Part shown: positions 1 to 64,000 of the stretch, piece after piece
Position numbering within the stretch: the stretch's first letter is position 1
How the letters are laid out: the number at the start of each line of letters is the position of its first letter
Assembly (NCBI GenBank): GCA_043228905.1
Contig: JBHGNT010000021.1
Location: forward strand, 7,006,001 to 7,070,000
Direction of reading: 5' to 3'
Length of the DNA stretch: 64,000 nt
DNA from: Azolla caroliniana
Lineage: Eukaryota; Plantae; Polypodiophyta
The notes under the pieces: generated by a model
The model's database searches: none
Told to the model about the DNA's origin: nothing
What the model saw: only the letters and a program-made list of their open reading frames with translations
Program-made: the position numbers and the translations under genes

Positions 1-710
1 AATGTGGATCCTACTCACATGACAACATTTTGGAAATGGCTATGGGCTATTAAAATTCCAAAGAAAATTATTCTATTTAGATGGTTGATTGTTAATTATG
101 CGGTTCTTGTTAGGGCTTGGATGTATTGTAAAGAAGTGGATAAGATGTGTGATTTTTGTGGGTTAGAAGTGGAGTCTCTTCATCACCTATTTTGGTCATG
201 TATGGTTGCCAATTTGGTTTGGAAAAGATTTTTACGTCTCTTGCATGAGGTTTATGGCTCTAGAATATATAAATGGGGGGCAGTTATGTGGGCTAATATT
301 AAGGGTGAGGTACAAGATTATGAAAAAGAAAATGTTAACTTTGCATTATATACAAGAGGTTGATATGTTGAGGAAGTGTCACCATATGTGCCTATTAATT
401 CAGTCCAAAATGGCGTGGTTTTGGAGACGATTAGTTCAATAATCATATGGGTTTTGTGGACTAGTAGATGTCGAAGGATATTTCAGCAAATTCAATGGAA
501 TGTTGTGGATGTAGTTAAGGAGATTTGGATGACCTTAGTGCATACACTAAAAGGAGAATATGATGCTATCAAAGGTGATCCAGATGTAGTCTGTCGAAAG
601 CAAGAGGTTTTTAAGAAGAGAAGGGAAAGGATGGAGGTATTATGCATGGTTAATGATGGTATACGTTGGAGGTATCAGGCACCACTCTAGGTATTTCCTC
701 CACCGACATG
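1..710 (+). mobile_element. 3' end of a decayed L1-type LINE ORF2 (zf-RVT zinc-binding region and C-terminal tail)
   Basis: ORF 4-363 has W..KIPKKI..F.W and C-x2-C...ESLHHLFWSC (zf-RVT pattern). ORF 376-690 continues in the same frame after an internal stop (IIWVLWTSRCRRIF...EIWMTLVHTLKGEYD). Confidence 0.8.
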
Positions 711-779
711 AGGCATGTGTCAATGTATAACTATTATTATTTATGCTTTGGGACATACATATGTCTATAACAATCCAAG

Positions 780-1476
780 AGTAGTTGAAAGGGACTATGC
801 TGAATTTTGTGACCTATATTTTTACCTTGAAGGCATGCATAAGCCTAAAAGCTATTAGAAGAGGGCAAGAAATCCATAATGAGATCATTGAAAGGGAGCT
901 TGATTCAGATCTGTGTCTTGTGGCTATTCTAGTTGATGCATATGCTAAATGTGGCATTTTTGAAGATGTTATTGCACTCATCAGACTACTATCAGCCAAA
1001 GACAATGTATCGTGGAATCCGTTTATTTCTGGTTATATTGAGAGCTTGTCGCATCACTGGATCTTTAGATAAGGCCCGAGAAATACACGATGATATTGTA
1101 AAAGCAGGTTTTCATATGGTTCAGTCTATTAGAAATAGCTTATTGATGCATGGGAAATTCATACAGATATTGTATGTAAGATATTTGAGGACGAACATTT
1201 TGTTGGTAACAGTTTGGTGGATTTGTATGCTAAATGGGGCTCAATGTTTGAATCACAGCATGTTCTCACTACAATATGTAGTCATATTGTTGTTTCATGA
1301 ATTGCCCTAATTTCAGGATATGTGGAACATGGACCTTCAGTAAAGGAAATGAACTATTTTGAAAAAATGCAAGTTGAAGTGAGAGATTGTGGCAATTTGA
1401 AGTCAAGTATTATTGGACAAAAGATACATATCCAGATCTTATTGGCAGGATATGAGAATGATAGGTTTATTGCTAG
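780..1476 (+). pseudogene. degenerate PLS-class PPR gene fragment
   Basis: PPR motifs NFVTYIFTLKAC, GQEIHNEI, LVDAYAKCG, DNVSWNPFISGY, LRACRITGSLDKAREIHDDI and GQKIHIQI are spread over several frames with stops and frameshifts; no introns seen. Confidence 0.8.
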
Positions 1477-1924
1477 TGGATGGCATGAATATAATTGGCA
1501 TGGCATCAATAAGAGATGTTATTGCGAGTGTCAGAATCCTAGTGTTGGGTGCATTTGTAGCTGGTTCACGAGATCTGCCTTTCAATTTGCAAGGTTACAC
1601 GGTGGTTCTACTATCAAATTTGCAAGGTAAAACAAGTGGGCTCAACAGTCTTGGTCTACTTGGTGTAATGGTATGATTTGTGGACCCATATTGGCAGTAC
1701 GGGCAATTTTAAATGAAGATTCAGAGAGAACCATGAATTTTCTTCGAGTGTCTGAAACAGGGTTTCAACTTGTTGTGTTGGCTTCATGTATTTTGACATT
1801 CTTCTTGAATTATACAATCTTTTTGAAGACAACACTTAACTCTCCCTTAACTCAAACAATTTGTGGGAATCTAAAGGACTTCTTTACTGTTGTATTTGGG
1901 ACTATATGCATCTTGCAAGCTTAA
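1477..1924 (+). pseudogene. intronless fragment of a nucleotide-sugar transporter (UGNT1/At4g32272-like), probable retrocopy
   Basis: LGAFVAGSRDLPF..GYTVVLLSN, GKTSGLNSLGL, ICGPIL and LASCILTFFLNYTIFLKTTLNSPLTQTICGNLKDFFTV match this transporter family from memory. Frameshifted, with an internal deletion. Confidence 0.7.
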
Positions 1925-1959
1925 AGGAAAGTGAATAATACAAAGGTACTAATTGATGA

Positions 1960-2151
1960 TAGAGGTGAGGAATGGAAATTTTGGTGGAAAAGAGAAATAC
2001 AGAGCCATGGATGCATGCATATTCTAGCAGCAAAACATACACACAGAAAAAGAGAGCCAGAGAAGTAATCGTTTTCAAAAAATTGTGAGGAATGGAAAGT
2101 TTGGAGGAAAAGAGAAATACACGGCCATGGATGTATGCAGATTTTAGAAGC

Positions 2152-2205
<54 letters not shown>

Positions 2206-2240
2206 GAGCCTTAGATGCATAAGTAATCGTTTTCAAAATT
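1960..2240. repeat. ~120-bp tandem duplication with a (CA)n microsatellite in the second copy
   Basis: gtgaggaatggaaa..ttgg.ggaaaagagaaatac..gccatggatg occurs at ~1965 and ~2085; (CA)n at ~2155-2198. Confidence 0.85.
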
Positions 2241-2249
2241 GGGTTTGTT

Positions 2250-3480
2250 TGTGGGCAAATTTCTCTCTAAGATAGTGATTTTGGCCTTCAAAGGGAAAGG
2301 TCATCAAAGTTCTTCTATGTAATGGATAAATCAAATAGAAATCTTCCTATCTCACTTAAGAAAATGATGGTTGCACTCTCAACAAGGCTATGTAGAGTAC
2401 GGTGTTCATGACGAGGCACTAAAAATGCTTTGATCGAATCAGGCAAGAAGGTATCTTGCCAAAGGATATCACTTATCTTTGGCCCATTCTCGGATGATCT
2501 ATAATTGTTGAGATGGCATAGCTTATATTCTATTTGTATAATGCCCCTGGCCACTTCAATTTTAATACCAATGGAGAATATTTAAAAAAAGAAGAAAAAG
2601 ATATATGCCATTTAGTATTACAACACATTATAGTGTTTACCTTGCCATATCTCCGCTAGTGAACAAGTTGAGATAACATTGGTTTTGTACTATCATGTTG
2701 TTTTAATACAAACATAAGATTGTGTCTTACCTATAGAGGTTGTCTGTTAAATGAAACATTATAATTGGCAATAATGATAATAGTTAGGGTGTGTACCTAA
2801 TTAAGTGTGGCATTTATTACTTTCAATAAAGTTGATGATTCCCTATAGTTGGTGAAACTATGGTTGGACCAACTACTCTTATTCACTAGGTTGGCAATTT
2901 CACCAATCAATTTGCCTTGAGCCTAATATTTTAGCGTTATTTCTTATCATACTAGCTAAATTAAGTCCGATTAAATCCTTTCATGTTGTTTTGTCAGATT
3001 TTAGAGAAAGGTTTAGAAATTAATTGGCAAAGTTCACGGTCTTGGGAAGGATTAATCTACCATAAATTGCAAACACCAAGCATGATCAACCTTAAGTCAT
3101 TCACACTAGAAGCAGTCTCCATCCAATATTCTTAGTCCTTTATTCAATGCAATAAACAATTAATTTGGGCATTAGAAGACTCATGGTCATAGCATGCTTA
3201 TTCCTTGTCAAGAGTTGTGACATTAACTTATCTTCATATCTTTACAAAATGACAACTATGGAATATTACAAATATGGTTGACATGATTGAACCCAACATT
3301 TTTTTTACAAGGCTTGTTGTTAAATCACAAATTCCCAACCATACATACTAGTATGTTTAAGTCAATTTTAAAAGCTCACCAAAATATGTTGACATCCTCA
3401 ACAATGACATCATAATGTTTCACAAGGTCTTCAATGTCTTTATAACACTAACTCAAGCTTCAATCCAAAAAAACATCCTA
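2250..3480 (-). mobile_element. heavily decayed L1 LINE (endonuclease to early RT region)
   Basis: Minus-strand remnants resemble INATLI.L.P (~2800), DQSAF.P (~2430) and LD..K.FD (~2310); many stops. Confidence 0.45.
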
Positions 3481-3533
3481 TACCGAGTGTGAAAGGTTGA
3501 AAGAAGTATAGGAAGAAGTTTTGGTGGCTGAAA

Positions 3534-4545
3534 TGTTGAAACAAGTGTGGAGCCAGACGTAACAATCAACAATGGTTTGGTTTGAACCGAATCGAACTGA
3601 ATTGAACCGAACTGTGAAACCACGGCTTAACGGTTTAAATGGTTTGTTTAGGTTCAAGTTTTTTTAACAGTTCAGTTTGGGGGATGAATGGTTCAGTTCG
3701 GTTTGGTTTAGTTTGGTTTCAATGGTTAGAAACTATGGTTTAAAGGTTTTCTAATTTTTAAATTTAGAAATAAAAATAAAATTTGTTAACTTTTTTTTTA
3801 AACAATCTTTTCATTTTTAAGCTTAATTCTCACATTTTAGGAAATTTTAAATTTTTTTGAAACATTAAAATTAAAATAATGAAAAAATTTTAAAAATTTT
3901 AAAAATGAATTTTGACCTAAGTTGAAAACCGAAACCGAACCATGAAACCGCAGTCTTAATTGTTTAGATTTTTTTAACGGTTCAGTTAAAACGGTTTCAT
4001 GGTTTGGTTTGTTTTGGTTCAAGTTTCAAAAATTTTAAATGGTTTTGTTTCAAACCAGTTCGGTTTTGACACTCTCAAACCAAACCAAACCAAACTTTTG
4101 CTGATTGTTAGCCGGACGAAGTGTGAAAGTGGTGGATAATCGAAGCCGAATAACTGATTAAGTGTGAAAGCCGAAAATATTAATATTATTGCCGGAAATA
4201 TGTATAAAGTAGAAAATGTAAATAGTAGGCAGTTATAACAATCAATTATAAACGGTTTGCCGAAAGGCAATGTAACTGCTTCCATTCTTTCCTATATAAA
4301 GGGGCATGTGTATGGTACAAGTGGAGGAAGTTTAATATAGAAATATCTTTTGAGTATAGTGTGTCTATTGTGTCTGTGTTATTTTGAGTTTATAATTTAA
4401 GCGCGGAGTGCAGAGCCGATGGGTTGTAGCTGTCTCGAATAGTTGTTGTATAGTGAATTAGAAAGAGTCAATTGAACATAAGCTAATCAGACAAAGTTAG
4501 TGAATAGCTTATTTGTTTATAGATCGCTTGTTGTAAATTTCAATA
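3534..4545 (+). mobile_element. possible solo-LTR-like remnant hosting the MITE
   Basis: Ends TGTTGAAAC...TTTCAATA and a TATA-like ctatataaagggg at ~4292. No matching TSD found, so the boundaries are uncertain. Confidence 0.35.
3560..4110. mobile_element. non-autonomous hAT-type MITE with AAACC/GGTTT subterminal repeats
   Basis: TIR TAACAATCAACAA / TTGCTGATTGTTA; 8-bp TSD GCCAGACG (3552-3559) / GCCGGACG (4111-4118); AT-rich core. Confidence 0.8.
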
Positions 4546-4699
4546 CCTCCGACCACAATCTTTGCTGAAGGATATTTAATGATTAAGTATCTGACTCGTG
4601 TTTTACCATGAGGATAGAACATTGTGAAAGTAAAAAGGATGTCTTGACTCATTTCCAGATTATTTTTGAGTTCTTCAGGAATTGGGGGCTATGGTTCAA

Positions 4700-5200
4700 T
4701 TAGAATGTTCAGAATGATTTCATTTTTGATTTGCATGTGAGAATGAATGAAGCCTATATGCCATGACAACCCTATGGGACATGAATGCCCATTGTTACAC
4801 CAACATAGGACATAATTCTATAATTGTTGTAAGGCCTTCATGATGGATATTGTTGAGAACTATTAGAGCCGCCCAAATGCAAACAAAATTCATACATAGA
4901 ACACCCTACGTCATGTTCTAGGGCCCCACACACAATTTCACTTATTATCCTACCCCAATAAATATTGTTGCCTTATAATGCATCACACCTCTAGATCTTG
5001 GGTGCTTCACAATATTTATGTGATGAGACTTATGAGGAGGGGGATAACCCTTGTAACAATGCATGATTCTCCCATTATATGGAAATAAATTGTTGACATC
5101 TATCCCATGTACATGATGGGGAACGTTACACGTGACCATAGAGGGATATCTCCAGATATTATGCATACACTTGAAAATCATGTTTTAAGTCAAGGTTTGT
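4700..5200 (-). mobile_element. decayed LINE reverse-transcriptase remnant
   Basis: Minus strand has a QG.PLSP-like segment at ~5035-5062 and a LGVP-like segment at ~4900; badly degenerate. Confidence 0.35.
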
Positions 5201-7093
5201 TTAATGTAAGTAATTGTGCCACTAAGCAAATGCCAATTGAGTTCACTATCACATTTTAGGCACGCAACAAAACAAATAAGACAACACTACACCCCAACAA
5301 CTTGCACCTCATTGGTGGCATGGTTCCAAGGAGAGGCTACATGTTTTGGTTGTGATCATGATCATTTAGTATTCAATTGCCTTGAGAAGAAAGGGAAGGT
5401 GAGTGCGCACTTGTTAGCTATGGTATCCTTTCAATAGGAAGACAAATAGTCACAAGGGCCCAAAGCATAACTCAAATTTTAATAAAACGCGAGCAAGGCA
5501 TGCAAACCACCATTAACAGGGAGAGGAAGAGGAAACAAGATCCTTACAACAATAGACATCGCCTAAACACATATCATCCATATCCAAATCTCTAGTATGG
5601 TGGTAGTAAAATTCCCTCAACAATAAAGGAAGCCCAACAAGATATAATCTACAACCTCACTTATGAAATTTGATTCAACAAGAGCATATGAGACCCCTTA
5701 ATCTGATTTGTCCCATAAGTGAAGAGTGCATGAATGAGGTGGAAGACAAAAAAAATTTGATCCCCATGACACAAAATCTAGGAGCTTTGGACATCAACTC
5801 AAACCTGTTGAACAAATCTTAGCTAGATTGGTGGAGCTCATTTAGGAAGTTTCGAGATTAGACTCCCAATCTTGGCACAATGCACTTTGGCAAGTACTTG
5901 AGGGGCTTGAGGAAATTTTGAGGTATGGGCAATCCCACACATATCATCCTCTAAATTGTGGCAATTGTAGACCTTAGTGGCTACACCATTCAAGTTCTAT
6001 TACAAGCTTGACATTTCTTTTGATGATAAATGATTGAACCGGAAAAGTACAGAACCAACCACACCTCATGTCATACCACACCTCATCCTTCAATATTGAC
6101 CCACTCCACTTATCGTGCATACATCGACCGCGTCATTGACTTGGTGAGTGGCCCCTGAAACACCCCTCATTGAACCCTCAACATTTGGACAGAACCTCCG
6201 TCAAAACCATTATTCCCAATCATATCTTGCTCCTACATGGTCCCTTTGAGGGCCACATGCACATACACAACAAAAAGCGAACCTTATGCCACTTTCCTAC
6301 ACACATTGATGACGACAACTTAAACACGGTAATGGATACGATCACAATGATGTCGATCCTCTCCAATCCCTAAATGCAGATTCTTACATTCGTACTAACC
6401 TCAACCCCAACCACTTTCCTACACACAAAGATGATGACAACCGAAACATTGTGATGGATACGATCATGAAATATGTCAACCCTCTATAGTCCTCAATGCA
6501 GGCTCTAATGCTCACACTAACCTCACTCCCATCACTACTACTGACACTGACACTGACACTAACGGTGACGCTGACACAGACACAAACACAAATCACTCTA
6601 AAACACTCTCCTTTTTCCCCATTTCCACAACACTCGATCACAAATATGCCCCCACCCACTGTCAAAACATTCTCACATTGTGTTTGATTGTCGACGCTCT
6701 ATAACGAACGATTGGCATCATTTGTATTTAGCAGAGCCTATTGAATGAGATAACAGCCTCTCTCATTCATCTGCAGCCCGGATAGCTACTACTATGCCTC
6801 ACCACGGCCGGATTTGAACCTCCAAGACCTCCTTCTCCTCTTCTTTCTTGTTCATGGCCGGATTCGAACCCAAGACCTCCTCCTCCTATTCTACTTGTTC
6901 TTTTTGTACAGTAAAAGAAAAACCCTTTTATTTAGGAAGAAGACAACCCATATACAGAGACAGACAGACAGACAAACAGACAGATAGACCAGAAGGAAGA
7001 AGAAGAAGAAGAAGGATCATCGGAAGAATCAGAAGAATCAGAAGAATCAGAAGAAGAAGAAGAAGAAGAAGCTTCAAGGAGGAGGAGGAGGAG

Positions 7094-7281
7094 ATGCATC
7101 TGTGGCCTTCTGCTCGCCTGCGTACATTCTTCGGTGCTAGCAGCCTCTCTCGCTACGAATCCTATCAACAACGACAGTATCAACAACAACACGCTTCTTC
7201 TTCTTCTTCTTCCATTTCCTCTTCTTGCTATGGTTTCCTGCGTTCCATTTCCAGTTCTTTTCTCTGCTGTCTTGGATTAAG
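7094..7281 (+). CDS. exon 1 of a small plant protein starting MHLWPS (uncharacterised; downstream exon not located)
   Basis: GA-rich 5' UTR. ATG 7094 reads MHLWPSARLRTFF...SSSFLCCLGL, followed by the donor AG|GTAT at 7281/7282 and a (CT)n intron start. The N-terminus and the Cys pair resemble a small conserved angiosperm family (from memory). Confidence 0.6.
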
Positions 7282-7282
7282 G

Positions 7283-7284
<2 letters not shown>

Positions 7285-7339
<55 letters not shown>
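7285..7339. repeat. (CT)n microsatellite
   Basis: Direct observation. Confidence 0.95.
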
Positions 7340-7341
<2 letters not shown>

Positions 7342-9905
7342 GTCTGTCTGCGTAGCTCTTTCTCTTTATCTTGCCGTCTCTCTGTATTTACATCTTCGTT
7401 TTTTTTCCCCCTTTTCCGGTTCATTCCTAATTTTCTTCTTTCCCTCTTGCCTGATTTTGCAGCGATTGAACACATTATCGCTTCTTTGCGGTTGAAATGG
7501 AAGGAAGATTTTCATTTTTTTGCACCATCTACAACATGAAAGAAAGCTTTTTTAAAGCTTCTCTTTCCGTGTGTTTCGAGTATCAAAAGACTACAGTGAA
7601 CATGGAAAAGAAGATCATTGTTATTGATGTTTCTTCTATCTCTTCCTCGTCTGATTTCTCAAGCATCAAATGGCTATGATTGAAATGAAACCAAGTTTTC
7701 TTCCTTAAGCTTCAAGTAATTGATCGGCTACACTGTTGATCCATGCAGAGAAAGCCTGTAAATACGCAACAATGGGACATGCTTCTTCATCCTTGTGCCA
7801 TTTTATGTATAAAACAATCTTTTTTGTAACGTGCCATTGAAACATGGATTAAATCATGGTATTTGTTTTGTGAAGATTTTGTTAGACAGTTATTGCTTCT
7901 CTTCAAAGTTGAAGATCAATATTTTCATACGCCTTAATGTTGTTTGCATCTATCAAATTTCTTTATGACAGGTTAATAAAACAAGTACATGCCTATTTTG
8001 ATTTACTCTGATGCAAACTTGAGGTATTGTTTTATGTTTGCTGATAAAACTATTCTCTGAAGATTCTTATGTTTCTCTGTATGTAGCGATTTTTTGTCAT
8101 GAAATTGATTTTATGCTTGACAAGATATCAGCGAGGTTTGTCTTTCTCTATGTAAAGCTAGATTTTTGACAGAAGATTTTATTTATATTTTAGGATTGTT
8201 GTAGGCTTCTCAACATAAAACTAGAAATTTCATTACTTTTTTGTACATCAAAACGAAAATTCTTGTATTCTTATACATCAAATCAGTTCATATTCAAAAC
8301 GTTGGTGAATTTTCCAGTAGGTAGGGTATTTTAATTTGTTGCATTGTTCTGAGTCAGCAACATGATATATGTGTCTCTGCATAAACTAGATTAGTCAGGA
8401 TATTTATATGGATAAAATGAGTTCATAGCTGAACTGTTGCCAACAGTCTTGATTAACATGTTAGGTTCTTTCAAATGATTAACCCGAAATAAAACCCAGT
8501 GTTTCTACCTGTTACTCTTGATTTAGCGTATTTTTTGTACCATTATCATTGCCAAAATGTTTACTCCATGATTATTTCACATATCCTCAAGGTAACTTCC
8601 TGTTATTTGTGTTAATAGCTTTTTGTGGCTCATTTGTAATGTCAAAATGCTTGTTTTTTGTGCTTCTGGATGTTGTTTATTTTGCATGATATATTTGGTT
8701 CCTCCCACTATTCCTTACTATTTGTGGCCCGAGATGTCCTCCATTTGCTCAGTATAGTTGACTACAACTGTTCCTTCATTTTCTTGCTGTGGTTGGTTAA
8801 CATGTAGCCATGTAACTGAAGGCCAAGGCTTGGCAAGCAATGGGAAGATAATTGTGGTGTCATGGTGAACAACGTATTCTTCTGAGAGTGTGGGAAGTTT
8901 TGATGCATGTTCCATCTACCCCTTGTGGAGGAGCCCCCCCTCCACCCCCCTTGCATTCAATAAATTACTTGAGAAGATGCTTTAAAGAAGGTGGTTTATA
9001 CCTCAATTATTTTCTAGGTCAATGGTTTCTATGGGTGATTGGGGTCTACCCATCTAGAATTTGGCTTTGACTCCATGTATACTTTCTCAAGGAGGCCGAG
9101 TGATTTGACTTGAACCCTCCTTGGAGTTTCTTGAGTTTCTTGATTTATTTATATGTCTGAAATTCTCTAGACATGATATGTATTTTTCTTGAAGGATGAT
9201 CTTAGAGATGTAGGCACTAGTTTTAGAATTAGAGGTGAGTTGCTCACCATCAAAGAAACACGTGGTCTCTGACCTTGATAGATATTTACTTTCTTTGCAT
9301 CAGCTTATGTCCAATAAGCAAGGTCTTTGCTTAAAAGACCCTTGGAGTTTTGTGATTTATATAGTTCTTTGAATTCCTAATTTCGACCATATTTCAGTTG
9401 ACCATTTTGGCTTGATCAAGTGAAGCAAGATAAGGAGAAGGTTATTGCAACAATTCTGGAAGTAAGGAATTCATCCACTTGTTAGTTCCAAATTCCAATT
9501 TAACCTTTCTAGCATATGTACACTGTGTGTGTGCGCGCTTGTGAGCATGTTCATGATTATTTAGGTTAAGGTTGTACTTAGCCAAGTTTCCATATTGGGA
9601 TTGATGTTAAAGTGTCTTTAACATTGGAGTAGACGGTATCTTAGCATTTTTGTGTGAGTGGATTCATTATTCACATATACATGATTAGGCGAAGGCTTTA
9701 ATTTAGCAAGCTACCATATAAGGACTAACGTTTAAGTCTATAGCATTGGGCTCTATATGATATCATATATCTGTGAGCTAGATATTATTATTTTTCTTGT
9801 TAGTATCTTTATGAATACATATTTTTCCATGCCTATGTATGTCGTACCGAACGAGGCTAATTGCCTGTTATGGAACAACATTGGAGGAAAGAATGAAGAA
9901 ATAGA

Positions 9906-10408
9906 TGTCACAGACATGACAACAGTCACGTCAAGTTTTGAACTCATTGACCTCTTGACATATATAATCAAGTGGTGTGTTCTAACCAACACATCCAAAT
10001 ATATGGTCATGTTATGTATATCTTAATAGATTATTGGTAAATTATCTATTTCAAGTTCTAGGAGTTTATAGAAAGTTCTAGAACTAGAAGGTTCTAGAGG
10101 GTTCTACAGTATTCTCCAAAATGTTCTAATGCATGTACTTCGACTCACAGTATAAATACTTGTAACTTCCTTGGTCCTTGACACATCAATCTAGTATTCT
10201 TGTTTAGCCCCATCGTCTCTCCTTCATTTACATCTTTGTTTTTATGCTCTTGTATTTGTTCCTAGTGTCTTAAGTTCCTCATCTCATTGCTCCTAACCTC
10301 TCAAGTTTCTAGCCTCATCACGTCGAGTTCCACGTTCGTAACCTTATCGGTCGTAGCCTTGTCATCTGTGCTTTGTTGTCGTAGTCTAGCGTTCGTGTGT
10401 TCGTGACA
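9906..10408 (+). mobile_element. solo LTR
   Basis: Termini TGTCAC...GTGACA, perfect 5-bp TSD ATAGA (9901-9905, 10409-10413), TATAAATA at ~10151. Confidence 0.85.
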
Positions 10409-10559
10409 ATAGATAGGAAGTCGAAAGAAGAGAGCTCAAAGAGCTTTGGAGGAGGTGGAAACACTCATGTCAATTGAAGAAAAGGAGTCGAATAACCTCA
10501 ATGTTGAGGCTGAAACCTCTGCATGGGTATAGTTCCATGTTTTGCTATTCTAGTTCTAA

Positions 10560-10800
10560 TATATGCGTGAGGTTAATTTACCAAAATGGTGAAGCAAAAG
10601 GGCTTTGAATGAGTAAGAAAACCTGCTAAGTGTATGCCTGTCATTCAATGTAAACATTGCCACCATGTATTTGTTGGTGGCCCCTTCTAAATTAGAGCTC
10701 ACTTATTGGGCTTGAAAGGTTTAGGTGTGGACAAATGCCGTCGAATTGATGTTGTCATAAAAGCTGAAGTATTTAAAATGGTATCTGATATTAGTTGTGC
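10560..10800 (+). mobile_element. hAT transposase relic (BED zinc finger)
   Basis: QCKHCHHVFVGGPF*IRAHLLGLKGLGVDKC matches the plant hAT BED-finger pattern. An acidic stretch at ~12860-12990 may be the same element's C-terminus. Confidence 0.6.
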
Positions 10801-10899
10801 AAATGTTGATGCGAGTGTGGAATCATCAATGGAATGCAATGCTGAAAATAGTTGTGCAAATGTTGATGTGAATGTGGAATCATCAATGGAATCATCAGG

Positions 10900-11640
10900 C
10901 TATGGAACCCAGAGAACCGGAAATTGATCCGACGCAGTGACGTAGTCTTCAACAAAGATTCTATTCTCTTTGAGAGGAACCAACAGAAAATAGTTGGTAG
11001 GCGACAGTGGAGGAAAGTCACCTCGTATGTTGACTGAAGAAAAGCCTATATGGCTTAAAACAAGCGTCAAGGATGTGGTACCAGAAGTTCGATTCCTACA
11101 TTCAACAACTCGGCTACATCCGGTCCGACTCCGACCCATGTCTATATACTCAACAATTGGCCGACGAGTCTTGGATCTATCTAATCCTATATGTCGACGG
11201 CATGTTGATTTGCAGGAAGCTACCAAGCCGAAATCGGAAAGCTAAAATGAAGCGTTCACAACAAGTTTGTTGGTGGAGTGGCGACAATGGTTCGGGTGGA
11301 AAGGTTGGGCGAGCTCAATGTGGAGTCGGCGACGGGGAAGAAAGTCACCTTGTATGTTGACTTAAGAAAAGCCTACACGATGCCGAGGATGTGGTACTAG
11401 AAGTTTGATTCTCACATCTGATAGCTCGGCTACAACCGGCCCGTCTCCGACCCATGTCTATATACTCAACAATTGGTCGACGAGTTTCGGATCTATCTGA
11501 TCCTATAGTCGAGGACATGCTGATTGCAAGAAGCAATCAAGCCGAAATCGAAAAGCTAAAACAGAGCCTTCATGACAAGTTTGCGATGACAGAACTCCAG
11601 TGTGCCGTTTATGTAGCTCCAATACCCTTGGTCGACTAGG
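10900..11640 (+). mobile_element. internally deleted and duplicated Copia pol fragments
   Basis: GKLIRRSDVVFN (integrase end) is followed by LYGLKQASRMWYQKFDSYI..LILYVDGMLI (RT). The RT block is repeated at ~11330-11590. Confidence 0.75.
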
Positions 11641-11883
11641 TATTGGTTCATCTTGTATTCCCAAGATGAAAAATTGTTCTGGTCTAGCTTTTCATTAGGG
11701 AGTGAGCTACCCATTTGTGTGTTCATGTTGATGTAGTGTCTTCCTTTTTGGTTTTTATTCCTTCGATCACGTACACGTGCTATGTAGCGGCACTATGGTA
11801 GTGGATAACCGAAGTTGTCGTCGGTGTCTTGAACACACAGTCACAATGAATCGGGTGGGCTTAGTGGATATGCTAAACCACAC

Positions 11884-12280
11884 GCTCTAATACCATGTTA
11901 ATAATTAGATAATTAACTAAAGTTTAATTGGTGTCTAATTATGTGAGTAGTTAATCATGTATGTGATTAAGCTGTCAGAACCAAGAGAAAAGATAGTGAC
12001 AGAAGAAAGATATAAACATATCACAAGAAGAGAGGAATGAAATCATAAGAGAAGAATTAATGTATTAGATAGGATGAGAATGAATACAAGATAGGTGATG
12101 AGAGCTTTAAGACTGGTGTTAATTCGAATTGGTTTGAGAAGAATTGTATGTCTATATTTATAGGTTCCTGTAGATTAGCCTAGAGATTTCTATAATGTTC
12201 TAGACCTAGAATATTCGAAGATGTTCTCAGATATTCTAGAATGTTCTATAGTATTTACAATAATCAATGTATTACAAGAA
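11884..12280 (-). mobile_element. 5' LTR plus tRNA-iMet PBS of a truncated minus-strand retroelement
   Basis: gctctaatacca (reverse complement of TGGTATtAGAGC) abuts TGTTAATAA. Minus-strand TATAAATA at ~12153. The far LTR boundary is approximate. Confidence 0.5.
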
Positions 12281-13377
12281 GTAGCTTTTATCGTCTCATA
12301 TTATCATAGGCTATCTTAATGGTTATGTTCTTGATTATGTATTACAAAGTCTTGGGTTTATGCCCAAGTGAAGCCATGATGTTTATGTATTCATGACATT
12401 AAGCAACAGACGATCACGTGATATGTGTGTGTATGTGTGTGAGAGGAAGAGAGAGGAAGTTACACTTATGAACAATAAAACAAATGGGGGATGATTAACA
12501 AGAGAGGAGGTAGATAACCTTTCTCTATATTAATAAGCATCAAGTTACAAAAATACCCACAATGTGGTATATATAGATCTCATGTGCAAGAGTGCACATG
12601 TGTGAGGAGAATATAGGTACAAAGATGTAAGTCCTATATTAAATGAACATGTGAGTAAAAAATCTAGAATGTATCCCACTTAAGCACATATTTCTATTTA
12701 AGGTCAACACACTAATTAAATTCTATTTAGGTAACTACTAAGTTATGTGGTTAACTAAATGGGTAAACTTCAGTTAGCTTGATATCTCAACAATATACAT
12801 ACAAATCATTCTCCCATTAGAAGAATAAGGGAAAGGGGATTATGCCTTATTGAAGTAACATCAGATATGATAAACAGAGAAGAAGATGATGAGAGGCTTT
12901 TGAGATGCAAAAGCAAGTTATTGATGAAAATGATGAAGTTCACGAGGATATCATTAATGAGCTTGAAGATATAGATGATGATGAAGTTAGAAATTAGAAT
13001 ATAATGGTTCATAAACTCTTTAATTAAATTTTTTCTTATGTTGGTGTGATTTGTCAAGTCCATTCATATTTCTAATAATGAGTGATTGTTCTTTTTTTAG
13101 TGAATTAATTAAGTTTTATTATGTAAATTTATTTTGCAAAATGAATGGTTTAATAATATGCTTGGGGCCATTCTATTCTCGAATATTGCGAATATGATGC
13201 GTGACGAATATCACGAATATCATGTATGTGTCAATCTATGGTTGTAATATCACGAAATCGGTTTGTCCCTTGTTTCCACTCATATGCCACACTTAGTTCT
13301 CTACTTTTGATTTCCCTATCTATTGGCTCTTTTTGCATATGTGGTCATAGAGGATGGTAGTGGTAGTTAGGAGTTGG

Positions 13378-13640
13378 CACTGGCTTGTTGCAATCCTAAA
13401 TCAAGCCGTTAAATTGTTTTTATGCGGTTTGGCAGTTTGGGGGTTTGGTTTGGCTCAGTTCAGGCTTGAGCGTTGTAAATAGGTTTGAGCTTGGTTTGAC
13501 AAGGCTAAAGTTGAACCGAATCAGATTGGGACAAACCGGTTAAGGCTAAATTGTTTGTTCAAATTGGTTAGGCCCAAGATTGAAAACTTCCAAACCGCTT
13601 AAGGCTTCATCTATTTGGTTTGGACAAGGCCAAACCAGTG
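13378..13640. mobile_element. small TIR element with GGTTT/AAACC repeats
   Basis: Inverted ends CACTGGCTTG / CAAACCAGTG; TSD not clean. Confidence 0.45.
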
Positions 13641-13887
13641 TCGTGAAAATCCATCACTATGTGCGGATTGTGAGGCGGAACCGTCGGGGTTATGGACATG
13701 AAGGAAATAGGGCTGACACGCACAACACAAGGAAGGCTTACACAAACAAGGCACGAGTATTCAAACGTGTTTGTAAAAAAGGAGAGGTGCATGGGCAAGC
13801 CCGAATCAACCCCTAGTCGCAAGGTGAACGAATGCACGTGAAGAAGGCTTACACACGGACACACAAGGAAGGCTTACACAAACAAGG

Positions 13888-16800
13888 TGTTGAGCGGCAA
13901 GCTCAACTGGAGCCGGATTGGCTGAATAAGCCTGAGTCGACAAGCGAGACGGATCGGTAAGCTGTGAGCAACCGAGCCGGCAAGCAACAAAGCCGGTGAG
14001 TTGGGGAGCTGGTTAGCTGGATCCAATCAGTAACCGGAAGCCTAGTATTAGTGTAGACTACTAGGCAATTATAGTCTCGTAGTAAGTGTCGAATGCTCAT
14101 GTGAGCATTGAAGTACGCGGTACTTTTGTCAGTCCCACGAGGACTTGTATAAATAGTGCTACTGAGCACAATTGTAAAGACAGAGAGTGAATATATCGTT
14201 TTTGAATATATTTTTTACGTTTTGCTCTCTCTGTCTCTCCCATGTACTCTGTATATTCCCTACGTTCTCTGTTTTCTAACGCTTTCACAAGTAATCATTT
14301 TCATGGTATCAGAGCGCGAGGGTTGAGAACCTCCTCTGCAGCCGACAAACGCTTGAAAGCAAACCCTAACAGGTCGTAAAACAACAGACAGAGAAGTGAT
14401 AGATAGAGGGATGGCTAGCTCGCTCCCTATGGAGAAACTCGACAGATACAACTATGCATCTTGGTCGTATAAGATGCACCAGTACCTGCTTGGGCATGGC
14501 TACTGGAGTTTCGTCGAAGGAGCCAACGAAATAGCACCTGATGCGGCACATAAGGACTTCCCAGTGTGGGAACAAGCAGCAAGCAGAGTGATGTACTGCT
14601 TCGCGTCCAGTGTCGGAGACCAGCTGTTGAGCCACATCCGAGACGCCAAGACGTCGAAGGAGGCTTGGGGGAACCTGAAGAAGGTTTTCACCGCAAGCAT
14701 TAAAGCCCGGAAGCTGCAACTCCTACAGGAGTTGAGCAATGTCCGACAGAAGGACATGTCGGTGGTGGATTACACGGCCCGAATCAAAGAGATATGTGAC
14801 TCGCTTGCCTCTATCAATGTTACCGTAGAGGAAGACGAGATGGTACAGGTCTATCTTGGGGTCCTGGCGTCTAAGTTCAGAGCATTCCGAACAGCGGTAT
14901 GTACAAGGGAGAATACGCCGTCATTTTTCGACTTACAGTCGATGCTCCTTGTAAAGGAGAACCACGCCGGTGCGTCAACTAGCGTACCCACTGATAGTCG
15001 GATGATGTACACGAAGACAGATCGGTCCCGTGGGCGTGGTGGACGAGGCGGATCGGCACGCAATGGAGGCGGCCGGCAAGAGCAAGAACGAAGGCACAGA
15101 GAACGTGCCGATAGCAGTTCTGGGACTTCCACAGGCAGGGGGAGTCAAGGCGGTGCCCGAGGCCGGCAAGACAAATCTGCAACGGAATGCTGGTACTGTG
15201 GCAAAAAGGGCCACATAGAGAGCGAGTGCTGGAGAAAACGCGCCGATTTGGACAAATCCGGATCCGGGAAGGCCAGCAAGGATGGCCGGCAAAGCTCGCA
15301 CTACGCGAAGGGATCGAGAGGATCCAAGAACGGTAACGGGTCAGGCCAGCCTTGGTGATGAAGCACGAGGCGAACTCAATGAATAAGACCACTTCCAAAT
15401 AGGAGGAAGTGTGGTATATTGATTCTGGTGCGTCGAACCACATGACGAGCCACAAAGAGTGGTTCTCCTTTTTGGAGAAACCGGATCAATCAAGAGTAGT
15501 CGAAACCGGAGACGACACTCCTCACCCAATTGTGCACGTCAGAGAAGTCCCTTTGAGCCACGTCGGACAGAAGGGGAAGTTGATGAACGTATTACACGTT
15601 CTGACAATCACGAAGACAGATCGTTGACCAAGGGATGCAGGTGCGGTTTATGCACCTCGGGTGCTTCATCGAGGAAGAGGGCCAAATTATTGCGCAAGGG
15701 CGCAGAGACGGGAGGATGTTTATCCTCGACACTAATGACGTTGGCATCGCTCTGTTTGCAAAAGGACAAAAGGTCGAATCGGACATCGAACTGTGGCACA
15801 AGCGGATAGCCCACGTCAATTACCAGAGGCTTCAAGACCTGCAAGCGAAACAAGTTGTTTTCGGTTTGCCGAAGTTCAGCGGCCGGAAGGCCCAAGTATG
15901 TGAAGCCTTCCATTCCCTACCGAACGTAACTGGAGCCGTAACAAGCTCGACCTTATCCATTCGAATGTGTGGGGACCGGCACAGAATGTTAGTCTTGGCG
16001 GGAGTCGATATTTCGTCTCCTTCATCGACGACTATACGCAGCACACATGGATCTACCTCATTGAGCAGAAGAGTGAAGTCTTTGAGTGTTTCCGGAGTCT
16101 CCAAAGCATGGTGGAACGGGAATCGGAGAGGAAGATCAAATGTTTGCGGTCGGATGGCGGGAAAGAATACTTTTTCGGCCAATTCAACAGTTATCTGCAG
16201 CAAACGAGAATTCGGCGAGAGTTCAACTGCAGATACACACCGCAACAAAACGGTGTTGCCGAGAGGAAGAACCGGTCGCTTATTGATGTGGCAAGGGCAA
16301 TGCTAGAGGAGAAGAGCATGCCCAAATTCTACTAGGCGGAGGCTGTCCGAATGGCTGTCTAGATCCAAAACCGGATCGGTGACAAGGTGTCAGCTCATGA
16401 GCTGTATTTCGGGCGGAAGCCGAATTTGAGACACCTTAAGATCTTCGGTAGCATTGCATATGTGCATGTACTGGATGAGAAGCGGAGGAAGCTGGATGCA
16501 AAATTGGAAAAATGCATCCTAGTCGGCTATGCTCAAGAGCAAAAGGGTTATAAGTGTTATAACCCCCAAACAAGGCAGGTCCGAGTTAGTCGAGATGTCG
16601 AGTTTGATGAATCGGCATCGTGGTACTCCTTACCGACTCCGAACCGGCCCAGGTAGAGGATGATGAAGCGTGGACTCGGGATGAGAGTCCGGAATCGTTC
16701 CGGTGGAGCAGACCGAACGAGAGATTGAGTCACTCTGACCAGTCCAATGAGGAACAAGCGAGTAGTGGAGACTCTGTCGTGCACTCCCCACACAAGGAAC

Positions 16801-19581
16801 CGAGGAGACGGCTCACGCCCAAATAGAAGGGGAAGAAGAAGATGCCGGAATTCGAATCCGGCAACGATGAGTCGGATCGGTCTGCATCCAACTCTGGCAA
16901 GGAGAAAGGCGGATCTTCGGCAATGAAGACCGAACTAGCTAAGAAGGGCCTCAAACCGGGTAACAGTGAGTTACGTCGGTCCACCCGCAAGAAGGATCTC
17001 GTCAAGTAGTACGGGTACAATGAGTACATGGCGCATCACTATGCATACATGACTAAGGTGGCGGAAGTGTGTGAGCCGGAGAGCTACGCAGAAGCGGCCA
17101 AGGACACAAATTGGCATGCCGCTATGGAGGAAGAAATGCGGGCACTTGATGTCAACAAGACATGGGACCTGGTTGACCCTCCTCGTCATTGTAAACCGAT
17201 CGGATGCAAGTGGATATACAAGGTAAAGTACAACGTTGACGGTTCTGTTAACCGGTATAAAGCCCAGTTAGTGGCGAAGGGATATGCGCAGATCCACGAA
17301 ATCGACTACGACGAGACCTTCGCTCCTGTAGCGAAGATGACGACGGTTCGAGTGGTGCTGGCTGTTGTTGTGGCAAGGGGGTGGCATCTTCATCAGAGGG
17401 ATGTGAAGAATGCATTTCTTCAAGGTGATCTTGAAGAAGAAGTCTTTATGACTCAGCCTCCTGGTTTTCAATCAGAGATGAACAAGTCGGCGGTATACCG
17501 GCTGAAGAAGTCATTGTACGGCCTGAAGCAAGCCCCTCGAACTTGGAATGCGAAGATCAGGCACCAGTTGCATAAGATGGGGTTTGTGGCCTCCAAATCG
17601 GACTCTTCATTGTTCACCCGGCAAGGCTCAGCCAGTCCGATATGTATATTGTTGTATGTTGATGATCTCGTCATCACCGAACCGGGTGTCCTCGAAATCA
17701 ACCGCGTCAAGTCCCAGTTGTCAGACGCATTTGAGATGAAGGATCTGGGGGACCTTCATTATTTTCTAGGGATCGAGGTGATCCGAACCCCGTACGGAAT
17801 ATTGCTCTCACAACGACATTACGTCTTGATTATGTTGTACAAGTTCGGCATGACAGAATGCCGACCTGTATCCACACCCTTGGACCGGAACTAGAAGCTT
17901 CATCCCAACTCCGGACCGGGCTGCAACGAGCAACGGTTCCGACAAATTGTCGGAAGCCTTATTTACTTGACTATCACGCGACCCGACATCAGCTATCTGG
18001 TCGGAATGATAAGTCAGTTCATGCAGAAGCCGACCGTGGAGCACCTTCAGTGTGCGCAACGGATATTGCAGTATGTCAGTGGCACCAAAGACCAAGGACT
18101 GTTATACCAGCGAGGTATAACCGAAGAGCTCGTCGGTTACACGGATGCCGACTGGGCCGGCAATGCATCAGATCGCCGATCAACCTCTGGTTACATGTTT
18201 TCCCTAGGTAGCACGGTTGTTGCGTGGAGCAGTAAAAAGCAGCCAACAGTTGCTCTGTCGAGCACTGAGGCTGAGTATCAGGGCGCTACCATTGCCACCT
18301 GTGAAGCCATTTGGCTTTGGCGACTGCTGCAAGACTTACGGATCGAGGTACCGACCCCAATTCTGGTCTACTGCGACAACACAAGCAGCATGCAACTCGC
18401 CAAGAACCCCATATTGCATGCTCGCACAAAACACATAGAAGTGCACTATCACTTCGTGTGTGAGCGTGTCCTGAGCGGTGAGGTTGAACTTCGGTATTTT
18501 CACACGGATCGGCAAGTTGCCGACATCTTCACCAAACCACTCGGCTTGGACAAGTTGCAACACTTCACCGAAATGCTTGGTGTTCAGCATCTCGACGTGC
18601 CACACTTGAGGGGGAGAATGGGCAAAGACACCGGAACGGGCAAAGGCAAAGAGACTGTCGATTGTGCCGGTGAGGGAAGAATAGAAGGCAGCAAAGTCAA
18701 GGACAGAGCCGACCGAAGGAAGGAGGCCAAGACCCGGACATGGTCTGATGTGGTGAAGGGCTTGGAACCAGAAGACGAATCGGGAGCAACCAATTCGGAC
18801 AAGAGTTGGAACGAATCGGAGACAGTCGATTCGGTTCAAAAGACAGATTCGGAAGAACTGGATCAATTCAAGGCCAAGCAGACATGGATGCAGCGGAAGT
18901 CGATGCCATCGCGGAGAAACCGACGGATCGATAAGCGCCGGAGTCATAGCAACGAAGGAGTTGAGAGGGGCCTATTGAACAGACGTACTGACCGAGAAGG
19001 TCGAGGCGCGCAGAACAAGAGGGGTCGCGGCAAATAGAACCGGACAGGACGAGGAGCGCGAGCAAGGCGGAGCGACGTCAGGAGAAGTCGGTTGGAAGAA
19101 CCGGCTGCCACAGAGACTGACACTAAGATCCAACCTCAAGTTGAGCTTGAGGGGGAGTGTTGAGTGGCAAGCTCAACTGGAGCCAGATCAGCTGAATAAG
19201 CCTGAGCCAGCAAGCGAGACGGATCAGTAAGCTATGAGCAACTGAGCCAGCAAGCAACAGAGTCGGTGAGCTGGGGAGCTGGGGAGCTGGGGAGCCGGAT
19301 CCAATCAGTAACCGGAAGCCTAGTATTAGTGTAGACTACTAGGCAATTATAGTCTCGTAGTAAGTGTCAAATGCTCGTGTGAGCATTGAAGTACGCGGTA
19401 CTTTTGTTAGTCCCACGAGGACTTGTATAAATAGTGCTACTGAGCACAATTGTAAAGACAGAGAGTGAATATATCATTTTTTAATATAGTTTTTACGTTT
19501 TGCTCTCTCTGTCTCTCTTGTGTACTCTGTATATTCCCTGCGATCTCCGTTTTCTAACGCTTCCGCAACTAATCGTTTTCA
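13888..19581 (+). mobile_element. full-length but decayed Ty1/Copia LTR retrotransposon
   Basis: LTRs 13888-14303 and 19158-19581 (TG..CA, visibly diverged); TSD CAAGG; PBS TGGTATCAGAGC 14304-14315; PPT GAGGGGGAG 19149-19157. Gag with CWYCGKKGHIESEC, protease WYIDSGAS, integrase, RT LYVDDL and RNaseH YTDADWA; multiple stops and frameshifts. Confidence 0.95.
14411..19037 (+). pseudogene. broken Copia gag-pol polyprotein
   Basis: ORF-track pieces 14396-15358, 15409-15627, 15967-16335, 16387-16656, 17028-17894 and 17967-19037 fall in Gag-PR-IN-RT-RH order. Confidence 0.9.
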
Positions 19582-19679
19582 CAAGGCACGAGTATTCGAA
19601 TGTGTTTGTAAAAAGGAGAGGTGCATGGGTAAGCCTGAATCAATCTCTAGTGACAAGGAGAACAAATGCACTTGAGGGA

Positions 19680-21041
19680 TCGATGGATATCATGAGTGAT
19701 CGAGATCCAAAGTTTAGTAGTGCCTTTTGAACGCAAGTCTTTAAGAAGTTAGAAACCACGTTCAGCATGAGCTCCACGGATCATCCTCAATCTAATGAAC
19801 AAATAGAATGAGTAAATCAAATTATTGAGGACATGCTTCGAGCATACGTTGGTGCAAAACCAAAAAAATGGGAACGTTATCTCCCAATTTTGGAGTTTGC
19901 TTATAATAGCTCCAAGCATACGTTGACAAAATATAGTCCTTTTATGTTGATGTATGGTTTTCAGCCACAAGCCTCGATTGATGTTAATATACATCATGAT
20001 GAGTTGCGAAGTATGCAAAACTGTCTTTGGGATATGCAAGATATGTTGCATATTGCACGAGATAATATAAAAACAGCTCAACATAGAGTGCGCGTTTTTA
20101 CCCTGTGTATAAAAATAGCTCAAGATCATAATAGGCAACCTCATGTATTCAACCCTGGATAGAAGGCGTTTTTATGTGTATCTCACTTTCTAAGACATTG
20201 TCTACGGGTAAGTGTGTTAAGTTAGCCCCACGGTTTTGTGAACCTTTTTCAAGTCCTCAAACGCATTGGTTCATCAGCCTATCATCTCGCTCTTCCCGAA
20301 GGCGTTGAAATTCATCCAGTTTTTCATGTAAGTCGTCTAAAAGAACTTCTAGGTTTTGGCGACAATACAGTTACAACTGAAACTCTAGTTACTTCTGAAG
20401 AATTATCTTCTAAATCACATGTACTAGAAAGAATTCTAGATTTAAAATAAAAAATCTGCGTACTAAAATAATCCAAGAATTTATAATTAAATGGATGGAT
20501 AAATCTATCAAAGATGCCACATGGGAACGCGAACTAACTTACCTAACTTTCCATTGCAAGAGTGCAATGTTTTAAAGAGGGGGAGTATGTTACGAGCATG
20601 ACCATATAATATCCCGTGGTGAGAATTTACCGTAGTATTCTATACACGTGGATAAGTGTGAGGGTTAAACAAGAGTGTAAAGAAAGGGAGGATTACTTTT
20701 AATCCTCAGGATTGAGACAACCCATTAGGCCAAGTGTGAACTTGCCTGGGGGCCTTGGGTCTCGCTATAAATATGAGGCCTAGCTACCCTCACTTCATCA
20801 TCTCTTGACTACGTCGAGACTTTGTTTCGTGGTGGGTCAACTCTTGTAGCAAGCGCGCCAGCACCAGGTACGACTCGACGCCACAACGGTGGTATGGGAC
20901 GTTGATCGAGGCTCGAGTCTATCTCGATCCCTTCGCTCGGGGGTGGTCGATTGGATCGCCACCCTTCTTTCTCTCTCTCCTTTCTTATTTCATATATATT
21001 ATATCTTTATCATATGCTTACATTAGATCATCACTCTAACA
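19680..21041 (+). mobile_element. 3' part of a decayed Ty3/Gypsy chromovirus (integrase, chromodomain, PPT, 3' LTR)
   Basis: SDRDPKF, MLRAYV..WERYLPILEFAYNSSKH, AYHLALP..IHPVFHVSRLK and a chromodomain-like ERILD..FIIKW..DATWE. PPT AAGAGGGGGAG at ~20576; LTR from TGTTACG at 20588 (end approximate). Confidence 0.85.
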
Positions 21042-21745
21042 ACGTTGGTGCACCGAAATCAACCAATGAAGAAGATGGTGAATCAATAAGTCGCAACCAA
21101 CAAATCAGTGCCAAAAGAGGAGCGACAATAGACATTCACAAGAACTTATTGGCAGCTCTCCAAACACTTCCAAATCCCACACCGGAAAACTACAAAGAGG
21201 TGCAAGTCGGGATAGGAGGCGATAGCCAATATGTGACTACGAGAAGGTTTGGTGTTCATGTTGCGATGGCTTGACCTTGATGTCAAGGAACTCAATTGTT
21301 GCATGTTGTAAAAAGTGTGGTTGCAATTTGCAATCATCTCGACATGAGCCATAACCTTATGTAACGTGTGTATTCAAATTTCACTTTAGGGTTTTCGCCT
21401 TTGGATTTTGGACATTGTTGACATTTGAAGTTTTAATCTTATATGTAAGTGTTATTTGAAGCTTGGAGGCATAAGTTTATGTGATTTTTGAGTTTTTAAG
21501 CTTTAAGTTTTGTGCAATTGGAAGTTTAGGGGTATTGTTTGAATAATGTTTATGTAACATTTTCATGGCAAATTTCTGTTTTACACTTGGAAATTTTTTG
21601 GAGTTATTGATGTTTGTTTTCTGGCTCCTGATATGAGTCAATCGGGCTCCTGGTGACAGTCTACAGAGGTTGTCAGACAATTGGGCTCTTGGTGACAGAG
21701 TCGGGCTCCTAATGACAGACCCTATTAGCTTTTTATCTACACCAG

Positions 21746-21989
21746 ATGGTGCAGATCGCGTGTGCCCTAAGCTGAGCGACCTGCACCGCCCCTGCCCGTG
21801 ATTCCCTCACACTGTCCTCTGTCGGTGATTCCCTCAGAGTGTCCTCTTTAATATCTGGTAGTAGTTAATGGTGCGGATCGCGTGTGCCCTAAGCTGAGCG
21901 ACCTGCACCGCCCCTGCTCGTGATTTCCTCACACTGTCCTCTGCCGGTGATTCCCTCAAAGTGTCCTCTTTAATATCTGGTAGTAGTTA
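21746..21989. repeat. two ~122-bp GC-rich tandem units, each with a hairpin, just upstream of the TCP gene
   Basis: atggtgc.gatcgcgtgtgccctaagctgagcgacctgcacc...atatctggtagtagtta occurs twice; stem GGTGCAGATCGC/GCGACCTGCACC. Confidence 0.85.
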
Positions 21990-22248
21990 GACATGAGGTA
22001 TACATAATGTACATTATACATATGTATATATGTAGTAAGTAGTCTTAGAACTTAGAAGGAAGCTTTTCCTTCCTATCATTTGTTATTTATTGAGCCACAC
22101 ACACACAAACACGGAGCCAAACAGACAGACAGACACAGAAGAGAAGGGCTTTCCAGAGCTTTGGAAGGTCGGTCCTTCTGAAATTAGAGAAGGTTCCCGC
22201 AGAGACAGAGACAGACAGACAGACAGACAAAGCGGTCTGAGAGAAACC

Positions 22249-23781
22249 ATGGCTTTCCCACATCCTCATCATCATCTTCATCCTCATCCTCATCCTCAGC
22301 ATGAGCAGGGATACAACCACTTTGAAAGGAAATCAGATCATCATGCCTCCCTACGTCCTCCATCGCTCGCATTATACCATCAATTACCACTCCCCCACCT
22401 TGCCCCTTCCCCTTCCCCTGCCTCTGTCCCTCCTCCATCTCTGGTTCAAGCTATGCTTGCTGCGATCTCAGACAGGCCAGAATCGTCGTCTGATGCCATG
22501 ATGATCAAATCGGCGTTGGATATCTCGCACCCTGGCCCTCCTTTGGGATCAGCTTCCGATGATGTTGTTTCGCATCCGGACCCTCCAGCCGGATCAGCCA
22601 CAGGTATCCCGCCTCTTCCTCGGAGATCGAAGAAGCGACGAGATGGGCATACTAAGGTCGACGGGAGGGGGACTAGAATCCGCCTGCCTGCCATTTGTGC
22701 AGCTCGCCTATTTCAACTCACACGGGAACTGGGGCATAAGTCTGATGGAGAAACAATCGAGTGGCTCTTACGCAAAGCGGAACCCTCGATTGTCGCAGCC
22801 ACTGGATCTGGCTCTGTCCCTGCTGCGTTTGTTTTGACCTCTGGATCTAAGTCTAGATTGGCAGCGGGGTCCGCCGTACCAGCATCATCATCACCATCGC
22901 AATCAGCCACATTGAAATCACCTTCATCATTCATGGCCCCATTGACATCACCATCATCATCATCAATGGCCACTGCAGCAGCATCATCATCTTCATTGTC
23001 TTCTCATGCTCAACCCAGCTATGGTTCTTCTCAGAGGTATTCCCCACCTCGGCATCGGGCTGATGATGATGGGTTGCCCCACCTTGCTTCCTCCCCTCTC
23101 GAGGATGATGTTAAGCCAGCTTTCACACACAGCCATTTCCATCAATGGATGAACACATCGACATCTTCGTCACCTCCTCATATAGATGTAAAGAAGGTCG
23201 CGAGACACAGATCCGATGCTGTGGATTCTAGTGAAGAAAGCAACAGGAGATTGAAAAGAGAGGGAGAACAACCCAAAAGAGATGATGATGATGACGATAA
23301 CGATGACAGTAGTAGACCCGTATTTCCCACGGCAAAAAGGTCGGCTATCCATCCTTTTCCTTCAGCCAATCTGGACACAGCTCGATCATCATCTATGAAT
23401 GAATGCTCCTCTTTGGGTGTTATGTGGACAAATGGTCATCGATTATGGAACCCCCTTTTTGCTCCACCCGCCCACATGACTCCCTTTTCAATGTCAAGGG
23501 GAGATGGAGATAGAGTAGATGACATTATAAATTCGACTGACGGTTCGGGTTCTTATCATTCTTTCCCTGTGCTTCATTTGAATTCTATGCAGCACCATCA
23601 TGAGCAAGGAGTAGAGGAGGTAGAGAATGGAGGTAAATCAGATAACGGGGGGTTGAATGAATCAGATCCTACTTCAGAACATGATCATAGAAAACAGGGA
23701 AAAGAAGAATATGAAGATGAAGATGAAGATGAAGAAGAAGAGGAAGAGGAAGAGGAAGATGAGTCACATGGAGATGACTGA
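22249..23781 (+). CDS. TCP: class I (PCF-type) TCP transcription factor, intronless, ~510 aa
   Basis: [54 protein letters not shown] is a class I TCP domain. ATG in good context (ACCATGG); His/Pro-rich N-terminus and acidic C-terminus. Confidence 0.93.
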
Positions 23782-25385
23782 TATGATGAATGAAAGCTAT
23801 AGGAAGATATGGTGCTTGAATTGTATCAACATTGTTCTACTTGTATGAAAGGATATTGTTTTTTGTTTCAAAATTCTCATTAGTTGGGTTTTGCTTGCTA
23901 CTATTATCAGATTTTTATTGCTTCAGTTGTCATGATATCAGTGTTTGACAATGCCATATAATACAAGTATGTTTATGTTAAAGGATTGATATTACCAACC
24001 CATGTCCTGGATCAGTTTGCAAAAATCAGGTGTTTAGTCTTTGTTCTTGCATCTAATAACCCTGTATTTGTATTATGCCTGTATCTGGATAATGGGCTGT
24101 AGGTAAAGTGAATCCTTCAGCCTTGTTTGTGATGTTCATATACAAACAAAAAGGTCTAATGCAAAAGGACGCTCTGGTTTAGTACATGCGGAATAGAAAT
24201 ATGTACACATGTTCTGGTTTCATATATACGGTCGCAGAATTGTGTTCTCGCTAGTTTATCATATATGTATATTACACAGTTATAACTGTGTGTTTTGGAA
24301 CAGCAACTTCATGCTCTCAATATCTCACCATCGACAACATGGTCTTCTCATCTTTCTATTTCCAAATTACAGCTTTAGAAAGTTTACTGTGAATTCAAAT
24401 CGAAGTTTAGCATAAATCACTCTTCGACCAGGGAATCTGTTTTTTTTCAAACAATCAAGAATTCAATTGGGTATCAGAAGGTAAAAAAGACATGAATTAT
24501 TTCTGTAAAAAACTTGACCTACATTTGAAGGCATGGTCACGTTTATACAGTGAAATCAGTGAAATCAGATCTAAGTTTAGCATAAAGATATGTGCATAAT
24601 AAATCACTCATGGGCTAGGGAAATATTTTTTCTTAGCGATCAAGAATTCAATTAGGTATCAGAAGGCAAATAACCCGAGTGACATTAATATTTCTTTCTT
24701 TCATTCTTTCTAACAAACTGACCTACATTAGATGGTCACTCAGGTTATTCCAACTAATGCGAATGTAGAGAGCATAAGAAAAAATAAAACTGCAACGGTA
24801 CACATCTTCCCATTTCTGATTATCATGCCACCGTTTACATTGGTTTTTATGCTTAGAATTAGGTTTCATAAAACATGAAACCTACCCAACGTTCCTTTTA
24901 TCTTCATCTATATCTTGACTGTGGTCAGAGATGTGTATAGATGTGACATAAATTATGTCTCATTCTCATGCATAATTGGAGTAATTTATAAACTTGGAAT
25001 ATATAGATAGAGGTTATTCTACATCAGTTTTGTTGTAAGATATGATCTAAATAAAAAAATATCGAGCTCAGTAAATAACGGCTGTTTCATAAAACAGAAC
25101 CATGAAAGCATCATTTAAAAACGGTAAATTATAGCCACAAATTCCCTGCAATAAAGAAGTCTGGAGTAACCAGAGTTAAAAGGGAAGTCACTGTAGTTAC
25201 AGATAATTCTGTAGTTAGCTACTGATATTTATGTAAATAATCACTAAGGCTTTAATATCTCGCTATATACACGAATAAGCATGGATGGCATTTTCATTAT
25301 CTCACAGTCGCAACTTATGTCTGATGACTCATATGAATTTATGAGCCAAATAAAAAGAGAACAATCATACATTACTGACACTGTT

Positions 25386-28300
25386 TCACAGAAATTGGGC
25401 TTCAATGGTCTTCTTAAGTATTTCAAGTCGCTTAATAAGTGCAGGATTCATCAGTTGTTGAGCAGATTTCATCAATGTGCTTCGCTTATCATAGTAATAA
25501 GCATCTAGCACAATAACTATCCAGTTATGTAGCTTCTCTGGTGTCCTGTTGATTTCAAAAAGAAAAAAGAAGAAAAATGTATTTAGTGGAAATTTACTAG
25601 AGAAAAAATCAACATTTCGAAATATCTCATGAACAGTTTAGCTTACGTGTATAAGAGATCGATATCATTTCCTTCTAATTCGTCACCAGGAGAAAATGCA
25701 GCAGAAAGAGCTGAAATTTGTTCTTTTGGATCCTCCAAAGATATGATATGTCGCAAAATTCGTACCTCTTTTGGAACTAGCCTTTGAAGGTTGCCTATGG
25801 ATACATTATACAGATGGAACAAGATATCTTTGACCTGCATTTGATTTTGTAGTATATTAATCCACTCACTAAGTTTTTTTTGAAGGGATCAACTCTGACA
25901 ACCTGAGTTTTTCTTTACTACCTAAAATAAAATGCCCATGAGTTTCCATTATCACCTAAACTGGCCTTGGTCAACTCCCAAAAAAGCAATTATATGGTCA
26001 ATTTATCTCCTTTTATTTGCTTCCTTTCAATTCTCCTTATGGGAGGCTGCCTGTACTCAACTTCTCGTGTATATGCAGCCCTTGGTGCTCTTGAGAAACA
26101 ATGTGCATTGTGGCTATTTGATATACTTGTCAAACCAACTCGTCTCTATGAAATAGAAACCTACGGACCGTGTCTTAACAAGAGAAATAACTGGAAAGAT
26201 ATAGAGAGACCTTTAGTCTCAATGATTCTCCGCATGATAAGGAGCAAAGCATTGGTGTCCTATGATATAATCCGCATAGAGATGCTGATAATCATCGAGG
26301 CGGCATTCCAATCAATGAACAATATCCAACTGCTTTGGAAGCTCCCTAAATGAAGGCACCCAAGGTTGGCACTTATGTCATCAAAAGAACATATTGAATG
26401 TGCAGATATTCATTGCTGGTATGCTGAAATGCAACAACGATTTGAGTCACATGGCGTAAGCATACATGCACTGTCCCTGTTCCAACATAGCTTGGATTAT
26501 CCCCATCTAAACATGATCAAGTTGAAAAGCATAGAGTGATCCAAACTGATATTATCAATTTGCAAAACAAAATAACATGGAGCAGCCCCACATCTCTTGG
26601 TAGGAAGATGACCTACTATAAGACACTTTTTACACATATCAGAAGATAAATTCATAATCAGGTCCCCTTATATGTACATACATCTGTCCCATGCGCTGCA
26701 GTGTGATAGGGCAGCTGCAAACTTCTTCACATCAGTAAGAAATGGAGGCAGACAGATATGCGTGAATAACTATAGAATAAAGAATTTATCAAATGCGTCA
26801 TCAAAGAGAGGAATTTGAAGAACACCAAGTTTGTATTTGTACTGTTTTTTATGAAATAAGGGGGAGATCGCATTGCCTCTTAAAGTAAGCCTAATCATAA
26901 CTTTCTTTAGGCCCATCAATCCTAATGCTACAAGCCAATCAAAGGCTACATAAATGGGCTCCCCGCCAGGACATAGCAAAGGGGCACAATAGATCGGGCA
27001 ATAGCAATTTGTCGTGCATGTAGACCCCAGCCTCATGAACCTCAATCTCATCACCCTTCTCATGGATAGATAAAGGCCATCATCTCCCGCCATCACAAAT
27101 ACTTCCCTTGCTTTGGAGACCTCTCCATTCTGGATCGACCTATGCTAGAGCTCTTTTGAAAACAAAATTACAATATACCTTACTTGAAAATCTTACATGT
27201 ATTAATGAAGAGATTTTTTAGCCACGTCTTATTCTATTAATGCTGACTTTTTTACTGAGTTACATTTATTCTGATTTATTGTTCTCAAAGACAAGACAAC
27301 ATTTTAAGATGTAATTACTTGTTTGTTTTTATGGGCCATTCTGACTTCCTAAAAGACGTTAATATATCTTTTTTTCTTTTGGGATTAGATCCTGGAGAAA
27401 AAAAGACCAGCAAGCTAAAAAGCATCACGTGTATGGAATAAATACCAGAAAAGAAGATGTTATCTGCAGAGGATAGATGTGACCTCCATTTGAAATCGGA
27501 TATGAATATGGGGAAATCTACTGCGAACACCTAAAATGAGATAATTGTGTGAAAACATGTTTACGTAACTCTCTCAGGGTCCTAGAAAGAGGAAGCTGTC
27601 TTTCAGTACAAGTTAGAACAGACGTAATCACATGAAAGGTATTCAAGTCGATCAAAGTTGTTGAAACCATCTCCAGAAGGGGAAAATATGACAGAGAAGG
27701 GAAGAAATGCAGAAGAAGATGTAGGGAACTCAAAGATAGAGGTGAGGTCATTCTGGTCTTTTAAGGTACAATATTTATTGAACATGAACATTGTATTGGA
27801 AACCCTCAGTCAACATAGCTATGACCAAAGTCATGGTCGCAAGTATTGTCAAATGTCGAAGTAAGCCAGTACCTTATGAAAAACTTATGGAGAGAAGTAA
27901 GTGCATCTACTGAAGAGTACATACAAGCAGGTACATCACAGCGCCCTTGATCACCTTGTCACTCTTTGAGTACTAATGAAGGGAAGGGAAAGGACTATAT
28001 TGATTCTTTGTAGAATTCAAGAGAGCTTTTGATATGGTGCCTCGCAAGCATCTTTGGAGATGTATGGCATATGGAACATATCATCTTCTCATAGACATAT
28101 GGCATATATTCATTTGATGATATGCTTTCATCATCTTTGGAGGCATATTCATTCAGTGAACATATGCTTGCAAGTTGTCACATCAATGAGAAGTTATGAC
28201 ATTTGTAAGAAATTGATATACACAGGAGAAGATGTGGTTGGGTGTGTATGCACATGTTGTATATGTGGGAGAAGGTATTAAGCAAGAACACTTGTAAGGA

Positions 28301-28594
28301 AGTGACTGAAATGTACCCTCTATGCTCGTATTCATGATATTGAAATAAAAAATGGAGGTTGAAGAGGACCAGCTAGAACAAACTGGATTTGCTGTCTGCC
28401 CTAACCAGGAGAGAGAAGATGATAAGCTTCTCCCAATATGATATGAAGCATTCACAGTTGTCTGACAATGTTTTCAACTATCTTTTAATGCATCCACCAT
28501 CCTCCAGCAACTTCCCGAAATCTGATAGACCAACCTCACCTCTTACGTGCATATGTATATTCTCTAATTAAGCGTAGGCGCAACCTTCATCATC

Positions 28595-28677
<83 letters not shown>

Positions 28678-31600
28678 CCCTAACTTCATACCTCATCTTT
28701 CATCATGTTTGATTCTTTTGAAGAGGCCCATGCTTTTGTTACAAGGAGCATCAGATTAGAATCAAGCTCGTTCCTTTTCATCAAATTGTCTATCTTGTTT
28801 CGTGCGACATCCAAAGATGGAGAATTCAGGATATCGTTAAACTTCATTCGAGCAGCATCCATTGCCTCTCCCTCCTCAGACATTCTATCATGAGCTTCGA
28901 CTGCTTCAACACATTTGTTTCCAATTCCTGCAAGAACTGTTCAATTGATACAAGATCTTCCTTGTTCAGTAAAATAGAAGCTGTGTTTCATAATCATCAG
29001 TACCTATACATGTACGTTCATGTCAAAATGTCTTCTCCTGGTAAAGTTCAATAATTCATAAAAACATTCAGAGACAAAAATAAACAGACGAAGCAAGAGT
29101 AAAAGAAACATACTGAAATGCTGGTCCATTTGTTATTTTGATTAATTATACTTGCTATATATATTTGCATCTGTATTCTCATACTTGACTATCATGTCAA
29201 TGTTCCACCTGATTTAGTAAGATCAGAATAAAGGAAGTGCTAATAAATTATCGTTAAGATGGACTATACCCACATCTATATGAAATAAAATGAATTACTT
29301 CAAACGTCAAGCATGAGAAAGTTGGCACAAAATATAGTTTGATCATAAGTTAAGCAATGATAGTCACACATTGAGAGATCTAGTGCAGAGTCCTCACCAT
29401 CAACCAAAACAAAATATTTGTTACTTGACCTGCCACATCTGACATAACCCATCTCGTCTGGAAATCTTTGCCTCAGAATTATGTGACAATCACCAGGATA
29501 GTGTTATTAGCTACTGTTGTAGAGATGTAATGTCTATTATAAGATTAGGAAATCTTCTAAAATAAATTTCTGTGCACAATCAGGAATACTATTTGTTCGA
29601 TATAACAGTATATCTTGGTTTTTAATTACGTTTCCACTTTTAGATGGAATAATTATTTTTAATTTCATAATTACATGTAAGCTTCACAAAAGGTCAAGAA
29701 TACAAATTCATTGATTTTATAAAGAGGGCTATTTCTATAATCATCGCATTTATTAAGTATTTGATGGAAAATTTACTTCGAGAAACATTTGTGAGGTGAC
29801 AATCAACTCTTATCAAAATGTTTTCAAAAGCAGATAATGACATGGAAGAAGGTGTAGTACAATTTATACTACGGTGCTTCTATAATGAATGTTTGAGCGT
29901 TGATTGATTCTCATCAAAGAACATCAACATCTACTCATTTGGTGTCAACACTTCTTGTTACCTATTGAATAGTTTAGTATTACCAATCTATTTTCATTGA
30001 ATAGTACTGATTTCATTTCAGAAAATTCAAAAAACTCCAATGGGGCAAAACAGTAACCTAGAGTAGTAACACCTTACGTAAGATTCTCATAAAAGTTTGA
30101 CTATGTACCTCTCTAGGAGGATCTCATCATGGAAAGATAGAGGATGTAAAGAACTTACAAGTTTGTTGATCTGGCTCAGCATAGTTTGCGTGATAGAGTA
30201 ACTCTAGATGATGAAAAAAGTCATTGGTGAAGTCCTTTCGACGTCGGGTTACTATTGTATGCAAGTCTTCAATTTGTTCTTTGACACAGGCAAGTAACTC
30301 ATTGTGCCTCGTCATATCATCATCTACCTGCAGTTTCAGTTGTGATTCTTAGATTAGTCACAGTGTCTTGTCAGATAATTCAAATCACTAATATAGAATA
30401 TCTCAAGGGATCTTTAGGCTTCATGAATTAAGAATATAAACCAGTTCATAACATTCAGGATAGAATCCCAAATTTATACTTATGCAAAGGAAATACGTAT
30501 ACAAATGCATGCTTGCACAAAGAGAATCATTGACATTTATCTGATAACTATAATGTCCGATTCTTACAATATCCATTCTCACTATCAAGACGTGTCACGA
30601 AATTGACTTCAGTTCACTTTTGAAAATCATCCTTATATTTTGATATGAAGGGTACAGATGCCAGATGAAAGTTTAAACACTGCATGGAAACATACCTCTT
30701 TCAATTTCCTCGATAATTTCAGAAGATCCCCCTTTCTTTTCGGATCAATCTCTTGTTCTGCTCTGACCTTGCATCGTTTGAAGAAATGCTCCCTAATGTT
30801 CGTCCACTCTTTGGAGAAAGCCAAGAGCTTTCTCCACTCTTCTGGTTTAGTTTTTTCTATAAGAAAGACTTCAATGAGCCTATCACATACACGAGTCATC
30901 CTATATCCATCCTCAATTTGATCACCATCCTCCTCCTCCTCCTCCTCCTCCTCTTCAAGTTCATTGTTATCATCCTTCTTTACAAAAGAACCCTCTGGAC
31001 AAGGTGATAAATTGATACTTGCAGGTTTTTCCTCTATGTTTAAAGAAGAACTTGTAGGATCCTCCGAGTCAGGGAGCTTTCTTCTATCACCTTCAATTTG
31101 GCAGAGATAATACCATTTTTATGAGAAATGTTGATGAAAAGAACAAAAAAAATCTTTCATTTGGGCAAGGAAAAAGATACGTTCTAATTTAGCATACTTG
31201 ATGAAAGGAACACTACCATTTGGTTAACTTAATAGATTTCTTCTTCTACAATCTTTCATTTTGGCAAGGAAAAAGATACGTTCTAATTTAGCATACTTGA
31301 TGAAAGGAACACTACCGTTTGGTTGTGAATTTGCTTCTATTTTAGCAAAGGAAAAGACAAAATTTTCGTTGAGAATTCTTTTATAAAAGAGGAGAAGCAA
31401 ATAGTCTTACCATTTCGTTCTTCTATTTTTGTAAAGATGAAGATATGTTTTGATAGCCATTTCTTTGACAAAAGGAGAGAATAAAATGTTCAAACCTTTC
31501 GACGAAGAAAAGAAAAGGATATGGCCAACTGAGAAACCTCTGATGAAAGGAGAAAAGGAAATGGTCTTTCAATTTTGTTCATAGTTTATTTTATCTCTGA

Positions 31601-32529
31601 ATTCTTTGATGAAAGGTGAGAAAAAATTGTTTATATCTTTTATTTTGCTATCATCTTCTCAAAGAGGAAAACATGTTTAACTGAGAAACGTTTGATGAAA
31701 GGAGAGAAAAAAATGGTTTTACTGTTATTTATTTTTCTATATTTGGCAACGACAAAGACATATTTTAAGTGAGAAGAAATGACTTGTATCCACGCAAAGA
31801 CAAAAGAAACTTACATTTCTGAGAATTCCTCAATGAAAGGAACAAAGAAAATGTTTTATTTTGGCAAATTCAAATGCATGCTTTAACCGAGGATATCTTT
31901 GATGAAATGAAAGAATACAATATTTCAAACTTGAAAAAGACAAAGACATGTTTCAACTGAGAATTCTTGATGATAGGGTGGAAGAAACTGTATTATCATT
32001 TGACAAAGACATGTTTTAGCTGAGACGTCATGTTATCTCATTTAGACATGTTTTAGCTGAGCATTCTTGATGGTAGGGCAGAGGAAACTGTTTTCTCTTT
32101 AGGAAGAAGACAAAAGAAGTGTGTTAATTCAGAATTTCTTGATCAAAGTAGAAGATGATGATGTTTTGGTCATGGTCATGTTAATAAAAGAACGAGAAGA
32201 AAACGATGACGAAAACAATTAACGATGATGATGACGATGATGCAGTTAATGACAGAGCTGGTGTTGATGATGAATAATATGAGAAGAAGAAGACGAAGAA
32301 GTAATGTTTCCTTACCGTTTTGTTCACGAAAGAAGCTTCTGATGCAGGAACGATGATGAGGGGAGGAGGTAGTAGTGCAAGAGAGGCGAAGGCGGAGTGA
32401 AGGATCGTAGGGTAAGGGAGTGAGGGAGAGTCTCTGAGAGAATCCATGGAAACATCGTGGCCTCGAGACATTCGAGCTGCAAAGAGAAGAAGAAGAACAG
32501 GAAGAAGAAGAAGAAGATAGAGAAGCCAT
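25386..32529 (-). CDS. plastid-targeted At4g37920/At1g36320 (CDB1/CDB1L)-family protein, 6 exons: 32529-32316, 31090-30696, 30327-30159, 28936-28692, 25834-25647, 25545-25386 (~456 aa)
   Basis: Ser-rich transit peptide; VCDRLIEVFL..EWRKLLAFSKEW, FNDILNSPSLD, LVPKEVRILRHI..EDP and TTPEKLHNWI..LDAY. GT-AG introns with consistent phases; exons sum to 1371 nt. Family name recalled, not searched. Confidence 0.85.
25930..28560. mobile_element. decayed LINE fragments inside intron 4
   Basis: An RT-like FVEFKRAFDMVPRKHLW lies at ~28005-28060 (+). Other degenerate LINE-like pieces are present; boundaries unresolved. Confidence 0.45.
28598..28673. repeat. (CT)n microsatellite next to a splice donor
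   Basis: Direct observation. Confidence 0.95.
31150..32160. repeat. degenerate tandem-repeat array in intron 1
   Basis: Near-perfect ~100-bp duplication at 31152-31325, then many diverged units sharing tgagaa...tgatgaaagga. Confidence 0.65.
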
Positions 32530-34428
32530 GGCGTCTCTGTGTGTGTGCTTGTGTTTCAGTTCGTAATTCAGAACTCGGGGTATGGCAAATGCCCCCCCCC
32601 TATACTTTCTTAAATTACTGAAATGCCCTTATCTTTTCCTAAATTGCCGAAATGCCCTTGTATTTTCCTAAATTGCCGAACTGCATATGGAAGCCCTTGG
32701 CAAGGTTGTCGTCAAGGTATTCACATAGCTCGCAACATAAGACTTAGGGAATTTTTTCACCCATAATTGAATCTATCAAAATGATTCATCCATTGGATCT
32801 TTCTAGGAACCAGAAGGATGATTAGACATATATATAGAGAGTAACTGTTAGCCATTACTATATATTATTACATTAGGTTCGTACATTGTAACGAAGCCCT
32901 CTTAATATCCAAGTATAACTTGTTCTACATTGTTATTAAACCTCTCTCTTTGTTAGTCTCTTCCATTGTGTTCCAATTTTTCCTATAGTCCTATGCCAAG
33001 GTGTTAATTAGTAAGCTCGACCTCCACACTACATACAATTTCGAGCTCATTCATGAAGGTGAGAAATGGAAATTCGCATTTTGTGTCCCATTTGTTTGTG
33101 ATTATTGCTTCGATAGTGGGTTGTGGCCACCACATCAAGCACCTGCACCCAAGACACGTGCAAGAAATGTCTCTCCCATTTTGTAGCAGTATCAAAACTA
33201 CTCACTCATAGGCCATCTTAGTATCCCAAAGATGCTCAAGGTTAGCATGCACTACCACCATTGGCCAAGCTTCAAAAAAGGACTTGGTGGAGAGTGTGTG
33301 GTTGTGTTGATTGCGTGCTCATTCCAGTTTTCCCATCACACACCCCACGATTTGTTGCAATTGGTGTGCATTTCTAAATCACCCATTCGCCTCCCTCACA
33401 TGGGACTCCATAGAGGAATTGTCCCCCCTCTAGGATCAAGACACAATTGTCATGATGGTGTATTGCTTGACCAAGATGGTCCATTTCCTCACGTGCTCCA
33501 ACACTATCACTACCAAACAATGTCCCCTAACCTATTCCTCTAGTCTAGTGTCCTATTGCATGGCCTTCTCGATTCAATTGTGATTGACAACAGCCCACTA
33601 GTTATAGGTAGACTCAGATGCGAGATGCTCTTCTCATCTGGTATCACCCACAAACCAACGGCCAAGCAGAACTCATCAATCAAGTGTTTGGAGAAATACT
33701 TCCTCTTTATGGACTATAACCAAACCAAATGGCTCAAGCTCCTACCATTTGTTGAGTTCACGTTGTCGCGTTGTTACGCGCGTGCGTGGAGAAGGGCGGA
33801 ACCACGGGGGTCTCGGACTAAGGAGAAGGGGAGAAGGAATAGGACTTCGGAATGGAGCTTAGCACAAGAAGAGAAAGAATGAACAAGAGGAAGATGGAGG
33901 CCAAATGCTCAACAAGATGTATTAGAACCGAAAACCGATTACAAAATGGCGGCCGCGTAGGCCGCACCGAACGGCTATGATAAACCCGAAACCCTAATCC
34001 GACGAAGAAGAAAAGAAACCCTAACCCTAAAACGAAATGGTATACCTCACTCACACTCAAAATAAGGCAACCCCCACAATGGTGCTCTTCCTCTCCTTTT
34101 ATAGCACAAGGAGAGAAGACCGTTTTCAAAAAGGGTGCTACAAAATATCCCCTTTCAATCAATGGGGATATTTCCCTTGATTTTAGGGGAGGAGGGAAGG
34201 ATGGGTCTTAACTCCCACCTCTACACGAACTACTATGTACCTATCTCTCTCTCTCACGTGGATGTGCGCGCAAAAGCACATCACCTTTACACTTTACAAA
34301 TCCTAAGGTGCATTTCTAGCACCATACTTATCACTATCGATAAATAGAAATACAACATGGTGATGTGCAACGTTGCACATCGCGGGTTTGCTTGCTTCGC
34401 TCGGTTTTCCGCCTATGGACGAAAATCT

Positions 34429-37400
34429 TCACGACATCCGCCCCCACCTAACCGCACATCCACCGGTATGTGCCAAAAGGGGAACAAAACGCGAGATTTT
34501 CGGCCAAGGCGGCCAACCGAGCCCTTGACAACCTCGTGGGCTTGCCCGGCTTCGTCTTCCACTTCGAGCAAGTCCACCCCGTCCACACGAACCACCGTCG
34601 CCTTCCGGCCCACCATCTCCGTCGAATGGTCTCGAACCGTCGGCTCCGTCCGATCCGCCACACTTGACGACGTTCGCCGAGTCGTTGCCTCCACCCGATC
34701 CGCCACGTCCACCGTGTTTCCTCGAACCACCGTCTACATCCGGACCGCCGTTTCCGATGCCCGCACTTTCTTCCCCGATCGGTCCTCCCGAACGCCGTTG
34801 CCGACCCTTTGTCCGCCTCGCATATCCTCCGGATCCGCCTTTTTCATGCCGCGCACCTCGTCGTGCCGACTCTTCTCGCTCCGCGCTTGCCTTCCGTAGG
34901 CCTCTCTCGGTGCCTTCATCCATTGTGGCCTTCGTCCCCTCGCCGCCACCGTTCGCCACTCTTGGTCTCACGTCGGCACTCGCGCCGACCGCCGGAGTCT
35001 CTATAGCCGGTGTGGAGGATCCCTCTCGGGCCTTATCTTCGTGGCCGCCGGTCTTAGCCTCTCCGTAGGCCACCTCTTCCCACCAATCTTCCCTAGCATC
35101 GTGCCAGGTCTTGTCGTCGTCGCCTTCCTCCTCGTATTCGCCTCTCGAAGGCGTGATCCGACCGTCATCTTCGGTTGCTCGATGTGGTTCCTTCGTAGGC
35201 ATGCTTGTGTCTTGGCCCTCCATCGGCCGTATTGCATGCATCTCGTCTCGCTCTTCCGCCGTAGACCCGACCTCCGTGTCGGTCTTCTCCTCCTTTGTCG
35301 CCGTAGCCCGTCCCGACACGGGCTCGCCGTCTTGGACCCATCCGTCCACCATCTCGTACCGGATATCCGTTCCGGTAACCTCGTACGCTCCGGCCTCCGA
35401 CTCCTCGCCGCCACCCGCCGTCTCTCCGGTCTTATGTTGATCCGCAACCGCCGTAGTCTCTAGAGTGGGTATGGAGGGTCTCGTTTGTTTCCGTTTTTCC
35501 CCCGAACCATGGTCGTCGTGCCCGGTTAGCCTCCATCTCGCGCTTACCGGCTCCCATCGTAACCGTAACCGCAACCGTAACCGGCCAATCGGTCTAGCCG
35601 GCTTCCTTCGGTTTGGGCCCGGTTCGCCGGCCCTTACTCTCTTCCTCTTCCGTGCCGTATTCCGGTCGGGACGGTTCCCGACTCTCTCCTCGTTTCCGCT
35701 CCGGTCCTCTCCGTCGGACCCACCGTATACGCCCATTCCGGGCCCCGCATACTCGTCTTCGTATGCGCTCTCTCCGGGCCTCACCTCCTCACGGTCACCG
35801 CCCATCTCTCCGGTCTCACGTTGGCATTCGAGCACAACCGCCGAAGTCCCCGGCCCCGGTGTCAAGGGGTCTTGCCTCCGTCCGCTCCAATCTTCCTTCT
35901 CGTTTCCGTTGCCCGCCTTGCCGCCGTTACCTCCCGTCGCACTAAGCCTCATGCCGGCACTCGGGCCGGCCATTGGAGCCTCTAGGATTGGTGTGGGTAA
36001 GGACCCGGCACCGCCGCTCGTTGTCTCCGTAGCCGCTTTCGTTCGGACGTCGTTGTCCGCGGCTCCCCCATCTCCGATTCCGTAAGCCTCTAGTATGCTT
36101 GCCACCACCTCTTCTTCGCCGTTCTCCGCATCATTTTGTTTGCCCGCCTTGCCGCCGCCACCGCCCGTCGTTCTAGGTCTCGTGCCGGCACTCGGGCCGA
36201 CCGCCGAAGCCTCTAGGGCCTGTGTGTGGAAGGTCGCAGCACCACCGCTCGCCTCCTCTCCGCTCGATGTCTTGGGCCGCCGTGCCCCGAATCTTCCGCC
36301 CACTTTCGAAGTGGCGCTCTCCGCACCGGCCTCATCCTTGGCCGTCCATTCGCCGCAAGACGAGAGGGTTGCTCGCTCCGCACCCTCTCCCATGTCGTCG
36401 TCGTTTCGGTGGCCCGCCTTGCCGCCGCCACCGTCCGTCACTCTAGGCCTCTCGCCGGCTCTCGGGCCGGGTGCCGGAGTCTCTAGGACCGGTGTGTGGA
36501 AGGTCGCGACACCACCACTCCTCTCGTCCGTAGCCACCTCCATTCGGACATCGTCGTCCGTGGCTACCCCGTCTTCGGTTTCGCAAGCATCGAGTATGCT
36601 TGCCGCCGCCTCTTCTTCGCCGGTCCCGTCCTCATCTCGGTTGTCCGCCTTGCCGCCGCCACCGTCCGTAGCTCTAGGTCTCGTGCCGGCACTCGGGCCG
36701 ACCGCCGAAGCCTCTAGGGCCGGTGTGTGGAAGGTCGCGACACCATCGCTCGTTTCGTCTTCCTCCTCCATTTCGCAAGCCTCGAGTATGCTCGCGAAAT
36801 CCTCGTAGAACGTTTCGTGCAACCGCGTCCCGAAACTTCCGCCCACTCTCGAAGTGGCGTCCATCGCTCCGTAGATATCGGCCTCGTCCATGGCCGTTCT
36901 TTTTCCCCGAGATGAGAGGGTCGCTTGCTCCGCACCTTCTCTCGTGTCGACGCCGTGGTCGCCCGCCTTGCCACCGCCACCGCCTTTCACCATAGGTCTT
37001 ACGCGGGCACTCGGGCCGGCCGCCGTGATCTCTAGGAATGACGCGTGTAAGGTCGCGGGACCGCCGCTCGTCGATGTAATGTCCGTAGCCACCTCCGCTC
37101 GGACGTCGTTGTCCGTGGCTACCCCGCCTCCGTATATGCAAGCATCGGTTATGCTTGCCGCCGCCTCTTCCGTGTAAGAAATAGACGCTTCGATTCACCT
37201 TCTTCCTTTCGGCCACAACCGAGTAATCGCGGATCAATGCAACAGAAAATAGAAACCAAAAGAGAAAAACACACGAGTACGCAGGGATTAACGTGGAAAA
37301 CCCTAGATGGGAAAAACCACGGGAGTACAAGACTCCAAACAACACTATACAAGAGAAGTATACAATGACGAGCTCCAAGGCGACGACCTTGAGCTCGCTG

Positions 37401-40400
37401 TCCTCGCCACAGGCGGCGGAAATACACAGAGGCGTCGTCCTCTTCCTCTCTCGCGCTCTATCTCTCTCTCTCTCACGGCTGCTCCCTCTTCACACCTCTT
37501 AAGTGGAAAAACAGAAAAATGATAAGCAACAGTAAAACTGTTTGCCCTAAGTCATATTTATACTTATATGACTTTGGGCTATTTACAACTGTAGCCACAT
37601 GGGCCCATAGGAAACATATTCACGGATATGTCCCTGCATCCGGATCGCTCTCCGGGTACATTCGTCATCCGGTACCGAAACCGAAACCGGGACCGTCCCA
37701 TCCGGATCCGACCATCCCATTCGAAGGGACCGTAATCCCAACAAACTCCCCCTTCACTTCGGCATGGGATGTCTCTCCAATCCGATCCTCTTCCGGCATG
37801 CTTCCAGCTTGTCGGGTGTGAGCACCTTGGTCAGCATATCCGACCCGTTCTCGTCCGTGTGGATCTTCGTCAGCACGAACTCCTTGTCTTCTATCCTTTC
37901 CCGGATCCAGTGATATCTTCGCTGGATGTGCTTCGTCCGGGAGTGATAGGCCGCGTTCTTTGCAAGGTGGATTGCACTCTGACTGTCGCAGTAGAGTCGG
38001 TACTCCTTCTGCCGGATACCGAGCTCTCCAATGAAGTCCTTCATCCATATTATTTCCTTGCCGGCTTCAACAGCTGCCATGTACTCCGCCTCCGTGGTTG
38101 ACAACGCAACCGTCTTCTGCAGCCTCGACTGCCACGAAACAGCTCCCCCTGCATACGTCATCACATACCCTGATGTGGACCGGCTGGTATCTGCATCAGC
38201 CGACATATCCGAATCGGTGAAACCGTCGAGTTCGGGTTTACCGGAGCCGAATCGGAGGCACACGTTTGCCGTGCCCTTCAGGTATCGGAGTATCCACTTG
38301 ACCGCGTTCCAATGCTCTTTGCCGGGATTGCTCATGTACCGGCTCACCACTCCGACTGCATATCCGATGTCCGGTCTCGTACACACCATGGCGTACATCA
38401 AGCTCCCGACGGCTGAGGCATACGGCACTTTCATCATATCCTCCTTTTCAGCCTTTGTCTTGGGACTTTGCTTGCTGGACAGCTTGCAGTTTGTCGGGAG
38501 GGTCGATCCGACCGGTCTTGCTTCCGACATGTTGAACCGGTGAAGCACCTTCGTCACGTACTTCTCCTGTGACAGCCACAACTGCTTCTTGCTCCGGTCC
38601 CGGATGATGTGCATCCCTAGTATTTGTCTCGCCGGACCCAGGTCCTTCATTGAGAAGGTTCGGTGAAGAGCCTTCTTCAGCATCCGGATCTTGACCTGGT
38701 TCCGTCCGACGATCAACATGTCGTCCACGTACAGGAGGAGTATTAGAAAGTCTCCTCCTTCGAACTTCTTCACAAACACGCAGTGGTCGGACTGCGTTTT
38801 GAGGTACCCTTCGTCGGTCATGAAGGAGTCGAACTTCCGGTACCATTGCCGGGGAGCCTGCTTCAGTCCGTAAAGGCTCTTCTTCAGCCGGCATACCAGG
38901 TGCTCCTTCCCTTTCTTCTCGAATCCTTCCGGTTGCTGCATGTAGATCTCTTCTTCGAGGTCACCGTGAAGGAATGCCGTCTTCACGTCCATCTGTTCTA
39001 CCTCGAGGTCCATGCTTGCCGCTATGCTCAGCACCGTCCGGATGGAGGTCATCTTCACTACCGGGGCAAATATCTCGTCGAAGTCGACGCCCTTCTTCTG
39101 CTGAAACCCCTTCACCACGATCCTGGCTTTGTATCTCGGGGGGTTTCCGGCATCTCCCGGTTTCAGCTTGAACACCCACTTGTTTCGAAGTGCCCGCTTT
39201 TCTTTCGGCAACTCCACAAGTTCATATGTGTGGTTCTCATGCAGGGAATCCATCTCGTCCTGCATGGCACTCAACCACCTGCGGCTCTGAGTGTCATGTT
39301 TTGCTTCTTCAAAGCTCTCCGGCTCCCCCTCGTCGGTTAGCAGCACGTGCTCTGGTTCCGGAAATCTCCGGGGGGCCCTTCTCTCTCTTAGAGGATATCT
39401 CCGTTCCGGAGCTTCGGTAATCGGTTCTTCCGATTCTTCTTCATCCGAATCCATTTCGGGATCGGGGCCGGTTCCGGTATCATTTTCATCTTCTTCGGTC
39501 GGTTCGGTTTCTTCACCGTCTTCGGCCGGATCCTCGAGTGCTAACCGGTCCCTTGCCGGTCGGGACTGCTCCTCGTAGAGTTGATCCTCACCGGTCGACT
39601 TGGAGCTCTTCATCTTCTTCTCCGACTCCCAGTCGGCGAGTGTCTTGTCCTCCATGAAGATGATGTCTCGACTCCTGAATATCTTCTTGTCGACCGGGTC
39701 CCATACTCGGTAGCCGAACTCGTCGTCGCCGTAACCGAGGAATATGCATGGCCGGGTCTTTGGATCTAGCTTCCCTCTCCGGTCCTTTGCCACATGCACG
39801 TATGCGAGACACCCGAACACCTTCAGATGCCGGTAGGATACTTCCCTACCGGTCCACACTCTCTGCGGCGTGTCTCCGTCCAAAGGTACTGAGGGTGATC
39901 GGTTTATCACATATGTCGCCGTCGACATTGCCTCAGCCCAAAACCCCTTGGGTAATTTCGCATGCGCCAGCATACTCCGAACCCTCTCCATTATGGTCCG
40001 GTTCATCCTCTCGGCCAGCCCGTTCAGTTCCGGCGTCTTCGGCACAGTAAACTCGAGTCGGATTCCCTTCGAGCGACAGTACTCCTGGAACTGCCCCCGG
40101 TATTCCCCTCCGTTATCCGCTCGTATTGCTTTCAGCTTCTTGCCGGATTCCCTTTCCACTCTCGCGTGGAGATCTTTGAAGACGCACAACACTTGGTCCT
40201 TTGTCTTCATCGGTGCCGTCCACAGTTTTCGGCTATGATCATCGATGAATGTTACGAAGTACTGGGCTCCGCCATGTGACTTCGTTTCTACCTGACACAC
40301 ATCAGTGTGCACCAACTCCAATGGTGCGCTACGTCTCGTCGGTGGCCTTGAGTGGAAGGAAGTTCGGTTCTGCTTACCGGCCAGGCAATCGGTGCACTTC

Positions 40401-43400
40401 TCCAGGTGCACATGCTTCACTGGGATAAGGTTGTCTTCTGCAAGCCTCTTCATCCCCTTCTCACTCATGTGGCACAGTCTTTTGTGCCACAGCTCACCGG
40501 CAGTGTCGGCTGCCACATTCAGCTCTTCCGGACATAACCGGGCATTCATCAGGTACAGTGTGTTGTCTTTCCGGGCCCGAGCCACTATCAGGCTCCCCTT
40601 GCTGAACTTCATTACGCCGTTCTGGATGCTACCCGTGTAGCCTTCGTCATCTAGCCTCCCGGCCGAAATCAGGTTCAGTCGGACCTCCGGAACGTGTCGG
40701 ACATTCTTCAGCAGCATTTTGCATCCGGTCGGGGTTGTCAACCACACATCTCCTATGCCAGCAATCCGGCACGTACCTTCGTTTCCCATCCGAACACACC
40801 CATGCTCACCGGCTGTGTAGGATGAGAAGTATCTTCTCTCCGGGGTCAGGTGGAACGATGCTCCGGAATCGACCACCCAGGTCGTCTCATCGCCGGCAAT
40901 GTTTAGCTCACCTTCTTCGGTGATGAGCATGATTTCTTCCTCACTTGCCGCGAGTGCCGTCGTTCCTTTCCGGTCCTGCCCTCGCCGATCCGAACCTCTC
41001 CGGTCCGTGGCTCCCCGGTATGCACCGTTTCTCTCCGGTGACTTCTTCGAATCGGAGTCGTCGGCTCCGTTGTCTTTTCGGTAATGCCGACAATTCTTTC
41101 GGAAGTGCCCCGGCTTCCCACAGTGGAAGCATGTGGGCCTTCCTCTTGACTGCGACCGGGTCCCCGACTTCTCCCGTCTTTGCGGACTCCGGTTCCATTG
41201 TCTTCCCCGATCCGATTCGGTAAGCAGCGCCTTCGGGTCGGAGGTCAGTTCTTTATCTCTCCGACGCGCTTCTTCGTTCAAAATACTTGTCTTTACCGTT
41301 TGCAAGGACAAGTTATCTTCGGTGCAGGAGGTGCTGAGAGTCACCACCAAGTTCTCCCAGCTGTCCGGCAATGTACACATCAGGATGATGGCTTGCATTG
41401 CATCCTCCAACGGGAACTTGATTGCCGCAAGCTGGTTCACGAATCCCATGAACGTGCTCACGTGTTCCACCATACTCTCGCCGTCCCGGTACTTGAGATT
41501 CACTATCTTCCTCATCAGGGAGGTCCGATTCAACGCATTCTTCCTCTCGTAGAGGCCCGACAGCTTCTTCCACATTTCATATGCGTTGGTGTCGTTTGCC
41601 ACATGTTGTAGGACGCTTACATCGACATATTGTCGGATCGTCGCTACGGCTTTCCGGTTCAGGAGCTTCCACTCCGACTCAAGTACCCCCTTCGGTATTT
41701 CCGACCTGTCAATCGGTTCGTACAGGTCCCGAACAATCAGAAGATCCTCCATCTTGATCTTCCAGTCGGCGTAATTCTGTGCATTCAGCACCATCATCCC
41801 CGGCTGCCCGCTGCCGCCGCCTTCCATTTTCTGCAACAGTCGCTCTGATACCAATTTGTAAGAAATAGACGCTTCGATTCACCTTCTTCCTTTCGGCCAC
41901 AACCGAGTAATCGCGGATCAATGCAACAGAAAATAGAAACCAAAAGAGAAAAACACACGAGTACGCAGGGATTAACGTGGAAAACCCTAGATGGGAAAAA
42001 CCACGGGAGTACAAGACTCCAAACAACACTATACAAGAGAAGTATACAATGACGAGCTCCAAGGCGACGACCTTGAGCTCGCTGTCCTCGCCACAGGCGG
42101 CGGAAATACACAGAGGCGTCGTCCTCTTCCTCTCTCGCGCTCTATCTCTCTCTCTCTCACGGCTGCTCCCTCTTCACACCTCTTAAGTGGAAAAACAGAA
42201 AAATGATAAGCAACAGTAAAACTGTTTGCCCTAAGTCATATTTATACTTATATGACTTTGGGCTATTTACAACTGTAGCCACATGGGCCCATAGGAAACA
42301 TATTCACGGATATGTCCCTGCATCCGGATCGCTCTCCGGGTACATTCGTCATCCGGTACCGAAACCGAAACCGGGACCGTCCCATCCGGATCCGACCATC
42401 CCATTCGAAGGGACCGTAATCCCAACATTCCGCGGTCTCCTTACCGTTGTCTCGGTTGCCCGCCTTGCCGCCACCACCGTTCTTCTCCCTCGGTCTCACG
42501 CGGGCGCTCGGGCCGGCCGCCGTGGTCTCTTGAACCGGTGCGTGGAAGGTTGCGGCACCGCCGATTGTCTCCTCCGTACTCGATGATTCGGGCCACCGTG
42601 TCCCGAATCCGCCATGTCCGCTCGAATAGGCGATCGCCGCCTCACCGTCCCCGACCTCGTCCCCGGTCGTTCTTTTCCCCCATGTCGAGAGGGCGGCTCG
42701 CTCCGCACCCTCTCCCGTGGTACCGATGTACCATTCTCTTTCGGCCTCCGCATAGGCCCCGTCCTCCATGTGTGAGGAAGCTCCTTCCTCCGCGTCCTCC
42801 GATCCGCTCGGGCCCGACCCCGCAATAAGCCATTCTTCGGCTTCGATTTTCGCCATTACGAGCCCGCACGCCTCCCGTATTAGCGCTTGTAGGTCGAGCC
42901 CCTCCAAACCGGTTCGCGATGAGCTCTCGTCCGGCGGCATGGCGTAGTTGGTCGTCGCTCTCTCTTCTCCCCCGCTCGCGGGCCGTGTTGTGGCCGACCG
43001 CCTCGCCTCATGTTGCCGACACACCCATTCCACTTCGGGCCACTCCTCGGTGAGACCATGCGCCCCATAATCGTCTTGAAGCTCGAACGTGATGTCCATC
43101 CTCTCCTCATGATGGACCGTCTCCAAAAATAGGAGGACTTTGTCCGCCCCCACCGATCTTCGTTCCCACTCCGAGAGTTGAGAGAAACGACGCTCGAACT
43201 CTCGGAATGCCTCTATTGCGCTCCGATGGCGCCTCGCCGACGCCATCCACCGATCGAACTCTCGCCGACCTCTTACCTCCGATTCCGCGCACCCGTATGC
43301 CTCCATTAGAGCCCCTTCAAAGGACTCCCACGATTCGTGAGCTTCTTGGAGCTCCTTGACCTCCTCGTACTTTGATGCGGCCGCCGCTCGACGAAAGAAC

Positions 43401-43609
43401 TCTAGCCTCGTCGCTTCGTCCACGCCCATCCCCGTCATTTCCGCATCGTAGGCTCTCAAAAATTTTGGGACCTCCTTCCCATTGAACCGGCCGACTAGAC
43501 GGACCACCCTTTCGACCGCTTGTTGAGCCGCCTCTCGCCTCGCCCTCTTCCGTCCGGCGTCCGTCAAGATCTTTGTCATCATCTCCTCGAAGTCGAAGCC
43601 TTCCTCCAT
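34429..43609 (-). CDS. Gag-like plus repetitive polyprotein (~1306 aa when reconstructed), interrupted by the Copia at 37173-42427
   Basis: Segments 43609-42428 and 37167-34429 join in frame (ETAE|EAAASIT) once the Copia and one TTCCG are removed. The N-terminal GRFNGKEVPKFLRAY..SWESFEGALMEAY is retrotransposon-capsid-like. Confidence 0.8.
37173..42427 (-). mobile_element. intact Ty1/Copia retrotransposon (Tnt1/Tto1-like)
   Basis: 571-bp LTRs at 37173-37743 and 41857-42427, apparently identical; TSD TTCCG; tRNA-iMet PBS at 41842-41853; PPT AGGGGGAG at ~37746-37753. Confidence 0.97.
37754..41827 (-). CDS. uninterrupted Copia Gag-PR-IN-RT-RNaseH polyprotein (~1357 aa)
   Basis: CFHCGKPGHFRKNC, WVVDSGAS, LWHKRLCH..CTDC, VHTDV..ADNGGEY..NGLAER, LLYVDDML and GFTDSD; no stops. 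Confidence 0.97.
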   Translation of the reverse strand: MEGGGSGQPGMMVLNAQNYADWKIKMEDLLIVRDLYEPIDRSEIPKGVLESEWKLLNRKAVATIRQYVDVSVLQHVANDTNAYEMWKKLSGLYERKNALNRTSLMRKIVNLKYRDGESMVEHVSTFMGFVNQLAAIKFPLEDAMQAIILMCTLPDSWENLVVTLSTSCTEDNLSLQTVKTSILNEEARRRDKELTSDPKALLTESDRGRQWNRSPQRREKSGTRSQSRGRPTCFHCGKPGHFRKNCRHYRKDNGADDSDSKKSPERNGAYRGATDRRGSDRRGQDRKGTTALAASEEEIMLITEEGELNIAGDETTWVVDSGASFHLTPERRYFSSYTAGEHGCVRMGNEGTCRIAGIGDVWLTTPTGCKMLLKNVRHVPEVRLNLISAGRLDDEGYTGSIQNGVMKFSKGSLIVARARKDNTLYLMNARLCPEELNVAADTAGELWHKRLCHMSEKGMKRLAEDNLIPVKHVHLEKCTDCLAGKQNRTSFHSRPPTRRSAPLELVHTDVCQVETKSHGGAQYFVTFIDDHSRKLWTAPMKTKDQVLCVFKDLHARVERESGKKLKAIRADNGGEYRGQFQEYCRSKGIRLEFTVPKTPELNGLAERMNRTIMERVRSMLAHAKLPKGFWAEAMSTATYVINRSPSVPLDGDTPQRVWTGREVSYRHLKVFGCLAYVHVAKDRRGKLDPKTRPCIFLGYGDDEFGYRVWDPVDKKIFRSRDIIFMEDKTLADWESEKKMKSSKSTGEDQLYEEQSRPARDRLALEDPAEDGEETEPTEEDENDTGTGPDPEMDSDEEESEEPITEAPERRYPLRERRAPRRFPEPEHVLLTDEGEPESFEEAKHDTQSRRWLSAMQDEMDSLHENHTYELVELPKEKRALRNKWVFKLKPGDAGNPPRYKARIVVKGFQQKKGVDFDEIFAPVVKMTSIRTVLSIAASMDLEVEQMDVKTAFLHGDLEEEIYMQQPEGFEKKGKEHLVCRLKKSLYGLKQAPRQWYRKFDSFMTDEGYLKTQSDHCVFVKKFEGGDFLILLLYVDDMLIVGRNQVKIRMLKKALHRTFSMKDLGPARQILGMHIIRDRSKKQLWLSQEKYVTKVLHRFNMSEARPVGSTLPTNCKLSSKQSPKTKAEKEDMMKVPYASAVGSLMYAMVCTRPDIGYAVGVVSRYMSNPGKEHWNAVKWILRYLKGTANVCLRFGSGKPELDGFTDSDMSADADTSRSTSGYVMTYAGGAVSWQSRLQKTVALSTTEAEYMAAVEAGKEIIWMKDFIGELGIRQKEYRLYCDSQSAIHLAKNAAYHSRTKHIQRRYHWIRERIEDKEFVLTKIHTDENGSDMLTKVLTPDKLEACRKRIGLERHPMPK

Positions 43610-43630
43610 CTCTTTCTCCCTTGCCGCCCT

Positions 43631-43647
43631 TCACGTCGGGTTCACCA
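43631..43647 (-). promoter_or_regulatory. primer-binding site complementary to the 3' end of cytosolic tRNA-Trp
   Basis: The + strand reads TCACGTCGGGTTCACCA, matching the plant tRNA-Trp 3' end plus CCA; 4 nt from the LTR. Confidence 0.85.
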
Positions 43648-44639
43648 AAGATGTCGCGTTGTTACGCGCGTGCGTGGAGAAGGGCGGAACCACGGGGGTC
43701 TCGGACTAAGGAGAAGGGGAGAAGGAATAGGACTTCGGAATGGAGCTTAGCACAAGAAGAGAAAGAATGAACAAGAGGAAGATGGAGGCCAAATGCTCAA
43801 CAAGATGTATTAGAACCGAAAACCGATTACAAAATGGCGGCCGCGTAGGCCGCACCGAACGGCTATGATAAACCCGAAACCCTAATCCGACGAAGAAGAA
43901 AAGAAACCCTAACCCTAAAACGAAATGGTATACCTCACTCACACTCAAAATAAGGCAACCCCCACAATGGTGCTCTTCCTCTCCTTTTATAGCACAAGGA
44001 GAGAAGACCGTTTTCAAAAAGGGTGCTACAAAATATCCCCTTTCAATCAATGGGGATATTTCCCTTGATTTTAGGGGAGGAGGGAAGGATGGGTCTTAAC
44101 TCCCACCTCTACACGAACTACTATGTACCTATCTCTCTCTCTCACGTGGATGTGCGCGCAAAAGCACATCACCTTTACACTTTACAAATCCTAAGGTGCA
44201 TTTCTAGCACCATACTTATCACTATCGATAAATAGAAATACAACATGGTGATGTGCAACGTTGCACATCGCGGGTTTGCTTGCTTCGCTCGGTTTTCCGC
44301 CTATGGACGAAAATCTTCACGACAACGTTCAACAACAATGATCACGAGCTTATTGGCATGTCATCGTTCATGGCGAATAAGAATTTCCATGAACCCTCTT
44401 TTGATCAGCGCAACTAAACCCACTATTGAATAACGCATTTGCCAACTCCACAAAATCTCACAATGATGCTCAAGTAGTTACTGACAACAAGCTTAAAAGG
44501 CTACAAGAAGCATGCAGATACACGTCCTACATCAAACTTGGGGAAAAGGCTGAGAACAAGGTATGGTTGAAGTGTGGCAACATCAAGATAACATGCCCAT
44601 GCATCAATTTCAGGTCAGACACACATTGAAGGAGACATC

Positions 44640-47375
44640 GTGACGAGGCAAACCTCGAACTCGGGCGGAATCCCGACGTGCGGCAGAGCTCACCTTGGAA
44701 CAATCGCAATAGAAGAATCCTCATTTAACGACACCATCGGCGAAATCGAGGAATTCGTGAACTTAAGTTATCCTTGCGATCAACACGTGATTTTAGTTAA
44801 CTCTGTCAATGTGTACGCTGTCATCGATGAATATCATCGTGGCATCTTGATGGAGGAAGCTGAAGTCAACACAAAATATAAAACAGTGGATAGGAAGATC
44901 AAGCCAGTTGCAGTTCCGCTACCAGAAGATAGCTGGCAAAAGATGAAGGAAGTTGCGAATGATCCAAGCTTGAGAGATCCGAAGACAATAGGTCACGTCT
45001 TCACTGAAGACACTAAAGGAAAGCTACGAGTTGGAAGGGAGGATTTCCTCCTCCCTGAAGAGGAGCGAATGTTCTACGGAATGCTTCAAAGACATGGGAA
45101 GGCTTTCACATTTTCCCCACAGGAAATCGGATGTGTTGATCAAAGGATGATAGAACCGATGGTGATCTTCACAGTGCCGCATGTGCCTTGGAATTTGAAA
45201 CTGATACCGGTTCCAAGAGCACACCTACCGAAGTTGATTGAGCTCTTAAAGGAGAAGGTGAATATGGGAATTCTAGAACCGTTGAATGCTCCTTACTCTA
45301 ATAGGTGGTTCACGGTGCCGAAGAAGAATGGATTGTTGCGATTCATCCAAGATCTTCAATGCATCAATAAGGTGACAGTTCAGAATGCTGGAATCGGTCC
45401 GAGTGTGGATGAATTTGTTGAGGCGTTTGCAGACCAGTCCATCTACTCCATTGGCGATCTCTACTCTGGATACGACCAATTCCAGTTGGTGGTTGACAGT
45501 CGTAACATTACAACCATGAGGACTCCGATCGGGCTTGTGCGGATGTGTACCTTACCTCAAGGTGCAACGAACTCAATGGCTCATATGGTGAATGCCATGA
45601 ACAAGGTCTTGAAGGATTGCATCCCGAGAATCGCAATGCCCTTCTTGGATGATATTCCGATAAAGGATGTTCGGATGAATCGAAAGATAAGGATGGATGC
45701 AGAAAGTTCGTCAAAGATCATATGAAGGATTGCGAGAAGGCATTACAAAGGCTCGAAGATGCGAATTTGACATTTTCGGGAGAAAAGTCCGCATTCGGGC
45801 AACCGAATATCTTGATGGTAGGTCACTTGTGTGGAGCATACAACCGGAAGCCTTCACCATCCAAGGTGAATGCGATCCAGGACATCAAAGAAGAATGTGT
45901 AACCCAAACGGAGGTTCGAAGGTTCCTTGGAGCATGCGTGTTTTATCATATTTGGATTCCTCTCTACACCCACATTGTTGAGCCATTGTACGATTTGCTA
46001 AAGAAGAAGCAAAGGTTTGAATGGAGGAGTGAGCATACTTTTGCCATCCGAAGGCTGAAGAAATTACTGATGGAGGAACCTGCATTACGGAAGGCGGACT
46101 ATTCAGAAGGCAAGCCCATTTTCATGACTCTGGATACTAATCCGACCAGAATCGGATGGGTTATCAACCAAGAAGACGAAGATTGCAACTGATACACAAT
46201 TTGGTTTGGCACAAAAGTGTTAAGTGATAGGCAAAGAAGGTATGCCCAAGTAAAGAGGGAGTTGTGGGAATCGTATCGGTGATCAAGTCTGATCGTGACT
46301 ACCTCATTGGAGCAGAAGTCATAATCGAGGCAAATTGCCTACTAATATTGGGCATGATATCTAGTTGCAGTACACAAGATATTGCCATGTTACGTTGGAT
46401 CGCATATATGAAATCACTCAACCCCGAGATCCGTCATGTAGTCTGGAAGCATAATGTCGTTGCAGACATGCTATCACAAGGGAGATAAGACGGAGAGGAA
46501 GATCGACATTCTGATGAAGAGGATGTTGGCTTGGACTTCTTTACAAGTTCCTACCCTCGGGTGCTGACTACTTTCATATAAGAGGACTACGAAGGCGCAT
46601 TCGTGGAGATCAGGAAATACTTGAGTTCTCTCCAAAGAGATGAATCTTGGTCGACAGAAGACTTTTACTGAATTCGGAAGAAGGTGTACAAGTATTTCCT
46701 TAAGAATGGAGCTCTTTGGAGGCATGCAAAGAAGAAGAAGAATGGGACTCCAATGCGAGTTGTCTGCAAGCTGGAAGACCAATGAAAACTTATGTATGAA
46801 TTTGATGATAGTGTTTGGGCAGGCCATTGAGGAATATGGGCTATGTTTGCGAAGCTTAAGGAGAAATATTGGCGGTCAGGCATCTACAAAGATGTAGCTG
46901 CTTACGTGGAAACATGTAATGAATGTCAAATGTTTTCGAATGTTCGCCATTGAGATGAACTTCATTCGACTTACCCGTTGCCTATGCATTACAAGTGGAT
47001 GGTGGACATCGTAATGATGCCAATGGGGTGATGGCAGATGAAGTATCTTGTGTTCGCGAGAGAGGAGCTTACCAATCAAGTTGAAGGGCGAGCATTGAGA
47101 ACTAAGGAGACATCATCAGTATGCAGATTCCTTCTTGAATATGTTATTTGCAGCTATGGATGCGTCAGCAAGATAGTGACTGATGGAGGCGAGCTAGACG
47201 CCAATGAAGCTAGAGAATTCTTCTCTAGGATGGGAATCAAGTTATCTCTTACCAATGCGTATAATCGGGAAGCGAATGGGAAAGTGGAACGTGCACATGG
47301 ACCAATTGTGAAGGCTCTAGTGAAAGCTTGCAATGGGAAAATAGGAGAATGGCCGCGTCCACTGCCATTTGCACT
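44640..47375 (+). mobile_element. decayed non-chromovirus Ty3/Gypsy pol (RT-RNaseH-integrase), Phygy/Selgy-like by resemblance
   Basis: KYKTVDRKIKPV, IFTVPHVPW, LRFIQDLQ, DLYSGYDQF, LPQGATNS, PFLDDIP, the RNaseH region and IVTDGGE..NGKVERAH; several stops and frameshifts. Confidence 0.85.
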
Positions 47376-48799
47376 GCTACCAATTGTTTCCCTTGATACG
47401 CGGAGTCATATATTGTGCCTTGATTCATCTATGTTGAGTTTTACATTCTGTGTAAACGTTTACGTAACCATTTGGTTGTAGCCGTCTCGTGTTCATCTCC
47501 ACAGTAGCACAATCACACTTGTTCGATTCATACGCGAAGACCTTATCATCCGAAGTTTCCAAACTATTTGAAGTGGCGCCCTTCTCCCAGAACACAATAC
47601 CTTGAGTCAAATAGACAAAGGACCAGATATTTAACACCGTGTTACCTAGCCCCGTAACAACAAGTTGCATTCCATGCTTGTTTTTGTGTCTATATGAGTT
47701 TGACAAAACCTTGTGAGGATACATAACTCCTATGTGAATTAAGTATCTAGGGCCAGGAGGCTAATGAAAAGGTGCATTTGTTGTGAGATTTAGAATATGT
47801 CGTGTATAATGGGTATATTTCTTTCTTCTAGCTTTGAGAGGTATGAGGTGTATGCAGACTTGATGAGGTATGGGTAGTTGGGATTTGAGGATATAGTAGT
47901 GTGGAACAAAACCATCCCTTCTAATGATAGAATGGGGAGTGGGTGGGGGAAAAGCTCATTAACGGCATGCAAAATCGTCGTTCGCACGTGGCAGGTACAA
48001 TATGAAGAGAGCGAACTTGTGGTTGACCATCAGTGTCATGGAGATGATGTGTTGGCCTTCAAACATCCTAGAGGTTTCTTTACAATTTAATATTTGCTTC
48101 ATGTCTAACAAATCTAGCAATGTATATTCATCTTGCTCCAAAATGCCTTTTGACATTTGTGATTTTGCTTCTACGTAGACTGACACACGTCAAATAGTTG
48201 ACATGGATGGGCAATGTCAATCAATTGTGCAATAGTCAAAGCATACACATGTGGTGGTAATCAAGAGGATCTTCAAATATGTCAAACATGAGACAAATTC
48301 TGGTTTTGAAGTAAATTAGAAAAAATTATTTATTAAGTTAAATTGTAATGCAAATGTGGGCAAGACAAAGCACAACTCATATATTGTGTTTGTTTAACAA
48401 TGCAACAATGATGTGCATGTTGAAGAAGTAACCCACAATTGCTTTAAGCATAAGTTAAGCTAAATACAAAAGTGATTGGGAAGTGACTGTGTATGTAGCA
48501 TGTGAAGTTATATGGATGGAGAAGTTGCTAAAAGACCTTAGAGTTATTGCGCCAAGACTAAATACAAACTCTTTTATGTTGGAGACCAAGTTAGTCCAAT
48601 GCCAAGGCCAAACACATAGATTTCACTAGTAATGGGCCCGGTTCAATTTCTTGGCCTTGAAACCAAACCAAACCAAACCAAACTATTTTAAAATTTATAA
48701 AGCCATTTAAACCAAACTGTTTAAAGAAAAAGTAAAACCAAACCGTTTACAAAAAATTTAAAACCAAACCAAACCTTCTTCTTTTTTAATTTTTTAATT

Positions 48800-49345
48800 T
48801 TTTCCAAAAAAAAACTCTTTCCATTAGTTATAAAATTTTACAAATGAGACGATTATGTACAAATCCCCGAAGGGACGCGATAGTTCCATCTTATGTGGAT
48901 GCCCACAGACTCAAGAAAGGGAGAGGACGACCACTGTTGGATGAAGGCTATTCGTTGTCTTTCAACTCCCTCAGAGCCGCCCTTAAGGCCATCATATTGG
49001 CTCTTCAGAGTGGCTACAATTTCACTCCATATCTCTTGTAGTAACCTTGTTGGATGTGTGGTTTGGTTGGAGAAGACTCACCTATATCATTGTTTCCATA
49101 GAATCCAAAGGGTTATTGGGCTGGCCAATTCCAACACCGCTTGAGATTTGTCATTAAGAGGAACAGAGTGGACATTGCCGTTGGAGGAGAAACAGACCTC
49201 TCGTGTTTTTATGACCAAAGTCATCCCCTCCTCCTGATGCTCGTATCTGCCAATTGCGGCCTGCCATGATAGCCAACATATATTTCCCCATTTGATTGAG
49301 CCTTGCACCTGGCATAATTGCAACAAGCGGCCAACCCCCCGCCAT
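48800..49345 (-). mobile_element. 5'-truncated L1 3' end inside the MITE
   Basis: Minus strand IKWGNICW..ITLWILWKQ*..EIWSEIVATLKSQYDGLKG..IRWNYRVP aligns by eye with the L1 tail at 270-690. Confidence 0.75.
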
Positions 49346-49512
49346 ATCATCATACTTATTATAAATTTGTGTGAGAAAATCATCATAAATTTTGTCCTCA
49401 TACTTATCATAAAATTTGTCATCATACTTATCATAAATTTGGTCATAATATTGATCATTATACTTATCATAAATTTGATCATCATACTTATCATAATTGA
49501 TCATCATAAATG
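49345..49512. repeat. ~24-bp minisatellite (tcatcatacttatcataaattt.g)
   Basis: About 6-7 diverged tandem units. Confidence 0.8.
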
Positions 49513-52143
49513 AAAAGGAGACTCTACATATAATACATATAAAATTTAATAAGTTAAAACAAGAGTTTAAAATTAAAAGTTTAAAGTTAGAGCCTATAGA
49601 GAATATTTTTGAGTATTTTTAAACCTATAAACCTATAAACTGAACCACATAAACAGAAACCAATAAACCGATAAATTCAAAATCGAATCGAAATCGATTA
49701 GTAACATTTGAAACCAAACCAAACCGTTTATTTATCTTTGAACCTATAAACTGTTAAGCCATGGTTTTTCGGTTCGGTTCGGTTTGAGCCGAAACCGGGC
49801 CCATTGCTAGATTTCACTATGATTATATGATATATCTATGAAAAAGTTATTGAAAGGACCATACGTCAAAAGTATATGGAAATTAAAGACCAAACTATAA
49901 ATATATTCACAAAAGGTCTTCGGAACTAGGTTCTTCAAATTCTTGAAAAAGTTAGCACTTATTGTCTATATGAAACAAGTTGCATGACACAACTAGTGTA
50001 TGAATTTGACACCCAAATGTATATAAAGACCTATTGTTTCACATTCAATATGGGGGAATTAATACATATTTATAAGATGTTGAAGGTTCTTTGTCAACTA
50101 TGAAAATGAAACCAACAATTTTTTAGTTGGTGATCGATTTTTAGTGTCAAAATTAAATAAATGTGTCCATGAACTCCCCCCCCTTTTATGGTGGCCGAAA
50201 AATATAATAGTGATTTGGAAATGTAGTTCAACGTCGTATAATGAATGATGCAAATTAGAGTCTTTTTTTTTTGCTTAAAAAATTACATGTTTATATTTAT
50301 GTCGAGGTGATAAGGCCCATAAATGCATTTCCTTTTCAAATGTTAGCCTTAAGTGGTTCATCTCACCTACGTGCTTTGAACCAGCTATCAAATTTAAATT
50401 CCCTTTATCCCTTACAAAGTTGGGGACGAAATTCAAACAACATATTCATTGCTTCGAACACCCACGTATTATTCCCTTTAACATTGTTGTAAACATAACC
50501 TTAAGGACCTATTCTTAACCTAATTTTAATGGTTTAAGGTTAGGGAAAGCATGAAACTAGTTATCCTAGGACTGGATACAAGCCCATATGAACCCATGAC
50601 GTGGGAACATGTGGTGATTTGAAAGCATAAGGTGTTAGGTTAAACAACAACCCCAAGCCCTAAATGGGCTCAAGATGTAATCCAAGAGACATGTTAATCC
50701 CCAAATAGGTTTAAAAAATCCTAATTACTATCTTTCTTATTCCCTTAAAATTATTGGGTTGGAGATTACATTTATGCTAGCACACATGAGTGTCATTGTA
50801 GTCAAAAGGGCGGGCATGAATGACCATCCAGGTAGTGCCCACCAAGGTTGCACTTTGACAGTCATATGTTCTTTTCGTGATGGTTTTTTTCAACTTTAAA
50901 ATTTAAATGCTCTTAGTCGTACGTCTAAGTGGAAAATTTGTTGCCTTCATTTTCATTTCTTATTTTGAAGTATCCTTTATTTACAAAATATAAGAAATAG
51001 AAACTTATGTCAAGAGTCTTGTAGCAAAATATATATACAATGGACATGGCCTAATGATGCGATGTTTGCCGATTCTTCACATATTGTAGTTATATTTGTC
51101 TATGTATTGTAAACATTTTCCATGCATTATGAGAGAGTGGATAAGCTAATGGAACAACCTTATGTGCACGTGGATCACACTGATACTAGATTTGTACCTA
51201 GATAGTCCTCGTTACTTAACAAAAGCTTAACGAACATATGTGTATAAGAAAGGCAATAAAAAACAATGAGTTATAAAACATTTCACGGAGACCAATACCT
51301 TAACTAACTAAAACAAACATATCCTAATAAAAGTGTAAAGCAAAAGATAAAATAAGAGACAATATACACTTACTAATACATTTAACACATGCACACACAC
51401 AAACATTCCATATATATTACAATTATGTGGCGGGGGTTTTATGTATTACTTTTCCATATTGATGCGTTAGTACAAACATCCTTCCAACACGAAAGTAACG
51501 AGAACAAAACGATGACTAAAACCTTAACATGGAAGCCATTGAGTTCATTGGTAACATGTTACACGTTAGATGTGACGACCAAGGTCCTTGGAAGGTGCAA
51601 CTAATTGTGTGTATGAAGATTGTTATGGAGCATGCGGAATGCATATATATTACATTTATGCAAAAATTTCCCCTCTCTCCATTCCACATTGAATTATTCA
51701 AGGGCTATATATATTATATACATATGAAGTAAGTGAGTAGGTCAAATCTATTACTATTTGTTATTGATATGATATATCCATATATACCCCCCCCCCCCCC
51801 CCTATTGGACCTTCCCATAATTTAACCTTTGTTTTTACATGATTAATGATGCATAGAGAGTAAGAAAAGCATTAGGTAGATGGGTGAAGGGAGCCATAAG
51901 AGGGTTTGGTTTTCGTGATCTACTTATTAACTATGATGGCCGTGACTTCGTTTAGAAGGCTTGCTTTCTATCTAACTGACAATGAATCAAGTCCATCAAT
52001 CTGTCAGCCTACCTACCAACCAACCAACCAATCTATTTATCTATGGCCACGGGCCACAACCACTGCTTGAAAGAAACTCTCGAGTTATGCTGGGTCTCGG
52101 AAGTTACTCTAATTCGTGAAGTACCACACATTTTGTGGAAGGC

Positions 52144-52147
<4 letters not shown>

Positions 52148-52196
<49 letters not shown>

Positions 52197-52218
52197 GTAT
52201 GTATGTATGTATGTATGA
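52148..52218. repeat. (GA)n and (TATG)n microsatellites upstream of LACS
   Basis: Direct observation. Confidence 0.95.
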
Positions 52219-52359
52219 AAGGGGGAACTCGACGAAGAGATGGAGATGGCCGGGCGGCCGGCCATATGGATGGATGGACGGACGGGACAGTCTAATGGAC
52301 GGACGGACTGACGGACTAACTGACGGAGCATTAAATGCGTGCCGTACTGACTGACGGCG

Positions 52360-52372
52360 GGGCCCACGTCAG
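52360..52372. promoter_or_regulatory. candidate TCP site (GGGCCCAC) overlapping an ACGT core in the LACS promoter
   Basis: GGGCCCACGTCAG lies ~370 bp upstream of the ATG, just before the CT-rich presumed transcription start region; matches the GGNCCCAC consensus. Confidence 0.4.
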
Positions 52373-52729
52373 CGTGTTCGTTAGACTTCATTTAATGAGG
52401 CCCTGATTGACAGCGACAGCAGCTTTTCCTTCTTCTTTCTTCTTTCTTCTTCTTCTTCTTCTTCTTCTTTCAGTCAGATTCTGCGTCTGCTTCTGCTTCA
52501 GTCTTCTCCTGCATCGATTTGTGCTGCTGAATCAGAAGAAGCTCATATATCTCCATCGCCATCTCCATATTGAGTCCCAAGAAGTAGAAAGAAACAGAAG
52601 AAGCTGAAGCTGAAATCAAGGAGAAGAAGATCAGAAGAACGAAGAAGAACGAAGATCAGAAGAAGAAACACAGAGAAACAGGCGCAGAAGAAGAAGAAGG
52701 AGAAGAAGAAGCAGTAGAAGGAAGACGCT

Positions 52730-55700
52730 ATGGTGGCAAGCCAAATACTTGATGGACGGCCTATCGAGAACCTGAAGAAGTACAACCACAAAGTGGAGGA
52801 AGGAAAGGAAGCGTTCGAAGGGAAGCCTTCCATGGGACCTGTGTACAGGAGCATTTTTGCGAGAGACGTCTTTCCTCCTCCCGCTCCTCCAGGGATCGAT
52901 ACTTGCTGGGACATCTTCAGGTGTTTCTTCATCTCAACCTGCTGATAATCATTACTTTCTCTTCTTCCCGTTCTGTTTCGTTTTTTTTTCTGTTTTCTCT
53001 CTCTCTGTGTATTCCGTGTTATCATGGTTTGGCCATCGGGTAAAATTAATTCTCCAAATCTCTTCCTCTCTCGCTGCACTGTATGCGTTTCATGGAATCA
53101 GAATCAAAAGGAACATTTGCAGGTATGTTTTTTCTTTCTTTTTTTTTAGCTCAGCTCTGCTCGGTTGTGATTTGCAATCGATCTCCTGTGTGGATGATGG
53201 AAAGAAGACCTCCCTGTCTCTCTCTTCATCTCTTTCTCTCCTGAATTTTTACTGTATTGCATGGCTTCCATGCAATCATTATTAGTTAGTATTCTCACCA
53301 TTGTCATTTGCTATACACACACAATCGCCACGATTTCTCATCAGTATGATGGTCGAGGTTACCATGGTGGCCTTTCTCTCATACAACTTAGGCATTCCTT
53401 CTATACAATGAAGCCCGATATGGTCGGTACCATTGTGCGCTTTCTAGATAGGAAAATGCTCATTCTGATCTTATTTGTATGATAATCGCCATTTTGCCTT
53501 TGCTGCAGAAACACTTGGCACGCACCCTTCGTACTGAAGCTCATACGAAATCAATGTAGAATGCTATTTCTGATCTCCTTTGGTTGGGGGTCACCTTTGC
53601 CTTTCTTTTCTTTTCTTCTTTAGGTCACATTTGATCTGTGGAGGGATTTCAATACTTTTTGATAAGTTGAGTGAGTACATTTCCTGTTTCGTCTCCCAGA
53701 CGCAACTAAGACCTAATTTTTATTGGTACTTCTGGATTTCCTCTCATCCTTCTTGTGTTGTCCGCCAAAACCTTCTATTCTGGTCTCATCTTTGTCATCG
53801 TTGTGGTTTCTGGTTTTATTCTCATTCGTTTTTCCTTATCTTATCTTTTTAGGTTGGCCCATCTGCGTTTCTCCTCATTTCTCTGTTCTCGTTTTGTCAT
53901 TTGAAGGTCTCCATTGTGGCATTGCCTGATAAAATTCACGGATTTCTTTTGGGTGTTTGCCATTTACTCTCATCATAACAAGACTTTCATGTAGAAGTTT
54001 TCTTTCCTCTTCTATTATAGAGTTATCTATAATGGAAAGGACATTGACAATCCATCCCTTTCTTACTTCCTTACCTGGCATCAATTGTGCTTTCTCATTA
54101 CCACATTTGAATTATTTATGCATGATCATCACCATAGCGGGATTCCTTACTGTTGAATCTCTTAAGCTCAAAGTTGAAGCACAGAAAAGAGAGCATTTGG
54201 AGCACATTTAGTTATTCTTGTGGTGGTGTTTGTGATTAGTTGTACTGTTGTTGGGCTGAATTTTTTTAACAAATCTTTGAATTACACATGGTAACAAGCA
54301 TTGTGATTGATTTCCCAAGCTTTCTCTGACAGTCATTCAGTTAAGCAATATCCTAACAACAAACTATTGGGTCGTCGAGAAATTAACAATGGAAAGGTGC
54401 ATTTTTATCCTGAAATTTCAGTATCCCATTATACATCCTGAGTCAATTATTTGTAACATCGCCTCTAAGACTGGTATAAAACGGGTTCCTCTGTAGGCTG
54501 GAAAATATGTGTGGTTAACTTACCAGGAAGTTTTTGATCGAGTTCTGAATGTTGGCTCGGCTATGAGGACATGTGGTGTAAAACCGGTAAGCTGACTAAC
54601 TAACTTTGGACTGTATATCTCAAGGAATCAGATATTGCTGTCTGATAAATTATAACTTATGATCTTTGACCATACATTTTGAGGAATTTATAAAAGTTTA
54701 TTGTCTTCCAGATGGAGAAATGTGGCATCTATGGAGCGAATTGTCCTGAATGGACCATTGCAATGGAGGTACGATCTTTTCACAGTTATTGGTAACCTGA
54801 AATTGAGAGCATGAAAGTTTTATTTTTTATCTGTCCTGTGGTTTGTAGGCTTGCAATGGACATTCAATTTGTTGTGTTCCCCTGTACGATACTCTAGGTA
54901 CTTGTTTTCACTGACCTTTCAGATGAATCAGAGTTATCAGCTCGGGTATTGAAAATTTGGATGAATTTGAACAGGGGAAAATGCTGTGCAATTCATTATC
55001 AATCATGCAGAGACACCCATAGTTTTTGTACAGGAGGCCAAGTTGACAGAGGTTTCATTCCTGCTATCAATTTTCCCATGTCATGAATCCATATATACAT
55101 ATATAGATTCCATTCTCATTTTTTCTTTCTCTCATTCTTGTCTTTTGGTGTCATGTAGCTATTGAAGTGCTTGTCTGCCTGCCTGCAATTCCTGAAAGGT
55201 AAGTAAAATCATAGTAGCTTTCGAAATGCATGGTAGAAAGTTTTGACTATGCAAAATGTAGTTCTTCAGCCTTCCTTACTGCAAATTATCATTTCCACTT
55301 TATGTAGTTGTCGTGAGCTTTAGTGCTGTTCCCGAATCTCAGAGAACTCAGTTTGAATCAAATGGTGTAAAAATTTATTCATGGGAGGAGTTTTTGGATA
55401 TGGTATGTGATTCATGATGATTCATGGTATCAGGTTGTTGCTCTTGTATGATACTTGATTTTGGTTTTTATTGGTCAAAATCTGTTTCTTGTTGACATAG
55501 GGGAAGAGAAACCCAGTTGAATTGACTCCTCCACGAGGGCTAGACATTTGTACCATCATGTACACAAGTGGTACTACTGGAGATCCAAAGGGAGTTCTAC
55601 TCACCCATGAATCAGTCTCACTTCAGATGGGTGCTGTTGATTATTGGTGTTCTCATTTTGAAGAAAAGGTATTTTAGTCAAACTTACATCATGCAATTGG

Positions 55701-58700
55701 GGTGTTCATACACATGTATGCGTCAAAAATGTGATGGTTGGTAAACTTGAACACTAGTTGGATAGCTAGGCATAGCAGTACTGTTCTGAAACACAAATAC
55801 CATGTATTTGCTCTATTGTGGATTGATATACCTCTAATGATGGGAAATAACCAAGAAAGCAAGAACAACAGTCATATGTTTCAAAAGCATTTGACATATA
55901 GCTGGCAGAGAAGCAATCCAAGTACAAATAATTCAGGTTGATGGTATACTCCTGCTTCGACGGAAATTTGGATTTCCAGTCACAGACTTATAGCAACCAA
56001 CTGCCTCTGGTATGACTGTATCTTACCAGCCTGAAGTTAACGTGCCAAAATACACTAACTTGTCCTTGTGCACTAAAATATAACATATTTCTGGCCTCTG
56101 CTCTGACTGTCTACTTTACCATCCTGAAGTTGACCTGCCAAAATACACAAACTCGCTCTTGTGCATAAAGTATAACATATTTCTGGTGTCGTTATCCATC
56201 AATTCAAGATTGTTGAATATAACAGAGTGTATATGAATGACTATTGAATACAATTGCACATGCTTCATAAGTTACAATTACAAACTGTTCTTATGCAGAT
56301 GACTGTGGAAGACTCCTACTTGTCTTTTCTACCACTAGCTCATATTTTTGACCGGATCATTGAAGAGCTATTCATACATAAAGGTGCTTCGATTGGATAC
56401 TGGAGGGGGGTGAGTCTCTCTTTGGGACTTCATTGATCTAAAACAAGCATCCCTAAGCATTAACAAATATGTGTGTCTTCTTGTGTGGAAGGATGCAAAA
56501 TTGCTTATAGAGGATCTACAAGAGTTGAAGCCATCACTATTTGTGGGAGTACCTAGGGTCTTCGATCGAATTTATTCAGGTTCAACTTTATCCACATACA
56601 AGTGTTAGTGTGAGTACAATGCAAATGATTATATGTAACTGGCTGCAGTACATAATGGTTTTCTGATTGATAGTTAGTCGATTGCGCTTGACTGGAGCTG
56701 CCTTCCACCTCAAATTGCTGTTTGAAGCATGCTACAAATAGTGAGTTGCTGGAATACTTGGGATATAGACGTGATCTTTTTTGCTTATTCTCTGGTGGAA
56801 GCCTGAAAGACTCATTGCGTTTTTATTTATTTATTCGGCAGTAAATTATTTTGGATGAAGATGGGGTATAAGCAGAATGAAGCTTCTCCATTGGCTGATG
56901 CACTGATTTTCAAGAAGGTAATGTCACAATTTCAAAGCTACTAATATTTTAATTGCGACCATAACATTGTTACTTGTATTTCAGATACATAAAGTTCTTG
57001 GTGGCAAGGTCAGGTTACTTATGTCTGGAGCAGCCCCCCTGGCTTCACATGTGGAGGAGTTCCTTAGAGTAACTACATGTGCAATGGTGGTGCAAGGATA
57101 TGGTAAGTTTGTAGGTCAATTAATTTATTAACCAGTTCACACACATTCACACGTTTTTATAGCAATAGCTTTATGATAATCGAGAAATATCAAAGTGAGT
57201 TGAAATCATCATGGAAACATTAGAACATAGGATAAAAATGCACATCAAGTTCATGAGAGATAGCAAACGTGAATTTATCATCGTGTGGAAAACAGAAATA
57301 AACGATATTGATCAGAGGTTGATGGCCTGAAATTATGTTCATCAGGAATAGTCCTGGCTTTCCATAGAATCCAGTATTAGACTCTTACAAACAAGATGGC
57401 AACAAGAGAAAAGGATAAAAGAACTGGAATTTCATGAGTCATGCACATACAACAGATATGGGTGTTAAATCATTAAATGTTGATGAAACTGTGCTTTGTT
57501 TTCGAAGGTTTGACGGAGACTTGTGCTGGTAGTTTCTGTTGTGTGCCAAATAACATGTCAATGATCGGTACTGTTGGAGTTCCATCTCCTAGTGTTGAAG
57601 TACGGTTAGAATCTGTGCCGGAAATGGGCTATGATGCACTGGGGCCAGTTCCTCAGGGAGAGATTTGTATGCGAAGCAAGATCATGTTCTCTGGTTACTA
57701 TAAACGTGAGGACTTGACCAGGGAAGTGTTGGTTGATGGTTGGTTTCACACAGGTAATGAAAATGAATAACAATATGGTATCAAATATGGATGAATGATT
57801 GCTTGAACATTCATTTTGAAATTTTGATTTAGGTGACATTGGTGAGTGGCAACCAAATGGGTCATTAAAAATAATTGACAGGAAGAAGAACATTTTTAAG
57901 TTGGCTCAGGGAGAATACATTGCTGTTGAGCATCTTGAAATGGTGTATGGGATGAGTATGTATGTAGAACAGATATGGGTGTACGGCAACAGTTTTGAGT
58001 CCTCCTTGGTGGCTGTGGTTGTGCCGAATGAAGAATCTCTGAGAAAATGGGCGTCTGTGAATGGACTAAAAGGCACATTTGCAGATCTATGCAATGACAA
58101 AACGGTGCAAGATTTTCTCTTGAGCGACTTGACATCTGTTGGCAGACAGCAGAAGGTACATGCTTTTACATTAGTTTGCTTTATCTTTATATGAAGATCC
58201 TTATCTATGAACTCTCTTAACATCTGTTGGCAGACAGCAGAAGGTACATGCTTTTACATTAGTTTGCTTTATCTTTATATGAAGATCCTTATCTATGAAC
58301 TCTCTGTGTGCAGTTGAGGGGCTTTGAGATACTCAAAGCTATTCATGTCGATTCCCTTCCTTTTGATGTAGAAAGAGAGTTGATCACTCCAACATATAAA
58401 AAGAAGAGGCCTCAGTTATTGGCTTATTACAAGGTATGGAACTACACATGAGCGTTTGCATATATACGTGTTTAAACCCAAAATACATCTCATGTGCATT
58501 TGTGAACTACTGAAGCCCCACAGTATGATTTCAAGTCTTTTTCATTATATTTTCTATCACCTGTGCCACGTGAACTACTAAAGCCCCCATGCATATGCAC
58601 GTTTTCATGTTTGGGTGGATGTGCATCTTTGTATCTGTATGATGGTGGATTTGCCCTGTTTTGTGATCTCAATGTTTATTAAACACATGAACATTTATCA

Positions 58701-59280
58701 TGCCCTATGTTTATGATATCTATTTGATGTAAAATTGAACGATTATTAAAGGAGTGACGCTACTACGAAAACTAGACAAGGAACACTCCTAAATCACTTA
58801 TATATCTGCATTGCATGTATATGGATATAAAATTATACCTATTTGTATTGCTGTATCTGCATATCAAGAAAGTGCTAGTCAATTATGAAATATTGTCTGA
58901 ACGAATTGTAAACATAGGCTTGATTTGTATTATATACATAGAAATAATTTAGGTTACTGGAAAAATTAATTGTAATACATGATCTAAATGTGGATTTTCA
59001 TGAACGCGTTATGAATATGGTTTTTTATGCATATGAGGCTACATGTGGTGTAATGTCAAAAGTAATACATTTATTACTTAAAGATATGTTTTGACCCATA
59101 AGCTTGACACCTTAAAACGGAAAAGACCTGGCAAGCTGTATTCTTTTGGGTTTTTAATTATTATCTAATATTCTTTTGGGAAGTTGATTCATTCAGGTTA
59201 AGTTTTCAGGGGCACTCATTCATTTTTTGTAATGTTTTTCTTCGTAGGACGTGATCGATAAGCTATATAGCAGCCATTGA
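52730..59280 (+). CDS. LACS: long-chain acyl-CoA synthetase (LACS4/5-like), 18 exons: 52730-52920, 54333-54396, 54497-54586, 54712-54768, 54849-54897, 54975-55051, 55159-55198, 55308-55402, 55501-55668, 56299-56409, 56492-56579, 56674-56740, 56842-56917, 56985-57102, 57508-57753, 57833-58155, 58314-58433, 59248-59280 (~670 aa)
   Basis: [23 protein letters not shown] (AMP-binding), [32 protein letters not shown] and [22 protein letters not shown] introns; exons sum to 2013 nt in frame. Confidence 0.95.
58132..58305 (+). repeat. tandem duplication (period 88 bp) spanning the exon 16 end and its donor site
   Basis: acatctgttggcagacagcagaagGTacatgc...aactctct occurs at 58132 and 58220. Confidence 0.92.
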
Positions 59281-59859
59281 ATTTGCTCCTCATTCATCAT
59301 ACTGGATCTCATATAAACCAAGTGCATAACTGTTGTATTTAAGGAGATCGAGAGCTATCCATTGAGGCTGGAGTAGTGCAGACTTTTGTTGCGTGAATAA
59401 TGAAACCATTTATGCATGTTAGATTTCCCATTGAGAATGCCTGTTTCTCCTTTCCAGGTGCAGTGTAATCAAAACTAACAATAACAAGACTTTGCCTTAA
59501 TGGTGAGGTGCTACAAAATATGTGTCCTTTCCATTATTCAATTTGTGAATGTCTTTATTAGCTTTAAATAAAATTCTTTTCAGATAACTAATTCATTCAT
59601 TGAGTGCATCTCTTAATCAGGTCTAAACATTAGGATGAGTTTTAATTTCTTCCCCCCCCCCTTTTTCTGGGGCAATACATGGGAAATCTCATTTTGGAAC
59701 AAAACAAACACTAACTAAAAATCCTCAAATGGAGGTGAAAAAAAATACGAGTGTCTAACAGTAGACGGTTCATCAATACCATATAACTTCCAGTTGTACA
59801 AATAGTCCATTATGCCCAGAATCTGATCCAATGTAAATAGATGGCATTACCTTTTAAAC

Positions 59860-60418
59860 TAGCAAAGGGCATGGTTCGGTTTGGTTTTAAGGCAAAGAAA
59901 CCGAACTGAAACGAAGCCGAACCGTACCAAACCATTTAAGAAAAAGTTGAAACCAAACCATTTAAAACCAAACCGTTTAGGGAAAAGTTAAAACCAAACT
60001 GAACCATTTAATAAAAAATTTAAACGTAATCATCACTTAAATCAAATTAATTAAACATCTAAATAAACAAAAATACATTAAATTAAATAAGCATTTAAGT
60101 TAAATTTATTAAATTAATAAAAGAAACTTTAATTGAACCATTAAATAAAATAAACATTTAAGTTAAATTAATTAAATTAATAAAACATCATTAATTAAAC
60201 CATTAAACCAATTAACTATTAAGGTAAAAAAACAGTTAACTAAAAACCTTTAAACATTTAAATCAAACCTATAAACTTGAGTTTTAGAATTGAACCGATC
60301 TGAAACCGAATCGTTTATCAAAAATCCAATCCAAACCAAACCATTAAATCTTTTTAGAACCAAATAACCATAGCTTAACGGTTCGGTTCGGTTTGAGTTG
60401 AAACCGTGCCCATTGCTA
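59860..60418. mobile_element. hAT-type MITE, same family as 48627-49809
   Basis: TIR TAGCAAAGGGCATGGTT / AACCGTGCCCATTGCTA; TSD TTTTAAAC / TTGTAAAC. Confidence 0.88.
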
Positions 60419-60581
60419 TTGTAAACCATGGGGGAGGAGATCAAAATATGAAAGCATATTTTCAACTGTATATTTGGTAACTGGAGCCAAAAATCATCCA
60501 AATCAATTGGCTGGATCATTGTTTCCGATTCCTATGCCACCGTCACACAAACAATGATTCTCTCCTTTTCTTGGGTGACAT

Positions 60582-63500
60582 TGTATTGGAAAGTAATCTG
60601 ACGGGAATTAACCCTTCTAATCACCTTCTTCGCCCGGCCACAACCGAGTAAGCGCGAATCGATGGAGCAGAAAATAGGAACCACACGGAGAAACAAAACG
60701 CGAGTACACAGGGATTAACGTGGAAAACCCTAGGCGGGAAAAACCACGGGAGTACGAGACTCCAAACCAACACTATACAGAGAAGTATACAATGGGGAGC
60801 TGCAAGGCGACGACCTTGAGCTCGCTGTCCTCGCCACAGGCGGCGGAAATACACAGAGGCGTCTACCTCTTCCTCTCTCGCGCTCTATCTCTCTCACGGC
60901 TGCTCTCTCTTCACTCCTCTAAAGTGGAAAAACAGAAAAAAATAAGAAGCAACACTAAAACTGTTTGCCCTAAGTCATATTTATACTTATATGACTTTGG
61001 GCTATTTACAACTGTAGCCACAGGGGCCCATAGCGAACATATTCACGGATATGTCCCTGCATCCGGATCGCTCTCCGGGTACATTCGTCATCCGGTACCG
61101 AAACCGGGGTCTTCGTCATCCGGTGCCGAAAAACCGATACCGGGCTTGTCGGCATTCATCTCCGATATCCGACCATCCCATCCGAAAGGGACCGAAATCC
61201 CAACAAACTCCCCCTTCACTTCGGCATGGGATGTCTCTCCAATCCGATCCTCTTCCGGCATGCTTCTAGCTTGTCGGGTGTGAGCACCTTGGTCAGCATA
61301 TCCGACCCGTTCTCGTCCGTGTGGACCTTCGTCAGCACGAACTCCTTGTCTTCTATCCTTTCCCGGATCCAGTGGTATCTACGCTGGATGTGCTTCGTCC
61401 GGGAGTGATAGGCCGCGTTCTTCGCAAGGTGGATTGCACTCTGACTGTCGCAGTAGAGTCGGTACTCCTCCTGCCGGATACCGAGCTCTCTAATGAAGTC
61501 CTTCATCCATATTATTTCCTTGCCGGCTTCAACAGCCGCCATGTACTCCGCCTCCGTGGTTGACAACGCAACCGTCTTCTGCAGCCTCGACTGCCACGAA
61601 ACAGCTCCCCCTGCATACGTCATCACATACCCTGATGTGGACCGGCTGGTATCTGCATCAGCCGACATATCCGAATCGGTGAAACCGTCGAGCTCGGGTT
61701 TACCGGAGCCGAATCGGAGGCACACATTCGCTGTGCCCTTCAGGTATCGGAGTATCCACTTGACCGCGTTCCAATGCTCTTTGCCGGGATTGCTCATGTA
61801 CCGGCTCACCACTCCGACTGCATATCCTATGTCCGGTCTCGTACACACCATGGCGTACATCAAGCTCCCGACGGCTGAGGCATACGGCACTTTCATCATA
61901 TCCTCCTTTTCAGCCTTTGTCTTGGGACTTTGCTTGCTGGACAACTTGCAGTTTGCCGGGAGGGTTGATCCGACCGGTCTTGCTTCCGACATGTTGAACC
62001 GTTGAAGCACCTTTGTCACATACTTCTCTTGTGACAGCCACAACTGCTTCTTGCTCCGGTCCCGGATGATGTGCATCCCTAGTATTTGCCTCGCCGGACC
62101 CAAGTCCTTCATTGAGAAGGTTCGGTGAAGAGCCTTCTTCAGCATCCGTATCTTGACCTGGTCCCGTCCGACGATCAGCATGTCGTCCACGTACAGGAGG
62201 AGTATTAGAAAGTCTCCTCCTTCGAACTTCTTCACAAACACGCAGTGGTCGGACTGCGTTTTGAGGTACCCTTCGTCGGTCATGAAGGAGTCGAACTTCC
62301 GGTACCATTGCCGGGGAGCCTGCTTCAGTCCGTAAAGGCTCTTCTTCAACCGGCATACCAGGTGCTCCTTCCCTTTCTTCTCGAATCCTTCCGGTTGCTG
62401 CATGTAGATCTCTTCATCGAGGTCACCGTGAAGGAATGCCGTCTTCACGTCTATCTGTTCTACCTCGAGGTCCATGCTTGCCGCTATGCTCAGCACCGTC
62501 CGGATAGAGGTCATCTTCACTACCGGGGCAAATATCTCGTCGAAGTCGACGCCCTTCTTCTGCTGAAACCCCTTAACCACGATCCTGGCTTTGTATCTCG
62601 GGGGGTTTCCGGCATCTCCCGGTTTCAGCTTGAACACCCACTTGTTTCGAAGTGCCCGCTTTCCTTTCGGCAACTCCACAAGTTCATATGTGTGGTTCTC
62701 ATGCAGGGAATCCATCTCGTCCTGCATGGCACTCAACCACCTGCGGCTCTGGGTGTCATGCTTTGCTTCTTCAAAGCTCTCCGGCTCCCCCTCGTCGGTT
62801 AGCAGCACGTGCTCTGGTTCCGGAAATCTCCGGGGGGCCCTTCTCTCTCTTAGAGGATATCTCCGTTCGGGAGCTTCGGTAACCGGTTCTTCCGATTCTT
62901 CTTCTTCATCCGAATCCATTTCGGGATCGGGGCCGGTTCCGGTATCATTTTCATCTTCTTCGGCCGGTTCTGTTTCTTCACCGTCTTCGGCCGGATCCTC
63001 GAGTGCTAACCGGTCCCTTGCCGGTCGGGACTGCTCCTCGTAGAGTTTATCCTCACCGGTCGACTTGGAGCTCTTCATCTCCTTCTCCGACTCCCAGTCG
63101 GCGAGTGTCTTGTCCTCCATGAAGATGATATCTCGACTCCTGAATATCTTCTTGTCGACCGGGTCCCATACTCGGTAGCCGAACTCGTCGTCGCCGTAAC
63201 CGAGGAATATGCATGGCCGGGTCTTTGGATCTAACTTTCCTCTCCGGTCCTTTGCCACATGTACGTATACGAGACACCCGAACACCTTCAGATGCCGGTA
63301 GGACACTTCCTTACCGGTCCACACTTTCTGCGGCGTGTCTCCGTCCAAAGGTACTGAGGGTGATCTATTTATCACATACGTCGCCGTCGACATTGCCTCA
63401 GCCCAAAATCCCTTGGGTAATTTCGCATGCACCAGCATACTCCGGACCCTCTCCATTATGGTCCGGTTCATCCTCTCGGCCAGCCCGTTCAGTTCCGGCG

Positions 63501-64000
63501 TCTTCGGCACAGTAAACTCGAGCCGGATTCCCTTCGTGCGACAGTACTCCTGGAACTGCCCCCGGTATTCGCCTCCGTTATCCGCTCGAATCGCTTTCAG
63601 CTTCTTGCCGGATTCCCTTTCCACTCTTGCGTGGAGTTCTTTGAAGACGGACAACACTTGGTCCTTTGTCTTCAACGGCGCCGTCCACAGCTTCCGGCTG
63701 TGATCATCAATGAAAGTCACGAAGTACTGGGCTCCGCCATGTGACTTCGTTTCTACCTGACACACATCCGTGTGCACCAACTCCAATGGTGCGCTACGTC
63801 TCGTCGGTGGCCTTGAGTGGAAGGAGGTTCGGTTCTGCTTACCGGCCAGGCAATCGGTGCACTTCTCCAGATGCACATGCTTCACTGGAATGAGGTTGTC
63901 TTCTGCAAGCCTCTTCATCCCCTTCTCGCTCATGTGGCACAGTCTCTTGTGCCACAGCTCACCGGCAGTGTCGGCTGCCACGTTCAGCTCCTCCGGACAT
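60582..64000 (-). mobile_element. second copy of the Tnt1/Tto1-like Copia family (3' LTR ~60582-61205; runs off the window)
   Basis: Related LTR, PPT and pol nearly identical to the 37754-41827 copy. Confidence 0.93.
61216..64000 (-). CDS. open Copia IN-RT-RNaseH polyprotein (partial)
   Basis: 921-aa open frame differing from the first copy by scattered substitutions and one Glu insertion. Confidence 0.93.
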   Translation of the reverse strand, partial: CPEELNVAADTAGELWHKRLCHMSEKGMKRLAEDNLIPVKHVHLEKCTDCLAGKQNRTSFHSRPPTRRSAPLELVHTDVCQVETKSHGGAQYFVTFIDDHSRKLWTAPLKTKDQVLSVFKELHARVERESGKKLKAIRADNGGEYRGQFQEYCRTKGIRLEFTVPKTPELNGLAERMNRTIMERVRSMLVHAKLPKGFWAEAMSTATYVINRSPSVPLDGDTPQKVWTGKEVSYRHLKVFGCLVYVHVAKDRRGKLDPKTRPCIFLGYGDDEFGYRVWDPVDKKIFRSRDIIFMEDKTLADWESEKEMKSSKSTGEDKLYEEQSRPARDRLALEDPAEDGEETEPAEEDENDTGTGPDPEMDSDEEEESEEPVTEAPERRYPLRERRAPRRFPEPEHVLLTDEGEPESFEEAKHDTQSRRWLSAMQDEMDSLHENHTYELVELPKGKRALRNKWVFKLKPGDAGNPPRYKARIVVKGFQQKKGVDFDEIFAPVVKMTSIRTVLSIAASMDLEVEQIDVKTAFLHGDLDEEIYMQQPEGFEKKGKEHLVCRLKKSLYGLKQAPRQWYRKFDSFMTDEGYLKTQSDHCVFVKKFEGGDFLILLLYVDDMLIVGRDQVKIRMLKKALHRTFSMKDLGPARQILGMHIIRDRSKKQLWLSQEKYVTKVLQRFNMSEARPVGSTLPANCKLSSKQSPKTKAEKEDMMKVPYASAVGSLMYAMVCTRPDIGYAVGVVSRYMSNPGKEHWNAVKWILRYLKGTANVCLRFGSGKPELDGFTDSDMSADADTSRSTSGYVMTYAGGAVSWQSRLQKTVALSTTEAEYMAAVEAGKEIIWMKDFIRELGIRQEEYRLYCDSQSAIHLAKNAAYHSRTKHIQRRYHWIRERIEDKEFVLTKVHTDENGSDMLTKVLTPDKLEACRKRIGLERHPMPK

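Follow-up and report, generated by a model that had tools for sequence, protein, structure and literature searches.

Several described systems resemble parts of the element reported here. TR-GAG elements are apparently active and have LTRs, a PBS, a PPT, TSDs and one Gag ORF, and are described as having no RT, RH or IN; they measure <4 kb, their TSD is 5 bp long, and the TR-GAG1 ORF encodes 433 aa with a zinc finger (PMC4350172). The Phygy clade of non-chromovirus Ty3/gypsy elements, described from Physcomitrella, has a 4-bp NCGN TSD, a length of 7.7-10 kb and an interior filled by the polyprotein (PMC6317226). ONSEN (ATCOPIA78) has a single LTR promoter of 28% GC, reported to have no CG or any CHG; the absence of CMT3 target sites was interpreted as a way out of the CHG-H3K9me2 loop (PMC3907296). 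In the Copia shGAG subgenomic RNA strategy, a stop-filled 3' UTR of great length, which predisposes a gag-only RNA to NMD, has to be avoided, and the RNA is shortened (PMC5580714). Finally, a two-lobe capsid (CA) fold is seen in the Arc/dArc, Ty3 and PEG10 capsids and in the Ty1 CA-CTD restriction factor Drt2 (PDB); C-lobe-only Gag forms exist, and all of these proteins are domesticated or belong to autonomous elements.

The element analyzed here lies on the minus strand of a 64,000-nt window of Azolla caroliniana contig JBHGNT010000021.1, and all coordinates are positions in this window. Like TR-GAG, it has LTRs, a PBS, a PPT, a TSD and a single Gag ORF and lacks pol, but it differs in its length (5.3 kb without a nested Copia), its 4-bp TSD, the absence of a knuckle, its internal repeats and a purge of CAG and CTG (together, CWG); ORFs of its family span 600-1500 aa. 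Its TSD, ACGT, is of the Phygy type; in contrast to the Phygy elements, it has no pol. Unlike the ONSEN promoter, the whole element, including a 58-65% GC interior with the coding capsid, is free of CWG only: CG and CCG are kept, the LTR showing a CpG observed/expected ratio of 0.98 and containing CCG. Instead of shortening the RNA, the family would lengthen the frame until it reaches the end of the genomic RNA on the 3' side, and its C-lobe-only forms occur in high-depth, long-tailed LTR elements. A search of titles and abstract openings outside subscription journals found neither a CWG-purged element nor a stop-purged neutral tail.

Architecture, capsid and candidate helper

The two 673-bp LTRs (5' LTR, 43652-44324; 3' LTR, 33764-34436) have TG..CA ends and differ at 0 positions, and the insertion is flanked by the 4-bp duplication ACGT (44325-44328 on the 5' side, 33760-33763 on the 3' side). 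An 18-nt PBS (43630-43647), putatively complementary to plant tRNA-Trp, the primer expected for Phygy elements, begins 4 nt past the 5' LTR, and the gag ATG (43609) follows 20 nt past the PBS. None of three viral-contig matches to the PBS contained a tRNA, and a text search on the PBS-tRNA match returned nothing. At the other end, the PPT and pre-PPT block (34437-34480) abut the 3' LTR. The interior is interrupted by a nested Ty1/copia element on the minus strand (37173-42427) with identical 571-bp LTRs, a 5-bp TSD and an intact gag-pol ORF (37757-41827). According to the coordinates, the element without this insertion measures 5301 nt; frame arithmetic joins the two halves of the ORF into 3921 nt, which make 1306 codons and a terminating stop lying 8 nt within the 3' LTR, and a Copia-free sister copy confirms the junction. 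Recomputation reproduced the coordinates and structure given in the preliminary description, and the young age proposed there is supported. The element is best read as a recent insertion belonging to a pol-less Ty3/gypsy family whose ends are of the Phygy type. Contigs of runs X11, X19 and X20, whose type we guess to be RNA, cover much of it, which attests to sequence presence alone.

Sister loci, which are collapsed metagenome contigs, were picked via gag motifs and not by ORF length. The lack of PR, RT, RH, IN and CCHC motifs, noticed earlier by eye, is borne out: neither half of the ORF has a Pfam match at E<=1, sister ORFs have no Pfam match, the CCHC pattern is absent from the sister protein, and tblastn with the gag-PR and pol of the candidate helper described below matches the element interior in the CA region only. 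A hidden pol is rejected on the Pfam and tblastn results. No relatives were found among 84 pattern matches in viral contigs, and P0098, a spurious helical-repeat match, was discarded.

The first 205 residues of the ORF (42995-43609) comprise an N-terminal helix and the N- and C-lobes of CA. A two-lobe Arc/Ty3 capsid fold is predicted for residues 26-206, supporting the Gag identity that had been suggested for the N-terminal region. Eight chains reach Z>=8 against the predicted CA, all of them retroelement-derived capsids, the best being dArc1 (Z 10.0, rmsd 7.2 over 158; N-lobe alone, Z 9.0, rmsd 1.9 over 69); Foldseek with the predicted CA gave no match at E<=0.001. The CA is under purifying selection, with non-synonymous changes at 0.60 of expectation (0.56 in the C-lobe) compared with 1.51 and 1.49 in the other frames. 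The C-lobe is retained without the N-lobe in P0004, P0005, P0006, L008, L009 and L010; several high-depth subfamilies have no other CA lobe. Gag-PR proteins from elements whose pol has the gypsy order are relatives of the CA, which shares 27% identity with the helper gag (E 2e-26); the sister position of the helper and element CA is weakly supported (80/65).

An autonomous element sharing the LTR ends and PBS, which the preliminary description had proposed to look for, was found in locus L009. It is Phygy-like, has the RT-RH-IN pol order and represents a candidate helper. Its PBS and first 14 LTR nt are identical to those of the pol-less element, and the similarity amounts to 78% over 83 nt in U5 and 89% over 53 nt before the PPT. 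Pol is likely borrowed from an autonomous helper. L009 itself, in which the first two LTRs share 78% identity, is a probable mosaic and may be an assembly join, so the adjacency in this locus is no proof that the element and helper are paired. The ACGT motif also adjoins an LTR end in L009 and in one contig of run X19. By its TSD and ends the element may be called Phygy-like; the clade is otherwise defined by RT/RH/INT phylogeny, and the element has no pol. The preliminary description had overlooked the autonomous relative, as it had the CWG depletion and the covarying repeats presented below.

Depletion of CAG and CTG

The window copy contains three CWG sites against 155.9 expected: 0 versus 19.5 in the 5' LTR, 0 in the capsid region and 3 versus 95 in the downstream part of the tail. 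Sister copies show the same (observed/expected: L001, 1/149; L006, 1/94; the non-autonomous interior of L009, 1/107; L010, 2/76 and 0/30; L008, 0/15), while L002, L005 and L011 retain 0.19-0.28 of the expected number. The depletion is about 50-100-fold, element-wide and CWG-specific. Controls keep these sites: the observed/expected ratio is 0.69 in the helper gag-PR, 0.77 in its pol, 0.78-0.80 in its LTRs, 0.86 in the nested Copia and 1.16 in a TCP gene of the host. Low-depth copies, at 0.05-0.43 in the six of nine low-depth loci measured, exceed the CWG-free subfamilies, and sites therefore appear to return after insertion. Loci L013, L016 and L017 stand outside these counts, which describe the first clade of the family, the second being known from proteins alone.

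Single changes creating CWG occurred twice against 87.8 expected in loci that had been selected as CWG-poor; changes creating other motifs ranged from 0.96 to 1.59 of expectation, except for TAG at 0.48. The corresponding counts are 33/48.7 (0.68) in the other three high-depth loci and 16/33.1 (0.48) in eight low-depth loci. We consider selection against CWG in this family very probable.

Could mutation have removed the sites, either because heavily methylated CWG deaminates or because an editing enzyme recognizes the sequence? Methylated cytosines deaminate, transitions predominate among the changes, and a mild shortage of CWG is seen in the helper and in one flank as well (0.66-0.80). However, CG and CCG are abundant in the element, and its CpG is enriched (observed/expected 1.3, compared with ~0.5 in the host flanks) instead of depleted, contrary to what decay driven by methylation would produce. 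CTG persists in the helper and the Copia even where its loss would be silent: it is the commonest Leu codon of the helper pol (25 of 88), and the family uses it in none of 46, 31 and 28 Leu codons. The product motifs CAA, CTA, TAG and TTG show no excess (72 vs 71.7), and the low-depth copies are richer in CWG than the CWG-free subfamilies. A mutational origin is accordingly most improbable.

Methylation of CAG and CTG is reported to need CMT3 only (PMC5221884), and a moss CMT makes CHG methylation de novo (PMC6453930). The sequence pattern makes evasion of chromomethylase the probable cause of the CWG loss. Since CCG sites, which likewise belong to the CHG class, abound, the escape could be partial. 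Avoidance of CWG for the sake of some other host factor, such as a different reader of double-stranded DNA, or of CAG as a splice acceptor, would leave the same signature, and the low rate of TAG-making changes might be counted in its favor. That deficit is predicted by the purging of stops, and splicing fails as an explanation because the sense strand has lost CTG to the same degree as CAG. The loss of CWG but not CCG fits the known division of labor between CMT and MET1 (PMC5221884), and we give the non-CMT reading very little weight.

The gag frame is kept open while tail amino acids drift

Beyond the capsid the frame continues into a low-complexity tail, whose upstream part (42428-42994) is in frame with CA and whose downstream part (34429-37167) runs for 912 codons without a stop. 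The caution that GC-rich sequence is naturally stop-poor does not apply: in the downstream half the gag frame contains 0 internal stops, whereas the other sense frames contain 22 and 20 and shuffles ~27. GC-richness is rejected as an explanation of the open frame, since stops are plentiful elsewhere and purged only in the gag frame. Stops in the gag and two other frames number 0/25/22 in L001, 0/14/19 in L006, 0/19/21 in L009, 2/17/19 in L010 and 2/21/16 in L011. The rearranged L005 has 18 gag-frame stops over the stretch read, which may extend beyond the element.

In a substitution test with CWG-making changes excluded and CpG split off, stop-making changes in the gag frame were 12 against 57.9 expected (0.21), with ratios of 0.96 and 1.05 in frames +1 and +2; the last 150 codons carry 0 stop-making alleles versus 8.1 expected. 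Non-synonymous changes in the tail, on the other hand, occur at the neutral rate (1116/1132, or 0.99 pooled; 0.97 and 1.00 in frames +1 and +2), dN/dS is 0.84-1.10 in five pairs, tests by amino-acid class, covering conservative, radical, charge and hydrophobic changes, were without clear signal, and sisters differ by short compensated frameshifts. The gag frame is kept stop-free by selection while the amino acids of the tail drift freely. The preliminary description had suggested that the ~1000-aa tail matters as a protein and had named random stops or neutral dN/dS in sister copies as the outcome that would speak against this. The tail is neutral, though its stops are purged rather than random, and the importance of its amino-acid sequence is not supported.

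In the window copy the ORF does run through the PPT into the 3' LTR, as previously described, but this is not a feature of the family. The copy lacks 349 nt present in L001 (3813-4161; deletion site 34899-34900, minus strand), and this frameshifting deletion, which causes the read-through, puts the final ~156 codons into a frame other than that of the family, so that the Arg/Trp-rich C-terminal frame is lost beyond it. L001 and contigs of all four runs aligned to it carry the undeleted form, and read-through as a family trait is rejected. The deletion joint matched none of the 15 joints listed of 39.

In a rival reading, in line with the preliminary description, the tail would act as a disordered protein for which composition and the end motif are all that counts, with an acidic spacer and a terminal basic Arg/Trp patch that takes the place of the zinc-knuckle nucleocapsid, binds RNA or drives condensates. 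In most full-length members the net charge is negative and then strongly positive (+18 to +33 per 100 aa close to the terminus), a W/R motif ends 11 of 13 aligned proteins from two clades, one tail is attached to a different gag (P0175), and the final 150 codons carry no stop-making allele, as noted above. Hydrophobic-residue gains are at 0.72 of expectation in frame, but the ratios are low in the other frames too (0.93 and 0.79). Against this reading, the overall neutrality extends to the C-terminal 150 codons (1.11) and the W motif (0.94), charge-changing substitutions stand at 1.02, and W/R interchange corresponds to TGG/CGG, a CpG transition. Sisters tolerate the compensated frameshifts, and the window copy, with its identical LTRs, has the motif out of frame. 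We regard this explanation as unlikely. The recurrence of the Arg/Trp-rich basic C-terminal motif in the second clade is a separate observation that a protein role would also explain.

The same signature of purged stops and free amino acids would arise if the frame served co-translational cis-packaging, the ribosome staying on the RNA while the nascent CA lobe brings its own transcript into helper particles. The purifying selection on the C-lobe, the sole lobe in the six proteins and loci listed above, agrees with it. It leaves the CWG purge unexplained, and proteins of different subfamilies stop at differing points near the PPT; we judge it unlikely as well. That the frame stays open in order to avoid RNA surveillance has, in our view, about even chances.

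Internal repeats and a possible life cycle

The upstream tail carries one hairpin repeat (42443-42569) and the downstream tail five further full copies within 35896-37072 (36946-37072, 36628-36754, 36397-36523, 36127-36253 and 35896-36022) and a decayed one (34915-35034), all on the minus strand. The repeats are ~110-127 nt each, spaced by multiples of 3, and covary as a long imperfect hairpin. Compensatory changes affect 11 of 32 hairpin pairs against 1.8-2.5 in tree-aware, conservation-matched nulls (0/300 in each of three settings), which replaced an earlier random-site-rate null judged too permissive. The reverse strand covaries comparably (10 pairs), and, taken singly, the six repeats show no more stable folding than shuffles do (z -0.3 to +2.1). 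Covariation could also be raised artificially by conversion between the copies. No repeat match was found in the helper, and Rfam gave 0 matches at E<=0.5 within 33700-44400. On balance we lean towards a functional hairpin in the repeats. The CWG depletion and the covarying hairpins point to constraints on the nucleic acid and not on the protein.

We somewhat favor the view that these copies form a CWG-poor, pol-less Phygy-like family with a stop-free gag, which would borrow its pol from a helper, evade chromomethylase and avoid NMD. CAG and CTG would be CMT3-type targets methylated without MET1, so an element free of them would not keep the CHG-H3K9me2 loop going, and its methylation would lie mostly at CG, in the manner of gene bodies. 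A stop after ~260 codons of a Gag-only RNA would leave a 3-4 kb stop-filled 3' UTR; ribosomes kept on the RNA almost to the PPT may shield the genomic RNA. The tail would be there mainly to house the hairpin repeats, which are candidate signals for packaging or dimerisation, and the CA C-lobe may act as a hook into helper particles. More tentatively, the family might be seen as a gene-mimic retrotransposon: a pol-free genome rewritten without CWG so that chromomethylase would not see it, bearing CG methylation alone as gene bodies do, with meaningless gag padding up to its 3' end that would let the genomic RNA pass for an ordinary mRNA, packaging hairpins inside and a C-lobe-only hook in some subfamilies.

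Clean cases are scarce for asking whether transposable elements change their sequences to escape plant CHG methylation and whether RNA surveillance shapes their frames. Built-in controls are available here in the CWG-keeping nested Copia and candidate helper and in older copies that seem to regain CWG, and the CWG observed/expected ratio could be used to screen genomes for such elements. Selection for translation is separable here from selection on the protein, which calls for caution in regarding long ORFs of transposable elements as functional proteins.

Structure of the element and its family

The LTR element at 33764-44324 (minus strand) carries identical 673-bp LTRs with TG..CA ends (5' LTR, 44324-43652; 3' LTR, 34436-33764; both minus strand) and is flanked by a 4-bp TSD, ACGT. 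The PBS begins 4 nt past the 5' LTR, an ATG lies 20 nt past the PBS, and the PPT adjoins the 3' LTR. The interior is interrupted by a nested Copia (42427-37173, minus strand), whose 571-bp LTRs are identical; it carries a full gag-pol and is bounded by a 5-bp TSD. Once the Copia is left out, the lengths of the two halves add up to an ORF of 1306 codons that stops 8 nt into the LTR. The half downstream of the Copia is free of internal stops; the other two sense frames have 22 and 20, and shuffles ∼27. Coordinates and arithmetic thus bear out the preliminary description of the LTRs, TSD, PBS, PPT, nested Copia and ∼1306-codon ORF; its pol-less interior agrees with the lack of a Pfam match in either half. 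A second member of the nested Copia family (60611-64000, minus strand; 95% identity) is cut by the window end, and an older Copia-like element with LTRs of ∼88-90% identity and a broken gag-pol occupies 13746-19675 (plus strand).

Searches at the protein level, each scoring ∼8,000 candidates, found 5 and 8 relatives, and a metagenome scan with gag motifs reduced 91 pattern matches to 17 loci. Copia-free copies had been proposed as a check, and one was found: P0001, the product of locus L001, is a sister of the window element at 98% DNA identity, with an open ORF of 1419 codons continuous over the Copia insertion point. In the N-terminal part, other relatives are 59-63% identical; their ORFs span 890-1520 aa and differ in the number of repeats. 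A second clade, comprising 16 proteins (400-720 aa), shares this layout. In a tree of 28 rows, 14 of 15 tail-bearing capsids fall in one clade (support 100/99), and P0175 has the tail on another gag. In P0175 and P0182 the tail, alone or together with the C-lobe, appears fused to an N-terminus from another type of gag, which suggests that modules have been exchanged. The window stretch, whole or partial, occurs in 20 of the 24 runs listed, from 11 studies with several organism labels, one possibly being the window's own source. From its lineage, the element would probably belong to a land plant without seeds. P0003 has, by eye, a near-exact ∼630-aa internal duplication, possibly an assembly artefact, with one segment seemingly in a shifted frame. 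PPT-LTR-PBS junctions resembling tandem elements in L006, L008, L009 and L010 are probably collapsed-repeat assembly joins. An ORF adjoining a distant decayed copy (L017:2327-3223, minus strand) is presumably PPR-like.

The window element lacks 349 nt of L001 (3813-4161), and because of this its last ∼156 codons lie in a second frame, which is open in L001 too. The undeleted form was found in contigs from all four runs compared with L001; judged from these sequences, the 3' end of the window copy is atypical for the family. At its end the family frame encodes a basic stretch rich in Arg and Trp; the stop of this frame lies just 5' of the PPT in P0001, P0004 and P0005 and within the LTR in L009, L010 and P0008. 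The ORF described as running through the PPT to a stop 8 nt into the LTR is therefore a property of the window copy, and not of P0001, P0004 or P0005.

A capsid under constraint and a tail kept open

The preliminary description suggested comparing aa 1-260 with Gag capsids. For aa 1-206, AlphaFold (48 sequences, pLDDT 92) predicts a fold resembling Arc, PEG10 and Copia capsids. Among 48,161 chains compared, all eight at Z>=8 are retroelement-derived capsids (best dArc1, Z 10.0); Foldseek ranks the same proteins at the top, with none at E<=0.001. Since Z values of this size are modest for helical proteins, gag-PR homology was counted as independent support: the capsid (CA) has 466 profile matches at E<=0.001, and DUF4100 or Retrotrans_gag was found in 12 of 27 scanned proteins. 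Identity to the gag of L009, a locus with an autonomous element, is 27%. The CCHC knuckle of that gag is absent from the sister protein, as had been claimed for the window element. Several high-depth subfamilies lack ∼85 N-lobe residues; of the capsid, their Gags (P0004, P0005, P0006, L006:69, L008, L009:7536, L010:2957) retain the C-lobe only, recalling CA-CTD restriction factors (Drt2).

Compared with L001, dN/dS of CA is 0.51-0.68 in five pairs, and that of the tail, covered by five of six pairs, is 0.90, 1.10, 0.88, 1.05 and 0.84. We pooled distinct alleles from seven high-depth loci and the repeats of L001 itself, excluding CWG-making (CAG or CTG) changes and separating CpG transitions. 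Non-synonymous alleles in the tail number 1116 against 1132 expected (0.99; shifted frames 0.97 and 1.00), and stop-making alleles 12 against 57.9 (0.21; shifted frames 0.96 and 1.05). In CA the non-synonymous ratio is 0.60 (shifted frames 1.51 and 1.49), with 0.56 in the C-lobe and 1.0, from few alleles, in the N-lobe. Neutral simulation gives 4-11 stops at 5-10% divergence. Against selection on the frame, L010 and L011 have two stops each and L005 is rearranged. On these allele patterns, the gag frame is under selection and the tail amino acids are not. The earlier view that the tail protein matters is not upheld by the pooled ratio of 0.99; the neutral dN/dS named as its refutation was found, but the stops in sister copies are purged rather than random.

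Depletion of CAG and CTG

The LTR, capsid and tail of the window element contain 3 CAG/CTG against 155.9 expected (Poisson 1e-62). Observed-to-expected ratios are 0.00-0.03 in five of eight high-depth loci, 0.19-0.28 in the other three, and 0.05-0.43 in low-depth loci (six of nine measured). Controls give 0.69-0.80 for the autonomous element in L009, 0.86 for the nested Copia ORF, 0.66-1.05 for host flanks and 1.16 for a host TCP transcription-factor gene at 22039-23781 (plus strand), ∼10 kb from the element. CpG (1.3) and CCG are undepleted in the element; the host flanks are CpG-poor (∼0.5). Synonymous reshuffling yields 81-121 CWG against 1 observed, so the loss is not forced by the protein; CTG, the commonest pol Leu codon of the L009 element (25/88), encodes no Leu in the family. 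CWG-making alleles number 2 against 87.8 expected in the CWG-free loci, a set picked on that trait, 33 against 48.7 in the other three high-depth loci, and 16 against 33.1 in eight low-depth loci.

As CAG and CTG are both absent on one strand, the signal lies in double-stranded DNA. In the texts available, CMT3 alone suffices for CAG/CTG and CCG requires MET1 too (PMC5221884), in moss CMT establishes CHG methylation de novo (PMC6453930), and CMT3 prefers CWG and feeds an H3K9me2 loop (PMC8995044). We infer that a CWG-free element would escape this loop.

Hairpin repeats, a candidate helper and a possible life cycle

The window element has six full repeat copies of ∼110-127 nt, along with weaker ones, at spacings that are multiples of 3; the L009 autonomous element lacks the repeat. 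A 32-pair stem emerges from fifteen copies, and 11 of its pairs are compensatory, more than in column shuffles (0/500) and slid controls (0-5 pairs); tree-aware, identity-matched nulls give 1.8-2.5 pairs, and 0/300 reach the observed value in three settings. Gene conversion could inflate this covariation, and six single copies folded showed no stability beyond shuffles. On balance we favour a functional hairpin, on one strand or the other. A control fold showed two clean neighbouring hairpins in the CA C-lobe coding region (43100-43209, minus strand; z -1.4).

A search for an autonomous element with the same LTR ends and PBS, as proposed earlier, yielded the one in L009, with a gag-PR of 721 codons and a pol of 1152 codons containing RT, RH and IN. 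It shares with the window element the PBS, the first 14 LTR bases, the U5 end and a pre-PPT block. L009 is likely a mosaic assembly, and so shared ends rather than adjacency were used as pairing evidence. The PBS of the element may be of the tRNA-Trp type; the ACGT duplication fits the Phygy type. Among the 186 elements of the Phygy account, all (100%) show a 4-bp NCGN TSD and 81% a PBS for tRNA-Trp (PMC6317226). A decayed, frameshifted pol of the L009 lineage (44709-47376, plus strand; 58-65% aa identity to L009 pol) adjoins the element on the opposite strand and keeps CWG at 0.79 of expectation.

The element works like TR-GAG elements but differs from them in size and TSD as delimited in the text available (PMC4350172), and such categories are described as blurring into one another (PMC13570524). 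For the shedding of methylation sites, the closest precedent is the AT-rich LTR of ONSEN (PMC3907296). Neither an element-wide CWG-specific purge nor a stop-purged neutral tail appeared among the titles and abstract openings listed from non-subscription journals.

The sequence constraints and the ends in common with the L009 element are observed; their causes are proposed. Taken as a whole, a gene-mimic reading, in which the element is CWG-free to evade chromomethylase and its frame is padded to the 3' end, with packaging hairpins in the padding, so that its RNA resembles mRNA, is rated at somewhat less than even confidence. The CWG-free LTR would likely drive transcription outside CMT/H3K9me2 heterochromatin, and the genomic RNA would likely be translated from just past the PBS up to the PPT. 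This would abolish a long stop-rich 3' UTR, which the available text presents as an NMD risk for a gag-only RNA (PMC5580714). Entry of the RNA into helper particles would be mediated by the CA lobe and the hairpins, and its copying and insertion at NCGN by the RT and integrase of the helper.
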